Below the pieces are notes generated by a model. The model saw only the letters and a list, made by a program, of their open reading frames with translations, was not told the origin of the DNA and ran no database searches. From an uncultured Chloroflexia bacterium (GTDB taxonomy: Bacteria; Chloroflexota; Limnocylindria; Limnocylindrales; CSP1-4), in assembly GCA_963814125.1 (NCBI GenBank), contig CAWFBR010000001.1, forward strand, positions 218,340 through 282,339: a stretch of DNA of 64,000 nucleotides. Reading direction: 5' to 3'. A program made the position numbers and the translations under genes. This document shows, one piece after another, positions 1 to 64,000 of this stretch (positions are counted from its first letter, which is position 1; every line of letters starts with the position of its first letter).

Positions 1-1241
1 AGCCGATGGCGCGACCAACTGCCTGCAGAACCCTGTCCCCGGCCGGGTGGCCGTGCCGATCGTTGTAGTCCTTGAAGGCGTCCAGATCGACCATGACCAG
101 CGCAAAGGGCTGTGCTGCCGGAACCGCCACCAGTGCGGCGAGGCGTTCGTCGAAGGCGCCGCGGTTTCGCAAGCCGGTGAGCGAGTCGGTCTCCGCGCGG
201 TTGCGCACCGCACGATGGGTCTCGGCGTTCTGTATGGCAATGGATGCCTGGCTGGCGAAGAGCCGCGCCAGTTCAAACTCCTCGGGGCTGAAGTGCGACT
301 CGATACCGCCCATCCTACCGACGTTGAGCGTGCCCGCGATGTCGCCGCGAACCCGGAGCGGGACGACGATGAGAGACTCCGGCTCGTCTGGGGTACCGGG
401 AATCGTCGCGGCGCGCTGGTCAAGATGGATGTCGTTCACGCACTGAGCCTCACCGTGGGCGATAGCCCACCCGGTGACCCCGGTGTTCAAGGGGAACGTC
501 GTGCTCAGGATTAGCCTGGCGAAGCGGTCACGCGCTACCACGGGCCTCACCACGCCTGCGCGGCGATCCACCCGGTAGATCGTGAGGTTGTCGTAGGGAA
601 GCACCGGCCTGAGCGAGTCGGCGATGAGACCGAGCACGCCATCCGGATCGAGAGTCGAGAGCAGCAGCTCGTTGATCTCCAGGAGCTTGCGCTGACTTGC
701 CAGCGCAAGCTGCGCACGTGCCGTCGCCGACCACCAGCGATCGGCCGCCCACCACACCAGGCCGTACACGAACGCCAGCATCGCGCCCGACTCGATGAGG
801 GGCTGCGGCCAATTCTCGACTCCGACGATGGTCTTGATACCACCGAACGAGTACGCGGCCGCCTCGCCCGCGAGGCTGGCTACGAAGGCGAGGATGAACA
901 CGGCGGCGAGCTGCGGGCCACGCTGCTTCGGCAGGGTCAGCACCGCACCGGCCAGGGGCAGAATCGCGGCCGCGTCCAGGCCGTCGGGGAGCAAGGCGCC
1001 GGCTGCCACTCCCAGAATCATCAGGGCTCCGCCCGCGATGTCGAGGCCGTAACCCCATGTATCTCGACGGAGGAGAACTACTGCGGCTACCAGCGTCGCG
1101 CCACATCCGGCTGTTACCGCGAGGCGGCCGGGCGTCTGGGCACCGGGCGCGGCGGCCAACTCTCCGAGCAACAGGAGTAACGTGGCCAGAGCGGAAGCGG
1201 CGGCCAGGGCAGTGAGCAGGCGGGCGTGGCTCGAGGTCACC
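1..1241 (-). CDS. Partial sensor diguanylate cyclase (N-terminal membrane region + GAF domain + start of GGDEF domain). The C-terminus runs off the window start.
   Basis: Manual translation of the minus strand gives an uninterrupted frame from about 1241 to position 1. It has hydrophobic N-terminal helices, a GAF-like middle, and GGDEF-domain hallmarks (RAETDSLTGLRNRGAFDERL ... VMVDLDAFKDYNDRHGHPAGDRVLQAVGRAIG). It is missing from the ORF track because it has no in-window stop. A GTG start is assumed. Confidence 0.6.
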
Positions 1242-1392
1242 CCAGACCATGCCCGTTCACGCGTTTCCCGACGTCCGGGTTATGCAGGGCGTGCGCATGG
1301 AACCCATCTCGTCCACTTGAGAGGCTACCGGCCTCCAGGGCAACTAGCCTATAAGTCCCATAGTGCCCAGGACCACCCATGTACAAGACCTC

Positions 1393-2361
1393 TCAGCCGG
1401 CGGAAGCCCTCGCAAGCCGGGACGCCGCCAGGGTCACCCGGTGCGTCAGAAGGGCATCTTCGTATGGGGACCGAATCCTGTTCGGCTTGCCCTGGACCGC
1501 ATCGATGAACGCCCGATCCTGAGCCTCGTATGGGGTGTCGAACGTAGAAGGCGGCTTATGGCTGGCCGTCTGCGAGCCCTGCTGGACGACGAGCCGGTGA
1601 TCCAGCACCTCCAACCTCATGCGCAGCCCGTCGGACACCGTCTCGAGGTCGACTTTGTGCGGGCCGTCCAGGAGACACGTGGTCTCGATCGATCCGATGG
1701 CACCGGAGGCGAAGCGCAGGGATGTTTGCGTGACATCGAGGATATCGCTGTCCGGGTACGACGGCCGAACGACTCGACGCCCGGCGGCGGAGATCGGCTC
1801 CATCTCGCCGGCCAGATAGCGCGCCAGATCGAAGATGTGGGTGGCCTGCTCCACTATCTGGCCGCCCGACAGGTTATTGCGCGTCCACCAATTCACCCCG
1901 GGCGTGTCGCCAAGCCAGGCGCCCGTGATCATCTGCGGCGGGCTACTTCCCAGGAGTTCGCGGGCTCGATCGACAACCTCGAGGTACCGCCACTGGTACC
2001 CGACGCAGGAGACGATCCCGGCCTGGCGGATCCGCTCGGAGACCAGCTCCGGCACATCCTCGTCGAGTCCAAGGGGCTTTTCGACGAAGAGGCCGATGCC
2101 GCGGTCGGCGGCCGCCAGCTCGGGTTCGCCATGCCCGTCCGGCGTCACGCACATGAAGACCGCATCGAGGCTTGCTCTGTCGAACATGGATCGGTAGTCC
2201 GAATATGGACGGCCGCCGACCGACTCGGCCAGCCGGCCTGCCGACTCCGGACTACGTGACGTAACGCCAACCACCTGGACGTCGTCGAAGGCCGCCAACG
2301 CGCGCAAGTGAACTCGGGCGATCGTCCCGGCCCCAATGAACCCGACCCGTGTAGCGGTCAC
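1393..2361 (-). CDS. Gfo/Idh/MocA family NAD(P)-dependent oxidoreductase
   Basis: N-terminal Rossmann motif (VGFIGAGTIARVHLRAL), EKP motif (LFVEKPL) and overall family-typical length of 322 aa. Confidence 0.85.
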   Translation of the reverse strand: MTATRVGFIGAGTIARVHLRALAAFDDVQVVGVTSRSPESAGRLAESVGGRPYSDYRSMFDRASLDAVFMCVTPDGHGEPELAAADRGIGLFVEKPLGLDEDVPELVSERIRQAGIVSCVGYQWRYLEVVDRARELLGSSPPQMITGAWLGDTPGVNWWTRNNLSGGQIVEQATHIFDLARYLAGEMEPISAAGRRVVRPSYPDSDILDVTQTSLRFASGAIGSIETTCLLDGPHKVDLETVSDGLRMRLEVLDHRLVVQQGSQTASHKPPSTFDTPYEAQDRAFIDAVQGKPNRIRSPYEDALLTHRVTLAASRLARASAG

Positions 2362-2399
2362 TCCGTGCCTCCGTCGCTCCTTGACGGCTCCGGCCGACG

Positions 2400-2651
2400 T
2401 TGCCTGCCACCCAATCGTGCCACGTCTGGGTCCATCCGCTGGCGCCCGAGGGACAAGTTGGCCTCCTGCCGTCAGTGTGTGCGAGACCGTCTATTCACGA
2501 TGGTCCTGCGTCGCGTGTGCTAGAATGTGCCTTCGCCGCGATATGTGGCGATGCTCCGCGTGGTCGACTCCCTTCTGGCGGCGAGCGGGTCGAGTTCGAG
2601 ATCGAAACCAGCCCCAAAGGCCTGCGCGCCACGCAGGTGCACGCAATCTGA
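2400..2651 (+). pseudogene. Degraded cold-shock protein (CspA-family) remnant. Only the C-terminal ~25 codons are well conserved.
   Basis: The C-terminal peptide GERVEFEIETSPKGLRATQVHAI closely matches the CspA family end (…VEFEI..SPKGPQAT.V..L). The upstream part keeps only faint CSP similarity and uses codons that are rare in this genome (cta, ata, tgt, att). Confidence 0.3.
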
Positions 2652-2806
2652 GCACACCGCACGCGGCCGATCCGCCGGATCGGTCTCGTACCTCATTCAG
2701 CGGGTGGGAGGAGCGCTCCTCGGAGCCAGCCCCGTTGAGTGGCCCCCCGCCACCCCCTCAAGGAGCGCCGATCGGGCAGGGTTGCGCGTTCTGATGGAGT
2801 GCGCTT

Positions 2807-4003
2807 ATGGTGGGTTTACTGGAGTCTGGTCCTATGCCGAAAACGGCCTTCGCCTCCACCTATGCACCCCGCCGATGCGGCATTGCCACGTTCACCCACG
2901 ATCTGGCGGCAGCTATCGGTGACCGCGAGATCGTCGCGCTGCACCCGCGCGATGAAACCGGAACGTACCCTGCTGAGGTGCGGCATCGTGTCCGCCGTGA
3001 CGTTCTATCCGACTACTTAATTGCCGCCGGCGACCTCAACGCCGGCAGCGCCCACGTCGTCTCGATCCAGCACGAGTATGGGATCTGGGGCGGGCACGAC
3101 GGCGACTACGTGCTGAACTTCGTTCGTGCGCTGCGCAAACCGGTCGTCACAACTCTTCACACGGTGCTCCGGCATCCGACGCCGCATCAGCGGTTCGTCC
3201 TGGCCAACCTGATCTGCCGGTCCGAAGCCAATGTCGTCATGTCCAGGTCTGCGGCGGATCTCGTGAGCCGGATCTACGACGTCGACCCCAAACGGCTGGA
3301 CGTGATCCCGCATGGCGTACCGGACCTGCCGTTCGTCCACCCCGATTCGGTCAAGCCGCAGCTCGGCATCCAGGGCGGAAGGGTGATCTTGAGCTTCGGC
3401 TTGCTGGGCCCCGGGAAGGGCTTCGAGTCGGTCATCGCGGCAATGCCGGCTGTGCTGGCCGAGATACCGAGAGCCAGATACGTGATCGTCGGTGCGACCC
3501 ATCCTGATCTTGTGTGTTGCGAAGGCGAATCCTATCGAGACGGTCTCCAGAGGCAGGCCGCCGAACTGGGCGTGGTGGACCGAGTCCAGTTCGTGGACCG
3601 TTTCGTCGGCAAGGCCGAACTCGCTGCGTGGCTGACGGCCGCCGACGTGTTCGTGACGCCATACCCCAACCTTGAACAGATCGTCTCCGGCACTCTCGCC
3701 TACGCGATGAGCGCCGGTCGAGCGGTTGTTTCGACGCCCTATGCATACGCCGCCGAACTGCTGGCGCATGGACGCGGGAGGCTCGTTGAGCCCGGCTCGC
3801 CGGACGCGCTCGCCCGAGCCTTCATCGAACTCCTCTCCAACGATGAACAGCGTCTCGCACTTGGGCGGCTGGCCTACATGTACACGCGATCGATGGTCTG
3901 GCCTCAGGTGGGTGCCCAGTACCGGCGTCTGTTCGAACGCGTCGCCACCAAGGCGGTTGCGGCGGTTGACAACGTCGGCGCCGTCGGCGCTTTCCGTGTC
4001 TGA
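2807..4003 (+). CDS. Glycosyltransferase family 4 (GT4, GT-B fold)
   Basis: 398 aa with GT4-typical C-terminal half (…VFVTPYPNLEQIVSGTLAYAMSAGRAVVST…). An alternative start is the ATG at 2834 (MPKTAFAS…). Confidence 0.8.
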   Translation: MVGLLESGPMPKTAFASTYAPRRCGIATFTHDLAAAIGDREIVALHPRDETGTYPAEVRHRVRRDVLSDYLIAAGDLNAGSAHVVSIQHEYGIWGGHDGDYVLNFVRALRKPVVTTLHTVLRHPTPHQRFVLANLICRSEANVVMSRSAADLVSRIYDVDPKRLDVIPHGVPDLPFVHPDSVKPQLGIQGGRVILSFGLLGPGKGFESVIAAMPAVLAEIPRARYVIVGATHPDLVCCEGESYRDGLQRQAAELGVVDRVQFVDRFVGKAELAAWLTAADVFVTPYPNLEQIVSGTLAYAMSAGRAVVSTPYAYAAELLAHGRGRLVEPGSPDALARAFIELLSNDEQRLALGRLAYMYTRSMVWPQVGAQYRRLFERVATKAVAAVDNVGAVGAFRV

Positions 4004-5114
4004 GGGGTCGATCCAGCCGGCACCGCTGTACCCGGCCAGCCGGCATTACCTGGACGTGTTGAGCACCGAGCTCGGAGTCTGGCAGCACGCGTCGAAGGAG
4101 TGCCCGGATCCGGCATTCGGCTTCTGTACGGACGATGTCTCGCGTGCACTCAACGTGGACCTGCTGCAGTCGCGAGAGCTGGGCTGGGAGGCTGTCTCGG
4201 CGAGCGCCAGGCGCCACCTGACCTTCATCGAGCAGGCGGCGAACGAGCCCGGACGGCGCTTCCGAAACTTCCGTGCCGCGGACGGCACCTGGCTGGAAGA
4301 CGAGGGATCGGAGGACTGCCACGGGCGTGCACTGTTGAGCCTCGCCCACGCGATGAACGACGCCCTGGATCCGTCGATTCGCGAAGCCGCTCAACGACTC
4401 TTCGAGCAAGCGCTGCCCGCCGCCGGGTCGCTGCGCGCCCTCCGGGCGACCGCCTCTTCCGTGCTGGCATGCGACCGCGCGATCGGCGCCGGCGTGGGAC
4501 CCGACTCGGAGGCGACCTTCGACCGTCTCGCGGAGCAACTCGCCCAAGCCTTCCGGCATAATCCACTGGGGCCGGATTGGCGCTGGCCGGAACCCATTTT
4601 GACCTACGAGAACGCCCTGCTACCACGGGCTCTGATAGTCGCCGGACGGCGCCTCGGAGACCCGTCGATGGTCCTGAGAGGTTGCCTGGTGCTGGACTGG
4701 TTGATAGAAGTGCAGACGAGTCCGAGCGGCACGTTCTCGCCGGTAGGAAACCGTGGATGGTGGCGCAGAGGGGGCGCGAAGAGCCAGTTCGACCAGCAGC
4801 CGATCGAGGCGATGGCCCTGGTTCTGGCGGCTGAGACCGCCATGGCGGCCAGCGGCGACGAGCGTTATCGACGCGCTGCCGAAATGGCCTACGCCTGGTT
4901 CCTGGGCGCGAACGACGGCGGCGTGGCCGTCGCGACGCCTCTCGCCGGAGCCTGTCACGACGGACTGACTCCCGGGGGCCTCAACGACAACCAGGGAGCA
5001 GAGTCGACCCTGGCGTGGCTGACCGCGCTCGAGCATATGCGCGTCCTGCGGGAAACGGAGAAGGGTGTGGCTGTCGGCTCGGAGGAAGGTTCGTCCAGGG
5101 TGTCGCACTCATGA
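3997..5114 (+). CDS. Hypothetical protein, possibly an (alpha/alpha)6-barrel glycoside hydrolase or epimerase-like protein
   Basis: Long ORF in the 3726 frame with good codon usage only downstream of the GT4 stop. A GTG at 3997 overlaps the GT4 stop, and its stop overlaps the GH130 start (ATGA at 5111–5114). The function call is weak. Confidence 0.45.
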
Positions 5115-6088
5115 TTCCGTCGGACGGCGAGCGGCTCTTCCTGCGCGCTCCAGGCAATCCGATCATTCGTGCCACGGATCTGCCGTATCCAGCCAACGCC
5201 GTCTTCAATCCCGGAGCGGCTCGGGTCGATGGCGAGACAGTCCTGCTGCTGCGGGTCGAGGATCTGCGTGGCATTTCGCTTCTCCAGGTGGCGAGGAGCC
5301 GCGACGGCGTGACGGACTGGCATTTCGACGAGCAGCCCTTGCTCCAGCCGATCACGACACATCCGGAGGAAATCTGGGGCTGTGAGGACCCCCGACTGGT
5401 CTGGCTGCCCGAGCGCGACGAGTGGTCGATCGCCTACACCGCGTACAGCGATCGCGGTCCGCTGGTGTCGTTGGCCATGACGCGCGACTTCCGCGAGGTC
5501 CAGCGGTTGGGCCCGGTCATGCCGCCCGAGGACAAGGACGCAGCCCTCTTCCCGCAGCGCTTCAACGGCCGCTGGGCCATGATCCACCGCCCCGCGCCCC
5601 TCCGGGGCGGAGCTCACATCTGGATCTCATGGTCGCCGGACCTGCGGCACTGGGGCGATCACACGCTGCTGGTCGAGGCTCGCATGGGCGCCTGGTGGGA
5701 TGCCGAGAAGATCGGCCTGGGACCACCGCCGCTCGCCACCCCAGAGGGATGGCTGGTCATGTACCACGGCGCCCACATCACGGCAGCGGGCCCGATCTAT
5801 CGCGCGGGCCTCGTGCTGCTGGATCTGGAGCGGCCGGACGTGGTGCTGCGCCGGAGCGACAACTGGGTCCTGGGTCCCCAAGCCGACTACGAGAGAGTCG
5901 GCGACGTCAACAAGGTCGTCTTCCCGAATGGATGGGTCCTGGACGACGAGACCGGCATCCTCTCTCTCTATTACGGCGCGGGCGACTCGGTCGTGGCGCT
6001 CGCCACCGCCCGCCTCTCGGAAGTGCTCGATCACGTGCGCCGCATGCCTCAGCCGCAGCATCGCCGCAACTCCGACTCCGCCTCGTAG
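5111..6088 (+). CDS. GH130-family glycosidase / glycoside phosphorylase (DUF377, PH1107-related)
   Basis: MIPSDGERLFLRAPGNPIIRATDLPYPANAVFNPGAARVDGETVLLLRVED is typical of the GH130 N-terminus. Length about 325 aa. Confidence 0.75.
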   Translation: MIPSDGERLFLRAPGNPIIRATDLPYPANAVFNPGAARVDGETVLLLRVEDLRGISLLQVARSRDGVTDWHFDEQPLLQPITTHPEEIWGCEDPRLVWLPERDEWSIAYTAYSDRGPLVSLAMTRDFREVQRLGPVMPPEDKDAALFPQRFNGRWAMIHRPAPLRGGAHIWISWSPDLRHWGDHTLLVEARMGAWWDAEKIGLGPPPLATPEGWLVMYHGAHITAAGPIYRAGLVLLDLERPDVVLRRSDNWVLGPQADYERVGDVNKVVFPNGWVLDDETGILSLYYGAGDSVVALATARLSEVLDHVRRMPQPQHRRNSDSAS

Positions 6089-6110
6089 CGGAGCCTCGGC
6101 CGCGAGCGGC

Positions 6111-7315
6111 CTACCGGGCCACGCTCTCCTTCGTGCGCAGTTTGGCCGCTTCCTCGTCGTATATCGTCTCGATCGCGTTGACCATAAGCTCGATGCAGAA
6201 GCGGTCATGGACCAGGTCGTGGCCGCGGCGGGCGATCGTGTCCGCGTACGGGTGGTCCATGAGCAACTCGATGATCGCGGCCGCCAGGGCGTCGCAGTCA
6301 TTCGGCGGCACCAGCAGTCCGGTCACGCCGTCCTCGATCATCTCCGGGATCCCGCCCACGTTCGAGGCGACGACTGGCCGGCTGAGAGCCATCGCCTCCA
6401 GCACACTGAGACCCTGGGCCTCGCGGTAGGACGGCAGAACGGCCACGTCCAGGGCGGCGGTGACCGCCGGCACGTCTTCGCGGCGTCCTGTGAAGACGAC
6501 CCGCTCGCTCACACCCAGGGATGCAGCCTCGGCTTCCAGGGAGTCGCGCTCCGAACCTTCGCCGACGACGAGGAGCCAGGCGTTGGGAACGGCGGTCAGG
6601 ACTTCCGGCCAGGCGTCGATCAGGGTCCGGTGGCCCTTCTCAGCCTCCAGCCGGGCCACCACACCGACGATCGGCGAGTCCTCGGGGATGTTGTAATCGT
6701 CGTGCAAGGTGCAGCACGGTTGCTGGTGGTTGTAGCGCTGCAGGTCGACGCCGTTGTAGATCAGGCTGACGGGAACGTCCAGACGGCCCTCGTCAATTAC
6801 CTTCCGCTCGATGGCCCGCGAGACCACGATGAGCCGGTCCATCAGCGGCGTGAGCTGACGGAGCGTCTGCCGATCCTCGACGCACCGAACCCGGCTCGAA
6901 TGCACGGTCGAGATGATGGCGGGGCGCTTGCAGCCCTTCTCGCCAAGCAGCAGGGCGGCGCGTGTGCCGATCACCTCGGCCCGGTACATGTGGTTGTGGA
7001 TGATCTCGGGCGCGAACGAGGCCATCGAGTCGGCCAGCTCCCGAACCGCCTGCCGGTCGTCCGGCTCGTCGATGACCGTCACGTCGATGCCGACCCGCTG
7101 GAGCCGCCGGACGCTGCTGCCGTGCGACAGCGATACGACCCGGATGTCGTAGCACTCCGGGTTGAGACGGGTCACGAGCGAGTGGACATGCTCCTGCGCG
7201 CCGCCGTTGGTGCCGGTCGCCATGACTTCCAGAACCCTGACGCGACCGCCGTCGAGCGGCAAGCGATCGACATTGTCGAGGCAGGGCTCCAGGATCTCGT
7301 GTTCGGCGCCCATCG
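6111..7315 (-). CDS. Glycosyltransferase family 4
   Basis: GT4 motifs (…EAQGLSVLEAMALSRPVVASNVGGIPEMIEDGVTGLLV…). The start was chosen at MGAEHEIL, which directly abuts the upstream gene's stop at 7316. Confidence 0.8.
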
Positions 7316-8518
7316 CTATCGACCCTCCGCTGGGGCCGTGCGCTGGACGAGCAGGCGTTCGATCGGTTCGTCGACCGCCCCCCATTCGTATTTGTAGGGC
7401 TCGTTGCCGCGCATGAAATCGATGCGCGACCGGCCTTGCTCGATGGCTCGTTGGATGTAGCGGGCGACCATGACCACTCCGGGAGATAGCTCTCTGGCGT
7501 CCGGCTCCACGCCGGCGTTGTAGTAGTAGACGGCGGTGCCGTCGTCGAACGTGACCCCAGCCGAAATCCTGCGGCCGGAAACTGAAAGGAAGCTGAGATC
7601 GACCAGGCCGGAGGGCGCGCAATTCTCGAACAGCCTGGCGAAGAACACCCGACTGGCGGCGCCGCCCTCCGTATCAGGGAAGAGACCCTCCGAGCCCCAG
7701 CGTTTCTGGTGCAGCTCCACGAAAGCGTCGAGATCGCCGAGTGGATCGGCCGAGCGCTCGAGCCGGACTTCGCCGGCCGCCTCGGCGCGGCGGATCTTGC
7801 GTCGTATCTCGTGCCGCTCCTTCTTGTCCAGCGTTCCGAGGTAGTCCTCGAACGAACTCCCCGACGGCAGCGTGAGAACGGGACAGACGTCCTCTTGCTC
7901 CCGAGTTACGTACCAGCAGGCCCTGGGCGCAACCCACTCGAACGACGCCGCCAGGGCGTCCCCTGCCGGGTCGCCGGAGCGAAGGCGTCGCAGGTCGATC
8001 ACGTCCCAGCGCGACGGCTCCTCCGCGGCGAGCGCCTCGACCACGGCGTCGCAGACCGCCGCGAGATCGGCCGGCGCCGCCAGGACCGTCGCGTAGTCGG
8101 CGTGGTACGAAGCCCCGAAGAAGACGGCGGTCGCCGAAGCGGGCACGGGTGGGAGGCCCGGGCCGGCCTGATGGCGGATGGTTGTTCGCGCCGCCACGTC
8201 CCCCGGCTCCAGCTCGTGGCGATGCATCAAAGGAACGATGCCGGCGATCGCGTCCGGAGCGTCCTCGTCCACCACGACGAGAGTCTGGTCGTGGGCGGTG
8301 GCTCCGTATGCGTCCCACCATGCCCGCTGCACGCAGTGGCGCGAGAATGGCGTGGCATCGGGCACCCGATCGACGAGCGAGTCCCAGGTCTGCGCCGGGA
8401 TGGAATCGAAGGCTCGGCGGACGGCGACGAGGCGGCGCGGCGCGGCGCGTCTTCCTTCTGCCGTCCCGGCAGCCGCCAATCCGACGCCGCTGGATCGTGG
8501 GTTCATCTCTGCCATCCG
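7316..8518 (-). CDS. FemAB/CelD-like GNAT-superfamily acyltransferase (Acetyltransf_6-like)
   Basis: C-terminal region …FVELHQKRWGSEGLF…LSFLSVSGRRISAGVTFDDGTAVYYYNAGVEPDARELSPG… resembles the BioF2/CelD/FemAB-like acyltransferase family. The start is assumed at the internal MAEMNP. Confidence 0.55.
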   Translation of the reverse strand, partial: RMAEMNPRSSGVGLAAAGTAEGRRAAPRRLVAVRRAFDSIPAQTWDSLVDRVPDATPFSRHCVQRAWWDAYGATAHDQTLVVVDEDAPDAIAGIVPLMHRHELEPGDVAARTTIRHQAGPGLPPVPASATAVFFGASYHADYATVLAAPADLAAVCDAVVEALAAEEPSRWDVIDLRRLRSGDPAGDALAASFEWVAPRACWYVTREQEDVCPVLTLPSGSSFEDYLGTLDKKERHEIRRKIRRAEAAGEVRLERSADPLGDLDAFVELHQKRWGSEGLFPDTEGGAASRVFFARLFENCAPSGLVDLSFLSVSGRRISAGVTFDDGTAVYYYNAGVEPDARELSPGVVMVARYIQRAIEQGRSRIDFMRGNEPYKYEWGAVDEPIERLLVQRTAPAEGR

Positions 8519-8626
8519 TGCGGACAGGCAGGCCCGCCGTCGCGGAGGGAGAGGCTGGTCACACGCCGAGAATAGCACCGCGGCCGCGGCAGGCCCGCCG
8601 CCCACTCCGCGACCCCGCAGGGTCGT

Positions 8627-8878
8627 TCAGAGGCCGAGGATCCGCTTCGCCTCCTCATACTCGGCGGGAGTGATCTCGCCGCGGGCGAAGCGCTCGCGAA
8701 AAAGCCTGGCCGAGTCATCGCGTCCACCAGTTCGGGCAAGCCGGATTCCGAGCGCGACGATCAACACCCCCATTGCCGCGGGGAGCGTCAAAATCGCCAG
8801 CAACTCGATCCAGCCGACGAGCGGAACCGCGATCACTCCGAAACCCCCTTTCGCCACCGCAACCAGCGTGCTTCCCAT
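8627..8878 (-). CDS. Small membrane-anchored SHOCT-domain protein
   Basis: N-terminal transmembrane helix followed by the C-terminal motif RFARGEITPAEYEEAKRIL (SHOCT). Confidence 0.55.
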   Translation of the reverse strand: MGSTLVAVAKGGFGVIAVPLVGWIELLAILTLPAAMGVLIVALGIRLARTGGRDDSARLFRERFARGEITPAEYEEAKRILGL

Positions 8879-8926
8879 CCAGGTGCCCTGTCAAGACTTG
8901 GCTCCGTTCTTCGACCTCGGGCTACC

Positions 8927-9366
8927 TCAGGGAAGACGCTCGAGCAGCACCACCGGGATCACCCGAGTGGTCCGCTGCTGATACTCCCCGAAGGCCGGGT
9001 ATCTCGCGGCACGCTCCGCGAAGAGGCGGTCGCGTTCGGCGCCGTCTGCCACGACCGCCCGGGCCCGGAATCTCTCGAGGCCAACCTCCGCCGTCACGAT
9101 CGGGTTGGCGATCAGATTCAGGTACCAGGCGGGGTCGGTCGGAGCGCCACCCTTCGAAGCCACGATGACGTAGCGGTCGCCGGCGCGGGAGTAGACGAGC
9201 GGCGTGAGACGCGGCAAACCGGACTTCGCCCCGGTGGTCGTCAGGAGCAGCAGGTCCCGGTCCACGAATGGGCCGCTGGTGACCTTGCCACCGTGGGCTC
9301 GGAAGTCTTCTACCAGGGCCGCGGTCCTCGCGGTGCGTGCGGTTCTCGGGTCTGGACCTGACATCT
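8927..9366 (-). CDS. Deazaflavin (F420)-dependent nitroreductase-family oxidoreductase (DUF385/FDR-A like)
   Basis: …VTSGPFVDRDLLLLTTTGAKSGLPRLTPLVYSRAGDRYVIVASKGGAPTDPAWYLNL… is the family signature. The upstream part of the track ORF was judged spurious. Confidence 0.65.
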
Positions 9367-9519
9367 GTTCCTCGCGTCTGGTCACGCTGGACGTTACCGG
9401 CATGATTGACATGCTAACTACCCGGGACGATCGGTCCCTCGGCCGTGGTCTCCGGTTACGCCCAGCGGTCCGGACTCTGGCCGGACAGCGGACGCACAAC
9501 GCCCGCGAGTCAGCCGGGG

Positions 9520-10389
9520 CTATTTCGGCGGGGCTCCCTCGCGCGGCCCTTTGGATGTCCGTCTCGCCTCGGCCCCGGCCGCTCGACCAGTACTTCCCGA
9601 ATTCCCCGCCTCTGTCGTCGATCGCTTGAGACCCGGGTGCGCGAACCGGATTCGTACGAGGTCCCAGGCAACTCGGAGGGCCAGCGCCGGCCGGGCGTGC
9701 ATGCGCGAGCCGCGCCGGTCCGCCCAGACGACCGCCACGACCGCGATCCGGTAGCCTCGCCGCCGGGCCAGGTAGATCAGGTCCGCGTCGAAGGCGATGC
9801 TGGTGATCCGCAAATGGCTGAAGAGATCCCGGGCTGCGGCTCGCCGGAATCCTTTGAAGCCGCACTGGGTGTCCTTCACCGGACCCGTCACCCAGAGCTG
9901 AGCGGCGAACCGGAAGAGCCGCCCGACAAGGCGCCGGAAACGCGGCTGGCTAACCCGCATGTCCGAGCCGTCGGGCTGGATGCGGCTGCCGAGGGCGACG
10001 TCCGAGGTCTCGAGCGCCTCGACCAGCTTGGCCAGCTGATCGGGTGGCGTAGCCATGTCGGCGTCGGCAAAGACGAGGGCGCCGGCGTCCGCGGCGAGCA
10101 TCCCGGCCCGAACGGCGGAGCCCTTGCCGCCATGCGGGACTGTCAGGAGCGCGAGAGCGGGACAGCCGCGGCGTGACGAGGCCGCCCCTTCGACCGTGAA
10201 CTCTGGTCTGGCCCGCACCAACGCCGCGGTCCCGTCCGTGCTGCCGTCGTCCACGACGAGCACGCTCACCAGGTCGGGCAGGTCCCCGGACGGCGCCGAA
10301 CACAGGTATGCGAACAGCTCATCAAGAGCGGGCCCCAGGCGGGACTCCTCGTTGTACGCGGGAAGAACGATAGCCAGGCTGGAAAACAT
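9520..10389 (-). CDS. GT2 polyprenol-phosphate glycosyltransferase (Ppm1/DPM1/ArnC-like)
   Basis: MFSSLAIVLPAYNEE…VLVVDDGSTDGT…ADADMATPP… is the GT2 DPM-synthase family signature. Confidence 0.8.
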   Translation of the reverse strand: MFSSLAIVLPAYNEESRLGPALDELFAYLCSAPSGDLPDLVSVLVVDDGSTDGTAALVRARPEFTVEGAASSRRGCPALALLTVPHGGKGSAVRAGMLAADAGALVFADADMATPPDQLAKLVEALETSDVALGSRIQPDGSDMRVSQPRFRRLVGRLFRFAAQLWVTGPVKDTQCGFKGFRRAAARDLFSHLRITSIAFDADLIYLARRRGYRIAVVAVVWADRRGSRMHARPALALRVAWDLVRIRFAHPGLKRSTTEAGNSGSTGRAAGAEARRTSKGPREGAPPK

Positions 10390-10482
10390 GATCGGGAGTG
10401 TACGGGCCTGCCCCTCGGTTCGCACCGTCCGCTGCGGCGCTAGGACTGCCCGGTCCGCCGGTCGGCGGCCACGATAGGTCGT

Positions 10483-11532
10483 TTGTACCGGTGGAGGCAG
10501 TCCCGGCCGATGCTACGCTGCGCCGACGTGCGGATCCTCTTCGCTCTGTTTGCGTTTGCCCTGGTCGTGAGGGCGCTGCTGTTCGGGTTGCACCCGGACG
10601 CGGCTTACCCCGACTCGTACTACTACGTGGACGTCGCTCGGGCGTTGCAGGCCGGACACGGCTTCAACATCGACTTCATCTACTCCTTCCTGGACGTCGG
10701 CGGCAGGATCCCGCCCAACCCCACCCTGCCGATCCCGAGCAACGGCTTCTGGATGCCTCTCGCCTCGATCGTCCAGGTGCCGACGATGTGGCTGCTCGGA
10801 CCCACAGCGCTTGCCTCCGCCCTGCCGTTCATCCTTGTCGGCTCGCTCGCCGCGCCGCTGACGTGGCTGGTTGCGAGAGAAATCGGCTGCCGGCCCGCGG
10901 TGGCTCTGGCGGCTGGAATCGCCGTAGCCAGTCCCGCGGCCTGGGGCAGGCTGCGAGCCTGGCGCTCAGGGGGTGCCCGAACGCCCGCGATACCGTGGCG
11001 ATATGCCTTGGCCTGCCTCGGCCTGTTCCTCCTCGCGATGGCGCCCTGGTACCTGCGCCAGCTGGCCGTCTTCGGCAGCCTCTCCCCGTCGTCGGGCTCC
11101 GGCAGTGTCTTCTTCATCCAGCACTACGACGACATCGAGCGCGTCGGCGGGGACATATCGCTGACGGCATACCTTGGCCAGGGTCTGGTCCCGCTCCTCA
11201 CCAGCCGGCTGGTCGGATTGGCGGCCGCGCTCGGCATCTTCGCCGTGCTTGCCCGTTCGCTGGCCCTCGCTCCGTTCGTGGTGGTTGGCGGTTGGGCCCA
11301 TATCGTCGCGCCACTCGCGCCGGTGATCGAATCGGTGGTGCGACCGAGCTGGCTGGGCCCGCCGATCTTCGTGATCCCGTACACATGGCCCCGGACCGGC
11401 GATCCGGCCGCGGACAGCGCGCCGGCTCTGGCGATCTACCCGGTCTGCATCGCCGCCACCGATACGCGCTGCGGGGCAGCCCCGGCCACTGCGCAGGTCC
11501 CCGGCGGCGCCGGGATCGAGTACCTGCCGTGA
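10483..11532 (+). CDS. GT-C fold membrane glycosyltransferase (ArnT/PMT_2-like, GT39/GT83 family)
   Basis: Multiple TM helices and an N-terminal loop motif PDSYYYVDVARALQAGHG (the ArnT/PMT D-E/Y…A…G loop). Divergent from the GT2 gene. Confidence 0.7.
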   Translation: MYRWRQSRPMLRCADVRILFALFAFALVVRALLFGLHPDAAYPDSYYYVDVARALQAGHGFNIDFIYSFLDVGGRIPPNPTLPIPSNGFWMPLASIVQVPTMWLLGPTALASALPFILVGSLAAPLTWLVAREIGCRPAVALAAGIAVASPAAWGRLRAWRSGGARTPAIPWRYALACLGLFLLAMAPWYLRQLAVFGSLSPSSGSGSVFFIQHYDDIERVGGDISLTAYLGQGLVPLLTSRLVGLAAALGIFAVLARSLALAPFVVVGGWAHIVAPLAPVIESVVRPSWLGPPIFVIPYTWPRTGDPAADSAPALAIYPVCIAATDTRCGAAPATAQVPGGAGIEYLP

Positions 11533-13238
11533 GTCGGCGCGAAGCCTGGATGAGTGCCGGCGCCGTCTTCGCCGTCGCACTCGTCGTTCGGGCGGTTGTC
11601 GCGGCCACGGTCGGCTTCCCGGTCCCGGAGGACACGGCCTACTACGCGGGCGTCGCCCGCAACCTAGTGGAGGGCCGGGGCCTTATCAGCGACGCCCTGT
11701 GGAGCTACCAGACCCAACCGCTGACGGTGCCGCGCGCGGCATTCGAGGTCTGGATGCCACTGCCGTCGCTCCTCGCGGCCGTGCCGATGGCGATCGCGGG
11801 TGCGGCCAACTGGTTCCGGGCCGCTCAAGTCGTTTCCGTGCTGGCTGGCTCGGGCCTCGCGGTGCTGGCATGGCGGCTCGGCGCCGACGTTGCCGCGGAG
11901 ATGCGACTGCCGGTCGGACGGGCACGGACGCTGAGCGTGGGCACGGGCCTGGTGGCGAGCCTGCTGGGCCCGCTTGTCGTCTACAGTGCCCTGCCCGACT
12001 CCACGGCCCTTTTCGCCTTGCTTGCCGTGGCGGCCTGCCTGGTCATGACCCGCATCGCCTCCAGGTCCGGGTCCGGCCTGGAGGCCGCAGTCCCGAGCCG
12101 GCAGCTGGTGGCCCTCGGCGCCATTCTCGGCCTTGCCGCCCTGACCCGCAGCGAGGCCATCTGGCTCGGGTTGGCCTGGTTGGCTATCGTGTGGCGCGGT
12201 TTGCCGACGCGGACTGTGGAGGGCTCACCGGCCGCCGCAACTGCCGAGGGAGCCGCCATCCGGTCTCCATCCCGCCGGTCGGAACGCCTTCGGCTGGCTC
12301 TCGTGCCCGGAGTCATCGCCGCGCTGGTCTTCGCCCCATGGGCCGTTCGAGACTGGCTGACGTTCGGCAGTCCGCTGCCCGGTCAGACGCTCAACAACGC
12401 CTTGTACGTAAGCAACGTCGACATCTTCGCGTACCGGGACCAACCATCCCTGGCCGGGTACCTGGCCCAAGGCCCGGCCGCGCTCATCGGGATGCACGTG
12501 GCCGGCATTGGCCACAACCTGTTCAACGTTCTGATCATCCCCGCTTTCCCGCTCGGCCTCATAGGGCTGCTCGTGCTCCCGAGAGTCTGGCGGCTCGCGT
12601 CGCTGCGGCCTCTCGTCCTGACCTCGCTCCTCATTTTCGCGGTCACCAGCCTGCTGTTCCCGGTCAGCACGCAGTCCGGCACTTTCTTGCACGCGGCGGG
12701 CGCGGTTCTGGTACTGATGATCGTCAGCAGCCTGGTCTGGTTCGACGCCTTGATCGTGTGGGTTGCGCGGTTGCGGCACTGGACCCGGCCGGTGGCCTGG
12801 CTCGGGCCCGCCTTCGCGATAGCAGTGACATTCCCCCTCACCGGAGTCTCGGTCTTCGCGGTCTCGCGCCAGGCCGAGGATGTCCGGGCCCGATACGAGG
12901 CGCTGCCTGCGGCAATGGCGCGCGCTGGAGTTCCTCTCGGAAAGGCCGGGCCGGTTATCACCAACTTCCCGATATGGCTGGCCGAGTCGGCTCGTATCCA
13001 GACGCTCGCCCTTCCTGAGGAACCGCCGGACGCCGTCCTGGACCTCGCCCATCGATTTGGGGCGAGTCTTCTCGTCATTCAGAATGACGATCTCAGGCAG
13101 TGGCCGGGTATCTTGACTCGCGACGCAACGGCGGCTGCGTGCTTCACAGAAGTCCCACTGACCAATTCCACGGGAGGAAAGCCAGTGGAAACCTCGCCCC
13201 TGGCACAAATACACGTATTCCGGATTGTCTGCCCATGA
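11529..13238 (+). CDS. GT-C fold membrane glycosyltransferase, paralog of the upstream gene
   Basis: Equivalent motif PEDTAYYAGVARNLVEGRG and many TM helices. A GTG start overlaps the upstream stop (GTGA); an alternative ATG is at 11550. Part of the 946-aa track ORF. Confidence 0.65.
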   Translation: MSRREAWMSAGAVFAVALVVRAVVAATVGFPVPEDTAYYAGVARNLVEGRGLISDALWSYQTQPLTVPRAAFEVWMPLPSLLAAVPMAIAGAANWFRAAQVVSVLAGSGLAVLAWRLGADVAAEMRLPVGRARTLSVGTGLVASLLGPLVVYSALPDSTALFALLAVAACLVMTRIASRSGSGLEAAVPSRQLVALGAILGLAALTRSEAIWLGLAWLAIVWRGLPTRTVEGSPAAATAEGAAIRSPSRRSERLRLALVPGVIAALVFAPWAVRDWLTFGSPLPGQTLNNALYVSNVDIFAYRDQPSLAGYLAQGPAALIGMHVAGIGHNLFNVLIIPAFPLGLIGLLVLPRVWRLASLRPLVLTSLLIFAVTSLLFPVSTQSGTFLHAAGAVLVLMIVSSLVWFDALIVWVARLRHWTRPVAWLGPAFAIAVTFPLTGVSVFAVSRQAEDVRARYEALPAAMARAGVPLGKAGPVITNFPIWLAESARIQTLALPEEPPDAVLDLAHRFGASLLVIQNDDLRQWPGILTRDATAAACFTEVPLTNSTGGKPVETSPLAQIHVFRIVCP

Positions 13239-14347
13239 AGGACGCCCCGTATACTCCAAGCGGTATGGACGCTGCCAGAGGCGCCGCAGAATCGCGTGAC
13301 TCGCGCTTCGACGAGTTGTACGCCGAGGCGAAATCCGCGCTGGGCTACGGGGCCAACAATCTCCGCTCTGTCACCGAGAGATACCGCGAGGCTTATCGCG
13401 ACACTCTGGGTCGCTGGCACCATCTCCGAGATGAGCTCGATGTATCCGACCGCGCCCCCCTGCCGCAGTCGGACAGCGGGGATCCGGAGGCCGCGGCCGA
13501 GGCGGGCGCGGAGGACGCTCGCCAGAAGGCGCTACGTGCCGAGGTCGAACGCCTTACCGGCGACCTGGGCCGGCACCAGCAGGAACTGTCCAAGCTCGAA
13601 CTCTCGGTCCGGAGCATGGAGAACTCCTGGCTCTTCCTCGAGCGCGGCGACGCCAGCCTCGTGGCCGAGGTCGCCGACGCGGGCCTGGCCACCGACTTCC
13701 AGATGCGCATCGTCCAGGCTCAGGAGGCCGAGAGATCGCGGCTCGCGCAGGAGGTCCACGATGGGCCTGCTCAGGCCCTGTCCAATGCCATCTTCCAGGT
13801 CGAGTACATCGAGCGCGTACTCAACGAGGACGTTCGGGTTGCCGGCAGTGAACTGCGCTTCCTGCGCGAGCTGCTGCGCCGTGAGTTGGGGGAGGTACGC
13901 ACCTTCATCAGCCAGCTGCGGCCCCCACTTCTCGACGAGCTCGGCCTGGACGGCTCGATCATGGACGCGGTCGAGAGCATGGCCGCCCTTACCGGCGCCA
14001 CCGTCGAGACCGAACTTCGAGCGCCCGGCGACGACCTGACCCCAACCCAGCAAACCGCCGTTCTGCGGATCGTCCAGGAAGCGCTCCAGAATGTCCGCAA
14101 GCACGCGGCCTCAAGTCGTACTGTCGTGTCGACGCGTACGGAGCCTGGAAGCTGGATCGTGGAGGTCTCCGACGACGGCCGCGGCTTCGACGTGAACGCG
14201 GTGGCGGCCAGGGGTCGACGCAACTTTGGCCTCCAATTCATGCGGGAGCGAGCCGATCTCATCGGTGCCCAGTTCGAGGTTCGATCACGGCAGGGCGGCG
14301 GGACTGTCGTCTGGCTGTCGATTCCAGTGGGAGAGGAGAGCACATGA
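13235..14347 (+). CDS. Cytoplasmic sensor histidine kinase, HisKA_3/NarL-type (DegS-like)
   Basis: Coiled-coil N-terminus, H-box EVHDGPAQALSNA, N-box IVQEALQNVRKHA, G1 box DDGRGFD, G2 box GLQFMRERA. The ATG overlaps the upstream GT-C stop (ATGA). Confidence 0.8.
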   Translation: MKDAPYTPSGMDAARGAAESRDSRFDELYAEAKSALGYGANNLRSVTERYREAYRDTLGRWHHLRDELDVSDRAPLPQSDSGDPEAAAEAGAEDARQKALRAEVERLTGDLGRHQQELSKLELSVRSMENSWLFLERGDASLVAEVADAGLATDFQMRIVQAQEAERSRLAQEVHDGPAQALSNAIFQVEYIERVLNEDVRVAGSELRFLRELLRRELGEVRTFISQLRPPLLDELGLDGSIMDAVESMAALTGATVETELRAPGDDLTPTQQTAVLRIVQEALQNVRKHAASSRTVVSTRTEPGSWIVEVSDDGRGFDVNAVAARGRRNFGLQFMRERADLIGAQFEVRSRQGGGTVVWLSIPVGEEST

Positions 14348-15087
14348 GTTCAACGGACCACAGCGGGTCGGACAGGCACCGGCCGGTGCCAGATGACCGC
14401 GGCGTAGAGAAGACGACAATCCTCCTGGTGGACGACCACACGCTGTTCCGCGTGGGCATGCGCCAGATCCTGGAGCGCGAACCGGGGTTCGACATCGTCG
14501 GAGAGGCCGACGACACCCGCAGCGCGTTCGATCTGGCGGTCCAGCTGTCGCCGGACATCATTCTCATGGATCTCTCCCTACCGGCCCCGGGGGGGATCGA
14601 GACGACGCAGCGCATCAAGCGCGAGCTGCCGTCGGCCGGGATCATCGTCCTGGCAGTGAACGAGGATGAGGACGCCCTCTTCGATGCCATCAAGGCCGGG
14701 GCGGCCGCCTTCATTCTCAAGGACGTCGCGCCCGACGACCTGGTCGCCATCATCCTTCGCGTCGCCGGCGGCGAGTACTTGATCAACGACAAGGTGTTTG
14801 CCAAGCCAGCCGTGGCGAGCCGCGTGCTCAAGGAGTTCCGCGAGCTGGCTATCTACGGCCAGGAAGCGGCCCCGATCTTCGCACCGCTGTCGCCGCGCGA
14901 GGTCGAGATCCTCGACAACATCGCCCAGGGAATGACGAACAAGCAGGTCGCCTACGCCCTGTCCATCAGCGAGCAAACCGTCAAGAACCACATGTCCAGC
15001 ATCCTGCGCAAGCTCAGCGTGAACGACCGCACCCAGGCCGTCGTGTACGCCATGCGTCAGGGCTGGATCCGGATGCCCGAGGACTGA
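14344..15087 (+). CDS. NarL/LuxR-family response regulator (REC + HTH_LuxR)
   Basis: ILLVDDHTLFRVG…IILMDLSLP receiver domain, and a C-terminal LSPREVEILDNIAQGMTNKQVAYALSISEQTVKNHMSSILRKL. Confidence 0.85.
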   Translation: MSSTDHSGSDRHRPVPDDRGVEKTTILLVDDHTLFRVGMRQILEREPGFDIVGEADDTRSAFDLAVQLSPDIILMDLSLPAPGGIETTQRIKRELPSAGIIVLAVNEDEDALFDAIKAGAAAFILKDVAPDDLVAIILRVAGGEYLINDKVFAKPAVASRVLKEFRELAIYGQEAAPIFAPLSPREVEILDNIAQGMTNKQVAYALSISEQTVKNHMSSILRKLSVNDRTQAVVYAMRQGWIRMPED

Positions 15088-15094
15088 GCTGCCC

Positions 15095-16261
15095 GTGGCC
15101 ATCGAACCGATGCCGCTCCCACTTCTCGAGCTCGCGGAGCGGGCCAGACGCGAAGTCGATCTTCTGACCCGGGAGATCGGCGAGTTGGAGCTGCTCGTCC
15201 AACAGGCCCGCACGGAAGCCAGCCGGCACGAGCAGAAGCGCTCCCAGGCTGCCGACAAGCTCAAACCTTCGGGCAAGGGATCCACCCCCGAGGTGGACAA
15301 CCAGGTCGAGCAGCTCCTGGCGTTGACCAAGCGCTCCGCGGTCATGGAGTCGCAGATCGAGATCCTCGAGGGCAAGCTCAAGATCCTGACCCGCTTCCGG
15401 GAGAGCCTGCGCCGCTACAGTTCCGAGCTGGACCGAGCATCGATGGGCGGTGCGATGCCCCAGCACACGTCGGGCAAGCTGGACACGAGCACGCCGCTCC
15501 CACCGGCAGTCTCGCGCCTGGTTCAGGCGGCTCAAGAAGACCTCCGCCGAGAGATCGCGCGGGCGATGCACGACGGCCCGGCCCAGAGCCTGACCAACAT
15601 CGTGCTTCAGGCCCAGATCGTGGAGCGGCTGCTGGAGCGCGACCCGGCCGCGGCCAGGGCGGAGATCGGGCAACTCGTGGCCATGGTCCAGCACACGCTC
15701 GACGCGACCAAGACATTCATCTTCGACGTGCGACCCATGGTCCTGGACGACCTCGGCCTCGTACCCACTCTCCGGCGAGTAGCACGGGATCGGGGCCGCC
15801 GTTCGCAGATTCCCATCGAATTCGAGTCGTACGGCACAGACCGCCGCCTGCCCATGGACGTCGAAAGCGCGCTCTTCCGCATCATCGACGAATCCGTCAC
15901 CGGCTTCCTATCGTGCCATCCGGACCGGATATCCATCCGCTTCGAATGGGCGGACAGCCCAGAGGCGCGCATCTCCGCCAAGCGCGAGGGTGTCGAAGAA
16001 CCCGACGAGCCCGAGTTCGAGACACCGTTGCCGGGGGACAAACATGGCCGGGCGGTCGATCGGGATCTCCCGGAGGCGCTCAAGGCGATGATCGACGAGA
16101 CACGGGCAGCCAAGGTGTCCCGCGCGGCCCGGACCAACCAGACGCTGGCCCTGCCCCCCAATACCTGGCGAGAGATTCAGCAGCGTGCGGCCACGATCGG
16201 CGTCACGGCCGAGCTCGTGGACGAAGGCCGGGAGGTCGTCCTGGTCCTGGCCGCGAGTTGA
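15095..16261 (+). CDS. DegS-like histidine-kinase paralog with a degenerate ATPase domain (probable pseudokinase, phosphatase or modulator)
   Basis: Coiled-coil N-terminus. The H-box is conserved (AMHDGPAQSLTNIVLQAQIVERL). The C-terminal half lacks the N-box Asn and the DxGxG/GxGL motifs (RIIDESVTGF…). Confidence 0.55.
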   Translation: MAIEPMPLPLLELAERARREVDLLTREIGELELLVQQARTEASRHEQKRSQAADKLKPSGKGSTPEVDNQVEQLLALTKRSAVMESQIEILEGKLKILTRFRESLRRYSSELDRASMGGAMPQHTSGKLDTSTPLPPAVSRLVQAAQEDLRREIARAMHDGPAQSLTNIVLQAQIVERLLERDPAAARAEIGQLVAMVQHTLDATKTFIFDVRPMVLDDLGLVPTLRRVARDRGRRSQIPIEFESYGTDRRLPMDVESALFRIIDESVTGFLSCHPDRISIRFEWADSPEARISAKREGVEEPDEPEFETPLPGDKHGRAVDRDLPEALKAMIDETRAAKVSRAARTNQTLALPPNTWREIQQRAATIGVTAELVDEGREVVLVLAAS

Positions 16262-16344
16262 CCGAAAGCCTGCCAGCCGCGGATCCGGGGGTTTGGTCGG
16301 AGTCGCCTGCAGAGAGACTCCGGAGACATCCAACGGCGAGTCTT

Positions 16345-16497
16345 CCTTCAACGGAACGGTCAGGGCATCAGTCCGGTCAGGGCCTGATCGAGTACGGGCT
16401 CATCCTCGTCTTGATGGCCGTGGTCTGCGTCGTGTCGCTGGTCTTCTTCGAGGACCAGCTCTCCTCCCTGCTGAGTCTGATCACGTCGGCCGTGTGA
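16345..16497 (+). pseudogene. Flp-pilin-like ORF without a canonical start codon
   Basis: The frame encodes …TERSGHQSGQGLIEYGLILVLMAVVCVVSLVFFEDQLSSLLSLITSAV (Flp motif G/xxEY + hydrophobic core). There is no in-frame ATG, GTG or TTG between 16261 and 16380. Confidence 0.35.
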
Positions 16498-16669
16498 TCG
16501 TTGCGTTGACAGCACGCGCCGACTTCGCCCATCAGGCACGCCGAACCGAGGTCGGGAAGGTGGGGTTACGGGCGGTCCCATTACCATCTTGCTAGTGGCG
16601 CCCGGAGGACCCGCCACCCAGAATACAGGTCATGCCTCCTATTGGAGGCGCACTTATCAGGAGGACATC

Positions 16670-16813
16670 ATGTTGTTCCGGTCCCAGAAGGGCCAGGGCC
16701 TCGCCGAGTACGCCCTGATTCTCGCACTCATCGCCATCCTCGCCATTGCCGCCCTCGGGCTCCTGAGCGGAAGCATCAACGGCATCCTCGAGGAGATCGG
16801 CAACAGCCTGTAA
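16670..16813 (+). CDS. flp: Flp/Fap family pilin (Tad pilus major subunit)
   Basis: MLFRSQKGQGLAEYALILALIAILAIAALGLLSGSINGILEEIGNSL. A strong RBS CAGGAGG lies 5 nt upstream of the ATG. The annotated upstream extension of this ORF in the track is spurious. Confidence 0.75.
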   Translation: MLFRSQKGQGLAEYALILALIAILAIAALGLLSGSINGILEEIGNSL

Positions 16814-16831
16814 CCGCCCCGCTGCGACAAG

Positions 16832-16868
16832 AAACGGGCCGCGCCTCAAGCGCGGCCCGTTTCGTTTG
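16832..16868 (+). terminator. Rho-independent terminator after flp
   Basis: Perfect hairpin AAACGGGCCGCGC-ctcaa-GCGCGGCCCGTTT, followed by a T-rich stretch (TCGTTTGTC). Confidence 0.6.
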
Positions 16869-17088
16869 TCCGGGAGAGACGCCGGCCAGATCGCCGGACG
16901 CGGGCCTCATGGCGATGTCACCTGGTCCAGGCGAACAAGCGTGCTCCAAACTGCCTGACATCCGCCCCCCATCCCGAGCAGATTCCGAGAATCCTTCCTA
17001 GAGTGCCTAGTCCATTGGTATAGTCGCAGTAAGGTTGTCCGCAAGGCTACCGTCGTGCCATCTGTCACATGTGCTCGGGAGTGTCGTC

Positions 17089-18057
17089 GTGAAACGATCG
17101 AATCGGCTGCTCATCCTGCTAGGGGTCTTTCTGGCGGTCGCCGGTGGCCTGGGGACGATGGTCCTCATCAACGGCAGCGGCAGCAATGGCGGCGGCGACA
17201 ACGGCGGCAACTCTGCGTCTCCAACACCTTCACCCGAACCCGTGACGACGGTCGTCGTCGCCAAGCAGAACATCGTTCTCGGCGACAAGATCACAGCGGC
17301 TATGGTCGACACCAAGAAAGTGACCATTTCCGAGCAGCAGCAGCTCGGCGCTGATACCTATTCCGATGTAAGCCAGGTGATCGGGAAGATCGCTGGAGGC
17401 AGCATCGTCAGCGGACAGGTACTCCTGGCGAGTCGTGATTTCCTGCCTCCTGGGACCGTGGCCGAGGGACAGGACATCGCGAGTCTTGTAGGGACCGGAA
17501 TGCTCGGCGTGATCGTGGAAGTCGACCAGTTGAACGGAGTGGGAACGCTGCTTGTGCCCGGCGACCGCGTGGACGTCATTCTGAGCGTGTATATGGATCA
17601 GGTAGCTCTGACGGCTGAGGACTCGAACAAGACGACGATCGCGCTGCCCGGCGGAAGCCGTGTGACCAGCAAGATGGTGATCCAGAATCGCAAGATTCTG
17701 ACCACGCTCCTCGCGCCGGCGGAGGCTGGAGCGAATCCCACTCCCGGCCCTTCGAGTGTCCCGGTAGCCGGACCCACTCAGGCGCTCGTCCAGAACACCG
17801 GGCGGCACATGCTGGTCCTGCTGGAGGTCAAGCCAGACGAGGCGGAGATCCTGCGTTGGGCTCAGCGCGAGGAGAGGACGGATCCCCCAACCTATATCGA
17901 CCTGTCGCTCGCTCTGAGGTCGGACAAGGACAACGATCTGCCCAACGCGACCACGCCGGGCATCACCTTCAAGATGCTCGTCGACAAGTACGGCGTCCTG
18001 CCGCTCGACCCGCGTGGCATTCTCCCGCCCGACCTGGCCCAGGGCGTCTCGTGGTAG
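17089..18057 (+). CDS. cpaB: Flp pilus assembly protein CpaB/RcpC (SAF domain)
   Basis: N-terminal TM helix, SAF-like region, 'ILSVYMDQ…' features. A GTG start is preferred because of an upstream GGGAG RBS. The track ORF starts at 17035. Confidence 0.7.
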   Translation: MKRSNRLLILLGVFLAVAGGLGTMVLINGSGSNGGGDNGGNSASPTPSPEPVTTVVVAKQNIVLGDKITAAMVDTKKVTISEQQQLGADTYSDVSQVIGKIAGGSIVSGQVLLASRDFLPPGTVAEGQDIASLVGTGMLGVIVEVDQLNGVGTLLVPGDRVDVILSVYMDQVALTAEDSNKTTIALPGGSRVTSKMVIQNRKILTTLLAPAEAGANPTPGPSSVPVAGPTQALVQNTGRHMLVLLEVKPDEAEILRWAQREERTDPPTYIDLSLALRSDKDNDLPNATTPGITFKMLVDKYGVLPLDPRGILPPDLAQGVSW

Positions 18058-18142
18058 AGCGCTCCGCCGACTCTCGGCGGAGCGAACGGCGAGAGGTCGG
18101 CCCCCATCGGCCTCTCCCGACAACTGGAAGCGACCGAGTTCG

Positions 18143-19372
18143 ATGACTGACCGGATCCGAGTTCTCATCGTCGACGACATTCCTGAGACAAGAGACCACC
18201 TCGTCAAGCTGCTCGGATTCGAGTCGGACATCGAAGTGATAGGCACGGCATCATCGGGAAATGAGGCCATCGAGATGGCCACCAAGCTGCTTCCTGATGT
18301 CATCCTGATGGACATCAACATGCCGGACATGGACGGCATAACCGCCACAGAGCGGCTCTCCTCCCACGTACCGACAGCCTCGGTCGTGATGATGTCCGTT
18401 CAAGGAGAGGCCGACTACCTCCGCCGTTCAATGCTCGCCGGCGCTCGTGAGTTTCTGGTCAAACCGTTCAGCAGCGACGAGCTGACGGCCTCGATCCGGC
18501 AGGTGAGCGAGCGCGAGCGCGAGAAAGTCGGGCGCGCCGTCGTCGTCGCCGCGCGTGCGCTGGAGCTCTCCGAAGAGGGGCGGGTGGTGGCCGTGTTCAG
18601 CCCAAAGGGGGGCGTGGGCCGAACCACAATTGCCGTCAACCTCGCCGTGGCCGCGGCTTCGGAGCTTGGCAAGAAGGTCACGCTCGTCGACGCGTCGTTC
18701 CAGTTCGGCGACGTAGCGGTGCTGCTGAACCTGAATCCAAAAGACAAGTCCATGGCCGAACTCGTGCCGCAGCTCGAGGGCGCGGGCGACCCGGACTCGG
18801 TCGAGGCTTACACCCAGAACCACTCGTCCGGCATTCGCGTCCTGCTCGCGCCGCCATCGCCGGAGATGGCCGAACTGATTACCCCAGCGGGCGTGAAGCA
18901 CGTCCTCGAGATCCTTCGCCAGCGCAACGAGCTGGTAGTTGTCGATTGCGCTGCCTGGTTCAATGACGCGACTCTGGGTATCCTGGACCTGGCCGACATA
19001 ATACTGACGGTGCTGACCCTTGAGATCACCAGCATCAAGAACACGCGACTGTTCCTCGAAGTGGCGGAGCAGCTCGGCTACGCGCACAAGGTCCGGCTTG
19101 TCCTCAACAGAGCCGACACCACTCTTGGCATCAGGGTCGCGGATGTCGAGCACTCGATCGGCCGCAAAGTCGACCACACCATCGTCAGCGACGGGCGAGC
19201 GGTCGTATACGCCCTCAACAGGGGCGTTCCTTTCGTCTTGAGCAATCGTGAGAGCCAGGTCTCGCAGGACGTGTTTCGTCTAGCAGCATCGATACTCGGA
19301 AGCCCAGAGCCGCGCGAAGAGGAAAGCCGCAAGGCACCCCAGAAGGGCAAGTCCCTCTTCGCATGGAGATAG
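18143..19372 (+). CDS. TadZ/CpaE pilus-assembly ATPase (ParA/MinD-like) with an N-terminal canonical receiver domain
   Basis: REC: IRVLIVDDIPETRDHL…VILMDINMPDMDG. ATPase: VFSPKGGVGRTTIAVNLA. Start at MTDRIRV inside the track ORF. Confidence 0.8.
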   Translation: MTDRIRVLIVDDIPETRDHLVKLLGFESDIEVIGTASSGNEAIEMATKLLPDVILMDINMPDMDGITATERLSSHVPTASVVMMSVQGEADYLRRSMLAGAREFLVKPFSSDELTASIRQVSEREREKVGRAVVVAARALELSEEGRVVAVFSPKGGVGRTTIAVNLAVAAASELGKKVTLVDASFQFGDVAVLLNLNPKDKSMAELVPQLEGAGDPDSVEAYTQNHSSGIRVLLAPPSPEMAELITPAGVKHVLEILRQRNELVVVDCAAWFNDATLGILDLADIILTVLTLEITSIKNTRLFLEVAEQLGYAHKVRLVLNRADTTLGIRVADVEHSIGRKVDHTIVSDGRAVVYALNRGVPFVLSNRESQVSQDVFRLAASILGSPEPREEESRKAPQKGKSLFAWR

Positions 19373-19404
19373 ATGCCCTCCCGGGCCACCAAGGGGTGTA
19401 GGCA

Positions 19405-20799
19405 ATGTCCCTTCTGAAGCGAATCGAAAGCGCCCGACCGGGCGTAGCCCCCGGAGCTCCGACCGGGGCCCCCACGGCCCCACCAGGGCCTCCCGGGATG
19501 TCCGGGCAGGGCGGACAGCGGCTGCTCAGCCAGGCTCCCGTTCGAGAGTCGCTCCGCGAGGTCAAGTTCCGCATCCAATCCCGGGTTATCCAGGATCTGG
19601 ACCCGAAGCTCGATCTGGCCAATCAGGTCGAGGTCCGCCGTCAGATCGAGGAGATCTTCGGTCGTGTCATCGATGAGGAGGGCCTGGCTCTCACCCGCGC
19701 CGAGCGGGTCCGCATGCTCGAGCAGATTACCGACGAGATCATCGGCCTGGGCCCGCTCGAGCCGCTCCTGCGCGACGAGAGCGTCACGGAAGTCATGGTC
19801 AATGGGCCGCGCCAGGTGTACATCGAGCGTAGTGGTCGCCTGGAGTTGACCAACGTCGTGTTCCAGAACGACGACCACGTCATGCGCATCATCGATCGGA
19901 TCATTTCCCCGATCGGTCGCCGCATCGACGAGTCGAGCCCGATGGTCGATGCGCGCCTCACCGACGGCTCGCGCGTCAACGCAATCATTCCACCGCTGTC
20001 CCTCATCGGACCGGTCATCACCATTCGTAAGTTCTCTGCCTCGCCGTTCACGGTGGACGACTTGATTAAATTCGGGACCGCCACGCCGGAGATGTTCGAC
20101 TTCCTTCGCGCCTGCGTGGAAGCTCGCCTCAACATCTTCGTTTCTGGAGGCACCGGCTCCGGCAAGACCACGACCCTGAACGTACTCTCCTCGTTCATCC
20201 CGAACGACGAGCGGATCATTACCGTAGAAGACGCGGCGGAACTCCAGCTCCGCCAGGAGCATGTGGTCACGCTCGAGTCGCGCCCATCCAACATCGAGGG
20301 CAAGGGCGCCATCCCGATCCGCGAACTCGTCCGGAACTGCCTGCGAATGCGGCCCGACCGGATCATCGTCGGCGAGTGCCGAGGCGGAGAAGCGCTCGAT
20401 ATGCTCCAGGCCATGAACACCGGCCACGACGGCTCGATGTCCACCGGCCATGCGAACACGCCGCGCGACATGCTCTCCCGACTCGAGACGATGGTCCTCA
20501 TGGCCGGCGTCGATCTGCCTCTACGGGCCATCCGCGAGCAGGTTTCGTCCGCGGTCGACCTCATCGTCCATCAGTCACGCATGAAGGACGGCTCCCGCCG
20601 CATCGAATTCATCACCGAGGTCCAGGGCATGGAAGGTGATGTGGTCGTCATGCAGGACGTCTTCCTGTTCGAACAAACCGGCGTGGTTGACGGCAAGATC
20701 CAGGGCCGGCTCCGAGCCACAGGCATCCGGCCCAAGTTCGTGGAGAAGTTCGAGATCAAGGGCATCCATCTGCCGCGCGGTCTGTTCGGCTTCTCATAG
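19405..20799 (+). CDS. TadA/CpaF secretion ATPase (type II/IV secretion NTPase family)
   Basis: Walker A GGTGSGKTT, and ECRGGEALDMLQAMNTGHDGSMSTGHAN is typical of CpaF. Confidence 0.9.
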   Translation: MSLLKRIESARPGVAPGAPTGAPTAPPGPPGMSGQGGQRLLSQAPVRESLREVKFRIQSRVIQDLDPKLDLANQVEVRRQIEEIFGRVIDEEGLALTRAERVRMLEQITDEIIGLGPLEPLLRDESVTEVMVNGPRQVYIERSGRLELTNVVFQNDDHVMRIIDRIISPIGRRIDESSPMVDARLTDGSRVNAIIPPLSLIGPVITIRKFSASPFTVDDLIKFGTATPEMFDFLRACVEARLNIFVSGGTGSGKTTTLNVLSSFIPNDERIITVEDAAELQLRQEHVVTLESRPSNIEGKGAIPIRELVRNCLRMRPDRIIVGECRGGEALDMLQAMNTGHDGSMSTGHANTPRDMLSRLETMVLMAGVDLPLRAIREQVSSAVDLIVHQSRMKDGSRRIEFITEVQGMEGDVVVMQDVFLFEQTGVVDGKIQGRLRATGIRPKFVEKFEIKGIHLPRGLFGFS

Positions 20800-20819
20800 A
20801 CCGAGGCAGGAGAGACGAA

Positions 20820-21836
20820 ATGGTATCGGTCATTCTCGGGCTGCTGGTGTTCTCAGGCATATTGCTGCTCGTGCTCGGCCTGACGAGCTCGGGCGGGAGC
20901 GCCGGCATCAGCGCTCGTCTTGAGCGCTACGCCGCCGGCAGGAACGAGGTGACGGCATCGGCTGGCACCGCTCAGCAGTCGCCCGGCATTGGCGAGATCC
21001 TCGGTCAGAGCGTGGCCCTGGCCCGCTTGAACCGAGTAGTGGAGCAGCGGGACTTCGGCGCCAGTCTGGCGCGCGATATCGCTCGCGCCGACCTCAAGCT
21101 CAAGCCCGGCGAGTTCATCGCCATATGGGCCACGACGATAGTGACGATCCCGTTCATCTTCTTCACCCTCGGCCTGGTATTGACACCGCTCAAGACACCA
21201 ATCGCCCTCCTGGTCGGGGCCACGGTCGGCTTCTTCCTGCCGCGCATGTGGCTGGGTCGCCGCCGGGCGGGGAGGTTGTCCGCGTTCAACAAGCAACTGC
21301 CCGACACCATCACGCTGCTGGCGAACGCGCTGCGAGCCGGGTCGTCATTCCTCCAGGCCATCGAGATGGTCGTACGGGAAGCACAGCCGCCGATCACCAT
21401 CGAGTTCGGCCGTGTCGTCCGAGAGGTCAACCTCGGCCTCGCCTTCGACGCCGCGTTGGAGAACATGGTCCGGCGGGTTCGGTCGGACGACCTCGAACTG
21501 ATGGCGACGGCGATCACCATTCAGCACCAGGTCGGCGGCAACCTCGCGGAAATCCTGGACTCGATCGCATTCACTATTCGAGAACGCGTCAGGATCAAAG
21601 GCGAGATCCGGACCCTGACCGCCCAACAGCGGCTGTCGGGCTACGTGGTCGCCGGCATGCCGATAGCCCTTGTGGGCATCCTCTTTGTCATCGCCCCAAA
21701 GTTCATGGAGCCGATGTTCGAGAACCCACCAGGCGTCCTGGGGCTGCCGGCCGGCATCATCCTCCTCATGGTTGGCGGCTTCTTCATGTTCATCGGGTTC
21801 ATCCTGATTCGGCGCATCGTCGCCATCGAGGTCTGA
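20820..21836 (+). CDS. TadB pilus assembly membrane protein (T2SS-F family)
   Basis: T2SF-domain pattern (…LPDTITLLANALRAGSSFLQAIEMV…) and three TM segments. Confidence 0.8.
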   Translation: MVSVILGLLVFSGILLLVLGLTSSGGSAGISARLERYAAGRNEVTASAGTAQQSPGIGEILGQSVALARLNRVVEQRDFGASLARDIARADLKLKPGEFIAIWATTIVTIPFIFFTLGLVLTPLKTPIALLVGATVGFFLPRMWLGRRRAGRLSAFNKQLPDTITLLANALRAGSSFLQAIEMVVREAQPPITIEFGRVVREVNLGLAFDAALENMVRRVRSDDLELMATAITIQHQVGGNLAEILDSIAFTIRERVRIKGEIRTLTAQQRLSGYVVAGMPIALVGILFVIAPKFMEPMFENPPGVLGLPAGIILLMVGGFFMFIGFILIRRIVAIEV

Positions 21837-21839
21837 GAG

Positions 21840-22769
21840 ATGCTTCTCTTCATCCTCCCCGCTTTCGTCTTCGCCGGGATCCTGCTCCTCATTCTCGGGC
21901 TGGCCGGCGGCTCACCGGTAGATCCCGTCCAGGCCCGCCTGACTCAACTCGGCTCGGCCCAGGCGAAGAACCTCGAGGAGCTCGAGCTTCAGCAGCCCTT
22001 CACTGAGAGGACATTGCGACCGCTCGTCGCCCGCCTGTCGAGAATGGGCGGACGCCTGGGGAGGGTCTCTTCGACCGAGGTCGCCGAGAGGCGACTCGCC
22101 CTGGCCGGCAATCCGGGCGATCTGAAGCTGGCCGACTGGATGGGCGTGAAGATACTGGTGGCCATCGCCGTCGGCGTGCTGATGTTCCTTCTTCTCGGCG
22201 TGCTGTCGGGCGACGTGGTCGTCGGGCTGCTCCTGGCCGTGCTTGGCCTCGGCATCGGCTATCTGCTGCCGGAATTCTGGCTGGGCGGCAAGATCAAGGC
22301 CCGCCAGAAGGTCATTCTCGTCATGATCCCGGACACGCTCGATCTTCTGACCATCTCGGTGCGCGCGGGACTCGGCTTCGACGCGGCTCTGGCGAAGGTG
22401 GTCGAGAAGCTTCCCGGCCCATTGAGCGACGAGTTCCGCCGGGCCCTCGCCGAGGTTCGCGTCGGCAAGGCGCGGCGGGACGCCCTGCGGGACATGGTCC
22501 CGCGCACAAACGTCGCGCCCCTGTCCAACTTCATCGGCGCGATCGTCCAGGCAGAGCAATTGGGCGTATCGATTTCCAAGGTGTTGCAAATCCAGTCCGA
22601 GCAGCTCCGCATCGAGCGACGGCAGCGCGCGGAGGAGCAGGCGGCCAAGGCGCCGATCAAGATGCTCTTCCCGCTCGTGGGCTGCATCTTCCCGTCCCTC
22701 TTCATCGTCATTCTGGGGCCGGCGATCATCTCCATCATGAAGACCTTCAGCTCGAACGCCATTCCGTGA
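21840..22769 (+). CDS. TadC pilus assembly membrane protein (T2SS-F family)
   Basis: Paralogous T2SF pattern (…IPDTLDLLTISVRAGLGFDAALAKV…). Confidence 0.8.
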   Translation: MLLFILPAFVFAGILLLILGLAGGSPVDPVQARLTQLGSAQAKNLEELELQQPFTERTLRPLVARLSRMGGRLGRVSSTEVAERRLALAGNPGDLKLADWMGVKILVAIAVGVLMFLLLGVLSGDVVVGLLLAVLGLGIGYLLPEFWLGGKIKARQKVILVMIPDTLDLLTISVRAGLGFDAALAKVVEKLPGPLSDEFRRALAEVRVGKARRDALRDMVPRTNVAPLSNFIGAIVQAEQLGVSISKVLQIQSEQLRIERRQRAEEQAAKAPIKMLFPLVGCIFPSLFIVILGPAIISIMKTFSSNAIP

Positions 22770-23152
22770 GTCGGCGGCGGCAGGTCGCTCGCAACGTCAG
22801 CCGCGGAACCCAACTCGCCGAGCGGCTCGAAGTCGGCTCATCGTTCTGGGCCAAGTTCATGGGTCTCATGGGTCGGGCGGCCTTGCCGGACGGCGACGGA
22901 CTCTGGCTTCCCGGCGAGAACGGCATCCACATGCTGTTCATGAGGTTTCCTATAGATGTCGTGTTCGTGGCACCGCCCTCGAGCGGCAGAGACGGCTCCC
23001 GGCGAGTGCTATCAGTGCGCCGGGCGGTGCGGCCGTGGCGGGGCGTGGTGTGGCGGGTGAGCGGAGCCAAGGGTGTTCTGGAGCTGCCGGCCGGTACGAT
23101 CGACGAATCCGGAACGGCGGTGGGCGACGACATCTACATCGGCTTTCCGTGA
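22766..23152 (+). CDS. DUF192 (COG1430) domain protein
   Basis: …WAKFMGLMGR…GLWLPGENGIHMLFMRFPIDVVFV… matches the DUF192 core. Its start overlaps the tadC stop. Confidence 0.5.
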   Translation: MSRRRQVARNVSRGTQLAERLEVGSSFWAKFMGLMGRAALPDGDGLWLPGENGIHMLFMRFPIDVVFVAPPSSGRDGSRRVLSVRRAVRPWRGVVWRVSGAKGVLELPAGTIDESGTAVGDDIYIGFP

Positions 23153-23325
23153 GCACGGCGCATTGCCGTCGGGAACCGTGAACCGGCTGAGGAGGCCTCT
23201 CGGCGCGGCCCGACTCCTGCGGATCGCCGAGCCGCCTGGGAGCCCTGTCGCTTCTGCGTTCGACGGAGCGAGTTGGGTGAGCCCCGGATGCGCCGCGGAT
23301 AAGGGGGCGCGTCTATCTTCGCCGC

Positions 23326-24009
23326 ATGGTTTCGCGTGCTCCCCACTCGATCGCGGCGTCGCTTCTCGATCTGGCCCTGCCGGCCGCCTGTCCGGGGTGC
23401 GGGGCGGAGGGCACGGCTCTTTGCCGCAACTGCCGGCGCGCCTTCGAGGGACGCCTGCGAACCCCGGCCGGGATCCCGATCGGCCTGCCTGCGGCAGTAC
23501 CGCTGCCGCTCGTCCAGCTGGAGTGGTGCGCGCCATTCTCAGGGGTAGTGAGGGCGGCTTTGCACCACCTCAAGTACGAGGGAGAGAGGCGTATAGCCGG
23601 ACCGCTCGGCTCGGCGATGGCGGCTCGATGGCGCGAGGTCGGCGCGGGCGGGGAGTTGCTGGTTCCGGTCCCGGTCCATGCGCAGAGAGCGCGTCAGCGT
23701 GGCTACGACCAGGCGGTCCTGCTCACTACCGGAGTCTCCCTGGAGCTGGACTTGCCGTGGCGAGCGCCGCTGGAGAGGCTCCGACGCACCTCGCCGCAGT
23801 TCGAACTGGGCCGGCGGGCGCGCAGTATAAACGTGGCCGGCGCTTTCGGGCTCCGAAACACGAGGGAAGCGGCCGCCGTCCGGGGAAGGTGGATCATCCT
23901 GGTGGACGACGTCGTTACGACCGGATCGACTCTCGTGGCATGCGCCGAGGCGCTCTACGAAGCCGGAGCGAGCGCGGTCGCAGGTTTGACGGTGGCGCGA
24001 GAGCGCTGA
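23326..24009 (+). CDS. ComF-family protein (ComFC/phosphoribosyltransferase-like)
   Basis: N-terminal zinc ribbon CPGCG…CRNC and C-terminal PRTase motif ILVDDVVTTGSTL. Confidence 0.7.
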   Translation: MVSRAPHSIAASLLDLALPAACPGCGAEGTALCRNCRRAFEGRLRTPAGIPIGLPAAVPLPLVQLEWCAPFSGVVRAALHHLKYEGERRIAGPLGSAMAARWREVGAGGELLVPVPVHAQRARQRGYDQAVLLTTGVSLELDLPWRAPLERLRRTSPQFELGRRARSINVAGAFGLRNTREAAAVRGRWIILVDDVVTTGSTLVACAEALYEAGASAVAGLTVARER

Positions 24010-24145
24010 ATTGGACATGGCCGGGTTCCGTTCAAGGGCCCGGCCTCTGTACCGGCCGCGTGGCGGCGGCTCATCAGAAGACGTCCATGCTCCGGAGGGC
24101 CTCGAGCCGCCCGGACACGGGCGACGTGCGTTGCGGAGGTCAGCC

Positions 24146-24745
24146 GTGAGGACGATCGTCAAGGGCAAGAACATAGACGTCTCGGACTCGGTGCGACAGT
24201 ACGCGGAGCGCAAGATGCGCAGGCTCGAACGGCTGCTCGACGACAGCACCGACGCGGTCGTGGAACTCTCGAACGAGCAGCATCGCAGCGCCGCGGACTC
24301 GCAGATCGCCGAGGTAACGATGGTCGTCGACGGTCAGATGCTCCGAAGCCACGCAGCCGGGCCGACGTACCAGGCCAGCCTCGACACCGTCATCGACCGG
24401 ATCGAACGCCAGGCGGTCGATGCCCGCGAGAAGCCGCGAGGAAAGGCCCGGCCCGAACAGGCCAGGGCGCGCCGAGCGGCCGGCGAGGAACCGGAAAGCG
24501 TCGCCGAGCCGGAGCAGCCCAAGTACCGGATCGTCAAGACCAAGCGCTTCGCCATTCAGCCCATGTTCGAAGAAGACGCGCTCGAGCAGATGGAGGAACT
24601 AGGCCACTACTTCTTCATCTTCGTAAACGCTGAGACCGAGAGACTGTGCGTCCTCTACAAGCGACACGCCGGCGACTACGGGTTGATAGAGCCGGTTATC
24701 GGAGGCGAGTACACCCCGGGACGCAACGTCCACAGGGTTGGCTGA
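24146..24745 (+). CDS. hpf: Ribosome hibernation promoting factor (long HPF/RaiA)
   Basis: VRTIVKGKNIDVSDSVRQYAERKMRRLERLL…, and the C-terminal dimerisation domain (…KRFAIQPMFEEDALEQMEELGHYFFIFVN…). GTG start with an upstream GGAGG. Confidence 0.8.
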   Translation: MRTIVKGKNIDVSDSVRQYAERKMRRLERLLDDSTDAVVELSNEQHRSAADSQIAEVTMVVDGQMLRSHAAGPTYQASLDTVIDRIERQAVDAREKPRGKARPEQARARRAAGEEPESVAEPEQPKYRIVKTKRFAIQPMFEEDALEQMEELGHYFFIFVNAETERLCVLYKRHAGDYGLIEPVIGGEYTPGRNVHRVG

Positions 24746-24815
24746 AGGCAAGAGCGGGGACAACTTGACGCCCGCACCTCCGGCGATCGGGGCCGATCGG
24801 CTTGCAGGCGAACCC

Positions 24816-25853
24816 GTGAGGCGCGTCGAACGCGTCGAATTACCGGGCGGGAGGCGCGCCGGCGTCCATCTGCCGATGGCGACGGGCCTCGTCCGAGTGG
24901 CCGAGCGAGCGTCCGAGATAGGCGCATCGGCACTGCAGATCTTCAGTGACAACCCCACCGCGTGGCGACGACGCGCGGAGACCCCGCCCGAAGCCGCCGA
25001 GTTCCGGCAGCGACTCATGGAGCTGGACATCCGGCCCGTCGCGATACATGCCGCCTACCTGGTCAATCTCGCGGGGCCGGACGACGAGCTGTTCGGACGA
25101 TCCATCGAGATGATCAGGCACGAGCTGGAGCACGCGCCGGAGTTCGGCGCCCAATTCGTCAACGTGCATGTCGGCTCGCATCGTGGCTCCGGCCTGGAAA
25201 CCGGAATCGGCCGCCTGGTCGACGGCCTGGAACGTGCCCTGGACCAACGAACTTCGAGCCCCGACGCACCCATCCTGGTGCTTGAGAACTCGTCCGGCGG
25301 CGGCTTCACGATAGGCTCCACGATCGAAGAGCTGGCGATGGCGCTGGACTCGGCGGCGGCCCGCGGGCTGGACGGCCATCTGGCCATCTGCCTTGACGTG
25401 GCCCACCTGTGGGGCGCCGGCTACGACGTGTCTCTTCCGGAAGAGATCGACCGCCTCCTCGAGCAGACCGACCGGATTATCGGCCTGGAGCGACTGGTTA
25501 TGGTCCACCTGAACGACTCGCGCTCCGACCTCGGATCGCGCCGGGACCACCACGCCCATCTCGGCGAGGGCCAGATCGGCCGGCTCGGGTTGGCCCACTT
25601 TCTGTGCCACCCGGCGCTGAGCCACGTCGCGTTCTATCTTGAAACGCCCGAGATGGAGAACGGCTACGACGCGGTCAACGTGGCCAGGCTGGCGGACCTG
25701 GCGGCGAACAGGCCGCTCACTCCCGGTCCGGCTGGTCAGTTTCAGGAGTTCGAACACGCGGTCGCGGCGCCACCTGAACCGGGGCCCGACTCCGAGACGG
25801 AACGATCGGCCTCGAAAGATCTGGGAGGGGGTCGAACGTCGCCAACGGGCTGA
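24816..25853 (+). CDS. nfo: Endonuclease IV (AP endonuclease family 2)
   Basis: AGVHLPMATGL…ASALQIF…NP..W parallels the Nfo N-terminus (IGAHVSAAGGL…). Metal-binding His/Asp/Glu pattern is present. The start is approximate (GTG). Confidence 0.65.
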   Translation: MRRVERVELPGGRRAGVHLPMATGLVRVAERASEIGASALQIFSDNPTAWRRRAETPPEAAEFRQRLMELDIRPVAIHAAYLVNLAGPDDELFGRSIEMIRHELEHAPEFGAQFVNVHVGSHRGSGLETGIGRLVDGLERALDQRTSSPDAPILVLENSSGGGFTIGSTIEELAMALDSAAARGLDGHLAICLDVAHLWGAGYDVSLPEEIDRLLEQTDRIIGLERLVMVHLNDSRSDLGSRRDHHAHLGEGQIGRLGLAHFLCHPALSHVAFYLETPEMENGYDAVNVARLADLAANRPLTPGPAGQFQEFEHAVAAPPEPGPDSETERSASKDLGGGRTSPTG

Positions 25854-25925
25854 CGCTGGGCGAAGCCGGCGGAGGGGCGAGACAGCAAGCCGACGGCGAC
25901 CAGGCGCCGCATGCGCTACGAGCGG

Positions 25926-26447
25926 TCAGCTTGCGTCGCGGCCTGTGCGGGCGCGAGGCGGCAGGGGACGGAGCAGAGGTCGCACGGCGTGGCCGACCGC
26001 GGCTGCCGAGAGCATCGGCTGGTTGCGGCGCTCGTCCAGGAGGCGGCGCGGTTCCATCGGCCGGTCGCTTGGCCGGATGCTCGCGTAACCGCGAGCGAAA
26101 CGGCGCATCCGAACGGCGAGGTAGTACTCCATGACCTGGCGGACTTGAGGTTCCGAAAGGACCTCGTCCGCTCGGAGTGCGTACTCGATGCGAGCCGTTG
26201 GGTTGGCCGTGCCGGAAGCGACGGCGCTCAGGTACTGCGGCGCCTCGGCGTCGTCGCGGATCTCGCGAAGGCCGCGAGCCAGCTTCGTGGCGGTTCCCAA
26301 AGACGGCATACGGTCGCCGTGGATCAATCGCGAGATGGTGGAGTGGTCTACGCCAGATTGCTGCGCCAGCTGACGCTGCGACATCTTCTTCGCTTTGAGC
26401 TGGGCCTTCAGCCACTCGTTGAAGGCTCGTCCAGTCTGTCCGGCCAT
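25926..26447 (-). CDS. XRE-family helix-turn-helix transcriptional regulator
   Basis: LKAKKMSQRQLAQQSGVDHSTISRLIHGDRMPSLGTATKLARGL is an HTH_XRE motif. Confidence 0.65.
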   Translation of the reverse strand: MAGQTGRAFNEWLKAQLKAKKMSQRQLAQQSGVDHSTISRLIHGDRMPSLGTATKLARGLREIRDDAEAPQYLSAVASGTANPTARIEYALRADEVLSEPQVRQVMEYYLAVRMRRFARGYASIRPSDRPMEPRRLLDERRNQPMLSAAAVGHAVRPLLRPLPPRARTGRDAS

Positions 26448-26635
26448 GCGCGACGTAGGCTCCCAGGGTCGACGCGTTCTGCGCCAATACTGGAACTATC
26501 GGATGAGACGGCCAAAGGTTTAATGGCCTTTTGGTACTTCACGGGTGACGACTCTCGGGCGGGCGGACGTTCGGCGCAACGTGTTGCCTGACGGTAGTAC
26601 GTGGTCGCCGGGGAGTTGGCGCCGCCCGCGCGGCC

Positions 26636-27769
26636 TCAGCCGGCCGAAACCGGCGACGTCGCGACCTCCTCGATCTTCATCCCGCCACCGCGCGGCTTGG
26701 AGGAGACCACGTAGGCGATCGAACCCAGCAGGACGATGGAGAAGACGCTGATGGCCCGGTCGACCAGGATGATTGCCGACGCCTGTGGGAGCGGCACGCC
26801 GAAGACCGTGGTCAGCAGTCCAACTCCGCCGGCTTCGACGAAACCCAGGCCACCCGGGGTCAGCGGGACAGCCGTCAGTAGCGAGCCAACCAGGGCCACG
26901 AACATGGTGCCGCTGAGGCCCAGGTTGAGGTTCTGGAAACCGAAGGCCTGGATTACGAAATAGAGTCGGAGGCCCTCGGTCATCCAGATGAGGACGGTCA
27001 GGACTCCCAGCCACGGGAGGCCGCGCAGCCCGACGGACTGGAAGACCCCTTCCTCGAATCGATAGTAGAGCTCCTCGGCCCGGTGGGGCAATGGGAGTGC
27101 CTCGACGACACGGCGGCCGAAGTTGCGCATGCCAATCAGGGCCAGAGCCAGCAGGACGAGGAATGCCACACCAAACGCGAAGATGATCTGGACCTCGCGC
27201 GGCAGTCCGTCTCGGAAATGGAAGTAGCCGGCGGCGAGGCCGAGACTTGCGATCGCGAACAGGTCCAGGATCCGCTCGATGAAGACCGTTCCCAGGGTCT
27301 TGGTGAGCGAAACGGGGGTGTTGAGCTTGAGCAGATAGGCTCGGTATACGTCGCCCAGCTTGGCGGGAACGACGCAGTTCACGAGCCAGGAGAGAAACAG
27401 GATCTCCGTCCCGTCCTTCGTGGAGATCCGGTACCCGGCCCCCCTCAGCAGCACCGTCCATCGATGGCCGCGCAGCGGGAAGCCAAGGTAGTAGATGACG
27501 AGTCCGAGCAGGATGAGCCAGAGGTTTGCCTGGCTGACATCCCTGGGCACTTCAGCGAGCTTGTCGCGGTTCGCGACAACCGCGACTACGATCACTGCCA
27601 GAGGCACCGCGATCGAGAGCATCGCCCGAGGCTGACGCAGCCGCCGCACCAGGGACATCTGCTCGGCCGGCGGGACCTCGATGGTCGCCTCCGGATTGAT
27701 GAGCGCGTCGGCCTCCTGGCCGAGCGGATCGCCGATCGGGTGGAGGTGATGCTCTGGTCGGTCGGTCAC
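26636..27769 (-). CDS. Flippase-like membrane protein (lysylphosphatidylglycerol-synthase TM-region family, UPF0104)
   Basis: About 8 TM helices. The motif …WLVNCVVPAKLGDVYRAYLL… matches the LPG_synthase_TM family. The GTG start overlaps the PHP gene stop (GTGA). Confidence 0.6.
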   Translation of the reverse strand: MTDRPEHHLHPIGDPLGQEADALINPEATIEVPPAEQMSLVRRLRQPRAMLSIAVPLAVIVVAVVANRDKLAEVPRDVSQANLWLILLGLVIYYLGFPLRGHRWTVLLRGAGYRISTKDGTEILFLSWLVNCVVPAKLGDVYRAYLLKLNTPVSLTKTLGTVFIERILDLFAIASLGLAAGYFHFRDGLPREVQIIFAFGVAFLVLLALALIGMRNFGRRVVEALPLPHRAEELYYRFEEGVFQSVGLRGLPWLGVLTVLIWMTEGLRLYFVIQAFGFQNLNLGLSGTMFVALVGSLLTAVPLTPGGLGFVEAGGVGLLTTVFGVPLPQASAIILVDRAISVFSIVLLGSIAYVVSSKPRGGGMKIEEVATSPVSAG

Positions 27770-28506
27770 CGGGAGTCCCTCTCGGTCTCGCGGGCCCGGC
27801 GGCGGCCGTTCCCCCGTATGGACTGGATCATCTTGGCCAGCGGCGTCCAAGCTCTGACGTAGAAGGTGGCCCGGCCGGGGTGCATGTCGACAACGCCGAT
27901 CGCGGCGAGCAGCCCCTCGGGCGTGCTCGGATCTCCAAGGACCGTATTGTAGGAGACCCCGACCTCGACCACCGTGTGCGAATCAGAGGCGGCCAGGCCC
28001 GGCAGGCGGTGCTCCTGAGCGAAGCGCGCGGCCCGCTCGTTGGCCGACACGCCGATCACGCGGGCGTTGTACGCCTCGATCCAATCCACCAGGCCGGCGA
28101 TGGACTCGAGCTGGACGCCGCTTTTGCGACCGAAGCCCCGGCGCCGGTCGAAAGGATGCGGAACCCCGACGAGGCCGCCCTGCTCACGAACCGCGGCTAT
28201 CGTTTCGACGGCCGAAAGCCCGGGCGGTACCAGCTCTTTGAGGAAGATGGCGATGAGATCGCCGTCGGCGGTATTGACCTCCTCGCCCACGATGACCGTC
28301 AGCTCAGGGGGCGCCACGTCTTGAGCCCGCAGCGCGGCATCGATTCGGTCGTGGTCGGTCACGGCCAGGTGGGTCAGGCCCCGGGATGCCGCCGCGCGCA
28401 GGACCGCGTCCAGAGTCGCAAGCGAATCGAAGCTGGCGCTGGTGTGGCAGTGCAGGTCGATGAAGGAGCGGACGCCTTCGGTCGGGTCAGGAGCTGGGGC
28501 AGACAT
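27766..28506 (-). CDS. PHP-domain (polymerase/histidinol-phosphatase-like) metal-dependent phosphoesterase
   Basis: IDLHCHTSASFDS…HLAVTDHD… PHP motifs. The ATG overlaps the mreB stop (TGATG). Confidence 0.75.
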   Translation of the reverse strand: MSAPAPDPTEGVRSFIDLHCHTSASFDSLATLDAVLRAAASRGLTHLAVTDHDRIDAALRAQDVAPPELTVIVGEEVNTADGDLIAIFLKELVPPGLSAVETIAAVREQGGLVGVPHPFDRRRGFGRKSGVQLESIAGLVDWIEAYNARVIGVSANERAARFAQEHRLPGLAASDSHTVVEVGVSYNTVLGDPSTPEGLLAAIGVVDMHPGRATFYVRAWTPLAKMIQSIRGNGRRRARETERDSR

Positions 28507-29507
28507 CAGGCCTGTGAGCCGAGGTACTTCTTGAAGAAGTCGAAGTGCTCGAGGGCCACACCCGTGCCAAGCGCGACGCAATGCAAGGCGTTGTCGGCGA
28601 CGTGGCAGGGCACGCCCGTGACCTGGGTGAGCAGCTTGTCGATGTTCCGCAGCAGCGAGCCGCCGCCTGACATGACCATGCCCTTGTCGATGATGTCGCT
28701 GGAAAGCTCGGGCGGCGTCTGTTCGAGAACGAGCCGGACCGCGCCGATGATTTGCTGGAGCGGCGGCTCGAGGGCCTCCATGACCTCCGTGCTGTCCATC
28801 GGGATCGTTCGCGGCAGACCCGCGATGAGGTCGCGGCCCCGGACATCCATGGTGAGGTCCCGCTCGAGAGGCAGGGCCGTTCCGATCTGGATCTTGACCT
28901 CTTCCGCGGTTCGGTCGCCGATCATGAGGTTGTACTTCTTGCGGACGTAGCTGGCGATCGCCTCGTCCATCTTGTTGCCGCCAACCCGGAGGCTGGTCGA
29001 CACGACGATGGCGCCCAACGAAATGACTGCGATCTCGCTGGTCCCGCCGCCGATATCGATGACCATCGACCCGGACGGGCCGCTGATGGGTACGTTGGCG
29101 CCGATCGCCGCCGCCAGCGGCTCCTCGATCAGGTATGCCTCGGCAGCGCCCGCTTTGAGAGCGGCGTCGCGAACGGCGCGTTTCTCGACGCTGGTCACGC
29201 CGGCAGGAACGCTGATCATGACCTCCGGCTTGCCCCAGCCGAAACGACGTCCCTGCTGGACGCGGTGGATGAAGTGGTCCAGGAGCGCCTCCGTGATGAC
29301 GTAGTCCGCGATGACGCCGTCCCGCATCGGCCGAATGGCCTGGATGTTGCCGGGCGTTCGGCCGATCATCTCGCGGGCCTCTTCGCCGACCGCCACGATG
29401 TGGTTCTGATCGTCGACGGCGACTACGGAGGGTTCCTGCATGACGATGCCGTGGCCCTTCACGTAGACGATGATGTTGGCCGTGCCGAGGTCGATGCCGA
29501 TCTTCAT
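28506..29507 (-). CDS. mreB: Rod-shape determining actin homolog MreB
   Basis: MKIGIDLGTANIIVYVKGHGIV… and actin-fold phosphate motifs, 333 aa. Confidence 0.92.
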   Translation of the reverse strand: MKIGIDLGTANIIVYVKGHGIVMQEPSVVAVDDQNHIVAVGEEAREMIGRTPGNIQAIRPMRDGVIADYVITEALLDHFIHRVQQGRRFGWGKPEVMISVPAGVTSVEKRAVRDAALKAGAAEAYLIEEPLAAAIGANVPISGPSGSMVIDIGGGTSEIAVISLGAIVVSTSLRVGGNKMDEAIASYVRKKYNLMIGDRTAEEVKIQIGTALPLERDLTMDVRGRDLIAGLPRTIPMDSTEVMEALEPPLQQIIGAVRLVLEQTPPELSSDIIDKGMVMSGGGSLLRNIDKLLTQVTGVPCHVADNALHCVALGTGVALEHFDFFKKYLGSQA

Positions 29508-29516
29508 GCCGAAGTG

Positions 29517-30845
29517 CTACGTCCCTTCCGAAATGCGTTCGATCCTGGCCCCGAGTTCCAGGAATTTCGCGTCGATCTTCTCATAGCCGCGATGGACATG
29601 ATGCGCGCCGCGAATCGTAGTCACGCCGCCGGCGGCAAGGGCAGCAAGGATAAGCGACGCACCGGCCCGAAGATCGCCGATTTCGACCTCGACGCCGTGG
29701 AGCGGAGTGGGCCCGTTGATGACGGCGTGGTGCTGGTCCTCGATTTCGACGCTGGCGCCCATGCGACGCAGCTCGCCAAGCCACTCCAGCCGGTCCTCGA
29801 AGACCGACTCGTGGACATGGCTCGTGCCATCGGCCTGCGTAAGCAGGACGCACGTGGGCGGCTGGAGGTCCGTGGCGAGGCCCGGATAGGGCCGGGTTTC
29901 GATGTCGCGACAACGAAGGGATCCGAGGTCGGCTGATGTGGCATCGACCTCGATCAGGCCCGCGGTGCAACTCACGGCGACGCCGACCTGTTCCATGACG
30001 CTGAGGAAGGCACCCAGATGGCCGAACTCGGCGCCCCGAAGGGTGATCCGGCCGTGCGTCACGCCGGCGGCGACGATGAAGGTCCCAGCCTCGATCCGAT
30101 CGGGCACGACCGAATGATCGGCACCCCGCAGGCGCCGGCGCCCGTCGATTTCGATCCGGTCCGGGGCCGTGCGCTCGATCTGCGCGCCCATCTTCTGCAG
30201 GAAGGCAATGAGGTCGTCGACCTCCGGCTCCTGCGCGGCCGGCTCGATGACCGTATGGCCGTCTGCCAGGACCGCAGCCAGCATCGCGTTCTCGGTTCCC
30301 ATGACGGTGATCTGAGGGAACTCGATCAGGCCGCCCCGGAGCCGACCCGGAGCCTTGGCGAAGTAGTATCCGTTGCGGTAATCGATCTCCGCTCCGAGAG
30401 CACGCATTGCGTCGACGTGCAGGTTCACCGGTCGCCGGCCGATGCGGTCGCCGCCCGGGTTGCTGATGATCACGCGCCCGAATCGCGCCAGTAGCGGCCC
30501 CAGCAGGATGAAGCTCGCCCGCATCTTGGCCGCGGCCTCGAGCGGCACGAAGAGCCACTCGGCGTCGGCGGAGGCGATCTCGTAGACGTTCGGCTCGGGG
30601 TGGTCCACGGTCACGCCGATGTCCGTCAGAACCTCGGTGAGAACACGGACGTCTTCGATCTCCGGTACGTTGGTGAAGCGACAGCGCTCCCCGGTCAGCG
30701 TGGCGGCGGCCATCAGCTTCAGGGCCGCGTTCTTCGCCCCGCTGATCGCGACGGAACCTTCCAGGCGGTGGCCGCCCTCGATCCGCAGCACCTCGCGGGT
30801 GACGGGCCCCGGCTTGAACTCCCAGTGGAATGGACGGTCGGCCAT
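29517..30845 (-). CDS. murA: UDP-N-acetylglucosamine 1-carboxyvinyltransferase
   Basis: EPSP-synthase-fold MurA signature along the full length (442 aa), including the active-site Cys region. Confidence 0.92.
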   Translation of the reverse strand: MADRPFHWEFKPGPVTREVLRIEGGHRLEGSVAISGAKNAALKLMAAATLTGERCRFTNVPEIEDVRVLTEVLTDIGVTVDHPEPNVYEIASADAEWLFVPLEAAAKMRASFILLGPLLARFGRVIISNPGGDRIGRRPVNLHVDAMRALGAEIDYRNGYYFAKAPGRLRGGLIEFPQITVMGTENAMLAAVLADGHTVIEPAAQEPEVDDLIAFLQKMGAQIERTAPDRIEIDGRRRLRGADHSVVPDRIEAGTFIVAAGVTHGRITLRGAEFGHLGAFLSVMEQVGVAVSCTAGLIEVDATSADLGSLRCRDIETRPYPGLATDLQPPTCVLLTQADGTSHVHESVFEDRLEWLGELRRMGASVEIEDQHHAVINGPTPLHGVEVEIGDLRAGASLILAALAAGGVTTIRGAHHVHRGYEKIDAKFLELGARIERISEGT

Positions 30846-30848
30846 GCG

Positions 30849-31328
30849 CTACCCGCCCGGGGGCTTCGCGTTGCGAGGCGGAGTGGCACGCCGCAGCGCC
30901 TCCCGCTCGCTTCGGGCCGTCCCTCGGGGCCCGCGCTCGGCCACTCGAATCCGCACCAGGGCCCGCTGCAGTGCGGCCCGGGCGGCAGACAAATCGACCG
31001 GCTCCACGAAGCCACCCTCGATCGCGTTCTGGGAATCGGCCCGGGCGCGTTCGGCGCGCTCCAGATCGATCTCCGAGGCCATGTCCGCGGTTTCGGCCAG
31101 CACGACGACGCGATCCGGCCGAACCTGGATGAAGCCGCCGAAGATCGCGAAGAGCTCCTCTTCCCCACCCCGCCTGAGACGCAGCACGCCCTGGCCGAGC
31201 AGTGAGATCAAGGGTGCGTGGTTGGGCAGGATACCCATCTCGCCCTCACTGCCGGGCACAATGACCTCATCGACGTCGCCTTCGAAGGCTCGTCGCTCCG
31301 GGGTGACTATCTCCAGATGCAAAGGCAT
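30849..31328 (-). CDS. atpC: F1 ATP synthase epsilon subunit
   Basis: MPLHLEIVTPERRAFEGDVDEVIVPGSEGEMGILPNHAPL…. Confidence 0.85.
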   Translation of the reverse strand: MPLHLEIVTPERRAFEGDVDEVIVPGSEGEMGILPNHAPLISLLGQGVLRLRRGGEEELFAIFGGFIQVRPDRVVVLAETADMASEIDLERAERARADSQNAIEGGFVEPVDLSAARAALQRALVRIRVAERGPRGTARSEREALRRATPPRNAKPPGG

Positions 31329-31417
31329 CGCTATTCCCTACTTCTCCCTGCACGAGTTGCGACGCCTTGTCGCTGCCCGGCGACGCCGCGCCCAGCAAGC
31401 CGGGCACGCAGTGCGCA

Positions 31418-32935
<1,518 letters not shown>

Positions 32936-33787
32936 CTAACGCGCCCGTGCGCCGGACGCGATCTCGATCAACTCTCTGGTGATGTTGGCCTGGCGAGCTT
33001 TGTTGTAGCTCAGTGTCAGGTCGTCTATGAGCTCATCCGCGTTCTCGGTGGCGTTCTTCATCGCGACCATCTGGCTGGAGAAGAAGCTGGCGCAGCTCTC
33101 CAACGCAGTCTGATAGAGCCTGGCCCCAATGTAACGAGGCAGTAGCTCCTGCAGGACCTCCGCCGGCGCGGGTTCGAAGATGAATTGGGCGCCGGGAATG
33201 CCGCGAGTGTCCGCACTCGCTTTGATCGGCAGGAGCTGAACCATGTCGGCCCGCTGGACCAGGGTCGAGACGAACCTCGTGAAGATGATGTCGACCTGGT
33301 TGTAGGTGCCGTACTCGTACTCGTCGGTGACGAGTCGGGCCAGAGGCAGAATCTCGTCGAACGTTGCGCGGTCGCCGAAGCCCGGGAAGTGAGCTACGAT
33401 CGGAACGCGGGCCCGGCGCATCGCGTCGCGGCCCTTCCGACCGACGCTGACCAGCTCCAGATCCCCGGGATGGTCCACGATCTCCTTTGCCGCGAAACGG
33501 ACGATGTTGGTGTTGAGGGGTCCCGCCAGGCCACGGTCGCTTGTGATGAGGACGATGAGGCGCTTCCCGTGTTCTCGCCGGCTGAGGAGTGGGTGTTCGT
33601 CGCCGCGCAGGACGGCAGCCAGGTCTGCCAGGATCTCGTCGATCAGCTCCGAGTAAGGCCGCGCCGCGAGCGTCGACTCCTGGGCGCGGCGGAGCTTCGA
33701 CGCTGCCACGAATTGCATCGCCCGGGTGATCTGCCTGATGTTCCGCGAGGCGGTGATCCGCCTTCGGATGTCCCGTTGGCTTGGCAC
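32936..33787 (-). CDS. atpG: F1 ATP synthase gamma subunit
   Basis: MPSQRDIRRRITASRNIRQITRAMQFVAASKLRRAQ…. Confidence 0.9.
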   Translation of the reverse strand: MPSQRDIRRRITASRNIRQITRAMQFVAASKLRRAQESTLAARPYSELIDEILADLAAVLRGDEHPLLSRREHGKRLIVLITSDRGLAGPLNTNIVRFAAKEIVDHPGDLELVSVGRKGRDAMRRARVPIVAHFPGFGDRATFDEILPLARLVTDEYEYGTYNQVDIIFTRFVSTLVQRADMVQLLPIKASADTRGIPGAQFIFEPAPAEVLQELLPRYIGARLYQTALESCASFFSSQMVAMKNATENADELIDDLTLSYNKARQANITRELIEIASGARAR

Positions 33788-33865
33788 GCTGGTCCTGTCT
33801 ACTCCCTATCGTGAGCTGGTCTGATGGAGCCGCCCCGCACCATGCGAGGAAGGTGACCTTCCCCG

Positions 33866-35398
33866 CTACGCGAGGAAGGTCTTGCGGAAGTCCTTTGCCG
33901 CAGCTTCCAGAGCCGATGCGGTCTCGTCGTCGAGAACCTTCGTCGTGGCGATCTTGCGCATGACCTTCTCGTGCTCGGCCTCGAGGAAGCGCGTGAACTG
34001 CGTCTCGAAGTCGCGGACGCGTGGCGTCGGAATGTCGTCCAGCAGGCCGTTCGTGGCCACGTAGAGAATTGCTACCTGGCGCTCCAGGGGTACCGGCTGA
34101 TATTGCGGCTGCTTAACGACCTCCGACAGCTTCTCGCCGCGTGTGAGCTGATCGCGCGTGGCCTTGTCCAGGTCCGACGCGAATTGGGCGAAGGCCGCAA
34201 GAGAGCGGTACTGGGCCAGCTCGAGCTTGAGCGGCGCGGCCACTCTCTTCATGGCCGGGGTCTGCGCCGCGGAGCCGACGCGCGACACCGAGACGCCGAT
34301 GTTGAGCGCGGGTCTCTGGCCCGAGTTGAATAGATCAGTCTCCAGGAATATCTGGCCGTCCGTGATGGAGATCACGTTCGTCGGGATGTAGGCCGAGATG
34401 TCCCCCGCCTGGGTTTCGATCAGTGGCAGGGCCGTGAGCGAACCTCCGCCGTTCGCCTCGCTCATGCGAGCGGCCCGCTCCAGCAACCGGCTGTGAAGGT
34501 AGAAGACATCGCCGGGGTACGCCTCGCGGCCCGGTGGGCGTCGCAGCAGCAGCGACATCTCGCGATAGGCCCAGGCGTGCTTGGAGAGGTCGTCGTAGAC
34601 GCAGAGTGCGTCCTTGACGATATGGCCGTCGATCTCGACGCCGTTCTCCATGACCTCCTCGCCCATGGCGCAGCCGGAATACGGGGCGAGGAACTGGAGA
34701 GCGGCCGACTCCTCTGCGCCGGCAACCACGACAATCGTGTGTTCCATTGCCCCGTGCTGGTCGAGGACCGCCACGACCTTGGCGACGGTCGAGAGCTTCT
34801 GGCCGATAGCGACGTAGATGCAGACGAGGCCTTTGCCCTTCTGGTTGATGATCGTGTCCACGGCGAGGGCGCTCTTGCCGGTCTGGCGGTCACCGATGAT
34901 CAGCTCGCGCTGACCGCGGCCGAGGGGGATCAGGGCGTCGATGGCCTTGATGCCGGTCTGGACGGGCGTGTCGACCCGCTGGCGGGTGATGACGCCCGGG
35001 GCGATGCGCTCCACCGGGCGGGTCGAGGAGTGGACGATCGGACCCTTGTCGTCCAGGGGTCGACCTAGAGGGTCGACCACGCGGCCGAGCAAGCCGACCC
35101 CAACCGGCACCTCCACGACGCGACCCGTGGTCTTGACCGTGTCACCCTGCTTGATATGGGTCGGGTCGCCGAGAATGACCGCGCCGACGGTCTCCTCCTC
35201 CAGGTTCAGGGCAATCCCCATCACGCCGCCTGGGAACTCCAGCAGCTCGGAGGACAGAGCGCCGGACAGGCCGTAGATCTGGGCGATGCCGTCGCCGACC
35301 TCGACCACCGTGCCGACGCTGCGCGACTCCGCGCCTGTGTCGAAACGTTCGATCGTGTCCCTGATGATGCTGACGATCTCGTCTGAGCGACTGGCCAT
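33866..35398 (-). CDS. atpA: F1 ATP synthase alpha subunit
   Basis: Walker [10 protein letters not shown] and alpha-specific motifs, 510 aa. Confidence 0.95.
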
Positions 35399-35446
35399 TC
35401 CTTCTCCGTTGGGCCGCGGGACTTGCCGCCGTTGCGGCGCCTGCTG

Positions 35447-35989
35447 TTAGCTCGTTCCCCCAAGCAACTGCTTGCGCAGCCGGGTGAGGCGGGTGCTCAC
35501 GCTGGCATCGATCTGCCAGTCGCCGATATTCACGCAAAGACCGCCCATGAGCGACGGATCGATTGTCGCGCTCAGCTCGACCTTTGCCTTGGCCAGCTGC
35601 TCCACGCGCGCCTGAACCGCCGCAAGCTCCCCGGCTGATAGGGGCGATGCCGTCGTCACGGTCGCCCCGACGATACCCCGGGACCGCCGAACGAGTTCAT
35701 CGAATTCGTCGCTTACCTGGGGAAGCAGCCCGAACCGGCCTCGCTGAGCCAGGACCAGGGCGAGGTTCAGGGCCGTCCCTGAGACGTGCGGGCCAAGCAG
35801 GGCCTCTACCGCCTTGCGGCGATGAACGAAGGCCACGGCCGGGCTGTCGATGGCGCGAGCCACGCTCTCATGCTGTGCCAGCTCGCAGGCCACAGCCAGG
35901 TCTTTTCGCCACTCGTCGACGGTTCCGTCACGTTCGGCCAGCTCGAAGGCCGCCTCCGCGTAGCGCCGGCTGGCTCCCAGGCGCCGCAT
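35447..35989 (-). CDS. atpH: ATP synthase delta (OSCP) subunit
   Basis: OSCP-like, 180 aa, positioned between atpF and atpA. Confidence 0.8.
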   Translation of the reverse strand: MRRLGASRRYAEAAFELAERDGTVDEWRKDLAVACELAQHESVARAIDSPAVAFVHRRKAVEALLGPHVSGTALNLALVLAQRGRFGLLPQVSDEFDELVRRSRGIVGATVTTASPLSAGELAAVQARVEQLAKAKVELSATIDPSLMGGLCVNIGDWQIDASVSTRLTRLRKQLLGGTS

Positions 35990-36543
35990 CAGTTGGCTCG
36001 CCTCGGATCGGTCGCGCCTTCATCGCGCAGGAAGTCCTCGACGAGTCGCCGCTGGCGAGGGGCCGTCATCGTCTCGCCTACCACCTTGGCGGCCGCCTCG
36101 AGAGCAAGATCGGCGACGTAACCGCGGAGCTCTGCCATCGCGCGATCCCGCTCCGCCGCGATGTCGGCCACCGCCTTCTCGCGCAGGCGATCGAGCTCGG
36201 CCTTCGTCGCGGCGATATTGGCCTCGCGAAGCTGCTGCGCGGCGTGCTGATTCGCGGCCACGAGCGCATTGGCCTCGCGGCGCGCTTCCTGGATGAGGCG
36301 CTCGCGCTCCAGGACCGCGATGTCGCGATCTCTGCGGGCCTGCTCCGCGTCCGCGAGGCCCTGGTCGACGCGGGCCTTGCGCTCGGCAAGCATTTTCGCG
36401 ATCGGGTCGAAGCCGAACCGCCAGATCACCACAAGGAAGACGATGAAGTTGAGGGCAGCGACGATGACCCAGAAGACGTTGATCGACAGGCCCGACGCGT
36501 CGGACGCGGGCGCTGCTGTCGCAACGGCCGCCAGGGGGTTCAC
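35989..36543 (-). CDS. atpF: ATP synthase Fo subunit b
   Basis: Single N-terminal TM helix plus a long charged coiled-coil (…ERKARVDQGLADAEQARRDRD…). Confidence 0.8.
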   Translation of the reverse strand: MNPLAAVATAAPASDASGLSINVFWVIVAALNFIVFLVVIWRFGFDPIAKMLAERKARVDQGLADAEQARRDRDIAVLERERLIQEARREANALVAANQHAAQQLREANIAATKAELDRLREKAVADIAAERDRAMAELRGYVADLALEAAAKVVGETMTAPRQRRLVEDFLRDEGATDPRRAN

Positions 36544-36566
36544 GATATGCGCTCCGTCGGTCCGGT

Positions 36567-36782
36567 CTACTTGATGAAGAGGGCGAGCAGGCCGACGACG
36601 ATGGCGAGGACGCCGAGGCCTTCGGCGAGGGCGGCAAGGAGGATGGCCAGACCTCGGATCTGCCCTGCGGCGTCCGGGTTCCGCCCGATGGCGTTGCTGG
36701 ACATGCCCGCCAGGATGCCGATGCCGATGCCGGGGCCGATGACGCCCAGGGCCGCAAGGCCCGCTCCGATGTGTTCGACCAT
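36567..36782 (-). CDS. atpE: ATP synthase Fo subunit c
   Basis: MVEHIGAGLAALGVIGPGIGIGILAGMSSNAIGRNPDAAGQIRGLAILLAALAEGLGVLAIVVGLLALF is a c-ring hairpin with the conserved carboxylate. The track ORF is extended upstream spuriously. Confidence 0.85.
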   Translation of the reverse strand: MVEHIGAGLAALGVIGPGIGIGILAGMSSNAIGRNPDAAGQIRGLAILLAALAEGLGVLAIVVGLLALFIK

Positions 36783-36823
36783 TTGGGTGATCCTCCTTCG
36801 AAGGTATGTGTCGGCCGGTGGTG

Positions 36824-37888
36824 TCAGGCCCGAGTGGCGGTAGTTCTTGAGGCGCCGGCTGGCGCCCTGGATGAAGGGGCCGGGTCGATCGTCGGGCGGT
36901 GAGCCTCCTGGGGCTCGTGGCTCTCGACGGCCATAAGTATGAAGACGAGCGTCAGGATCGAGAAGATGAGCGCCTGAATGAGGTTCAGAAGTAGTTCCAG
37001 GCCCATGAGGGCGACAGGGAACACCGCCAGAGTAAGCGCGGTTATGACAGCGAGGGCAACCTCTCCGCCGTAGATGTTGCCGAAGAGTCGCATGGCCAGG
37101 ACTACGGGCTTGACGAACTCGAGGAACAGCTCGATGAAGCCGACGTACATGGCCAGGAGACCGGTCCCCAGGCCATGGCGGAATTCCCCAATCGGAAAGA
37201 ACTTGCTCAAGTAGGCCCGCGCTCCGCACCGCCGGAAACCTTCACCCTCGAAGATGGCGAAGGAGACGACGGCCAGCCCGATGGTCACGTTTACGTCGCT
37301 GGTGGGAGCGCGAAGCTGCGGGATCGAGCCGATGGGCGGTATCAAGCCGCTCCAGTTGCAGGCCAGGATCAGCACGAAGAAAGCGGCGAAGATCGGATAG
37401 TAGCGGCGCGTTCCATCCCCGCCGAAGCCGCCGGTGAAGTCCATTCCAAACTCGTAGGCCCATTCGATCGCGTTCTGGACGCCTCCGGGCACCAGCTTCA
37501 TACGCCTCGTCGCGAGGAAGGCCAACAACATGAGAAGGATCATCACGATCCACATGGTCAGGATGGTCGAGCTTATGCTGGGGTGGAAGTAAAACATCGG
37601 CGCGGATGCGGGAGCGCCAGACGGCTGCAGGTCCACGACGACCTCGGGTGGCGGCAGCTCGATGACGCTGCGGACGAAGCAATCGGGGAAACTGCACGCC
37701 TGGCCGGGCTCACCGCCCTTTGGGAAAGGCGGCACCACCATGGCCGCGAGGACATCGAGCGCGACGACGGCCGCGACCAGGACCAGGAAGGCCTTGCCTC
37801 CGAAGCGCCTCGCGTGCGGAGTTGCGGGGGCGGCCGGCTGGCTTTCTTGTTGCCTGTTCGCGGACGCACCGCGGGGATCGATTGTCAC
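36824..37888 (-). CDS. atpB: ATP synthase Fo subunit a (with a long N-terminal extension if the start at 37888 is real)
   Basis: C-terminal TM4–TM5 region …LAMRLFGNIYGGEVALAV… with the conserved Arg. The N-terminal ~100 aa are atypical. Confidence 0.8.
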   Translation of the reverse strand: MTIDPRGASANRQQESQPAAPATPHARRFGGKAFLVLVAAVVALDVLAAMVVPPFPKGGEPGQACSFPDCFVRSVIELPPPEVVVDLQPSGAPASAPMFYFHPSISSTILTMWIVMILLMLLAFLATRRMKLVPGGVQNAIEWAYEFGMDFTGGFGGDGTRRYYPIFAAFFVLILACNWSGLIPPIGSIPQLRAPTSDVNVTIGLAVVSFAIFEGEGFRRCGARAYLSKFFPIGEFRHGLGTGLLAMYVGFIELFLEFVKPVVLAMRLFGNIYGGEVALAVITALTLAVFPVALMGLELLLNLIQALIFSILTLVFILMAVESHEPQEAHRPTIDPAPSSRAPAGASRTTATRA

Positions 37889-37927
37889 ACTCGCTCCGCT
37901 AGGAAGCGGCCCTCGAGAGGCGCCGCG

Positions 37928-38164
37928 TCATCGTCTGTCACCCGCGTCCAGGCGGGCCAGGAACCGGGCGATCAGTCGCCAGCAACCGATGGCTCCGCTG
38001 ACGGTTCCGATCGCGAATCCAACAAGAACGAAGATCGGGACGGTTCCCAGGCGCTGGTCGAGCCAGTAGCCGCCGAGAACGCCCGCCAGAACGGTGATAA
38101 GCAGAACGAACGCGATCTCGGAGAACAGGGCGACATAGGCGGATGTTTTACCGAAGTCGTTCAT
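37928..38164 (-). CDS. AtpI/AtpZ-like small membrane protein upstream of atpB
   Basis: MNDFGKTSAYVALFSEIAFVLLITVLAGVLGGYWLDQRLGTVPIFVLVGFAIG… is two-TM AtpZ-like. Call is based on position and topology. Confidence 0.5.
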   Translation of the reverse strand: MNDFGKTSAYVALFSEIAFVLLITVLAGVLGGYWLDQRLGTVPIFVLVGFAIGTVSGAIGCWRLIARFLARLDAGDRR

Positions 38165-38277
38165 CGGCTCCCTGGCAGGCCGCGGTGAGTGTAGCAGTGG
38201 CCCTACTCGAATGCTAAACCCGAGAGAACACCCCACCTGGAATCCGCGTAGCGCATCTTCGCCTGGAGGCCGCCCGG

Positions 38278-39459
38278 CTAGTCTTCGGGGGCCGCGAGAG
38301 GGGCTTCTGCGCCCGCGGCCGTGCTCTCGCCAGCCGGCGGCGGATCGTAGGAGTCGCGATCGAGATCCTCGCCGACCACGTTGCCACCGCCGCCCAGCTT
38401 TGTGATCAGGAATAGGACGAGACCGAAGAGCACGGCCAGTCCCATAAACGCGTACATCTGATTCCTGCCGGAGAGCCCCAGGGAGAGCAGGGCCAGCAGG
38501 CCGCAGACCCCGTATATGACGAGCACGGTGTTCCGATGAGACAGGCCCAGGTCGAGCAGCCGGTGATGGATGTGGCCGCGATCCGGGGCGAAAGGCGATC
38601 TGCCGGCGGCGAGACGCCGCACGATGATCCAGAAAGTGTCGATGATCGGCACACCCAACACGAGGGCCACCACGGCGATCTTCGCGGTTCCCAGGATCGA
38701 GAGAACGGCCAGGCAGTAGCCGACGAGCATGATGCCGCTGGTCCCGGCGAAGATCGACGCGGGGTGGAAATTCCAGCGCAGGAAGCCGGCCAGGGCGCCG
38801 GCGAGGATGAAGCAGAACATGGCAACGTACGGCTCAACGGGGTTGCCGGTCAGGCTGATGACGCCGAGGGTCAGGGCGGCAATCAGAGCGATTCCGGACG
38901 ACAGCCCGTCCAGGCCGTCGATGAAGTTGATGCTGTTGATCATGCCCACGATCCACAGCAGTGTCGCCACCGCGGCAACGGCGCCGGAGATTTCGAGGGT
39001 GCCGCTGGGATCGAGGGGATCGTTGACATGGGCGACGACCACTCCCAGAGCGACGGCGACGCTTGCCAGCAGGAACTGGCCCAGGAATTGCCAGCGGGCG
39101 CGGAGCTGGAGCCAGTCGTCCAGGAAGCCGAGGCCCGTGGCCAGAACCGCGCCACCGAGCAGCGCCAGGCTCTGAGGCCTCTTGACGATCTGCGGCGCCT
39201 CGACGAAGTGCATGCCGATGATGCTGTTGGCAAAGAGAAGAAGGCTCGACACGAAGACGAACCCCAGCAAGATGGCGATGCCACCGCCTCGAGCGATAGC
39301 CTGCTTGTTCACTCGCCGCGCTTCGGGCCGATCGACCATTCCGAAGCGACGGGCAAAATGCCCGACGATCGGCGTCGCCACCAGGGTGATCGCGGCGGCC
39401 AGGAAGAATCCGAATACGAGAGCCGGGAGTGCCTCGACCGCTTTCTCGTTCAGGCTCAT
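38278..39459 (-). CDS. Polyprenol-phosphate N-acetylhexosamine-1-phosphate transferase (WecA/MraY family, GT4)
   Basis: MraY/WecA family TM architecture and DD/DG motifs (…NSINFIDGLDGLSSG…). Its position upstream of the atp operon matches the mycobacterial rfe. Confidence 0.8.
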   Translation of the reverse strand: MSLNEKAVEALPALVFGFFLAAAITLVATPIVGHFARRFGMVDRPEARRVNKQAIARGGGIAILLGFVFVSSLLLFANSIIGMHFVEAPQIVKRPQSLALLGGAVLATGLGFLDDWLQLRARWQFLGQFLLASVAVALGVVVAHVNDPLDPSGTLEISGAVAAVATLLWIVGMINSINFIDGLDGLSSGIALIAALTLGVISLTGNPVEPYVAMFCFILAGALAGFLRWNFHPASIFAGTSGIMLVGYCLAVLSILGTAKIAVVALVLGVPIIDTFWIIVRRLAAGRSPFAPDRGHIHHRLLDLGLSHRNTVLVIYGVCGLLALLSLGLSGRNQMYAFMGLAVLFGLVLFLITKLGGGGNVVGEDLDRDSYDPPPAGESTAAGAEAPLAAPED

Positions 39460-39623
39460 CGGGCAGCCTGAGCAGCCGATCGAGCGTCGGTCCGGCGACC
39501 CATCTCAGGCCGGCAAGCAACCGCCCATTGCGACGTGACTGCCCGGATCCGCCTCGCCGTCCAAGGCACCGCGCACACGGGCCGGGCGACGCCGGGTGCT
39601 TGGGGCGAGTAGCTCGCCGTCGG

Positions 39624-40904
39624 TCAGTCCTCCTGGAGTCCCGGGACCGGGAAGCGCGTGCAGAGATCGCGCGCCAGCGCGGCAAGCTTGGCCTGCTCCG
39701 AAGGATCGTCGCGAGTGACGATGGCTTCGACGATCATGTCGCCGATGCTTCGCATCTCGGGCTCGCGGAAGCCGCGGCTGGTCGTTGCGGGCGTGCCTAC
39801 CCGAATCCCCGAGGCGATGTTGGGTGGGTTCTTGTCGAATGGGATGGCGTTCTTGTTGACGGTGATCCCGATCTCGTCAAGCAGGCGCTCCGCTTCGCGC
39901 CCGGTGACGCCGAGCGGCGTCACGTCGACGAGCATCAGGTGGTTGTCGGTGCCACCGGAGACGACCCGTGCGCCCTTCTCGGCCATCGTGGCCGCAAGGA
40001 GTTTCGCGTTGACGATCGTCTGGCGCTGATCCTCGCGATACTCGTCGGTTGCGGCAAGCCGCAAGGCGACCGCCTTGGCAGCGATAACGTGCATGAGCGG
40101 GCCGCCCTGGGTACCGGGGAAGACGCTCTTGTCGACGGCCTTGCCCAACTCTTCGCGGCAGAATATGAGCCCACCCCTCGGGCCCCGCAGCGTCTTGTGA
40201 GTGGTGGTGGTCACGATGTCGGCGTGGGGGAAGGGGCTCGGGTGGCAGCCGGCGGCCACGAGACCAGCGATGTGGGCCATGTCCACAAACAGGTAGGCGT
40301 CGACGCCGTGGGCGATGGCGGCCAGGCGCTCGAAGTCCAGGGTGCGCGGATAGGCGCTGGCGCCCGCGACGATCATCTTCGGCCGCACGTCCGCCGCTTG
40401 CCTCTCGAGCGCGTCGTAGTCGATCTGCTCGGTCACCGGATCGACGCCGTATGCGTGGACCTCGAACCATTTGCCGCTGAAGTTGACCGGCGACCCGTGG
40501 GTAAGGTGGCCACCGTGAGCCAGGCTCATGCCCAATATCTTGTCGCCCATCTCGAGGACGGACAGGTATGCGGCCATATTGGCCTGGGCGCCCGCGTGTG
40601 GCTGGACGTTCACATGCTCCGCGCCCGGGAAGAGGGCGAGGGCGCGGTCCTGGGCGAGGCGCTCTGCGACGTCAACGAACTCGCAGCCGCCGTAGTAGCG
40701 CTTTCCGGGGAGGCCTTCGGCGTACTTGTTGGTGAGAGGCGAACCCTGCGCCTCCATCACCGCGGCAAAGGTGTAGTTCTCGCTGGCGATCAGCTCGATC
40801 TTCCAGCGCTGGCGATCGGTCTCGCCGCGAATGGCCGCCCACAACTCGGGGTCGACATCGGCCAGCCGGGCCCAGGCGATTCCATCTCGACGCGCGATCG
40901 TCAT
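39624..40904 (-). CDS. glyA: Serine hydroxymethyltransferase
   Basis: Full-length SHMT including the PLP-lysine region [14 protein letters not shown]. Confidence 0.95.
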
Positions 40905-41020
40905 GCCGCCTCCTTGCCCGGCCGGCGCAGCCGGCGCCTAACCATCCTTTTCGACGTGCGCGGGACCGGGTCGAGCCTATTGTCGCCGAACAGGGCGACC
41001 GGCGTGGTATGGCGGGATCG

Positions 41021-41689
41021 CTACACCCCGTGCGGCAGGCTCGCGGCGTCCAAGACCGCCGCCAGCTCCTCCCGCGGGATCGCACCGGCCCGGAGGATTC
41101 TCGGTAGTTCGCCCGAGCAGTCCACGACCGTGGACGGGATCCCGCCGCGGGCCGGACCGCCATCGATGACGAGGTCGATACGAGAGCCCAGCTGGGCAAG
41201 AACGCCCGAGGCATCGTGAGCATCGGCCTGGCCGGAGAGGTTGGCCGAAGTGACGGGCAACGGGCCCAGGGCACCGGCCAGGGCGCGGGGACAGTCGTGA
41301 TCCGGAAGGCGGACGCCGACCGTCGCGGCACCACCGGTCAAAGCCGCTGGTAGCCGCGCCCCGGGCGCCTGCGCCAGGACGAGGGTCAGCCCGCCCGGCC
41401 AGAAGCGCGATGCCAGGAGTCTGGCCGCGGGGGTGAGAAGGCCGACCGAACCGGCCTGATCGAGGCTGGCCACCAGCAGCACGATCGCCCGGTCGAACGG
41501 CCGCTCTTTGGCCGCGAAGAGCCGTTCCAGGCCGTCAGGAGCCTCCAGGGCAACCCCCACTCCGTAGACAGTGTCGGTCGGCATGGCAACGATGTCGCCC
41601 GCCCGCAGAACGTTCACGGCCTCCGCGCGCCCCCGCGCGTCGTCGGGGAGCAGCCGCGGCCGCCTCGGCAGTCCACCGGAACGCGTCAT
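41021..41689 (-). CDS. tsaC: L-threonylcarbamoyladenylate synthase (Sua5/YrdC/TsaC family)
   Basis: YrdC domain …AMPTDTVYGVGV… and …VTSANLSGQ…. Confidence 0.8.
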   Translation of the reverse strand: MTRSGGLPRRPRLLPDDARGRAEAVNVLRAGDIVAMPTDTVYGVGVALEAPDGLERLFAAKERPFDRAIVLLVASLDQAGSVGLLTPAARLLASRFWPGGLTLVLAQAPGARLPAALTGGAATVGVRLPDHDCPRALAGALGPLPVTSANLSGQADAHDASGVLAQLGSRIDLVIDGGPARGGIPSTVVDCSGELPRILRAGAIPREELAAVLDAASLPHGV

Positions 41690-42621
41690 CGCCGCTCGAC
41701 CCTGACACCGCCGTCGGCAAGGGCGGCGCGCAGTTCACGGTCGGAGGCACCCGCCGGGCCGCCCGTGCCGCGCACCGAATGAGGCCGTGCGCCCTCGAAC
41801 GCGATCCGTTCGATCATCTGCGCAGCCCCCTCTTCGGTCACCGGCGGAGCCACGAACCGCGCCACGGCCTGGACGGCCGGCGGAGCGCTGGGCATTGCCA
41901 CTCCGTGGCCGACCTCCGCGATCATCTCCAGGTCGTTGTACTGATCGCCCGCGGCCATGCACTGAGCGAGAGGCACTCGGAGGCGCCTGGCCAGCCAGCG
42001 GATTGCCATCCCTTTCGAAACGCCGGGCGCCAGGAACTCAAGGAAGCGTGGATGACTCAGTGTCACTTCTGCCCGACCGGCAAAGTGAGTTCGACCTTCG
42101 TCCAGAATGTCCAGCGAGTGCTCGCCCTCGCCGATGGCAACTACCTTGGTCACCGGCCGAAGAGCTCGGGCGGCTATGTTTGGCACGGTTCGCAACCTGT
42201 CGCCCACGAAGAGGCGGTACTCCTCTATCCGCGACTCGTCGGCAGCCACGATCATCCACTCCAGGTAGTTGAAATGCGGGATCAGCGCGCGCTCCTGGCA
42301 CCAGCGCACGATCTCGACCGTCACGGCCGGGGTGAGCGGCCGGTGGAACAGGATCCGGCCCAGGCGCCTCGAGCCTGGAGCGGGCATCCCCCGGATCAGC
42401 GCGCCCTGCTGGGCGACGAGCGGCCCTCTGAGACCGAGCGCCTCGGCGAACGGCATCGCGCTGGTGGCCATACGGCCGGTTACGAGCGAGACGGCGATCC
42501 CTCGCCGGGAGGCTTCGCCGATGGCCGCGAGGGTTCGTTCGCCGATGACCAGATCGTCGCCGACGAGGGTGCCGTCGATGTCGAGGGCGATCAGGCGAAT
42601 CGGGTGAATCGGCTCGATCAT
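41686..42621 (-). CDS. Cof-type HAD-IIB phosphatase
   Basis: LIALDIDGTL (motif I) and …AAGDQYNDLEM (motif IV). The ATG overlaps the prmC stop (ATGA). The upstream 194 codons of the track ORF are spurious. Confidence 0.75.
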   Translation of the reverse strand: MIEPIHPIRLIALDIDGTLVGDDLVIGERTLAAIGEASRRGIAVSLVTGRMATSAMPFAEALGLRGPLVAQQGALIRGMPAPGSRRLGRILFHRPLTPAVTVEIVRWCQERALIPHFNYLEWMIVAADESRIEEYRLFVGDRLRTVPNIAARALRPVTKVVAIGEGEHSLDILDEGRTHFAGRAEVTLSHPRFLEFLAPGVSKGMAIRWLARRLRVPLAQCMAAGDQYNDLEMIAEVGHGVAMPSAPPAVQAVARFVAPPVTEEGAAQMIERIAFEGARPHSVRGTGGPAGASDRELRAALADGGVRVERR

Positions 42622-43634
42622 CGGTGAGCCTGCGGGCCGATCGCGCGCTCCACGTGAGCGAGGCGAGGGTTGCCCGACAGGTCCGGCTGGATCCGACACG
42701 ACCACTCGCCTTCGAGTGCGGCCACCGCTTGCTGTACTGCGGGCCCCTGATTGAAGCCGATCTCGAGGAGCGCGGCACCGTCTGGAGCCAGGGCGGACGG
42801 CAGCGCTTCGAGCAGCCTCCGCACGACTGCCAGGCCATCGGGCCCGCCATCGAGTGCCAGACGCGGCTCGTAGGAGGCCGCCACCGGCAGGACGTCGACT
42901 TCCGCGGAGGGGATGTACGGCAGATTCGCCAGGATCAGGTCGAAGGAAGCTTCGGCAGGCGGCAGCAGGTCGGCCTCGAGGAAGACGATTGCGTCGGCCA
43001 CGGAATGCGCGACCGCGTTCTCCCTGGCCAGGCCCAGGGCATCGGCCGAGCAGTCGACGGCCAGGAGGGAGACTTCGGGGAGCATCCGGCGCCGCCTCAG
43101 CAGAGTCGCCAGCGCGATGGCGATCGCGCCGCAGCCGGTCCCGACGTCGACGACGCGCAGCCGCGGAGTGCCCGCCGGCCGTGGCGCCGATGTGAGTCGC
43201 CACGCGATCTCCCGCTCCGCCTCAGAGACGAGCAGCTCGGTCTCGGGCCGAGGGATGAGCGTCCGCCGATCCGCACCAAAGACCAGGCCGTAGAACTCCT
43301 TGAGGCCGCGAATGTAGGCCACGGGCTCGCCGCCCTCGCGCCGGACAACCCCGGCCTCGTACGTGGCCGCGGCGTCCGCACCAACCGGAGCCTCGGGATG
43401 GGCAATGACCGAGGTCCTCTCCGCGCCGATGGCCCAGCCGAGCAACAACTCGGCATCGAGACGGGCGCTCTCCGACCCGGAGGCACGGAGCCGTCTGGTT
43501 CCACTCGCCAGGAGATCGCCGATCGTCGCCACGCCGGTTCCCGCGACTACGACCGCGCCCAGGACAGTCCCGGATCCGTCACGCGTCGGAGTCCTCTCCC
43601 AGGAGGCGCAGCTGCTCGGCCTGGTACATCTCAC
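42618..43634 (-). CDS. prmC: Release-factor glutamine N5-methyltransferase (PrmC/HemK)
   Basis: …[16 protein letters not shown]… SAM motif and NLPY (NPPY variant) motif. The true start probably lies downstream of 43634, since it overlaps prfA. Confidence 0.85.
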
Positions 43635-44661
43635 TCAGGGCGTCGATCAGCTTCTCGATGTCGCCGTCCATCACGTTGGGCAAGTTGTGAAGGTCCAGCC
43701 CGATTCGATGGTCGGTCAGCCTGTCCTGGGGGAAGTTGTAGGTGCGGATCTTCTCGGATCGCTCACCCGAGCCGACCATGCTCCTCCGCAGTGTCGACTC
43801 GGCCTCCGCAATCCTGGCCCGCTCGCGATCCAGGAGCCGGCTGCGAAGGACGGCCATCGCCTTGGCTTTGTTCTTGATCTGGCTCTTTTCGTCCTGGATG
43901 GCAACGACGATGCCGCTGGGCTTGTGAGTGATGCGCACGGCCGAGTCGGTCGTGTTGACCGACTGCCCCCCGGGGCCGGTAGAGCGGTAGACGTCGACCC
44001 GGATGTCGTTCTCGTCTATGTGGACGTCGACCTCCTCGGCTTCGGGCAGCACGACGACGGTCGCGGTGGAGGTGTGGATCCGGCCGCTCGACTCGGTGAC
44101 CGGGATGCGCTGGACCCGGTGAACGCCCGCCTCGAACTTCAGCCGGCTGAAGGCGCGTCCGCCCGCGATCTCCACGATCGCCTCGTTGATCCCCCCGACC
44201 CCACTCCCTCCGAGGGTCAGAACCTCGGCGCGCATGTGGTGGCGCTCGGCGTAGCGGAGGTACATCCGCAGCAGCTCGGCCGCGAAGAGCTTGGCCTCGT
44301 CTCCTCCGGCTCCGGCTCGAATCTCCAGGATCACGTTCTTCTCGTCGGCGGGGTCGCGTGGGATCAGCTGGAGGCGAAGCAGTTCGATGAGTTCCTTCTC
44401 GCGGGCTTCGAGCCGGCGAACCTCATCCTGGGCCAGGTCGTGCATCTCCTCGTCGCCGCCGTCGCGCATCTCGAGCGCCTCGGCCAGTTCCTTGCGAGCC
44501 GCGAGCAGCTCACGCCAGGCGGAGACGGCCGGCTCGAGCTGGGCCAGCTCCTTGCCCAGACGCTTCAGCGCGGCCGGGTCGGCTGCCGTTTCTGGCCGGG
44601 TTAGCTCGTCCTGGATGGCATCGTAGCGGGAAGCGAGCTCTATGAGCTTGGCGTCGATCAC
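43579..44661 (-). CDS. prfA: Peptide chain release factor 1
   Basis: GGQ motif ([11 protein letters not shown]) and PxT-type region, 360 aa. Confidence 0.95.
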
Positions 44662-45836
44662 GAGTCAAGCCTGACAGGCTCGATCTTGGCGGGCTCTCCA
44701 TCTCTCACCCCATCGCCCTCCGGGCTGCCTGGATCCGACTCCAAGGGCCGCGACGCCAATTCCGCGCTGCCTTCCGGGATCTCGCGGCCATCGGCCATCA
44801 TTGCCCGCTGGAGCGAGACGATCGCGACCTCGATCATGTCGTCGGACGGCTGGCGAGTAGTGATCTTCTGAACCCAGATGCCGGGAGACCACAGCAACCG
44901 CACCGCGGCATGGCGGCGGTGCCGAGCGCCCAACTGGAGGAGTTCGTAGCTGATGGCGGCGATGACGGGGACGAGGACGACGCGCGAGACGACCAGCCAC
45001 AGCAGCGGCAGCTTCCCGACGACGGCGAAGGCGAGTATCGAGACGATCAGCACGACCACCAGGAACTCGGTCCCGCAGCGTGGGTGGGCCGTCGGGTACT
45101 TGCGGGCCGCTTCGACGGTCAACGGGTCGCCGGCCTCCAGAGTGTGGATCGACATGTGTTCGGCGCCGTGGTATTGGAACGTGCGTCGAACGTCCGCGGC
45201 ACGGCCCACGAGCAGCAGGTAGCCGATGAAGATGATCACCCGAATGACGCCTTCGGAGAGCTGGAAGGCGAAGCCCTGGTCCACTCGGCCTACGGTGGCC
45301 TGAGCCAGAAACAGCGGCAGCAGGAAGAAGAGGCCGATGCCGAGGGCCAGGGTAAGCAGCAGCATGCCGCCGACCGCCACCGTATAGCCCTTGCCGAGAC
45401 CGCGACCGGACTCCATGGCCTCAGCGGACGAGTCCTCGGGGGCATCCGGGCCGGCGGGACCCGAGTCGTGGCCCTCGACCGCACCCACGACCGCGGCGAC
45501 GGGGGCCAGCAGCAACATGTGCAAAACGGAACCGGTCCCGGCGGCCGCCCGGCCGCTCTTGCCCGCGCCCTCGTCCGAATCCTCGAGGGCCAGGGCCTGG
45601 AGCGTGGCCGACCGGACCAACCAGCGCGTGCCGGTTACGAGAGTGTCGTACAGGACGACCAGGCCGCGCAGGAACGGGAGCTTCAGGGCGCGGCGGGCGC
45701 GAAGGCCCAGATCCAATCGTTCGGTTGCCCAGACGATGGAACCGTCAGGGTGGCGGAGGGCGACCGCAAGCGCGTGCCGGCCGCGCATCAGGACGCCCTC
45801 GATCAGAGCCTGACCGCCGTATTGGTAGTTAGCCAT
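44658..45836 (-). CDS. DUF1385-domain protein
   Basis: [28 protein letters not shown]… is the DUF1385 N-terminal signature, followed by TM helices. Confidence 0.65.
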
Positions 45837-45994
45837 GGAGAGAGTCTAGCCCCTGAGTCGTGCGGCGCCGGGTCGCTTCATGAAGGACCGACCTCCGGAT
45901 GCCACGCGCGATCCGGGTTGCGCCACGCAAGGGAGACCCGTCGGAGGATCGGCTGGCCGCCGGAGCGATCCGGCGGAGCCGGGCGATGCGCAGC

Positions 45995-46207
45995 CTAGGC
46001 CCGCTCGGCGCGCTCGAGACGCCGCTGGAACCGCTCGACCTGCCCGGCCGTGTCGATGATCGTTTGCTTGCCCGTGAAGAACGGGTGGCAGTTGCTGCAG
46101 ACGTCGACCCGCAACTCCGACCTGGTCGATCCGATCTCGAAGACCGTCTTGCACGAGGCGCAGTGGACCGTCGCCTGCTGATAGGTCGGGTGGATCTTCG
46201 GCTTCAT
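45995..46207 (-). CDS. rpmE: 50S ribosomal protein L31
   Basis: MKPKIHPTYQQATVHCASCKTVFEIGSTR…CSNCHPFFTGKQ. Confidence 0.9.
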   Translation of the reverse strand: MKPKIHPTYQQATVHCASCKTVFEIGSTRSELRVDVCSNCHPFFTGKQTIIDTAGQVERFQRRLERAERA

Positions 46208-46304
46208 TCGTTGCTCCCAGGCGCCTTCCGTACGGTTTCCCGCCGGTGGTCGTCGGTGGTGCGATCGGCGTCCCGGCGCCGTACCGCGAGGTTGATCCTG
46301 CTGG

Positions 46305-46568
46305 CTACTCGCCAGCCAGGGCTTCGACTCGAATTCGCTTCTTCTGGCGGGTCTCGTGCTCGATGTGGACGGTCCCGTCCACCGTCGCGAAGACGGTGTA
46401 GTCGTGGCCCAGGCCCGCGCCTTTGCCGGCCTTGAAGGTCATTCCGCGCTGGCGGACGATGATCGAGCCGGAAGTGACGAACTGGCCGTCGCCGGCCTTC
46501 ATGCCGAGCCGCTGACCGACGCTATCGCGGCCGTTCTTGGAACTCGAGCCTGCCTTCTTATGGGCCAT
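46305..46568 (-). CDS. rpmA: 50S ribosomal protein L27
   Basis: [24 protein letters not shown]…. Confidence 0.92.
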
Positions 46569-46570
46569 CG

Positions 46571-47227
46571 CTACTCGTCCTTCTTTGCCCGGGAGGGTCG
46601 CTTGGGAGCGGCCGGTTCGTCGGTCTTGGCCGCCTTGGGCGCGGCCTTCGCAGGAGCTGCGGCCTTGGGCGCGGCCTTCGCCTTGGAGGGTTCATCGTCC
46701 TTAGCAGGCGCGGCCTTGGCCGCCTTTCCCTTGGGCGCGGCCTTGGCCGCCTTTCCCTTGGGCTTGGCCTCGTCCGCGACGGCCGTGCGAGCCTTGAGCT
46801 TCTCGGCCAGCGCCGCGTCCTCGGCCGCCTGTCGGGCGGCTGCCTTGGAGACCCTTGCGCGCTCCGCCTCGGCTTCAGCCTCGGCCTCCTGAGCCTCCGC
46901 GGCTGCGCTCTTCGAGCCGAGCCGAACGTCGGTGATCTTGAGCACCGTCAGCTCCTGGCGATGCCCCTTTTTGACGCGACTGCGGGCCTTAGGACGGTAT
47001 TTGAAGGAGATGGTCTTCTCGCCCCGAGCCTGACGCAGGACCCGAGCGCTCACGGCCGCATCCGCCACCAGAGGCTGGCCTACTGACGACTTGTCGCCGT
47101 CGACGACCAGCAGGACTCGGTCGAGGTTGATCTCCTGACCCGGCTCGACGTCGAGCAACTCCACCTCGAGCTCCGTTCCGAGTTCGACGCGGTACTGCTT
47201 TCCGCCGGTCTGGATGACTGCGTACAT
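46571..47227 (-). CDS. rplU: 50S ribosomal protein L21 with a ~115-aa Ala/Lys/Pro/Glu-rich C-terminal extension
   Basis: [17 protein letters not shown]… is the L21 core (~103 aa), followed by …[38 protein letters not shown]…[18 protein letters not shown]…. Confidence 0.85.
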
Positions 47228-47309
47228 TGGCCCTCGGGAGGTTGACGGGCGCGGGGCCCACGGGTGCATGACACGAAAGCGCCCCCGGTTTCCCCGGGGC
47301 GCGAAGTGC

Positions 47310-47339
47310 GAGTGTACGGCGCGAGGTCCGCCTTCGTCA
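47310..47339 (-). promoter_or_regulatory. Candidate sigma70-type promoter for rplU-rpmA (-35 TTGACG, 18-bp spacer, -10 TACACT on the minus strand)
   Basis: Reverse complement of 47310–47339 reads TTGACGAAGGCGGACCTCGCGCCGTACACT. A GC hairpin lies in the ~75-nt leader. Confidence 0.3.
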
Positions 47340-47473
47340 AACGCGGAATGGCGTCACAGCAGGTCTGGACCGGTCCCTGTAGCTCGACCGGCTGATTGTT
47401 CATGTGCAGGGCCGAACACTCTCGCCGAGGCGGCGGTACCGGAGAGTGCAAGCCGGGCTCCGCGCGCGGCTGC

Positions 47474-48292
47474 CTACGAGTCGATGAACCCGTCACCTGC
47501 ACGATCCGGCGTCGGCGGCAGCCACGTTGCGGCCGGGGCGGGAGCCTGGCGCTCGATCAGCTCCTCGGCCAGCCACAAACGCTCGCGGACGGACAGCACG
47601 CCCTCGAGGGCCGGCCCGCGAGCGTCCGGCGTTTCGGGGGCGTCCTGGGCCAGTTCGTCGGCGAGCGCGGCCACGACCTCGTCCGCGCGGCCACTGCCCC
47701 GTTCCTGCGAGTGGCGCAGCCTCATCCAGAGTTCCGCCGCCGCGCCCGAGACCCCGGCGGCCTCTGCAGCCACCGGATCCGTGTCACGAATCTGGAGGTC
47801 GATTACCAGAGGCCTCAGGTCGTACGTGACGGTCTTGCTCTCGCGGTGCCGCTGGCGCGGCAAATGCTCCGCGGCCATGAGCCGGGACGCCGCTGCTGCG
47901 AGGGTCGCTCGTTCCACGCCCAACATCGTCATCCGGTAGTCGGCCGCGACGAGCTGAGGAGCAAGGGCCGGCGCACCCATCCACACGTCGTGCAGATCGA
48001 TGACTCTGTAACCGGCCGGCACCCCGGTCGTGAGTCGCGCCCTCAATGCCGGGGCGGTCAAGCGGTCGGCCAGGAAGAGGTCGGCCAGTTCGTGCTCCGC
48101 GAGCATGCCGAGCTGGAGAGGGGCCGCGAAGACCAGTTTCGGCCGGGCGTTGAATCCGCCAGTCGTCGCCACGGGGATCGCCCCTCGTCGAAAGGCTCGC
48201 TCCCATTGCGTAACCGCGTCAAGGTGGGCCAGGTAGCGAGCCTCCTCATCGCGAGCGAAGACGATCCGCCACCGCTGCCGGGCTTCACTCAC
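47474..48292 (-). CDS. TIGR03936/DUF2344 radical-SAM-associated protein
   Basis: QRWRIVFARDEEARYLAHLDAVTQWERAFRRGAIPVATTGGFNARPKLVFAAPLQLG matches the family N-terminus. Confidence 0.7.
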   Translation of the reverse strand: MSEARQRWRIVFARDEEARYLAHLDAVTQWERAFRRGAIPVATTGGFNARPKLVFAAPLQLGMLAEHELADLFLADRLTAPALRARLTTGVPAGYRVIDLHDVWMGAPALAPQLVAADYRMTMLGVERATLAAAASRLMAAEHLPRQRHRESKTVTYDLRPLVIDLQIRDTDPVAAEAAGVSGAAAELWMRLRHSQERGSGRADEVVAALADELAQDAPETPDARGPALEGVLSVRERLWLAEELIERQAPAPAATWLPPTPDRAGDGFIDS

Positions 48293-49749
48293 GGCAACGA
48301 CTCGATGCCGCCTTCGGCCGGAGCGATTCCGGTTGCGTCGGGTTCGCCAGATAGCCCGCCACGTTCGCCGCCCGCCCCGCCGGGTTCGTCGCCGGCGGCG
48401 CTCGCGTCCCGCCGCTTACCCAAAGGTCGGCCAGACGGGCCGGCCTTTCGCGAGCGACCGGAGGCCTCCAACCGGGATCGGCGATGACCCCATTTGGCCA
48501 CTACCAGCTCCGCCGTCGTCGCCTGAAGGAGGAGGGTGAAGAGAACCACGCCGAGCGTGATTCCCTGCAAGGCGGAGCGATTCGGAAAGTCGAGCGGAAG
48601 TGAGAGGGCCAGGGCCGTCGAGACGGCACCCCGCAGGCCGGACCAGAAGATCACGTGTAGCCAGTCGATGGGAATGACCGCAACCGTACGGGCGGCCGCA
48701 TCCGCACGCTGCGGCCTCGAGGAGCGTTTAGATGTTCGCATCCTATGCTGGACGAGCCGCCATGCACCCAACAGGCCGTAGACGATGACCGCCCTGCCAG
48801 CCACGGTGGCGGCGAACGCCCAGGCTATCGGCGAGGCCACGTCGGCCATTGCTCGAATCGATATCGCGAACCCGACGACGAGGAAGACGAATGCGGTCGC
48901 CAGGAAGGCGACGAACTCCCAGACGGTGTTGAGAGCTTCTTCCGTCCGTTGCGAGAGGCCGTTCTTCCGGCCGTACGTACCCAGGACGATCCCCGCGACG
49001 GCGGTGGCGATAACGCCCGACAGGTGGAATGCGTCGGCCGCCAGATAGGTGCCGTAGGCCAGCACCACAGACAGGCTGATCTCGATCAAGTGATCGCCGA
49101 CTATGGGCAGTATCCGAGAGGCCGCGTATCCCGCGACTGCGCCCAGGACTGCACTTGCGAGCGTCACCCATATGAAGGTCAACCCGATCTCCGCCGGGCC
49201 GACCGGGCGCGAGACGAAGTCCACGGCCAGGGCGAAGACGACAATGCCGGTCCCGTCGTTGAAAACGCTCTCCGCTTCCACGAGGGTGGCCAGGCGCCGC
49301 GGCGACTTCATGCGCTTGAACGTGGCGATGATCGCGGCCGGATCCGTCGCCGAGAGCATCGCCCCCACGACGAACGCCTGCGGCAGGGCAAGACCGGCGC
49401 CGAGATGCAGAGCGACCGCGACGATCGAAGCGCTTACCAGGACTCCCGGTCCGGCCAGCAGGCTCACGCCGACGATGGAGGGACGCAGCTTGCCGAAGTC
49501 GGCTTGATAGGACGCCTCGAATATCAGGGCCGGCAGCAGCACTACGAGGACGAGCTGGGGCGTGATCTCGACTCGGAGTGGCGCAAGGGCGCCCGCCGCG
49601 ATACCGAACGCTACGAGGGCCACCGTGTAGGGCAGGTGTATCCGACGGGCCAGGAGGGTCACCAGCGCGGCGGCGCCGACCAGCAGGACGAATAGGCGAA
49701 TCAGCCCGAGGGTAGTTTCACCCGAGCCCACGACGCTTGCCGCGGTCAC
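48289..49749 (-). CDS. Na+/H+ (cation:proton) antiporter, CPA1/NhaP-like
   Basis: About 12 TM helices with Na_H_Exchanger domain features, and a C-terminal cytoplasmic tail. Confidence 0.8.
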   Translation of the reverse strand: MTAASVVGSGETTLGLIRLFVLLVGAAALVTLLARRIHLPYTVALVAFGIAAGALAPLRVEITPQLVLVVLLPALIFEASYQADFGKLRPSIVGVSLLAGPGVLVSASIVAVALHLGAGLALPQAFVVGAMLSATDPAAIIATFKRMKSPRRLATLVEAESVFNDGTGIVVFALAVDFVSRPVGPAEIGLTFIWVTLASAVLGAVAGYAASRILPIVGDHLIEISLSVVLAYGTYLAADAFHLSGVIATAVAGIVLGTYGRKNGLSQRTEEALNTVWEFVAFLATAFVFLVVGFAISIRAMADVASPIAWAFAATVAGRAVIVYGLLGAWRLVQHRMRTSKRSSRPQRADAAARTVAVIPIDWLHVIFWSGLRGAVSTALALSLPLDFPNRSALQGITLGVVLFTLLLQATTAELVVAKWGHRRSRLEASGRSRKAGPSGRPLGKRRDASAAGDEPGGAGGERGGLSGEPDATGIAPAEGGIESLP

Positions 49750-52052
49750 CCGGACTTCTCACCGCCGGCCGCGTCCACCGGCGACGCGAGACCCTTGGGC
49801 CCGGCGTCCTTCAACTGCATCTGCGTCCTCAGCGGGTCGTCTGGTCGGCCCCGTCCGGGGCCCCGGTGGCCTTTCACCTTAGCATCAGCGTCGGACGAAG
49901 CGGCGCCGCCCGAAGCGATGCCGCCGGCCTCGGAACGGCGAGCGTCGCCGGGCGGGCCCACATATCGCCACTGCCTCGACGGCCGTCCGCCACGCGTGTT
50001 GCCGTCAGGGCCGTCGTCGGCGCCGCCGACGCTGATGAGCAGCTGCCGCGGACCCTGTTCGCCCGTGTCGCAAGCGAAGCCGGTCGCCGCGGGCGCGCCG
50101 CAGTTGGAGCACGGGCCCCAGTGGCAGTCGTCGGTGGTCCTGGCGTCCAGGGCAAGCTTTCGGTCGCGCAGCAGGAAATCGGTCGAGACGCCGGCACCCA
50201 GATGCTCCCAGGGCAGATGCTCCTCGGTCGGAATGTCCCGCTGGGCATACCACGCCGGGTCGAGACCTTCTTCGGCGAACGCCTCGAGCCAGGCGTCGAA
50301 CGCGAAGTGGGCGTCCCAGGCATCGAAGCGGGCGCCCTTCCGCCAGGCTCGAACGATCACTGGATTGAGCCGGCGATCGCCGCGGCCGAGTGCCGCCTCG
50401 AGGAGCGAGTTCCGCGAGTCGTGCCAGGACAGGACGAGACTCTTTCCGCGGAGCGCCTTCCGCAGCTCCGTTACTTTGGCCTCGATCTCGTCCGTGCTGT
50501 CCTGCCCGTCCCATTGGAACGGCGTCTTGGCCTTGGGTACGAACGTGGAGACGGCGACCTTCACCTGGGCTCGGCCACCGTGACGCCTTCGGCCGATCTC
50601 GAGGACACGGTGGCAGATTGCGGCGATGGCCAGTACATCATCGATCGTCTCGCCCGGCAGGCCGATCATGAAGTAGAGCTTCACCGCACTCCAGCCGCGA
50701 CTGAACGCCAGTTCGGCACAGCGAGCGATCTCCTCGTCGCTGACTCCTTTGTTGATCGTGTCGCGCAAGCGCTGGCTGCCGGCCTCGGGCGCGAACGTGA
50801 ACCCGGAGCGCCGGCCGCCGGGAGCGATGGCGTCGACCAGCTCGACGGTGAACGCGTCGACGCGCGTGCTCGGGATCGAGACCACGACCTCCGGGTTGCG
50901 CCGGTGCAATTCCGAGGCAACCTCTCGGACGTACGTGTAGTCCGCGGCGGAGAGGCTGGTCAGTCCCACTTCCTCGTAGCCGGTCGCGCGCAAGATCGCG
51001 TCGGCCGCCGCGATCGCGACGTCCGGCGCGCGTTCCCGAAGCGGCCGGGACTGCATCCCGGCCTGGCAGAAGCGACAGCCGCGCGTGCAGCCTCGCATGA
51101 TCTCGAGCTGAGCCCGATCGAAGACGATGCCGATGTTGGGTACGATCTGGCGAATCCCGCGGACGTGGGTCTGGAAGTCGACGGCGATCCTTCCCGTGAC
51201 CGAGGCCGGGGCGGCCCCGTCAAGGCGTTCCAGCGCCGCGAAAGTGCCGTCGGCTTCGTAGCGGGGCCTGTAGAGCGAGGGCACGTAGACGCCGGATATA
51301 CCGGCCAGTGCTCGTAGCACGGTGGCGCGATCCACGCCTCGACGCCACTCCCCGTTTCGATCGGGCACGCGCCGATGCCAGCCGAGCGACTGCAGGACCT
51401 CGCTGATCTCCAGCACCACGTCCTCGCCCTCCCCAAGGACCACCGCGTCCGTCAGGTCTGCGAAGGGCTCCGGGTTCAGGACGATGGAGCCGCCGGCGAT
51501 CACCAGCGGGTCCACCTCCGAGCGCTCGGCGGTCGTCAACCCGATCGACGCCAGGTCGAGCATGTCGAGGACGTTCGTAGCGACGAGTTCGTAGCCGAGG
51601 CTGAGGCCCAGCACGTCGAAGTCGCGGAGAGAGCGCCGCGACTCAAGGCTCCACAGCGGCACCCTCTCCGCACGTAGCTCTGCCTGAAGATCGACGTCCG
51701 GCGCGAAACAGCGCTCGGCCAGGCAGTCCGGCCGGTCGTTCAAGACCTCGTAGAGGATCCGCAGGCCGAGGTTGCTCATCCCGATCTCATAGAGGTCGGG
51801 GTACGCGAAACACCACTTCAGCGGGGTGTCGGACCAGTCTTTCCGAACCGAGTTCCACTCGCCGCCCGAGTAGCGGCCCGGCTTGCGAACGCGACCGAGC
51901 AACCGGCGGACGATCAGATCGGGCAGCGGGGGTGGGGCGTGGAACGGCCCGATTTCGGTCGAGTCCGGTAAGCGCTTGCCGGGGGTAGCCATCGTCATCG
52001 GTGTCGTCTCGCTAGATGGACCTACGGCCGGGCGTATCCGTGCTGGCGGCAA
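49746..52052 (-). CDS. TIGR03960 B12-binding-domain radical SAM protein
   Basis: …YSGGEWNSVRKDW…CFAYPDLYEIGMSNLGLRILYEVLN… and the CxxxCxxC cluster region, 768 aa with a low-complexity C-terminal tail. Confidence 0.8.
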   Translation of the reverse strand: MPPARIRPAVGPSSETTPMTMATPGKRLPDSTEIGPFHAPPPLPDLIVRRLLGRVRKPGRYSGGEWNSVRKDWSDTPLKWCFAYPDLYEIGMSNLGLRILYEVLNDRPDCLAERCFAPDVDLQAELRAERVPLWSLESRRSLRDFDVLGLSLGYELVATNVLDMLDLASIGLTTAERSEVDPLVIAGGSIVLNPEPFADLTDAVVLGEGEDVVLEISEVLQSLGWHRRVPDRNGEWRRGVDRATVLRALAGISGVYVPSLYRPRYEADGTFAALERLDGAAPASVTGRIAVDFQTHVRGIRQIVPNIGIVFDRAQLEIMRGCTRGCRFCQAGMQSRPLRERAPDVAIAAADAILRATGYEEVGLTSLSAADYTYVREVASELHRRNPEVVVSIPSTRVDAFTVELVDAIAPGGRRSGFTFAPEAGSQRLRDTINKGVSDEEIARCAELAFSRGWSAVKLYFMIGLPGETIDDVLAIAAICHRVLEIGRRRHGGRAQVKVAVSTFVPKAKTPFQWDGQDSTDEIEAKVTELRKALRGKSLVLSWHDSRNSLLEAALGRGDRRLNPVIVRAWRKGARFDAWDAHFAFDAWLEAFAEEGLDPAWYAQRDIPTEEHLPWEHLGAGVSTDFLLRDRKLALDARTTDDCHWGPCSNCGAPAATGFACDTGEQGPRQLLISVGGADDGPDGNTRGGRPSRQWRYVGPPGDARRSEAGGIASGGAASSDADAKVKGHRGPGRGRPDDPLRTQMQLKDAGPKGLASPVDAAGGEKSG

Positions 52053-52064
52053 GGGGTCGCCCCC

Positions 52065-53219
52065 TCACCACTCGGGCTTCTCGCGGCGCAGATTCGTGCT
52101 CTGGAGCATGCCGAGGCCGGCGGCCAGGCTGACGAGGGAGGCGCCGCCGTAACTGATGAAGGGCAGTGGGATGCCAGTGACGGGGACAAGCCCTATAACC
52201 ATGCCAACGTTCACAAACACCTGGAAGAAGATCATCGTCGCGAGGCCGCAGCCGAGGAGCATGGCGAAGCGATCTGGCGCGCGCCATGCGCAAATCGTCA
52301 GTCGCAGCAGAAGGAGTGCAAAGAGGGCGAGGACGACCATCGAGCCGATGAAGCCAAGCTCCTCGGCAAGAACCCCCCACACGAAGTCCGTTGCCTGAAC
52401 TGGCACCACGACCGTGCCGTTGGTGAGCCCCTTCCCTCCGAGTCCGCCCGCATTGACCGCGGTCTCGGCCTGGTGCACCTGGTATCCGGCGCTGTTCGGG
52501 TCCGCGCCCGGATTGAGCAACGTGAGCAAGCGGGCTTTCTGGTAGTCGCGCAGACCGTTCCATACGATGGGGATGGCTCCCGCAACTCCCGCAACCAGGG
52601 TTCCCATCCAGAACAGGCTCGCCCCGGACATGAAGAGCATGCCGGCCACCAGGGCGACAAGGACGAGGGACGTGCCCAGGTCCGGTTGGAGCATGACCAG
52701 GATCCAGGGCGGAACCATGATCGCGATCGCCCCGACTATGGTCCAGGGCGATTTCGCACTCTCCTCCCGATGGGCCAGGTACGCCGCGAAAACGATGACC
52801 ATGACGATCTTGGCGAGTTCGCTGAACTGGAACTGGAAGCCACCGATGGTGACCCAGCGGGCCGCATTTACGGCCTCGCCGGTGCCGCGACCGATCCGCA
52901 GCGTCAGGATCAGCAGTCCGATGTTGATCAGATACAGCGGCCAGGCAAAGGAACGCAGCCACCTATAGTCGAAGACCGTCGTCAGCCCAAGGACAACGGC
53001 CGCGATTACGGCCCACATCAGACTCCGCACAAACGGCGATTCCAGGGACACTGACTCGTTGGTCGATCCCACCGTGTTGCTGTACGCCATCACCAGTCCG
53101 AAGATGGTGAGGAGCACCGCGTAGGTCGTGAGCTGGAAGTCGTAGTTGCGCCACGCCAGCCAGCCGGCTTTGGGGGCCCAGCCCCGGAGTCTGAGGGTTT
53201 CGCCGCGCAGAATGCTCAT
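52065..53219 (-). CDS. rodA: SEDS-family peptidoglycan glycosyltransferase RodA (FtsW/RodA/SpoVE)
   Basis: SEDS family TM pattern. Call supported by its position beside PBP2. Confidence 0.85.
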   Translation of the reverse strand: MSILRGETLRLRGWAPKAGWLAWRNYDFQLTTYAVLLTIFGLVMAYSNTVGSTNESVSLESPFVRSLMWAVIAAVVLGLTTVFDYRWLRSFAWPLYLINIGLLILTLRIGRGTGEAVNAARWVTIGGFQFQFSELAKIVMVIVFAAYLAHREESAKSPWTIVGAIAIMVPPWILVMLQPDLGTSLVLVALVAGMLFMSGASLFWMGTLVAGVAGAIPIVWNGLRDYQKARLLTLLNPGADPNSAGYQVHQAETAVNAGGLGGKGLTNGTVVVPVQATDFVWGVLAEELGFIGSMVVLALFALLLLRLTICAWRAPDRFAMLLGCGLATMIFFQVFVNVGMVIGLVPVTGIPLPFISYGGASLVSLAAGLGMLQSTNLRREKPEW

Positions 53220-53235
53220 AGGTCAGTCGATACCG

Positions 53236-55254
53236 TCAGTCCCTGTTGGGACTGCCATAGAAGTTGGTGACACGCTGGGTCCAGGTCTGGATGTAGCCGG
53301 GCGTGCGGATACTGAATGGGTCGCCCTTCAAGCCGAAATGCATCATGAGGTAGTACTTGACGACCTCGGTCGCCACGTTGCCCCAGGTGTCGGCGCCGTA
53401 TATGAACGCCACCACAGCGAGCTGCGAGTCCGGCTTCGTGAAGTCCCCGTTGTACGGATCCCCGGGCACGTAGCCGACGAACCACTCGTGGTACGGCAGT
53501 CGGCCGTATTTGTCGATGACGCCGAACTCCGCCGTCCCGGTCTTGCCGGCGACCTTGATCGGCAGATCCACGAGGTTATACGTGTGTCGGGTCGTAACCA
53601 CGGCGCGCGTCGCAAGACGCATGGTCTCGAGGGTCTGCTGCGAGGCAGGCAACTTGTTCAGGAGTTTCGGCTGGATCGGCGTGATGTTGCCCGCGGAGTC
53701 GATGGTCGACTGCACCACGTGTGGCTGCCAGAGGTTGCCTCCGTTGGCCAGGGCACAGTACGCGTTCAGGAGCTGGAGCGGCGTCGAGGCGTCATAGCCC
53801 TGACCGATCCCGGCCTGGAGGATTTCGCCGGTGAACATCGGCTGGCTCGTGTTCTTCAACTTCCAGTCGTTGGTAGGCACGATGCCGCTGGCCTCGAAGG
53901 GGAGGTCGATGCCGGTCGGGGCCCCGAAACCGTACTGCGTGGCCCAGAAGGTCAGGCGGTCGAGACCGACCATCTGCGCGAGCTGGTAGAAGAATGTGTC
54001 GCTTGAATAGGCAACGCCCTGGGTCACGTTCAGGGGTCCCCAGCCCTGCTTGTCCCACTCCCAGAACTTGAAGTCGCCGATCTGGATGTAGGGCTGGGAG
54101 AGGAGAGTCGTCGAGGCGTTGAACGCGCCGCTTGTGCTGTTGAAGCTGCCGTTGCAGTAGTCGAACTCCGATCGAGTGGCGTCTCCCGCGAACTGGCACT
54201 GAGGATTGTCCTGAAGGCCGGCCGTCCCGGTAACCAGCTTGAAGGTGGACCCCGGAGCGTACTGGGCTGCGATGGCCTTGTTGAGAAGCGGCTGGGACGG
54301 ATCGGCGTTTAGTTTCTGGAAGTCCGTCTCGCTGATCCCATCGGCGAACTTCTGGTCGTCATAGCTCGGCAGGCTGACCATTGCCAGGATGTTCCCGTTC
54401 TGGGGGTTCTCGACGATGATCACGCCTCTCGTCGCAATGGGCACGCCGTTGCCGTTGAGGCCCCACTGGAGCGCCTTCTGTGCGATCTCCTGCTCGTGGG
54501 CGTCGATGGTCAGGGTCAGGGACTCACCCGGAATCGGGGGCTTGTGGCTGGTCACGAGCCCGGGGATGGCCTTCCCAGAGCTGTCAAGCGCCACGCTCTC
54601 ATCACCATAGGTGCCGCGGAGCAGCTGCTCGTACGACGCCTCCAACCCGTTCTGGCCAACCACGTCCGAGTTCGAGTAGCCCTGGTCTTTCAGGGTGTCG
54701 TATTGAGCCTGCGTAATCTGGCCGGTGTAGCCGAGGATCTCGGAAAAGAGGGGACCGGTAACGTACTGGCGGTGCTGTATGACCGCTACCTTCACGCCCG
54801 GCAGCGAATCGCTGTTCTCCTCGATGAAGCGCGCCACCTCGACGGGGACGTTGTCGGCGATCTTCACCGGCTCGTACAGCGACCCGGTCGCACTGTCAAT
54901 CCTCGTCTCGATATCGACCGGGCTCGCGTTCAAGAGCGACCCCAAGCGTTCGGAAACCAACGGCTTCTCGGAGAGCGACAGGTCGCTCGGTGTCACGGTG
55001 ACCGAGTAGCTGACAACGTTCTTGACCAACGGCGCTCCCGACGCGTCGTAGATGAGTCCCCGGGTCGACGGAACGCTCTGCTTCGCCGTCCCCGGAGCGT
55101 TGGCCGCCTGATCCGCGGGTTGCCCCTGCACGACCTGGAGATAGAACATCCTGCCGCTCAGCGAAGTCACACCCACGACGACTGCCAGGACGAACGCACC
55201 GAATCGGTAGATGTTCCTGAGCTCGGCCTGTCGGCCTTCTGTCTTGGTGCTCAC
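53236..55254 (-). CDS. mrdA: Penicillin-binding protein 2 (class B transpeptidase)
   Basis: PBP dimerisation and transpeptidase domains with STFK, SxN and KTG(T) motifs. Confidence 0.9.
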   Translation of the reverse strand: MSTKTEGRQAELRNIYRFGAFVLAVVVGVTSLSGRMFYLQVVQGQPADQAANAPGTAKQSVPSTRGLIYDASGAPLVKNVVSYSVTVTPSDLSLSEKPLVSERLGSLLNASPVDIETRIDSATGSLYEPVKIADNVPVEVARFIEENSDSLPGVKVAVIQHRQYVTGPLFSEILGYTGQITQAQYDTLKDQGYSNSDVVGQNGLEASYEQLLRGTYGDESVALDSSGKAIPGLVTSHKPPIPGESLTLTIDAHEQEIAQKALQWGLNGNGVPIATRGVIIVENPQNGNILAMVSLPSYDDQKFADGISETDFQKLNADPSQPLLNKAIAAQYAPGSTFKLVTGTAGLQDNPQCQFAGDATRSEFDYCNGSFNSTSGAFNASTTLLSQPYIQIGDFKFWEWDKQGWGPLNVTQGVAYSSDTFFYQLAQMVGLDRLTFWATQYGFGAPTGIDLPFEASGIVPTNDWKLKNTSQPMFTGEILQAGIGQGYDASTPLQLLNAYCALANGGNLWQPHVVQSTIDSAGNITPIQPKLLNKLPASQQTLETMRLATRAVVTTRHTYNLVDLPIKVAGKTGTAEFGVIDKYGRLPYHEWFVGYVPGDPYNGDFTKPDSQLAVVAFIYGADTWGNVATEVVKYYLMMHFGLKGDPFSIRTPGYIQTWTQRVTNFYGSPNRD

Positions 55255-55258
55255 AGCG

Positions 55259-55762
55259 TCACCGCCACCACACCACGCGTTCCCGTTGCTCGGCGCGCCG
55301 CTTGAGACCGATCACCAGTGGCGCGACCAGCGCGGAGACGGCAGCATTGACAATCCCGGCGGCCAGGAAGTTGGCCGGTTGAATCGGTGGCGCAGGGGGC
55401 CGAAGCAACCCCGTAACAACGCCGGATATCAGTAGAAAAGCTGGGGTAAGCACGAGCACGGCGCCGATGACCCCCGGGTACCGCGATCGCGAAAGGAGAG
55501 GCACCGCCAGATCGGTCGCGGCCATCACTATCAAGAGCCCGAAGACCGTGGATCCAATCGGTCGCAATGCCAGGAAGTCCAGGAAGAGGCCGCCCACGAA
55601 TGCCCATGTCATGCCCTCTTCGAAGCCGTAGACGAGGGTAATGGCGACGCCGACGACCAGAACGATCTGGAGTTGTGCGCCAGCGATCTGATATCGCGAC
55701 GCGATCGTGGACTCCAGGAGCGCCGCGATTCCGGCACCGACCGCAGCGAACGCGGGAGCCAT
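55259..55762 (-). CDS. mreD: MreD-like rod-shape membrane protein
   Basis: 167 aa with 5 TM helices, immediately upstream of mrdA. Call rests on topology and position. Confidence 0.55.
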   Translation of the reverse strand: MAPAFAAVGAGIAALLESTIASRYQIAGAQLQIVLVVGVAITLVYGFEEGMTWAFVGGLFLDFLALRPIGSTVFGLLIVMAATDLAVPLLSRSRYPGVIGAVLVLTPAFLLISGVVTGLLRPPAPPIQPANFLAAGIVNAAVSALVAPLVIGLKRRAEQRERVVWWR

Positions 55763-56014
55763 GGCGGTCAGCCCTCATGGTGTTGGGGGAGCGACACTCC
55801 GGGGAGCGGAGCGCGACCGAGTATCGTCATCAACCGGGGGAGTATAGGGCCGCCGGCACGATCGGGACAACGCCGCGGCCTGGGCTGCAACCGGCACGAG
55901 GCCGCTTACGAGGGAGTAGCCAAGCGGCATCGCCGAGGCAGAGCGGGGTCCTCGGGGCAGACCCGCGAGACCCAGGATTGGAAATCGTCTAGGTGACCCG
56001 TTCACTCCGCCACA

Positions 56015-56030
56015 TGTTTCACGTGAAACG
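56015..56030. promoter_or_regulatory. parS centromere site (TGTTTCACGTGAAACG, 15/16 match to consensus)
   Basis: Direct match to the ParB-binding palindrome tGTTTCACGTGAAACa. Confidence 0.75.
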
Positions 56031-56065
56031 ATTGAGAGGCAGCGCGCGTCAGTCCGACTTTCCGT

Positions 56066-56081
56066 TGTTGCACGTGAAACA
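56066..56081. promoter_or_regulatory. Second parS site (TGTTGCACGTGAAACA, 15/16)
   Basis: Direct match, about 50 bp from the first site and about 400 bp upstream of parA. Confidence 0.7.
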
Positions 56082-56481
56082 CACGCCATCACGGTCCCTC
56101 GCGGCCTTCGCCAGCCTGTGACACCCAGGCGCTCCGGCTCCTCGATCGACCTGGTCCGCCCGCGAGTCTCGCTTTGGCCCGCAGCAGCGCGGCCCAAATC
56201 CGAGCAAGGGTCGAACCGCCCTCGGCCGTCCCCGGTCCACCCACATCGTCCGGTCGACACAGCAATGGCAGTCCGGTGGCTTCCCGCCGGCGGCAGATTG
56301 TCCCGGTGACGCGCACGTAATTGAGGGAGAAGCACGTAGGAGTACTTTCGAGATGCCGCGCACCAGTTCGGCAGTCTGAGGAATCGATGCTCGCGCGGCC
56401 CGCCGGAGCCTCACTCGAAATCCGAAGGGAGGCTCCGAATGCTAGAATTTGAGCGTGCTGCCGACCGAAATGGGGACCTGA

Positions 56482-57323
56482 GTGGGCCAGATCATCGCCT
56501 GCGCCAACCAGAAGGGTGGCGTCGGTAAGACGACCACGGTTGTCAACCTGGCGACATACCTGGCGCTTGCCGGAGATGCGGTTCTCGTCATCGACCTCGA
56601 CCCTCAGGGCAATACCACCAGCGGCTTCGGCTTGGATCGTGGCCGGATCGAGCACTCGGTCTACGAGGCCATCATCGAGGACACCCTCGTGTCCGAACTG
56701 GTGGTCGGGACCGCAATCCCGGGCCTTTCGATCGTGCCATCCTCGATCTCCCTGGCCGGCGCCGAAGTCGAGCTTGCGCCGTTGCCCCAGCGTGAACGGC
56801 GTCTCGCCCGCATCCTGACCGAGCTCGTCGCCTCATACGACTACATCATCCTCGACTGCCCGCCGTCGCTCGGACTGCTGACCGTCAACGCGCTGACCGC
56901 GGCCGACGCCGTCGTGATCCCGATCCAGTGCGAGTACTACGCCCTGGAGGGCCTGTCGCAGTTGATCGCCACCATCAATCTGGTTCGCAACCATCTCAAC
57001 CCCGACCTCGCCATCAAGGGCGTTGTGCTGACGATGTACGACGCCCGGACCAACCTCTCGGCAGAGGTCGATGCGGAGGTCCGGAAACACCTCGGTGCCG
57101 CCGTCTTCGAGACCGTCATACCGCGCAGCGTCCGTCTTTCGGAGGCGCCCAGTTACGGGCAGCCGATAGCCCTCTATCGCCCCGAATCAAGGGGGGCGGA
57201 AGCATATGCCTCGCTGGCAGCCGAGTTGCGAAAGCGCGATGGCCGTCCGGCGCCCGGGCCAGCGACGATGCCGGCCACCGGAACCGGTGCAGCCGACGCC
57301 GGAGCCGTTCGTGGGGGAACACT

Positions 57324-57327
<4 letters not shown>
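56482..57327 (+). CDS. parA: Chromosome partitioning ATPase ParA/Soj
   Basis: IIACANQKGGVGKTTT deviant Walker A, 281 aa, GTG start. Confidence 0.92.
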
Positions 57328-60688
<3,361 letters not shown>

Positions 60689-60692
<4 letters not shown>

Positions 60693-61687
60693 GCCCTCCG
60701 TCCGCCAGGGCCCCTTCAGCCGTCACCGCGGCGTCGAATCTCTTCGTGGCCGAGCATCTCGCCGCCGCAGTCGCTCTCGGCGAGCGGTTGGTCGATCTCG
60801 TCTACGACCCGGACGCCTTCGTCGCGACCATAACCGAGGGATTCGAGGCCATCGCAGATCCCGTGGCGGCCGACGGCGCTCACTTCGTGACCCCTGGCCT
60901 CGGACCCGTGTTCGGGGTTCGGCTGCCGTTGATGGACGCCGCCCAGAAGGCCTTCAGGCGCGGCACGAGCAAGACGCCGTCGTCTCTGCTCCTCGACACG
61001 ATGGGGCGACTGCTGCGCGAAGAGAAGCGCGAGATTCGCTGGTTCGGAATGTGGAACCTCGCCCGCCTCCTGCCCACGGACCCGGAGAGAACGTGGCAGC
61101 TTCTCCGCGGCGCGGCCCGCGAGGCGGACGAATGGATCACCGTGGACACTCTCGCCCACCCCTACGGCGAAGGGATCCTTCGGGACGCTCGCCGCTGGCC
61201 TGAGCTGGAGCAGCTCGTGTACTCGACGTCGCGCTGGGAGCGGCGTCTGGTCGGATCCACCCTGGCGACGATGCCCCACGTCAGAGGTGTGGCAGGCGGC
61301 CGCGACCGCCCGGTAATCGAGCACGGCCTCGCGCTCGTCGGTCAGCTCATCGGCGACGACGAGCCGGACGTCCAGAAGGCCCTGTCGTGGGCGCTTCGCG
61401 CGCTAGCCCAGCTGGACGCAACGGCGACAACCCGCTTCCTGGAAGCGGAGGCGCGGACCGCGCGACTGACCGACGACGGTCATCGCGCCTGGGTAATCCG
61501 CGACTCCGTATCGAAGCTACCGGCCGAAACCGGCGCTCGCCTCCGGGCTGATCTCGGCGGGATCCGGCGCCGTGCCCGCGCTCCGTCCACATCTCGCGCC
61601 GCGGCCACCGCGGCTGAATTCGCCACCGTCGGCACCACGAGCCCCACGCCACGTGCCGCCAACTCCGGGAGGAATACCGCACCGTGA
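60689..61687 (+). CDS. HEAT-repeat DNA alkylation repair (AlkD-like) protein candidate
   Basis: Helical repeat protein with W/R/D-rich motifs (…[11 protein letters not shown]…[13 protein letters not shown]…RWERRLV…) resembling the AlkC/AlkD family. The ATG overlaps the thioesterase stop. Confidence 0.45.
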
Positions 61688-64000
61688 CCGAGGATCTGGG
61701 CCAGGTTCGAGTCGTCCGCGTCGAGGACGAGATGCGGACCAGCTACCTGGACTACGCGATGAGCGTCATCGTCGCGCGTGCCCTGCCCGACGTTCGCGAC
61801 GGCCTCAAGCCGGTCCACCGGCGAATTCTTTACACGATGGGCGAGATGGGGCTGTCGTCCAGCTCGTCGTTCCGCAAGTGCGCCGCGATCGTCGGCGAGG
61901 TCATGGGCAAGTACCACCCCCACGGGGACGCCGCGCTCTACGACGCGCTGGTCCGCCTCGCCCAGGACTTCTCGATGCGCTACCCCCTCGTCGACGGTCA
62001 GGGCAACTTCGGCTCGATCGACGGGGACAGCGCCGCCGCCATGCGGTACACCGAGGCACGCCTGACCGGCATCTCGGCCGAGATGCTGGCCGACATCGAC
62101 AAGAACACCGTCGACTTCGTGGACAACTACGACGGCACGCAGAGAGAGCCCACAGTCCTGCCCGCGAAGCTGCCGAACCTGCTCATCAACGGTTCATCGG
62201 GCATCGCGGTCGGCATGGCCACGAACATACCGCCCCACCACCTGGGCGAAGTGTGCGACGCGGCCCGAGCGCTCATCGACGATCCCCAGCTCACCTCGGA
62301 CGACCTCTGCAAGTACATCATCGGCCCCGACTTCCCGACCGGCGGCACGTTGTTCCGCTACGAGACTCGCCGAAACCCCATCACCGGCGAGAGCGAGACC
62401 ATCGACGCGATACGAGAGATGTACGCCCACGGGCGAGGTCGTGTCGTCATCCGCGCCCAGGTCGCCTTCGAGGAGACCCGGCAGGGGCGCATGTCGATCA
62501 TCGTCACGGAACTGCCCTACATGGTCAACAAAGCCGTCCTGCTGGAGAAGATGGCCGAGTTGGTCGGGGCTAAGAAGCTCGAGGGGATCGCCGACCTCCG
62601 AGACGAATCGGACCGAGACGGCATGCGCATCTATATCGAGATGAAGCGCGACGCGGATCCCCACCGCGTCTTGAACAACCTGTTCAAGCACACGGCGATG
62701 CAGGTCGCCTTCAACCTAAACATGCTCGCCCTCGTCGACGGCCAGCCGCAGACCCTCCCGCTCAAGGCAGTTCTGCAGCACTACATCGACCACAGGCGCG
62801 AGATCATCGTGCGCCGCACGGAGTACGACCTGGAAAAGGCGCGCGCGCGGGCCCATATCCTCGAGGGCCTCAAGATCGCCCTGGACAACCTCGATGCGGT
62901 GATCAAGACCATCCGCGAGTCGGCCGACGTCGAGACGGCCCGAGCGAACCTGATGACCCGCTTCGGACTGACGGAGATCCAGGCCCAGGCCATCCTGGAC
63001 ATGCGCCTGGCCCGCCTGGCCGCCCTCGAGCGGAAGAAGATCGAGGACGAGTACCTCGAGGTCATCAAGCTCATTGCGGAGCTGGAGGACATCCTGGCGA
63101 ATCCGTCACGCGTCATGGCGGTCATCAAGGACGAGCTCGCGGCGCTCAAGACGAAGTACGCCGGCGTGCGCCGGACTCGGATCGCGGACGACTCAAGTCG
63201 CGCGATGACGGACGAGGACCTCATCGCCGACGAGGACGTCGTGATCACCATCAGCGGCCGCGGCTACATCAAGCGCCAGCCGGTCGCCACGTACCGCCGC
63301 CAGGCCCGGGGGGGCAAGGGGATCATCGGCCACGTGACCCGCGAGGAGGACGCCGTCGAGCACCTCCTTGTCGCCAACACCCACGACTGGGCGCTCTTCT
63401 TCACGAACCGCGGCCGGGTCTTCTCGGCCAAGGTCCACACCATCGTGGACGCGAGCCGACAGGCCAAGGGCATCGCGATCATCAATCTCCCCGGCGTCCA
63501 GGTGGAGCCGGGCGAGGTCCCGATGGCGACAATAACCCTGTCGGACTTCAACGCCGGCAAGTTCCTGGTGATGGCCACGCGGAACGGCATCGTCAAGAAG
63601 TCGCCGCTGGAGCAGTTCGACCGTGTCCGTTCAAACGGCATCATTGCCATCACCATCGCGCCCGAGGACGAGCTCGCCTGGGTCGACGTGGCAACGGGCA
63701 AGGACGATGTGATTCTCGCCAGCGCTCAGGGCAAGATCGCCCGCTTCCACGAGGACGAGGTCAGACCGATGGGCCGCACCGCAGCCGGCGTGATCGGTAT
63801 GCGCCTGGCAAGTCCCACCGACCACGTCGTCGGTATGAGCGTTGTCCAGATCACCGCGGATCTGCTCGTCCTGACCGAAACCGGATACGGCAAGCGCGTT
63901 CCTCTGACGGAGTTCCGGGCAATGCACCGGGGCTCCCAGGGCGTCCGGCTGATCTCCCTCGAGGGCAAGAAGACCGGCGACGTGGCCGCCGTCCAGCAGG
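61684..64000 (+). CDS. gyrA: DNA gyrase subunit A (partial, 3' end beyond the window)
   Basis: …[27 protein letters not shown]… with the active-site Tyr region. A GTG start overlaps the upstream stop. No stop within the window. Confidence 0.95.

Follow-up and report, generated by a model that had tools for sequence, protein, structure and literature searches.

TfpW is a GT-C glycosyltransferase that is encoded beside pilA and glycosylates a type IVa pilin (bioRxiv 10.1101/2020.04.19.049825), and three-component extracytoplasmic glycosylation is represented by CsbB/GtcA/YfhO (PMC5836110). Archaeal Epd-type pili are regarded as the ancestors of Tad pili (bioRxiv 10.1101/2025.08.19.671072); in Pseudomonas aeruginosa, the Flp pili of the flp-tad-rcp locus are governed by the PprAB two-component system (PMC6821963, PMC3510237), and a similar two-component system adjoins the Tad locus of Pectobacterium (PMC3767616). 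The receiver domain of TadZ is usually reported to be atypical (bioRxiv 10.64898/2026.07.08.737194). In a Chloroflexota lineage from soil and freshwater that is uncultured, we found GT-C and signalling genes together with those for Tad/Flp pili, which are thin and adhesive, in one compact block of the window (the whole stretch of 64,000 nucleotides analysed). This packing suggests regulated, possibly sugar-decorated pili, and we tentatively propose, at somewhat less than an even chance for the reading as a whole, that the block is a Limnocylindria-conserved surface-appendage module of three co-directional units producing regulated and possibly glycosylated Flp pili.

The GT-C, signalling, flp, and tad genes were all confirmed on the plus strand, and the Ppm1-like GT2 described in the initial annotation is indeed present and divergent according to Pfam and NCBIfam (positions 9520 to 10389, minus strand). 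It is of the polyprenyl-phosphate-sugar synthase type (Ppm1/ArnC/GtrB-like; Pfam Glycos_transf_2, 78 bits); the NCBIfam models that it matches best, each scoring under its cut-off, are dolichyl-phosphate hexose transferase, ArnC, and PpgS, and it shares 81% identity with the orthologue in locus L002. An open reading frame of 946 aa at 10398 to 13238 was rejected as a frame artefact, as GC3 splits this region into two genes in different frames. Two GT-C genes had been proposed here; the fold search upheld the second, and the first proved to be an internally deleted GT39/PMT_2 remnant. This GT-C1 remnant (10510 to 11532, plus strand, 340 aa, defined by orthologue comparison) carries two in-frame deletions, at about residues 121 to 185 and 330 to 495 of its approximately 565-aa orthologues (564 to 567 aa), and retains the N-terminal PDSYYY loop motif; no other short form occurs among the 120 best homologues. 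The orthologues match PF13231 (PMT_2), sometimes together with PF02366 (PMT), and bear the name “glycosyltransferase family 39.”

Neither GT-C1 nor GT-C2 of the window matches a Pfam or NCBIfam model, and GT-C2 (11529 to 13238, plus strand, 569 aa, framed by the GC3 plot) also has no sequence match in the PDB; its assignment as a membrane glycosyltransferase of the GT-C fold is based on a fold search with a predicted structure. The AlphaFold2 model (pLDDT 83, pTM 0.87) returned GT-C enzymes for all of its top 31 Foldseek matches in the PDB, including AglB, STT3, ArnT, AftA, Pmt4, ALG9/12, AftB, and PimE, and in the homologue alignment the first outer loop, after TM1, carries an invariant acidic motif, PEDTAYY. 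Several lineages can do without GT-C1 and GT87; this genome has a crippled GT-C1 and no GT87 gene, so only GT-C2 can be active here.

The signalling genes follow directly. Pfam assigns HisKA_3 and HATPase_c to the first kinase, HK (13235 to 14347, plus strand), a soluble DegS-like histidine kinase with a coiled coil and no transmembrane segment in its sequence. The response regulator, RR (14344 to 15087, plus strand), is of the NarL/LuxR type, with a REC domain and a GerE helix-turn-helix (Pfam, 88 and 79.5 bits; NarL-like in NCBIfam). The second kinase, HK2 (15095 to 16261, plus strand), had been called degenerate, and Pfam agrees: it has a coiled coil and HisKA_3, and HATPase_c was not found. 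HK2 retains the H-box HDGPAQ (His plus the DxxxQ motif), whereas its ATP-binding domain is degenerate, the N-box Asn being replaced in the translation (…DESVTGF…); its alignment with HK is confined to the DHp region, and membrane segments are absent in both proteins.

The interval from 16261 to 16670, previously taken as a gap, contains an unannotated Flp-like prepilin gene, flp2 (16258 to 16497, plus strand; Pfam Flp_Fap, 22 bits, E 1.5e-4, under the 32.2-bit cut-off). Its start codon, TTG, and the stop codon of HK2 overlap (TTGA), GC3 supports its reading frame, and the product has a variable leader of about 40 aa followed by G/QGLIEYGLIL…, with a mature part of 39 aa. The Flp prepilin gene flp1 (16670 to 16813, plus strand, 47 aa, MLFRSQKG/QGLAEYALIL…) scores 31 bits against the same cut-off of 32.2, and its counterparts in relatives are called as Flp_Fap. 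Alignment of the upstream regions revealed, 5′ of flp1, a −10-like box (CAGAAT), a hairpin formed by CCTCC/GGAGG, and a ribosome-binding site (AGGAGG). The same interval holds the conserved element CCCATTACCATCTTGCTAGTGGC (16577 to 16599, plus strand), an imperfect inverted repeat CCATTA-N9-TAGTGG that is nearly invariant in an alignment of the window with 30 related loci and occurs once in the window against a chance expectation of 0; the adjacent regulator may bind this repeat. Directly 3′ of flp1 lies an intrinsic terminator-like hairpin with a T-rich tail (16826 to 16874, plus strand), identified by folding (−40.2 kcal/mol, z −3.5) and alignment; the GGCCGCGCC…GCGCGGCC stem and the T tail are kept in almost all of 25 aligned sequences, the window among them. 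A promoter-like element and a conserved leader of about 65 nt precede cpaB (16992 to 17088, plus strand; 25 aligned sequences including the window), the element reading TTCCTA-N18-TATAGT with TGG upstream. Since a simple consensus promoter scan gave no match, the cpaB element included, conservation is the sole basis of the promoter calls.

The Tad machinery begins with CpaB/RcpC (17089 to 18057, plus strand; Pfam RcpC and SAF; TIGR03177, 83.7 bits, above cut-off), whose GTG start at 17089 was placed by alignment. It is followed on the plus strand by TadZ (18143 to 19372), a CpaE-like ParA/MinD ATPase with an N-terminal receiver domain (Pfam Response_reg, 98 bits, and AAA_31/CbiA), the secretion ATPase TadA/CpaF (19405 to 20799; T2SSE, 220 bits), the platform proteins TadB (20820 to 21836; T2SSF, 71 bits) and TadC (21840 to 22769; T2SSF, 73 bits), and a DUF192 protein (22766 to 23152; 56.8 bits). 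The TadZ receiver is canonical, as first noted: D12, D13, D57, S87, and K109 are all present in the CheY alignment. The locus was also described as complete, which it is not, because neither a prepilin peptidase (Peptidase_A24) nor TadE/F/G turned up among the scanned called ORFs of the window. The initial annotation further read the genes as one translationally coupled chain. Its ATGA/GTGA stop-start overlaps were verified, each of 4 nt: GTGA at 11529 (GT-C1/GT-C2), ATGA at 13235 (GT-C2/HK), ATGA at 14344 (HK/RR), and GTGA at 22766 (tadC/DUF192). RR and HK2 do not overlap and are separated by 7 nt. The chain does not extend through the Tad half, which has gaps of 172 nt upstream and 275 nt downstream of flp1 and of 85 nt between cpaB and tadZ, its own promoter-like elements, and a terminator; on these conserved elements, the supercluster is predicted to comprise at least three transcription units.

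Linkage was surveyed in 80 species-representative genomes, all metagenome-assembled and all of one class (Limnocylindria), with GT-C2 identity down to 45%. The order GT-C, GT-C, HK, RR, pseudo-HK, flp, tad is kept across them; HK lies at most 200 bp from GT-C2 in 67/70 loci, flp is present in 54/56, and tadA in 54/54. Overlaps of 4 nt recur between GT-C1 and GT-C2 in 54/75 related loci, HK and RR in 50/72, HK2 and flp2 in 37/62, and tadC and DUF192 in 23/33; GT-C2 and HK overlap in 55/78 (49 at −4, 6 at −1). In distant loci, the upstream GT2, GT87, and GT4 genes have moved 3 to 6 kb off, while the GT-C2-to-tad core is still contiguous, and the linkage persists to 45% GT-C2 and 31% CpaB identity despite rearrangement of the neighbours. 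GT-C relatives of about 30% identity lie in rearranged loci with a DegS/LuxR-type pair, flp, and tadE/G, or with a lone flp. In L089, L090, and L095, GT2, several PMT_2 GT-Cs, and an LPG_synthase_TM gene are followed by RR and a DegS-type HK; flp comes after HK in L090 and L095, and the L089 contig stops just past HK. Downstream of this flp in L090, Pfam also detects a TadG-VWA gene and two genes of TadE-like type. An LPG_synthase_TM gene, which in L090 is within the cluster, is located 3.5 kb downstream in the window. L084 has a single flp among at least six GT-C-family genes, and in L092, L114, and L125 HK and RR come after a GT-C, with no flp; of the distant GT-C loci that have long flanks, about half show neither flp nor two-component genes nearby. 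GT-C and Tad genes are thus linked elsewhere, as the linkage is both conserved and recurrent, so the initial annotation is not refuted on this point, and a functional link among the GT-C, signalling, and pilus genes is well supported.

In the module we favor, unit 1 would comprise GT-C1, GT-C2, the soluble DegS-like kinase, the LuxR-type regulator, the pseudo-kinase, and flp2, translationally coupled end to end; unit 2, the major pilin gene flp1 with its own promoter-like region, conserved inverted repeat, and terminator; and unit 3, cpaB-tadZ-tadA-tadB-tadC-DUF192 behind its own conserved promoter-like element. HK would phosphorylate the LuxR-type regulator, which may then switch on the pilin and machinery genes, perhaps through sites such as the inverted repeat. 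HK and/or HK2 may also set the phosphorylation of the TadZ receiver as a gate on pilus assembly, a phosphotransfer that we infer from the gene neighbourhood. The Ppm1-like GT2 would charge polyprenyl phosphate with a sugar, probably mannose, and once flipped, the sugar would be transferred by the GT-C enzymes to an acceptor on the outward-facing side of the membrane. The likeliest acceptors would be the Flp pilins, which are membrane-anchored, at their short C-terminal tails with Ser/Thr. From the same neighbourhood, pilin glycosylation is plausible. Several observations count against the proposed reading. The pilin tails contain Ser/Thr and no conserved sequon; in L004 and L037, the first Ser of the flp2 tail is lost, yet GT-C1 is intact. 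The region with GT4, a FemAB/Mig-14-like acetyltransferase, GT87, and GH130 resembles a general envelope-glycan locus, and the Caulobacter Tad pilus structure has no modification density (PMC10710030). The distant loci that have neither flp nor two-component genes, the dispensability of GT-C1 and GT87, and the crippled GT-C1 of this genome weigh on the same side.

The GT-Cs, together with GT2, GT87, GT4, and the acetyltransferase, could instead make or decorate an envelope glycoconjugate and be co-regulated with Tad in one adhesion or biofilm programme, with the pilins not being the acceptor. The product might be a glycolipid resembling lipomannan, a polymer of the wall, or surface proteins other than pilins that are O-mannosylated. 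We rate this only slightly less likely than the proposed module. The upstream genes (GT4, Mig-14/FemAB-like acetyltransferase, GT87 in relatives, and the GH130 mannoside phosphorylase) fit it, as do the many GT-Cs, sugar-nucleotide enzymes, and LPG_synthase_TM gene of L084 and L090, the lack of flp in about half of the distant GT-C loci, and the mostly lipid- or glycan-directed activity of known bacterial GT-Cs, of which ArnT, AftA, AftB, and PimE are among the GT-C2 matches; the PprB regulon likewise joins Flp pili with other adhesins (PMC6821963). However, the GT-C2/HK/RR/HK2/flp2 chain stays joined by 4-nt overlaps even where the remaining glycan genes have moved away, the single flp of L084 lies inside a GT-C cluster, and the GT-C1 orthologues belong to GT39/PMT families whose characterised members mannosylate proteins.

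It is unlikely that GT-C2, with or without sugar transfer, serves mainly as a membrane partner or co-sensor of the soluble HK, translational coupling delivering HK to GT-C2 so that envelope or lipid-carrier status is relayed to the pilus regulon. Such a role would suit an HK without transmembrane or sensor domain and an HK2 without membrane segments, the GT-C2/HK overlap kept in 55/78 loci, and the GT-C-HK-RR sets of L092, L114, and L125 that have no flp, but a loop motif that is acidic and invariant and a GT-C core that is conserved point to a working enzyme, and we know of no precedent for a GT-C as kinase co-sensor. That the adjacency is merely inherited order, with a Tad locus lying downstream of an operon for glycosylation and its two-component system and no functional link between them, is very improbable. 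In its favor, all 80 surveyed genome loci come from one class, and flp1 and cpaB have separate promoter-like elements with a terminator between them. Against it, flp2 overlaps the HK2 stop in 37/62 loci, the linkage survives to 45% GT-C2 and 31% CpaB identity although neighbours rearrange, and the association returns in rearranged form at about 30% identity.

Among known systems, the arabinosylation of PilA by TfpW in P. aeruginosa group IV likewise involves a GT-C whose first periplasmic loop carries an acidic motif and whose gene adjoins a pilin gene; TfpW transfers a polyprenyl-phosphate-linked sugar to Ser/Thr of a type IV pilin, as the Limnocylindria enzyme would. TfpW differs in having a TPR C-terminal domain, in being encoded downstream of pilA with no two-component genes between, and in acting on a globular-domain type IVa pilin, whereas the Limnocylindria locus, known from its genes, has 39-aa Flp (Tad) pilins and upstream, kinase-coupled GT-Cs. 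A GT2 that makes a polyprenyl-phosphate-sugar is also paired with GT-C enzymes, which transfer the sugar on the outside of the membrane, in GtrA/GtrB/GtrC, CsbB/GtcA/YfhO, and actinobacterial Ppm1 plus PMT, and the GT-C1 orthologues are of the PMT_2/PMT (GT39) family; unlike in these systems, no flippase gene was identified inside the Limnocylindria cluster, and GT-C2 falls outside every curated family. The best structural match of GT-C2 is archaeal AglB, which N-glycosylates type IV pilins and archaellins, at only 14% identity. AglB is, however, an oligosaccharyltransferase with a WWDYG motif acting on N-X-S/T sequons, whereas no sequon is conserved in the Flp tails of this locus and the N-terminal motif of GT-C2 resembles that of ArnT/PMT_2. 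PprAB, which controls Flp pilin expression, provides the parallel of a kinase and response regulator beside a Tad locus; the present locus differs in that both kinases are soluble and DegS-like, one being an additional pseudo-kinase to which a pilin gene is coupled, and in its canonical TadZ receiver. TadZ itself follows TadZ/CpaE in its ParA/MinD-type ATPase, its N-terminal receiver-fold domain, and its gene position between cpaB and tadA; however, the receivers described so far are atypical and non-phosphorylatable, whereas the one encoded here has all five residues of the phospho-acceptor site.

By gene content, the locus combines Tad pilus genes, a neighbouring two-component system, and a GT2/GT-C glycosylation module predicted to depend on polyprenyl phosphate. 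The cluster is real and strongly conserved, and the initial annotation misdescribed it in several details. Genes were called from a GC3 frame plot, domain searches (Pfam, NCBIfam) and the gene calls in relatives; because the GC content of the window is about 67%, most of the listed open reading frames (ORFs) are spurious. The GT2 gene (9520-10389, minus strand), whose best NCBIfam matches are polyprenyl-phosphate sugar synthases (dolichyl-P hexose transferase, ArnC, and PpgS, each under the cut-off), is divergent from two plus-strand membrane glycosyltransferase genes, GT-C1 (10510-11532) and GT-C2 (11529-13238). These are followed on the plus strand by a histidine kinase gene, HK (13235-14347), a response regulator gene, RR (14344-15087), a pseudo-kinase gene, HK2 (15095-16261), the pilin genes flp2 (16258-16497) and flp1 (16670-16813), and then cpaB (17089-18057), tadZ (18143-19372), tadA (19405-20799), tadB (20820-21836), tadC (21840-22769), and a DUF192 gene (22766-23152). 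Direct reading of the sequence shows stop-start overlaps, with GTGA at 11529, ATGA at 13235 and 14344, TTGA at 16258, and GTGA at 22766. The nearest protein homologues carry the label Candidatus Limnocylindrales (Chloroflexota), and the remaining window is filled by core chromosome (ATP synthase, mreB, rodA/pbp2, gyrB, prfA, and glyA); therefore, the cluster lies on no obvious mobile element.

Besides GT2, the minus strand carries genes for a small F420H2-dependent reductase, a Mig-14/FemAB-like acetyltransferase (7316-8605), and a GT4 glycosyltransferase (6111-7622). The latter two are adjoined by a GH130 beta-1,4-mannooligosaccharide phosphorylase gene (5015-6088), which hints that the surrounding genes deal with mannose-based glycans. 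An LPG_synthase_TM (MprF flippase-like) gene is found at 26636-27850 on the minus strand, 3.5 kb 3' of the Tad operon, and a member of the same family lies within the GT2/GT-C cluster of the distant locus L090 (7263-8327); its product is a possible candidate for the flippase of a lipid-linked sugar. A ComFC-like gene (double zinc ribbon plus phosphoribosyltransferase) and hpf (ribosome hibernation factor) come directly after the Tad operon (23326-24745). Tad pili have a role in DNA uptake in Micrococcus, but comF-hpf adjacency is a common housekeeping synteny.

A scan with one genome per species yielded 80 loci with GT-C2 identities of 45% to 82%. All come from Limnocylindria-type metagenome-assembled genomes except three labelled Verrucomicrobiia or Methylomirabilota, which are probably mis-binned. 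Window proteins were located by tblastn, and only loci long enough to tell were counted. The GT-C-HK-RR-flp-tad order proposed earlier is retained in these relatives: HK lies within 200 bp of GT-C2 in 67 of 70 loci, flp was found in 54 of 56, and tadA in all 54. The three HK exceptions carry insertions; one of these, in L049, is 1.8 kb long, lies between GT-C2 and HK, breaks the usual overlap, and contains an ORF (12153-13379) that is HipA-kinase-like by its translation and looks incidental. Six lineages lack GT-C1 or have it only in fragments, and about twenty loci have no GT87; in the more distant members, the upstream GT2 and GT87 genes are 3 to 8 kb away and the core from GT-C1 to tad is contiguous. 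A metagenome scan with five distant seeds (about 30% identity, motif FPP[LA]DDPAYY) added 51 loci. Among those long enough to judge, three (L089, L090, and L095) combine GT2, several PMT_2 GT-Cs, and LPG_synthase_TM, followed by an RR and a DegS-type HK; a 51-residue flp comes after HK in L090 and L095, and the L089 contig ends right after HK. In L084, a lone flp sits amid at least six GT-C-family genes (GT87, PMT_2, and TMEM260-like) and sugar-activation enzymes. Three other loci (L092, L114, and L125) have GT-C, HK, and RR without flp, and seven further distant loci of sufficient length have neither two-component genes nor flp. The association of GT-C, two-component, and flp genes thus recurs in rearranged form far outside the clade of the window, yet it is not universal. 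Because of this rearranged recurrence, and because an unbroken chain of overlaps ends in a pilin gene, we judge it likely that the GT-C enzymes are functionally linked to the DegS/LuxR-type system and to Flp pili. Mere inherited adjacency, by which the genes would be neighbours by descent and nothing more, is very improbable.

The last gene of that chain, flp2, lies in what had been described as a 409-nucleotide gap (16261-16670) and was not annotated. In the three relative loci whose gene calls were inspected, likewise, no gene is called between the pseudo-kinase gene and flp1; the analysis brings to light a pilin gene that gene callers passed over in those relatives. The C-terminal 39 residues of Flp2, QGLIEYGLILVLMAVVCVVSLVFFEDQLSSLLSLITSAV, come after a glycine in a G/XXXXEY Flp motif. 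The processing sites read SG/QGLIEYGLIL in Flp2 and KG/QGLAEYALIL in Flp1, and both proteins combine the motif with a hydrophobic helix, as expected of Flp pilins; their Pfam Flp_Fap scores, 31 bits for Flp1 and 22 bits (E 1.5e-4) for Flp2, are both under the 32.2-bit cut-off. GC3 is high in the flp2 reading frame, and nearly every related locus shows strong conservation of the mature Flp2 sequence together with synonymous changes. The leader is rich in Arg, Pro, and Gly and varies in sequence and length (14 to 40 codons). TTG at 16258, the sole canonical in-frame start of flp2 in the window, overlaps the HK2 stop. Although the leader differs in length, 37 of 62 loci keep an in-frame start with this 4-nucleotide overlap, which speaks for translation of the leader through coupling to HK2. 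Distant Limnocylindria have three to five flp copies per locus. Four or five tandem flp genes lie between the pseudo-kinase gene and cpaB in L047 (14905-16499), L050, L052, and L043, several of which differ in the leader and are identical in the mature pilin they encode. In L032 and L033 the loss of GT-C1 coincides with a missing Ser in the Flp2 tail, but L004 and L037 contradict such a correlation, which was dropped as evidence.

The chain does not appear to extend into the Tad genes. An alignment of the flp1 upstream regions of the window and 30 related loci revealed a nearly invariant 23-nucleotide element, CCCATTACCATCTTGCTAGTGGC, which is unique in the window and forms an imperfect inverted repeat (CCATTA-N9-TAGTGG). 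It is accompanied in the region 16577-16665 by a CAGAAT -10-like box, a CCTCC-N4-GGAGG hairpin, and, just after the hairpin, an AGGAGG ribosome-binding site ahead of flp1; together these features make up a candidate operator for a regulator, plus a 5' stem-loop. Directly 3' of flp1, a GC-rich hairpin followed by a T tail (-40 kcal/mol, z -3.5) is kept in almost all of 25 aligned sequences, including the window. Before cpaB (16992-17088; 25 sequences), TTCCTA-N18-TATAGT with an upstream TGG precedes a conserved leader of about 65 nucleotides, which contains the segment CCGCAAGG with a GCAA loop; a possible fold of this leader has a single compensatory pair in an alignment of only three sequences. 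A consensus scan for promoters and terminators returned no promoter and only chance-level terminators, and missed the conserved flp1 hairpin; an Rfam search of 9300-24200 gave only sub-threshold chance matches. Because of the conserved elements before and after flp1 and before cpaB, three putative transcription units can be delineated: GT-C1-GT-C2-HK-RR-HK2-flp2, flp1, and cpaB to DUF192. The single coupled chain of the initial annotation is thus upheld by the overlaps from GT-C1 to flp2 and not for the Tad half, where the promoter-like elements and the terminator-like hairpin after flp1 suggest separate units.

GT-C2 (569 residues) has no Pfam or NCBIfam match at E<=0.01 and no significant PDB sequence match, and Pfam domains are absent from all of its 120 best homologues; JGI annotates some of the distant relatives as ArnT-like. 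An AlphaFold2 model built with 48 homologues (pLDDT 83, pTM 0.87) was compared with the PDB by Foldseek. The best 31 matches are all GT-C enzymes, among them AglB, STT3, ArnT, AftA, Pmt4, ALG9/12, AftB, and PimE (E 6e-7 to 5e-2, TM-score 0.28-0.56), and the first non-GT-C match has a probability of 0.23. GT-C2 is therefore predicted to have a multi-span membrane core with the GT-C fold. Its acidic motif PEDTAYY is located in the first extracytoplasmic loop, directly after TM1 (helix 3-27 in the model), with P33, E34, and T36 to Y39 invariant and D35 nearly so in the 48 aligned homologues; we take it to resemble the PDETRYAE motif of ArnT. The putative donor, a polyprenyl-phosphate-linked sugar, is suggested by the neighbouring Ppm1/ArnC-like GT2 only. 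When 1.84 billion representatives (one for each 50%-identity cluster) were searched with a profile, 1690 related clusters came up at E<=1e-3, of which 1033 reach E<=1e-10 and 274 reach E<=1e-30; a fold is now assigned to this family (1033 clusters at E<=1e-10), which matches no curated sequence family.

GT-C1 is a paralogue of GT-C2, with 29% identity over the N-terminal loop. Its full-length homologues nearly all contain PF13231 (PMT_2), often together with PF02366 (PMT), and are named "glycosyltransferase family 39 protein" by NCBI. For the window copy (10510-11532), searches of Pfam, NCBIfam, and PDB sequences gave no match; it has neither a recognizable PMT_2/PMT domain nor the full set of membrane helices of the GT39/PMT_2 type. 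It is 340 residues long, the others among the 120 best homologues being 547 to 583, and two in-frame deletions (about 225 residues in all) have removed approximately residues 121-185 and 330-495 of the 564- to 567-residue orthologues. Of the "two paralogous GT-C" genes described initially, the paralogy stands, and two intact genes do not: in this genome GT-C1 is, by its predicted product, a remnant. GT87 is absent from the whole window, including the region 9360-9520, where close relatives keep it between the F420 reductase gene and GT2. The GT-C1 deletions and the missing GT87 mean either that the glycosylation module has truly decayed or that the assembly collapsed here. A single 946-residue gene spanning 10398-13238 was ruled out by homologues and by the GC3 frame plot, in which the coding frame changes near 11530. 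In L047, GT-C1 and GT-C2 form one 1090-residue ORF (8351-11623), which may be a fusion, a frame coincidence, or a sequencing error.

HK contains HisKA_3 and HATPase_c and RR contains REC and a GerE HTH, all four over their Pfam cut-offs. With an N-terminal coiled coil and no membrane segment, the predicted architecture of HK is DegS-like; the distant HK homologue of L090 gives a DegS Pfam match. HK2 is indeed a degenerate paralogue, as was first proposed: its alignment with HK is confined to residues 141-268 in the DHp region, Pfam detects HisKA_3 and not HATPase_c, and the N-box Asn is replaced in the translation. The H-box HDGPAQ is kept. The DxxxQ motif is linked to phosphatase activity in NarX-type kinases, and because HK2 retains it, HK2 may by analogy serve as a phosphatase or phosphotransfer partner. 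A canonical TadZ receiver, also noted in the initial annotation, is borne out by the alignment with CheY, in which D12, D13, D57, and K109 fall in invariant columns with Ser at position 87 (Response_reg, 98 bits); from these residues, the TadZ N terminus is predicted to be a phosphorylatable receiver domain.

What the GT-C enzymes modify can be narrowed to a few alternatives. The pilins themselves are a possible acceptor, at clearly less than even chances. TfpW provides a precedent (bioRxiv 10.1101/2020.04.19.049825), GT-C1 orthologues belong to the GT39/PMT family, flp lies inside the GT-C cluster of L084, and a membrane-anchored 39-residue pilin with a short external Ser/Thr tail has a suitable geometry. 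However, there is no conserved sequon, the neighbourhood is glycan-rich, some distant loci have no flp, and no modification was seen in the Caulobacter Tad pilus (PMC10710030). To a like degree it is conceivable that the product is an envelope glycoconjugate co-regulated with the pili, a reading with which the glycan-rich surroundings and the loci devoid of flp are compatible. That GT-C2 acts as a co-sensor is improbable. A literature search returned no relevant report on Flp glycosylation or on pili in Limnocylindria. If pilin glycosylation is taken up again and extended to the whole cluster, Limnocylindria and some other Chloroflexota would O-glycosylate 39-residue Flp pilins via dedicated GT-C enzymes and a polyprenyl-phosphate sugar; the soluble kinase/pseudo-kinase pair would be tied to pilin transcription and, by way of the true TadZ receiver, directly to assembly of the pilus; and stop-start coupling would keep the second pilin in fixed proportion to the pseudo-kinase. 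We consider this combined scheme rather unlikely as it stands; if true, it would establish for the first time that Tad (type IVc) pilins are glycosylated in a GT-C-dependent manner. All functional claims here are predictions from uncultured genomes.

Tad pili are widespread organelles of adhesion and surface sensing; to our knowledge, the pilins are usually regarded as unmodified and the TadZ receiver as dead. Specific, testable hypotheses arise from the cluster: its GT-Cs, kinase, pseudo-kinase, phosphorylatable TadZ, and Flp pilins would offer a concrete example of Tad pili under both post-translational control and phospho-control in an abundant, uncultured class of soil and freshwater bacteria. 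The Tad core itself is evident from T2SSE (TadA, 220 bits), T2SSF found twice (TadB and TadC), AAA_31/CbiA (TadZ), and RcpC, with TIGR03177 over its cut-off. The label "complete" is not justified from the window, because a prepilin peptidase (TadV/CpaA) and TadE/F/G were not found among the scanned called ORFs of the 64 kb; these genes may lie elsewhere in the genome. In the distant locus L090, flp is followed by two TadE-like genes and a TadG-VWA gene, as identified by Pfam. The gene set in the window agrees with the rcpC-tadZABC core described in Chloroflexota (bioRxiv 10.1101/2025.08.19.671072), and a two-component system that neighbours and controls flp is already known in PprAB (PMC6821963). 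The receiver domain of TadZ proteins is typically described as atypical (bioRxiv 10.64898/2026.07.08.737194); what is unusual here is the canonical TadZ receiver, together with a pilin gene coupled to a pseudo-kinase.

Follow-up and report, generated by a model that had tools for sequence, protein, structure and literature searches.

The open reading frame at 15095..16261 on the plus strand of the analysed stretch of DNA (64,000 nucleotides, referred to below as the window) encodes a DegS-like pseudokinase of 388 amino acids. Judged from its sequence, the protein is a cytoplasmic DegS-type transmitter in which the DHp domain is untouched and the CA-like domain is folded but predicted to be unable to bind ATP. 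Its role is probably to relay or remove phosphate and not to act as a kinase. By analogy with Spo0B, ChpT and PhyT, we tentatively favour a role as an ATP-independent phosphoryl-transfer intermediate and give this reading a probability of roughly 45%. To our knowledge, these three are among the few studied cases of kinase-like proteins that keep the phospho-histidine and have lost ATP binding; none of them is known to us as a member of the HisKA_3/DegS lineage, and how they arose is obscure. A literature search found no paper on HisKA_3-type pseudokinases.

Domain architecture and the ATP-binding motifs

The pseudokinase gene starts with GTG at 15095 and ends with the TGA stop codon at 16259-16261. 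Residues 1-136 (15095..15502, plus strand) comprise an N-terminal helical hairpin, a coiled coil that probably represents a DegS-type input region, and a linker (residues 117-136) predicted to be disordered. AlphaFold predicted two long helices in this part (residues 8-55 and 65-116, pLDDT 70-84), and the alignment with intact relatives that have the Pfam DegS domain begins near residue 10, both of which support the coiled coil claimed in a preliminary description made from the sequence alone. The DegS domain itself (PF05384) was detected in a single one of 32 diverse family members (the window protein and 31 others, 34-76% identical to it), at a weak E value of 0.054. With a maximum Kyte-Doolittle(19) value of 1.08, the pseudokinase has no transmembrane segment.

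The HisKA_3 DHp domain spans residues 137-236 (15503..15802, plus strand) and, according to Pfam and alignment with DesK, carries the phospho-acceptor His159 (codon 15569-15571). HisKA_3 (PF07730) is the sole Pfam match of the protein (residues 151-217, E = 2.2e-13). The H-box, previously described as conserved, is indeed intact, with H159 in the motif HDGPAQ within AMHDGPAQSLTNIVLQAQI (residues 157-175). In the alignment, which covers DesK residues 16-95, His159 falls on DesK His188 and Gln164 on DesK Gln193. The phosphatase-type residues Asp160 and Gln164 (H-D-x-x-x-Q) are present, the Gln of this motif having a described phosphatase role in DesK and NarX (PMC5231405). Of the 221 family members whose H-box-like motif was locatable, 219 have HDGP[AV]Q, and these extend to an overall identity of only ~34%; the DHp domain is almost invariant across 80 loci. 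Because the whole alpha-1 helix is invariant, the conservation of His159 is inseparable from that of Asp160 and Gln164. The docking face on alpha-1, HDGPAQSLTNIVLQAQIVERLL, closely resembles the corresponding face, HDGPAQSLTNLILQAEICERL, of the intact kinases that occupy this gene position elsewhere. For this comparison the interface residues of DesK including Leu200 were used (PMC5231405); the docking residue at the Leu200 position is Leu171 in the pseudokinase, and Leu is common to the pseudokinase and the same-position intact kinases, whereas the upstream kinase has Phe.

Residues 237-388 (15803..16258, plus strand) form a degenerate CA-like domain. The fold was predicted confidently by AlphaFold and structure comparison, and in the predicted structure this domain superposes on the CA domains of VraS, DevS and DesK; according to the model, the C-terminal domain thus keeps the Bergerat-type alpha/beta fold. 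A variable acidic insert (residues 300-325; 15992..16069, plus strand), differing in length and sequence between homologues, replaces the G1 box and the ATP lid. Its residues 300-322 were modelled with pLDDT <50, and it is directly followed by a family-specific conserved helix, (D/E)LPPALAAM, at residues 326-347 (327-347 in the AlphaFold model). Aligned with intact DegS-like relatives, the ATP-lid region shows an insert of 30-60 amino acids.

The preliminary description had further claimed that the N-box Asn and the G1 and G2 boxes are lost, and Pfam, hhalign, the multiple alignment and the 32-member profile search all bore this out. In Pfam, the pseudokinase gave no match to the HATPase_c family even at E ≤ 1. 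A profile-HMM comparison with HATPase_c, of the kind proposed earlier, covered all 32 members: neither the pseudokinase nor any of the 31 others matched at E ≤ 1 (0/32), and HisKA_3 was matched in 32/32. The full-length kinase models MctS and UhpB align to residues 141-272 only. Likewise, the BLASTP alignment of the pseudokinase with the neighbouring kinase ends exactly at the N-box (FRIIDESVT before G270 versus LRIVQEALQ before N), and a profile-profile hhalign comparison of the two families ends at the same point; a global hhalign run was forced through the middle of the CA domain and is usable for the alignment ends alone. In the multiple alignment with intact DegS-like relatives, on which the motif comparison rests, the N-box has Gly270 in place of its Asn, and Ser and Cys where its Lys and His would stand. 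Gly occupies this Mg-binding Asn position in seven aligned family members and in the consensus of 76 orthologues. The G1 box DDGxGF is absent, with Arg297 near the position of its Asp, and G2 (GLxxMxER) is replaced by LPxNTWREIQQRA, which includes Trp358 and has none of the G2 glycines. Searching a word-indexed protein database with the C-terminal domain alone retrieved just 70 proteins; most were fragments of genes belonging to this family, and none linked the domain to an intact kinase. Since the N, G1 and G2 boxes are absent, HATPase_c is unmatched and the ATP lid is replaced, autophosphorylation is not expected. Profile searches, hhalign and the alignment therefore support computationally the earlier reading of a DegS-like pseudokinase that kept the phospho-His DHp domain and lost the ATP-binding motifs.

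Gene neighbourhood, selection and origin

An intact cytoplasmic HisKA_3 histidine kinase is encoded upstream at 13100..14347 on the plus strand (415-amino-acid ORF, start uncertain; Pfam HisKA_3 6e-14 and HATPase_c 6.4e-13). Its N-box (QEALQNVRKHA), G1 box (DDGRGF) and G2 box (FGLQFMRER) are all present, it shares the HDGPAQ motif with the pseudokinase, and no TM-like segment was found in it. The stop of this gene overlaps the start of a NarL/DegU-type response regulator with receiver and LuxR/GerE HTH domains (14344..15087, plus strand; Pfam Response_reg 5.7e-25, GerE 1.4e-22; NarL model 1.1e-48), which is 78-95% identical across 80 loci. The regulator keeps the receiver residues D30, D31, D76 and K126. 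At its conserved Thr/Ser position it has Ala104 (Ala in 76 of 77 orthologues); the aromatic T+2 residue is missing as well, and T+4 is Asp108 and not Arg. The T-A/G-Y/F pattern is kept in regulators paired with intact kinases. In DesR, the conserved Thr and the aromatic T+2 residue close a phosphate lid, thereby stabilising the phosphorylated regulator and limiting back-transfer (PMC5231405).

Downstream, a first Flp-type pilin ORF (16258..16497, plus strand) has its mature-like part, GLIEYGLILVL..., from 16381 onwards; the only in-frame canonical start is the candidate TTG at 16258, which overlaps the pseudokinase stop codon. The second Flp pilin gene (16671..16813, plus strand; Pfam Flp_Fap 8.3e-07) starts with ATG at 16671, with AGGAGGA in front of it. 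Inspection by eye revealed a GC-rich hairpin with a T-rich tail behind the gene (16836-16869), and a promoter/terminator scan over 12900-17200 yielded nothing useful. The next gene encodes a CpaB/RcpC-like pilus assembly protein (17035..18057, plus strand; Pfam RcpC 3.1e-10 and SAF), followed by a TadZ/CpaE-like ParA/MinD-type ATPase (18143..19372, plus strand), whose likely start is Met44 of the ORF 18014-19372. The receiver domain of TadZ proteins is usually atypical and has been proposed to work by protein contacts. Here, Pfam identified an N-terminal canonical receiver (~18161-18496; Response_reg 4.7e-28 over the full model) in addition to AAA_31, CbiA and ParA, and the active-site residues DD, D, S and K are kept in all 62 Limnocylindria orthologues and in 24/24 from other loci. 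This receiver is a candidate second phospho-acceptor; a literature search found no paper on a phosphorylatable TadZ receiver. The CpaF/TadA ATPase (19405-20799), TadB (20820-21836) and TadC (21840-22769), all on the plus strand and assigned by gene order and identity, complete the conserved Tad pilus operon span (19405..22769). They show 68-96% identity and the same order across 80 loci; in one locus (L086), the equivalent genes are annotated T2SSE and T2SSF.

The gene order HK-RR-pseudokinase-Flp-CpaB-TadZ-CpaF-TadB-TadC is fixed in Limnocylindria genomes. The pseudokinase gene occurs in hundreds of genomes and metagenome contigs, forming ~60 clusters at 50% identity. In Limnocylindria, the regulator lies directly upstream of it in 67/67 loci and the intact kinase directly upstream of the regulator in 66/67; TadZ was found downstream in 53/53 loci. 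For distant family members, gene context came mostly from contigs too short to inform; one distant member (L084) is located directly between a response regulator and TadZ. The dN/dS ratios were 0.04-0.08 for the DHp domain, 0.04-0.18 over the DHp and CA-like domains, 0.15-0.39 for the N-terminal region and 0.2-0.5 for the acidic insert. The pseudokinase is thus under purifying selection. Its conservation in so many genomes and contigs speaks against chance as the source of the motif pattern. At first sight, the lost catalytic motifs look like gene decay. However, the ORF is full length in essentially all loci, the family is diversified into the clusters given above and the fold prediction is confident, so that we regard a decaying pseudogene or an annotation artefact as practically out of the question; gene decay was rejected as contradicted by dN/dS and by the fixed gene order.

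In related tad loci elsewhere, the position behind the regulator is occupied by an intact DegS-like kinase, usually without an upstream kinase. As judged by the G1 box and by reading the sequences, 59 of 61 DegS-like genes directly after a response regulator in other metagenome loci keep the G1 box, and a kinase-like gene is present upstream of the regulator in only 2 of 32 other loci. The nearest intact relatives carry Pfam DegS, HisKA_3 and HATPase_c domains, and the pseudokinase is closer to these after-regulator kinases than to the adjacent kinase, from which it is separated by a tree distance of 1.56 (33% identity in the DHp domain, never sisters in 100 bootstraps). As related loci hold an intact kinase in the same slot, the pseudokinase is, by these comparisons, a degenerate descendant of the ancestral cognate kinase, and the upstream kinase is a more distant, added partner. 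A recent tandem duplication of the upstream kinase was rejected by sequence distance and tree. The term DegS-like kinase paralog used in the preliminary description holds in the sense of a DegS-like relative, but sequence, gene position and tree argue against a recent copy of the adjacent kinase. The same description had called a three-component arrangement beside pilin genes unusual. This applies to the ATP-blind third component and its fixation throughout Limnocylindria but not to signalling genes beside pilins as such, as a DegS/DegU-like pair adjoining Flp/Tad genes is common in relatives (15/27 loci with enough downstream sequence).

REC-TadZ was likewise found downstream in 15 of the 27 other loci with enough downstream sequence, and it is also present in loci with a single intact kinase. 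Since it occurs there, the pseudokinase is not needed to explain a phosphorylatable TadZ, an observation that counts against a relay.

Proposed phosphoryl transfer and rival functions

The three roles offered in the preliminary description, phosphatase, phosphotransfer partner and inhibitor, are also the main candidates here. If the pseudokinase acts as a phosphoryl-transfer intermediate, the intact kinase in front of the regulator would supply the ATP-dependent step in Limnocylindria. The pseudokinase would dock the receiver of the regulator via its ancestral DHp alpha-1 surface, and His159 would become phosphorylated by back-transfer from the phosphorylated regulator or else in trans by the CA domain of the upstream kinase. 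The phosphoryl group would then be passed on to a second receiver, the best candidate being that of TadZ/CpaE, encoded four genes downstream; some hydrolytic (phosphatase) leak may also occur. Every one of these transfer steps and its direction is what we infer from the locus, and such a relay would couple pilin-gene transcription to pilus assembly or placement. In favour of it, the autokinase motifs are gone while His159 and a docking face like that of the same-position kinases are kept, and the origin from such a kinase fits. Two receivers with complete active sites, those of the regulator and TadZ, are encoded in one conserved operon, and the loss of the lid residues from the regulator is the change expected of a relay intermediate. 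The precedents of ChpT and PhyT point the same way. On the other hand, the first receiver in the relays known to us is stand-alone or fused to a kinase, whereas the one here would be part of a DNA-binding regulator. HisKA_3 kinases, DesK among them, are moreover built to keep back-transfer to a minimum (PMC5231405). Covariation across the 80 loci gave no usable signal for the docking partner (regulator versus TadZ receiver). The alpha-1 helix of the TadZ receiver, like that of the pseudokinase DHp, is essentially invariant and that of the regulator varies slightly; because the interfaces are essentially invariant, no partner was assigned by covariation.

The full route would be a four-step phosphorelay from the new kinase to the LuxR-type regulator, on to His159 of the ATP-dead ancestral kinase and finally to the TadZ receiver. 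In this specific form we consider it unlikely. The absence of the Thr and aromatic lid residues from the regulator receiver would make back-transfer easier, and, if the route were true, a single phosphate flow would determine pilin transcription as well as the assembly or placement of the pilus.

The main rival is a dedicated phosphatase, which we judge somewhat unlikely. The ATP-dead protein would be fixed in the HisKA_3 state that is competent for phosphatase activity: its CA-like domain would grip the DHp domain, and Gln164 would position the hydrolytic water. It would target the regulator and perhaps TadZ, possibly under control of the DegS-type N-terminal region, and the upstream kinase would give the "on" signal. 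A kinase-dead bifunctional kinase defaults to phosphatase activity, and in the pseudokinase D160 and Q164 beside the His are invariant and the cognate-type docking surface is retained. In the phosphatase state of DesK, the CA domains are rigidly docked on the DHp and provide >400 Å2 of the regulator interface (PMC5231405), and such a contact would explain why selection maintains the CA-like domain in a folded form. However, the upstream kinase with the same HDGPAQ motif could be its own phosphatase, and the regulator has neither an aromatic T+2 residue nor an Arg at T+4 (Asp108), where the DesK mechanism engages Phe82 and Arg84 (PMC5231405). Ala at the Thr position of the regulator also suggests that its phosphorylated form is already less protected. 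Furthermore, PhyT, the one comparable pseudo-kinase that was initially taken for a phosphatase, turned out to be a phosphotransferase (PMC5898713).

It is distinctly improbable that the pseudokinase is a non-catalytic partner of the upstream kinase, forming DHp heterodimers or a higher-order complex with it and serving, by way of the DegS-like N-terminal domain, as inhibitor, scaffold or input subunit, with no need for phosphotransfer from His159 to receivers. The genes of kinase and pseudokinase are co-fixed and translationally linked in one operon, and there are known pseudo-kinases that work through protein contacts, two of which, DivL and RetS, were among the structural matches. Yet the two DHp domains, as distant as described above, do not favour heterodimers, and a pure scaffold would leave the near-universal retention of His159, Asp160 and Gln164 without a reason. 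In two loci (L095 and L114), the kinase-like protein upstream is defective the other way round (no His, intact CA domain), which hints that upstream and downstream transmitters can complement each other, but these proteins are not specifically related to the window kinase. Very improbable, finally, is a still-active kinase that would use ATP or another phosphodonor in a non-canonical pocket (Gly270, Arg297, LPPALAAM and Trp358). Some pseudoenzymes have relocated catalytic residues, and here the replacement motifs are themselves conserved in a domain under purifying selection. Nevertheless, all three nucleotide-contacting motifs were lost together, with an Arg near the adenine-binding Asp position and a Gly at the Mg-binding Asn position. 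In addition, the place of the ATP lid is taken by a helix-forming insert, a feature shared with the non-ATP-binding ChpT (PMC3433190).

Whether the pseudokinase acts as the transfer intermediate that we favour or as a phosphatase, the locus is informative. The ancestral state, a regulator and an intact kinase by a Tad pilus operon, survives in related loci, and an entire class of Chloroflexota, abundant in soil and freshwater, has fixed the derived state with added kinase, regulator and pseudokinase, the receiver of the regulator having changed too. Taken together, this makes the locus a tractable example of how a simple two-component system may turn into a phosphorelay or a split kinase/phosphatase pair. 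With its complete set of active-site residues, the TadZ receiver points to phosphorylation control of TadZ. As all parts are soluble and encoded in one operon, the competing models are directly testable in vitro.

Comparison with known systems

In size and architecture (soluble, N-terminal helical domain, HisKA_3 DHp and CA-fold domain), the pseudokinase equals DegS, and it adjoins a NarL/DegU-type regulator as DegS-type kinases do. It differs from B. subtilis DegS-type and other HisKA_3 kinases (DesK, VraS, DevS) by the absence of the N, G1 and G2 boxes and by the 30-60-amino-acid insert with its new conserved helix. Sequence-profile searches of the PDB retrieved DesK only, and Pfam and NCBIfam gave HisKA_3-type kinase matches only, without assignment to the ChpT or Spo0B families. 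The pseudokinase combines, as do Spo0B, ChpT and PhyT, a DHp-like hairpin carrying a conserved His with a CA-like domain predicted to be ATP-blind.

Spo0B shuttles phosphate between two receivers in the sporulation phosphorelay of B. subtilis. It belongs to a different sequence family and is not among the structural matches listed for the pseudokinase; moreover, while Spo0F is a receiver on its own, a LuxR-type regulator is the candidate donor in the present locus. DivL shows the reverse situation, as it lacks the phospho-His and has a Tyr instead, whereas the pseudokinase almost universally retains the His and has lost the ATP site. PhyT is membrane-bound and of the HWE/HisKA_2 lineage. Formerly named PhyP, this kinase-like protein of the general stress response of Sphingomonas melonis has no kinase function and was assumed to be a regulator phosphatase, but it transfers phosphate from the receiver SdrG to the receiver PhyR via its conserved His and also sequesters the regulator (PMC5898713). 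The same ambiguity between phosphatase and phosphotransferase holds for the pseudokinase. The kinases of the PhyT system have their genes at other loci; in the present case a single operon holds all the parts together with the output machinery.

The resemblance of the pseudokinase to ChpT is one of fold: Foldseek matched its model to Brucella ChpT (4qpk and 4qpj, E 3e-4 to 1e-3). The Bergerat domain of ChpT from Caulobacter and Brucella is atypical, with additional helical turns where the ATP lid would be, and ChpT shows neither ATP binding nor autophosphorylation (PMC3433190); it serves two receivers, CtrA and CpdR (PMC9981736). Both proteins thus have a DHp-like hairpin with phospho-His and a CA-like domain whose ATP lid has given way to additional helical structure, a likeness at fold level only, with no detectable sequence relationship. 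Unlike ChpT, the pseudokinase is of the HisKA_3/DegS lineage, has a long N-terminal input domain and would receive its phosphate from an upstream donor that is not a hybrid kinase receiver.

Gene order and the degenerate catalytic domain

The DegS-like pseudokinase is encoded by a real ORF at 15095-16261 on the forward strand (GTG to TGA, 388 amino acids). The gene is third in a closely spaced series that begins with an intact kinase (13100-14347; HisKA_3 and HATPase_c) and continues with a NarL/DegU-type regulator (14344-15087), with an overlap between kinase stop and regulator start. The regulator stop and the pseudokinase start are separated by 7 nt. On the 3′ side follow one or two Flp pilin genes, CpaB, a TadZ/CpaE ATPase that carries a receiver domain at its N-terminus, CpaF, TadB and TadC. 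No membrane-spanning segment was found in either transmitter protein, the pseudokinase or the upstream kinase.

The Flp copy number ranges from one to five among orthologous loci. The first Flp-like ORF of the window (16258-16497) lacks both ATG and GTG codons close to the mature-like part (GLIEYGL from 16381), and its sole in-frame canonical start is the TTG at 16258, in overlap with the stop codon of the pseudokinase. This start would yield an unusually long leader of ~40 amino acids; otherwise the ORF would have to be translationally coupled, start at a non-canonical codon or be a defunct copy. Directly 3′ of the second pilin gene lies a GC-rich hairpin (16836-16869; GGGCCGCGC-CTCAA-GCGCGGCCC, then GTTTCGTTTGT) that looks like an intrinsic terminator and was not picked up by a consensus terminator scan. 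The tad operon ends right after TadC with a DUF192 protein (22766-23152, E 2.5e-15), whose start overlaps the TadC stop, and is followed by unrelated housekeeping genes (ComF-like phosphoribosyltransferase, hibernation-promoting factor). At 10398-13238, two long ORFs (10483-11532 and 10398-13238) overlap in different frames, both resembling parts of a large membrane protein. Their counterpart in the comparison locus L085 is one 970-aa TMEM260/PMT_2-type glycosyltransferase, and they may represent two genes or an assembly frameshift.

The preliminary description had proposed that the pseudokinase keeps the H-box but has lost the N, G1 and G2 boxes. The H-box, AMHDGPAQSLTNIVLQAQI, was indeed found at residues 157-175 within a Pfam HisKA_3 match (151-217, E 2.2e-13), and the loss of the three boxes was borne out by Pfam, by the end point of the hhalign alignment and by alignment with intact relatives, i.e. 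DegS-like kinases with ATP-binding motifs at the same gene position in related tad loci. In the profile comparison, no HATPase_c family match was obtained for the pseudokinase in Pfam even at E ≤ 1, whereas the upstream kinase scored 6.4e-13 in the same search. Alignment with NCBIfam whole-kinase models (MctS, UhpB) was limited to residues 141-272, and BLASTP against the upstream kinase gave 33% identity over 141-268 (E 8e-14). Both BLASTP and profile-profile hhalign of the two orthologue families terminate just before the N-box Asn (FRIIDESVT followed by G270 versus LRIVQEALQ followed by N). All 32 family members compared (34-76% identity to the window protein) matched HisKA_3, and none of them a HATPase_c model; the family profile compared to all PDB sequences aligned by the phospho-acceptor (DHp) domain alone, to DesK, although those chains contain the catalytic (CA) domain.

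A multiple alignment of family members with their nearest intact relatives showed that the Mg-binding N-box Asn is replaced by Gly270, with Gly likewise in all other family members aligned, and the N-box Lys and His by Ser and Cys. The G1 box DDGxGF is missing, with an invariant Arg297 near the adenine-binding Asp position; the lid region consists of a variable, acidic insert and, after it, a conserved helix specific to the family, (D/E)LPPALAAM, and the G2 position reads LPxNTW358REIQQRA where intact relatives have GLxxMxER. By the ATP-binding criterion that defines a histidine kinase, the protein would not count as one.

Nevertheless, an AlphaFold2 model based on 47 homologues retains the alpha/beta sandwich of the CA-like domain (mean pLDDT 70; 80-90 over residues 222-299 and 350-388). 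The modelled helices form a two-helix N-terminal hairpin (8-55 and 65-116) and the DHp hairpin (137-182 and 184-218); residues 300-322 are disordered, and an additional helix (327-347) occupies the ATP lid position. Foldseek retrieved DesKC as top match (E 7.5e-7) and also found the pseudo-kinase phosphotransferase ChpT (4qpk, E 3e-4) and RetS. Pairwise dN/dS against ten orthologues was 0.04-0.08 in the DHp domain; the CA-like domain, taken in two halves, gave 0.06-0.18, the N-terminal domain 0.15-0.39 and the insert, in most comparisons, 0.2-0.5. The CA-like domain has lost its motifs but not its fold and function, and the pseudokinase is a pseudoenzyme under selection rather than a decaying gene. 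The linker between N-terminal hairpin and DHp (15443-15502; residues 117-136, MGGAxPQHTxDKLDTSTPLPPAV) is nearly invariant among close orthologues despite its predicted disorder (pLDDT below 50) and may be a docking motif.

Distribution and origin of the family

The best 120 word-indexed database matches were 77-100% identical to the pseudokinase, 383-405 amino acids long, annotated with PF07730 only and named DegS or "histidine kinase, Candidatus Limnocylindrales" at the source. A one-genome-per-species scan yielded 586 relatives, the best 80 of which all came from Chloroflexota MAGs, many labelled Limnocylindria or Limnocylindrales. Among these best 80, the regulator lies directly upstream of the pseudokinase in 67/67 loci with room, an intact kinase precedes the regulator in 66/67, and TadZ is present downstream in 53/53; this order extends to loci with pseudokinases of only 48-57% identity. 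HMMER, run exhaustively over 1.84 billion cluster representatives, gave 170 hits at E ≤ 1e-30. The degenerate C-terminal domain is common to ~60 full-length representatives, none of which has N, G1 and G2 together. A C-terminus-specific HMM recognised 275 of the collected proteins; an H-box-like motif was locatable in 221, reading HDGP[AV]Q in 219, the remaining 54 being mostly N-terminally truncated fragments. In comparison locus L084, a distant member lies directly between regulator and TadZ.

At 33-39% identity the family grades into intact kinases with Pfam DegS, HisKA_3 and HATPase_c. In alignments of the intact relatives with the pseudokinase, the match began at about residue 10, ended at 270-300 and took in N-terminal domain, DHp and CA start (129-159 bits), versus DHp and CA only for the window's upstream kinase (96-137 bits). 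In a neighbour-joining tree (residues 140-268, 100 bootstraps), the pseudokinase and upstream-kinase clades each received 100% support and were sisters in 0/100 replicates, the mean distance from the pseudokinase being 1.03 to intact relatives versus 1.56 to the upstream kinase. Locus L086 has the order regulator, intact DegS-like kinase, Flp, 282-aa protein, TadZ with receiver domain (REC-TadZ), CpaF, TadB and TadC; no kinase precedes its regulator. Seeding a metagenome scan with intact relatives revealed 61 loci in which a LuxR-type regulator is immediately followed by a DegS-like gene, the G1 box being kept in 59; a kinase-like gene preceded the regulator in only 2 of 32 loci, and REC-TadZ lay within 6 kb downstream in 15 of 27.

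From sequence matches, tree and gene position we infer that the ancestral module was a regulator plus DegS-like kinase next to a tad operon. In Limnocylindria, the ATP site of the ancestral kinase was lost and a second, more distant kinase stands ahead of the regulator. The initial framing as a DegS-like kinase paralog is thereby corrected, as alignments, tree and gene position place the pseudokinase nearer to the intact relatives than to its neighbour. The three-component arrangement upstream of pilin genes, also described as unusual, is so with respect to its ATP-blind third component, but signalling genes beside pilin genes are ordinary here.

In the metagenome loci L095 (1536-2174) and L114 (5524-6213), the N, G1 and G2 boxes of the kinase-like protein that precedes the regulator are intact but its phospho-His is missing (DLEDRVGQ and SLQEGPGQ), and the DegS-like protein after the regulator retains its His and G1 box. 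This arrangement, the reverse of that in the window, hints at complementation between two transmitter proteins. Independent CA degeneration, with normal domain length and no adjacent intact kinase, was observed in DegS-like proteins after the regulator in L085 (8001-9086; 6.1-Mb contig) and L156 (7031-8035). The L085 protein has Gly at the N-box Asn position, as in the pseudokinase, and is followed by a 1819-aa TadE-domain protein.

Candidate receiver partners and proposed function

Across 80 loci the pseudokinase DHp is almost invariant over residues 147-180 and 198-229. Mapped on DesK:DesR structures, His159, Asp160, Gln164, Thr167 and Leu171 correspond to DesK His188, Asp189, Gln193, Ser196 and Leu200, of which Gln193 positions the hydrolytic water and Leu200 plugs into the regulator's alpha-1 pocket (PMC5231405). 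The docking helix HDGPAQSLTNIVLQAQIVERLL closely resembles HDGPAQSLTNLILQAEICERL of intact kinases at the same gene position, whereas the upstream kinase deviates at many positions, e.g., with Phe in place of Leu171. Judging from these residues, the pseudokinase very probably still binds the regulator's receiver.

A change in the regulator receiver coincides with that from kinase to pseudokinase. In Limnocylindria, Ala occupies the conserved Thr/Ser position in 76/77 regulators (Ala104 in the window, codon 14653-14655), with Asn, Ser or Thr at T+2, whereas regulators paired with intact DegS-like kinases have Thr in 63/65, Ala/Gly at T+1 and Tyr/Phe at T+2. The window regulator is without the aromatic T+2 "phosphate lid" residue and has Asp108 at T+4. 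In DesR, Thr80 and Phe82 shut the phosphate lid, which stabilises the phosphorylated regulator and keeps transfer one-way (PMC5231405). By analogy, loss of both lid residues would be expected of a receiver handing phosphate on.

The operon carries a second receiver, the canonical one of TadZ (18143-19372; receiver ~18161-18496, Pfam Response_reg over the full model, 4.7e-28), whose DD, D, S and K active-site residues are present in 62/62 Limnocylindria orthologues and 24/24 from other loci. The TadZ receiver is usually described as atypical and non-phosphorylatable. The canonical form seen here suggests that pilus assembly may be controlled by phosphorylation in lineages possessing it; typical TadZ proteins have an atypical receiver domain (10.64898/2026.07.08.737194).

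We favour, with a probability of roughly 0.45, a role of the pseudokinase as an ATP-independent phosphoryl-transfer intermediate. In this role, His159 would take up phosphate from the phosphorylated regulator or be phosphorylated in trans by the upstream kinase, and the phosphate would then be handed to the TadZ receiver, possibly with some hydrolytic leak. This model is weakened because REC-TadZ is also present where there is only a single intact kinase, so that a phosphorylatable TadZ can be explained without the pseudokinase. The main rival, a dedicated phosphatase held permanently with the CA domain on the DHp, is somewhat less probable: it is supported by the invariant Asp160 and Gln164 and by the part that the CA domain plays in the phosphatase complex of DesK, but the DesK-type contact involves Phe82 and Arg84 of the regulator (PMC5231405), and with a non-aromatic T+2 and Asp108 at T+4 such a contact would be disfavoured. 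That the protein is a non-catalytic partner of the upstream kinase, or its inhibitor, is less probable still, as the two DHp domains are distant from each other and the phospho-His is retained. It is most improbable that the protein is a cryptic kinase, and gene decay, against which the low dN/dS of DHp and CA-like domain speaks, can practically be dismissed.

Comparison with known systems

Pseudo-histidine-kinases are established as a class; our literature search found no paper on a HisKA_3-derived pseudokinase or on such a tad-linked arrangement. This one is accompanied by the survival of the ancestral state in related loci, a co-evolved regulator and a plausible tie to pilus assembly. Since all parts are soluble and encoded together, the question is directly testable. 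By DHp sequence, fold and ancestry the pseudokinase belongs to the HisKA_3/DegS lineage, from which it differs by the loss of the ATP-binding motifs. Spo0B, ChpT and PhyT are precedents for the phosphoryl-transfer reading, and the pseudokinase would resemble this group in its proposed mode of action without being a sequence member. ChpT has additional helical turns in place of the ATP lid and does not bind nucleotide (PMC3433190), and PhyT was at first taken for a phosphatase and afterwards found to be a phosphotransferase (PMC5898713).

Follow-up and report, generated by a model that had tools for sequence, protein, structure and literature searches.

The window, by which we mean the whole 64,000-nucleotide stretch of DNA that was analysed, contains a long non-coding gap from which two operons diverge (Table 1). 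On its left the minus-strand operon 52065..55762 consists of mreD, which is the first gene, mrdA and rodA; on its right parA, parB and gyrB follow one another on the plus strand, with gyrA further downstream and cut by the window end. The gap itself carries two parS sites and a predicted promoter for each of the two operons. By ParA similarity the DNA was assigned to a lineage of uncultured Chloroflexota. Its nearest relative, L001, is a "Chloroflexia" MAG of the MFD series with a ParA that is 87% identical, and the ParA proteins of the farther relatives (L002-L009, of which L009 is labelled Candidatus Limnocylindria) are 65-76% identical. The comparisons of loci below draw on a set of 80 fetched loci, comprising these nine lineage loci and 71 loci from other phyla.

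Table 1. Features of the gap and of its gene neighbourhood, in window coordinates.
Feature	Position	Strand	Evidence or description
CpaB/RcpC-like gene	17035-18057	+	Pilus cluster
Response-regulator-ParA/MinD-like ATPase fusion	18014-19372	+	Pilus cluster
CpaF-type ATPase	19405-20799	+	Pilus cluster
Two TadB/C-type T2SSF proteins	20820-22769	+	Pilus cluster
rodA	52065-53219	-	Pfam FTSW_RODA_SPOVE
mrdA (PBP2)	53236-55254	-	Pfam Transpeptidase and PBP_dimer
mreD	55259-55762	-	Weak match: Pfam MreD, 25.9 bits; TIGR03426, 32.3, just below the cut-off of 34.85
Gap between the divergent mreD and parA operons	55763..56481	.	719 bp, non-coding, 65.5% GC
Putative sigma-70-like promoter of mreD-mrdA-rodA	55841..55870	-	-35 TTGTCC, 18-nt spacer, -10 TATACT
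parS site 1, TGTTTCACGTGAAACG	56015..56030	.	15/16 positions as in the consensus TGTTNCACGTGAAACA (1 mismatch)
parS site 2, TGTTGCACGTGAAACA	56066..56081	.	0 mismatches; 51 bp from site 1; direct-repeat family D2
Inverted repeat	56404..56437	.	12-nt arms, 92% complementary, 10-nt loop; abuts the parA -10 element on its upstream side
Putative extended -10 of the parA promoter, TGcTAGAAT	56440..56448	+	34 nt upstream of the parA GTG
Shine-Dalgarno of parA, GGGGA	56472-56476	+	Sequence
parA, Soj-type partition ATPase	56482..57327	+	281 aa; Pfam AAA_31 (4.7e-66), CbiA
parB	57324..58187	+	287 aa; Pfam ParB_N, HTH_ParB, ParB_C
gyrB	58184..60166	+	660 aa; TIGR01059 equivalog, 954.6 bits vs cut-off 882.4; TTG start
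Thioesterase	60159..60692	+	Between gyrB and gyrA
AlkD-like DNA alkylation repair gene	60527..61687	+	Ahead of gyrA
gyrA, cut by the window end	61684..63999	+	Pfam DNA_topoisoIV (1.4e-162), DNA_gyraseA_C

Both partition proteins carry the motifs of their families. ParA has the deviant Walker A motif KGGVGKTT at residues 11-18 (pattern KGGxxK[ST]). ParB displays an N-terminal GLGRGLGAL motif and the arginine patch GERRVRAA, which is of the CTP-binding GERRxRA type, together with a helix-turn-helix (HTH) domain and a C-terminal dimerisation domain. It scored 168.5 bits against TIGR00180 (cut-off 58.45) and stayed below the cut-off of the Noc model, and its best solved relative is Spo0J of Thermus thermophilus (PDB 1vz0, 6.7e-59).

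The parA and parB reading frames overlap by 4 nt (GTGA at 57324-57327), as do parB and gyrB, where the parB stop and the gyrB start share the sequence TTGA at 58184-58187. The Shine-Dalgarno sequence GGAGGA (58172-58177) is found six bases ahead of the gyrB TTG, and no alternative start exists ahead of the conserved GyrB N-terminus. The two overlaps and this ribosome-binding sequence suggest that parA, parB and gyrB form one translationally coupled operon. As the first-pass annotation of this DNA had remarked, parB runs straight into gyrB with no dnaA between them, and dnaA is absent from the rest of the window. All nine lineage loci have the direct parB-gyrB junction, and it is missing from each of the 71 loci of other phyla; an operon that joins parAB directly to gyrB by 4-nt overlaps is thus specific to the lineage.

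The wider gene order (rodA-mrdA-mreD, gap, parA-parB-gyrB, thioesterase, AlkD-like gene, gyrA) recurs in the relatives as far as their contigs reach. The rodA-mrdA-mreD block lies upstream of the gap in L001-L004 and L006-L008, and the gyrB-to-gyrA order of the window was seen in seven of the nine relatives; L007 ends inside gyrB, the thioesterase is missing from L008 and the AlkD-like gene from L009. In the window the thioesterase ORF shares 166 bp with the longest AlkD-like ORF. Alignments of the relatives to the AlkD-like protein begin no earlier than residue 32-73, except that of L001, which begins at residue 1; the true start of the AlkD-like gene is therefore probably downstream of 60527.

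The first-pass annotation had described the gap as the point at which gene orientation flips, and this description was borne out by the gene calls. From 25926 to 55762 all called genes are on the minus strand, the one exception being an antisense shadow ORF within the minus-strand gene 41686-43203, and those from 56482 to the window end occupy the plus strand, again with a single shadow ORF, antisense to parB, as the exception. The minus-strand block contains mreB, murA, the atp operon, glyA, a Sua5-family gene, prfA and rplU-rpmA among others, as well as a radical-SAM/DUF2344 pair and a Na/H exchanger. Further left, approximately 16 kb of plus-strand genes at 10-26 kb, including a Tad pilus cluster and histidine kinases, interrupt the pattern.

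Several other features of the left arm were recorded. The minus-strand genes at 28506-47269 (rplU-rpmA, DUF1385, prfA, HAD, Sua5-family, glyA, a family-4 glycosyltransferase, atpB...atpC, murA and mreB) resemble the Bacillus-type prfA-ywlC-glyA-atp-murAA-mbl supercluster. The mreB gene (28506-29507) adjoins murA and the atp operon, at a distance of 26 kb from mreD-mrdA-rodA, and no mreC gene was observed ahead of mreD. The pilus cluster, which is of the Tad/Flp type, lies within 16262-22769 on the plus strand. The 770-bp gap before it includes one of the most AT-rich 100-bp stretches of the window (52% GC at 16971) and a 74-aa ORF (16589-16813) that may encode a pilin. At 10398-13238, again on the plus strand, there is a region of long ORFs (up to 946 aa) with 69-71% GC and an AT skew of -0.27, and a 349-aa ORF at 10483-11532 had no Pfam match.

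The gap had been called non-coding, and this assignment stands. Codon periodicity was absent, GC content by frame position ranging from 0.63 to 0.69 as compared with GC3 values of 0.72-0.90 in called genes. None of the ORFs within the gap matched an NCBIfam family, an Rfam search returned nothing even at E<=1, and a tRNA search was likewise negative. A hidden gene was considered in the form of a 186-aa and a 63-aa ORF and was rejected, both lacking a family match and codon periodicity. A second statement, that the gap is visibly less GC-rich than its flanks, did not survive: its GC content is 65.5% as against 66.6% for the 64-kb window, which places it at the 33rd percentile of 719-bp windows, one third of them being lower. 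Only short patches dip, to 0.50 over 60 bp around parS site 1 and to 0.45 over 40 bp at 56315.

The two parS sites were found at exactly the coordinates given in the first-pass annotation. They were the sole matches to the consensus with no more than two mismatches in 64 kb, where shuffled sequences gave an expectation of 0.02. Each of the eight lineage loci that cover the DNA upstream of parA has between one and three parS sites in the ~580 bp before the gene, and no site was detected elsewhere in the lineage loci (6.5-21 kb each). L005 begins 174 bp upstream of parA and shows no parS, and was left out of this count. A position of parS directly upstream of parA is also common in other phyla, as judged from the 80 fetched loci.

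Orthologous gaps of about 340-920 bp are present in the relatives, and an alignment of eight of them had a mean column identity of 36%. The blocks surviving in this alignment were parS, an AGTAT(A/C)CC sequence near mreD and TG-N-TAGAAT ~35 nt upstream of parA. When exact words were surveyed, the 8-mers of the parS half-site were the only ones common to all eight gaps; in shuffled gaps 8-mer sharing usually peaked at four or five gaps and never reached eight in 50 trials. A de novo motif search of the eight gaps returned parS and the parA -10 element only.

These results bear on the possibility that the parS-like sequences are chance palindromes without function. Two sites were found 51 bp apart beside parAB where 0.02 were expected, and their position has been kept in eight relatives in spite of the low identity of the flanking non-coding DNA. 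Because of this conservation we regard a chance origin as effectively refuted.

The gap of the window is 250-300 bp longer than that of most relatives, the extra DNA being 56082-56430. In consequence 400 bp separate parS from the parA start, in comparison with 129-200 bp in L002-L008. The additional ~350 bp between parS site 2 and the parA promoter could be aligned only in part with L001, and displayed no detectable structure or conservation. A structured RNA was considered for the 359-nt spacer 56082-56440 and rejected, given the lack of an Rfam match at E<=1 and fold z-scores of +0.63 and +0.44. The inverted repeat at the right-hand end of the spacer was not clearly conserved in relatives, and no detectable structure could be assigned to it.

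Two of the conserved blocks coincide with promoter-like elements. The putative promoter on the mreD side was the only promoter-like match of a scan of 55600-56600, in which 0.1 were expected, and the AGTAT(A/C)CC block corresponding to its -10 element was kept in all eight aligned gaps. On the parA side a TAGAAT-type hexamer occurs at the same distance from parA in nine of nine lineage sequences (as TAGACT in L006), with the upstream TG present in all but L008. The gap is therefore predicted to contain two divergent promoters, one serving mreD-mrdA-rodA and the other parA-parB-gyrB.

With parS located between divergent promoters (the mreD promoter being ~145-210 bp and the parA -10 element ~360-425 bp away), the sites might be mainly operators, through which ParB represses parAB-gyrB, mreD-mrdA-rodA or both, so that control and not segregation would be their primary function. 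Spreading from parS allows ParB-family proteins to silence neighbouring genes, and the KorB relatives retrieved are consistent with such an effect. However, the parS sites overlap neither promoter, and the parS-to-promoter distance varies from ~90 to 360 bp among the relatives, a variation that speaks against an operator of fixed geometry. Moreover, this ParB is of the full chromosomal kind and its partner is a ParA of the Soj type. A primary operator function is for these reasons unlikely; regulation of this kind would be compatible with a centromere role and would not replace it.

The centromere proposed in the first-pass annotation was thus upheld. parS is statistically real and conserved upstream of parA in eight of eight relatives whose loci cover this DNA, and the adjacent ParA and ParB carry canonical motifs; on these grounds a centromere is strongly supported, as well as sequence analysis allows. 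Work on ParABS systems indicates how it would function. ParB acts as a CTP clamp that self-loads at parS, slides to neighbouring DNA, stimulates ParA and recruits SMC, and both the GERRxRA patch and a ParA gradient belong to this mechanism (PMC7333895). At the locus described here, ParB dimers encoded ~1.3 kb downstream would nucleate on the two 16-bp palindromic parS sites, bind CTP via GERRVRAA, close to a sliding clamp and spread over the adjacent DNA. The Walker-type ATPase ParA would then move the ParB-DNA complex, which probably also loads SMC. Since two divergent promoters are predicted in the same gap, ParB spreading may in addition tune both. ParB binding and spreading at parS, as well as any autoregulation, are predictions of this model.

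The first-pass annotation had also put the gap forward as a candidate origin-proximal region. parS generally lies near oriC (PMC7333895), and by this rule an origin-proximal location can reasonably be inferred. A stronger proposal is that the gap is, or adjoins, the replication origin itself, dnaA having moved elsewhere and the genes being co-oriented with two replication forks. In addition to the parS rule, this idea can draw on the gene divergence: to the left, housekeeping genes (atp operon, glyA, prfA, rplU-rpmA, mreB) occupy the minus strand over ~30 kb, and to the right the genes are on the plus strand. The divergence is conserved in relatives, where it reaches at least 8.7 kb to the right in the five loci checked and 10 kb in four of them. 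By bacterial standards the gap is also a long intergenic stretch. Co-orientation on the left side is, however, broken by the plus-strand genes at 10-26 kb. A literature search on Chloroflexi oriC and parS yielded nothing specific.

DnaA boxes were sought as TTNTCCACA-like sequences with at most one mismatch, on the assumption that the DnaA of the lineage recognises such a box. The gap contained none, in agreement with the earlier failure to find convincing boxes there, and none were present in six of seven orthologous gaps. The whole window held 13 matches, none of them perfect and never two within 600 bp, so that the best cluster per 600 bp amounted to one box; the corresponding values for L001-L009 were 0-2, and up to 10 kb from parA no cluster was detected in any of the nine related loci. 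Applied to positive controls of similar GC content, the scan performed well: in 13 of 14 dnaA-bearing loci it detected 4-18 boxes per 600 bp next to the gene, among them five Acidimicrobiia or Actinomycetota loci at 61-65% GC. The best cluster of the remaining control, L010, had only two boxes. In L009 (Ca. Limnocylindria) one perfect box, TTATCCACA, was observed at ~71-79, between the parS pair and the parA promoter. It is the sole perfect box in any lineage locus and could be counted in favour of an origin, but it is a single box and not a cluster. The only repeated motif common to the gaps is parS.

An AT-rich stretch resembling an unwinding element was likewise missing from the gap, whose GC content is average. 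Its lowest 40-bp value was 0.45, as compared with 0.33-0.38 at control origins of 61-65% GC. No dnaA was recovered by tblastn with E. coli DnaA from the window, which covers 56 kb to the left of the gap and 7.5 kb to its right, or from any of the nine lineage loci. The query, which is validated only by its control hits, located dnaA in 38 of the 71 loci from other phyla at ~31-48% identity, near full length in most. There is also no dnaN near the gap. For an origin, proximity to dnaA or dnaN is usual but not obligatory.

The cumulative GC skew turns at ~56 kb, as a maximum and not as the canonical minimum. Third codon positions of the coding strands have more C than G (GC3 skews of -0.08 to -0.25 across the genes of the window, for example in 28506-40904 and 56482-63999), a bias that was strongest in the atp, gyr and par genes. 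In the coding sense GC3 skew was -0.12 for minus-strand genes on the left, -0.08 for plus-strand genes on the left and -0.20 for plus-strand genes on the right. The skew mirrors gene direction both at the 22-26 kb convergence and at the 56 kb divergence. This can be explained by the C-rich third positions, which cause the cumulative skew to peak where genes diverge and to dip where they converge, the reverse of a textbook origin; the flip at ~56 kb follows gene orientation. When the two orientations on the left arm were compared, the strand-specific residual was +0.012 +/- 0.014, indistinguishable from zero. Local skew is consequently uninformative about an origin, and the skew-minimum test proposed in the first-pass annotation would have to be corrected for the codon bias. 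A conserved skew switch inside the non-coding gap was also considered; it was weak in the window and was rejected when relatives did not reproduce it.

With no box cluster, no AT-rich stretch, no dnaA and a skew that tracks gene orientation, the candidate origin could not be sustained beyond its context, as the first-pass annotation had itself partly granted, and we consider it very unlikely that the gap is or adjoins the replication origin. Instead, it is very probably the centromere and shared control region of a canonical chromosomal ParABS system of an uncultured Chloroflexota, and not a replication origin. The locus is a real and conserved but ordinary chromosomal parS centromere with divergent predicted promoters. 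For an uncultured lineage of soil Chloroflexota it provides a clean and conserved parS annotation, of use in annotating genomes. In this lineage parAB appears to be joined to gyrB both in transcription and in translation, and it is not coupled to dnaA. Two cautions also follow: finding parS together with a flip of gene orientation is not sufficient to locate an origin, and in genomes with C-rich third positions on their coding strands local GC skew simply mirrors gene direction.

Comparison with known systems places the locus more precisely. High-GC origins flanking dnaA were represented by Acidimicrobiia, Actinomycetes and Rubrobacteraceae loci (L014, L015, L018, L047, L061, L064 and L074). 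Like these DnaA-box origins, the gap is a long non-coding interval where genes diverge, and it belongs to a main chromosome bearing gyrB and gyrA. In contrast to them, with their 4-18 TTNTCCACA-like boxes per 600 bp, 40-bp stretches of 15-38% GC and adjacent dnaA, it has no boxes, a 40-bp minimum of 45% GC and no adjacent dnaA.

An Elusimicrobia MAG locus, L078, has parAB, gyrB and gyrA on one strand in the same order as the window. There, dnaA and a cluster of four DnaA boxes just upstream of it are situated between parB and gyrB (12600-14005), which is the kind of arrangement envisaged in the first-pass annotation, whereas the overlap of parB and gyrB in the window allows no room for dnaA or for a remnant of an origin. 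The L078 arrangement may resemble the ancestor of the Chloroflexota parAB-gyrB fusion, and as regards its history the lineage looks like an L078-type block from which the dnaA-origin module is missing, with no intergenic remnant. One might extend this and suppose that a dnaA-oriC module was cleanly removed from an ancestral parAB-dnaA-gyrBA block while replication continues to initiate in the parS gap or beside it, from initiator sites unlike TTATCCACA. We think this highly improbable; if true, it would mean an origin that has merged with a centromere and has no recognisable DnaA boxes, AT-rich element or linkage to dnaA.

The closest parallels to the centromere are the ParABS systems of Thermus thermophilus (Spo0J, PDB 1vz0), Bacillus subtilis (Soj/Spo0J) and Caulobacter crescentus. 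As in these systems, the 16-bp parS consensus is TGTTNCACGTGAAACA, ParB combines a GERRxRA CTPase domain with an HTH domain and a C-terminal dimerisation domain, ParA is of the Soj type, and parS adjoins the parAB operon. Unlike in these systems, parAB and gyrB form one operon whose genes overlap by 4 nt, there is no linkage of parAB to dnaA, gidAB or rnpA, and the divergent upstream neighbour is mreD-mrdA-rodA. This synteny was shared by nine of nine lineage loci and by none of the 71 loci from other phyla.
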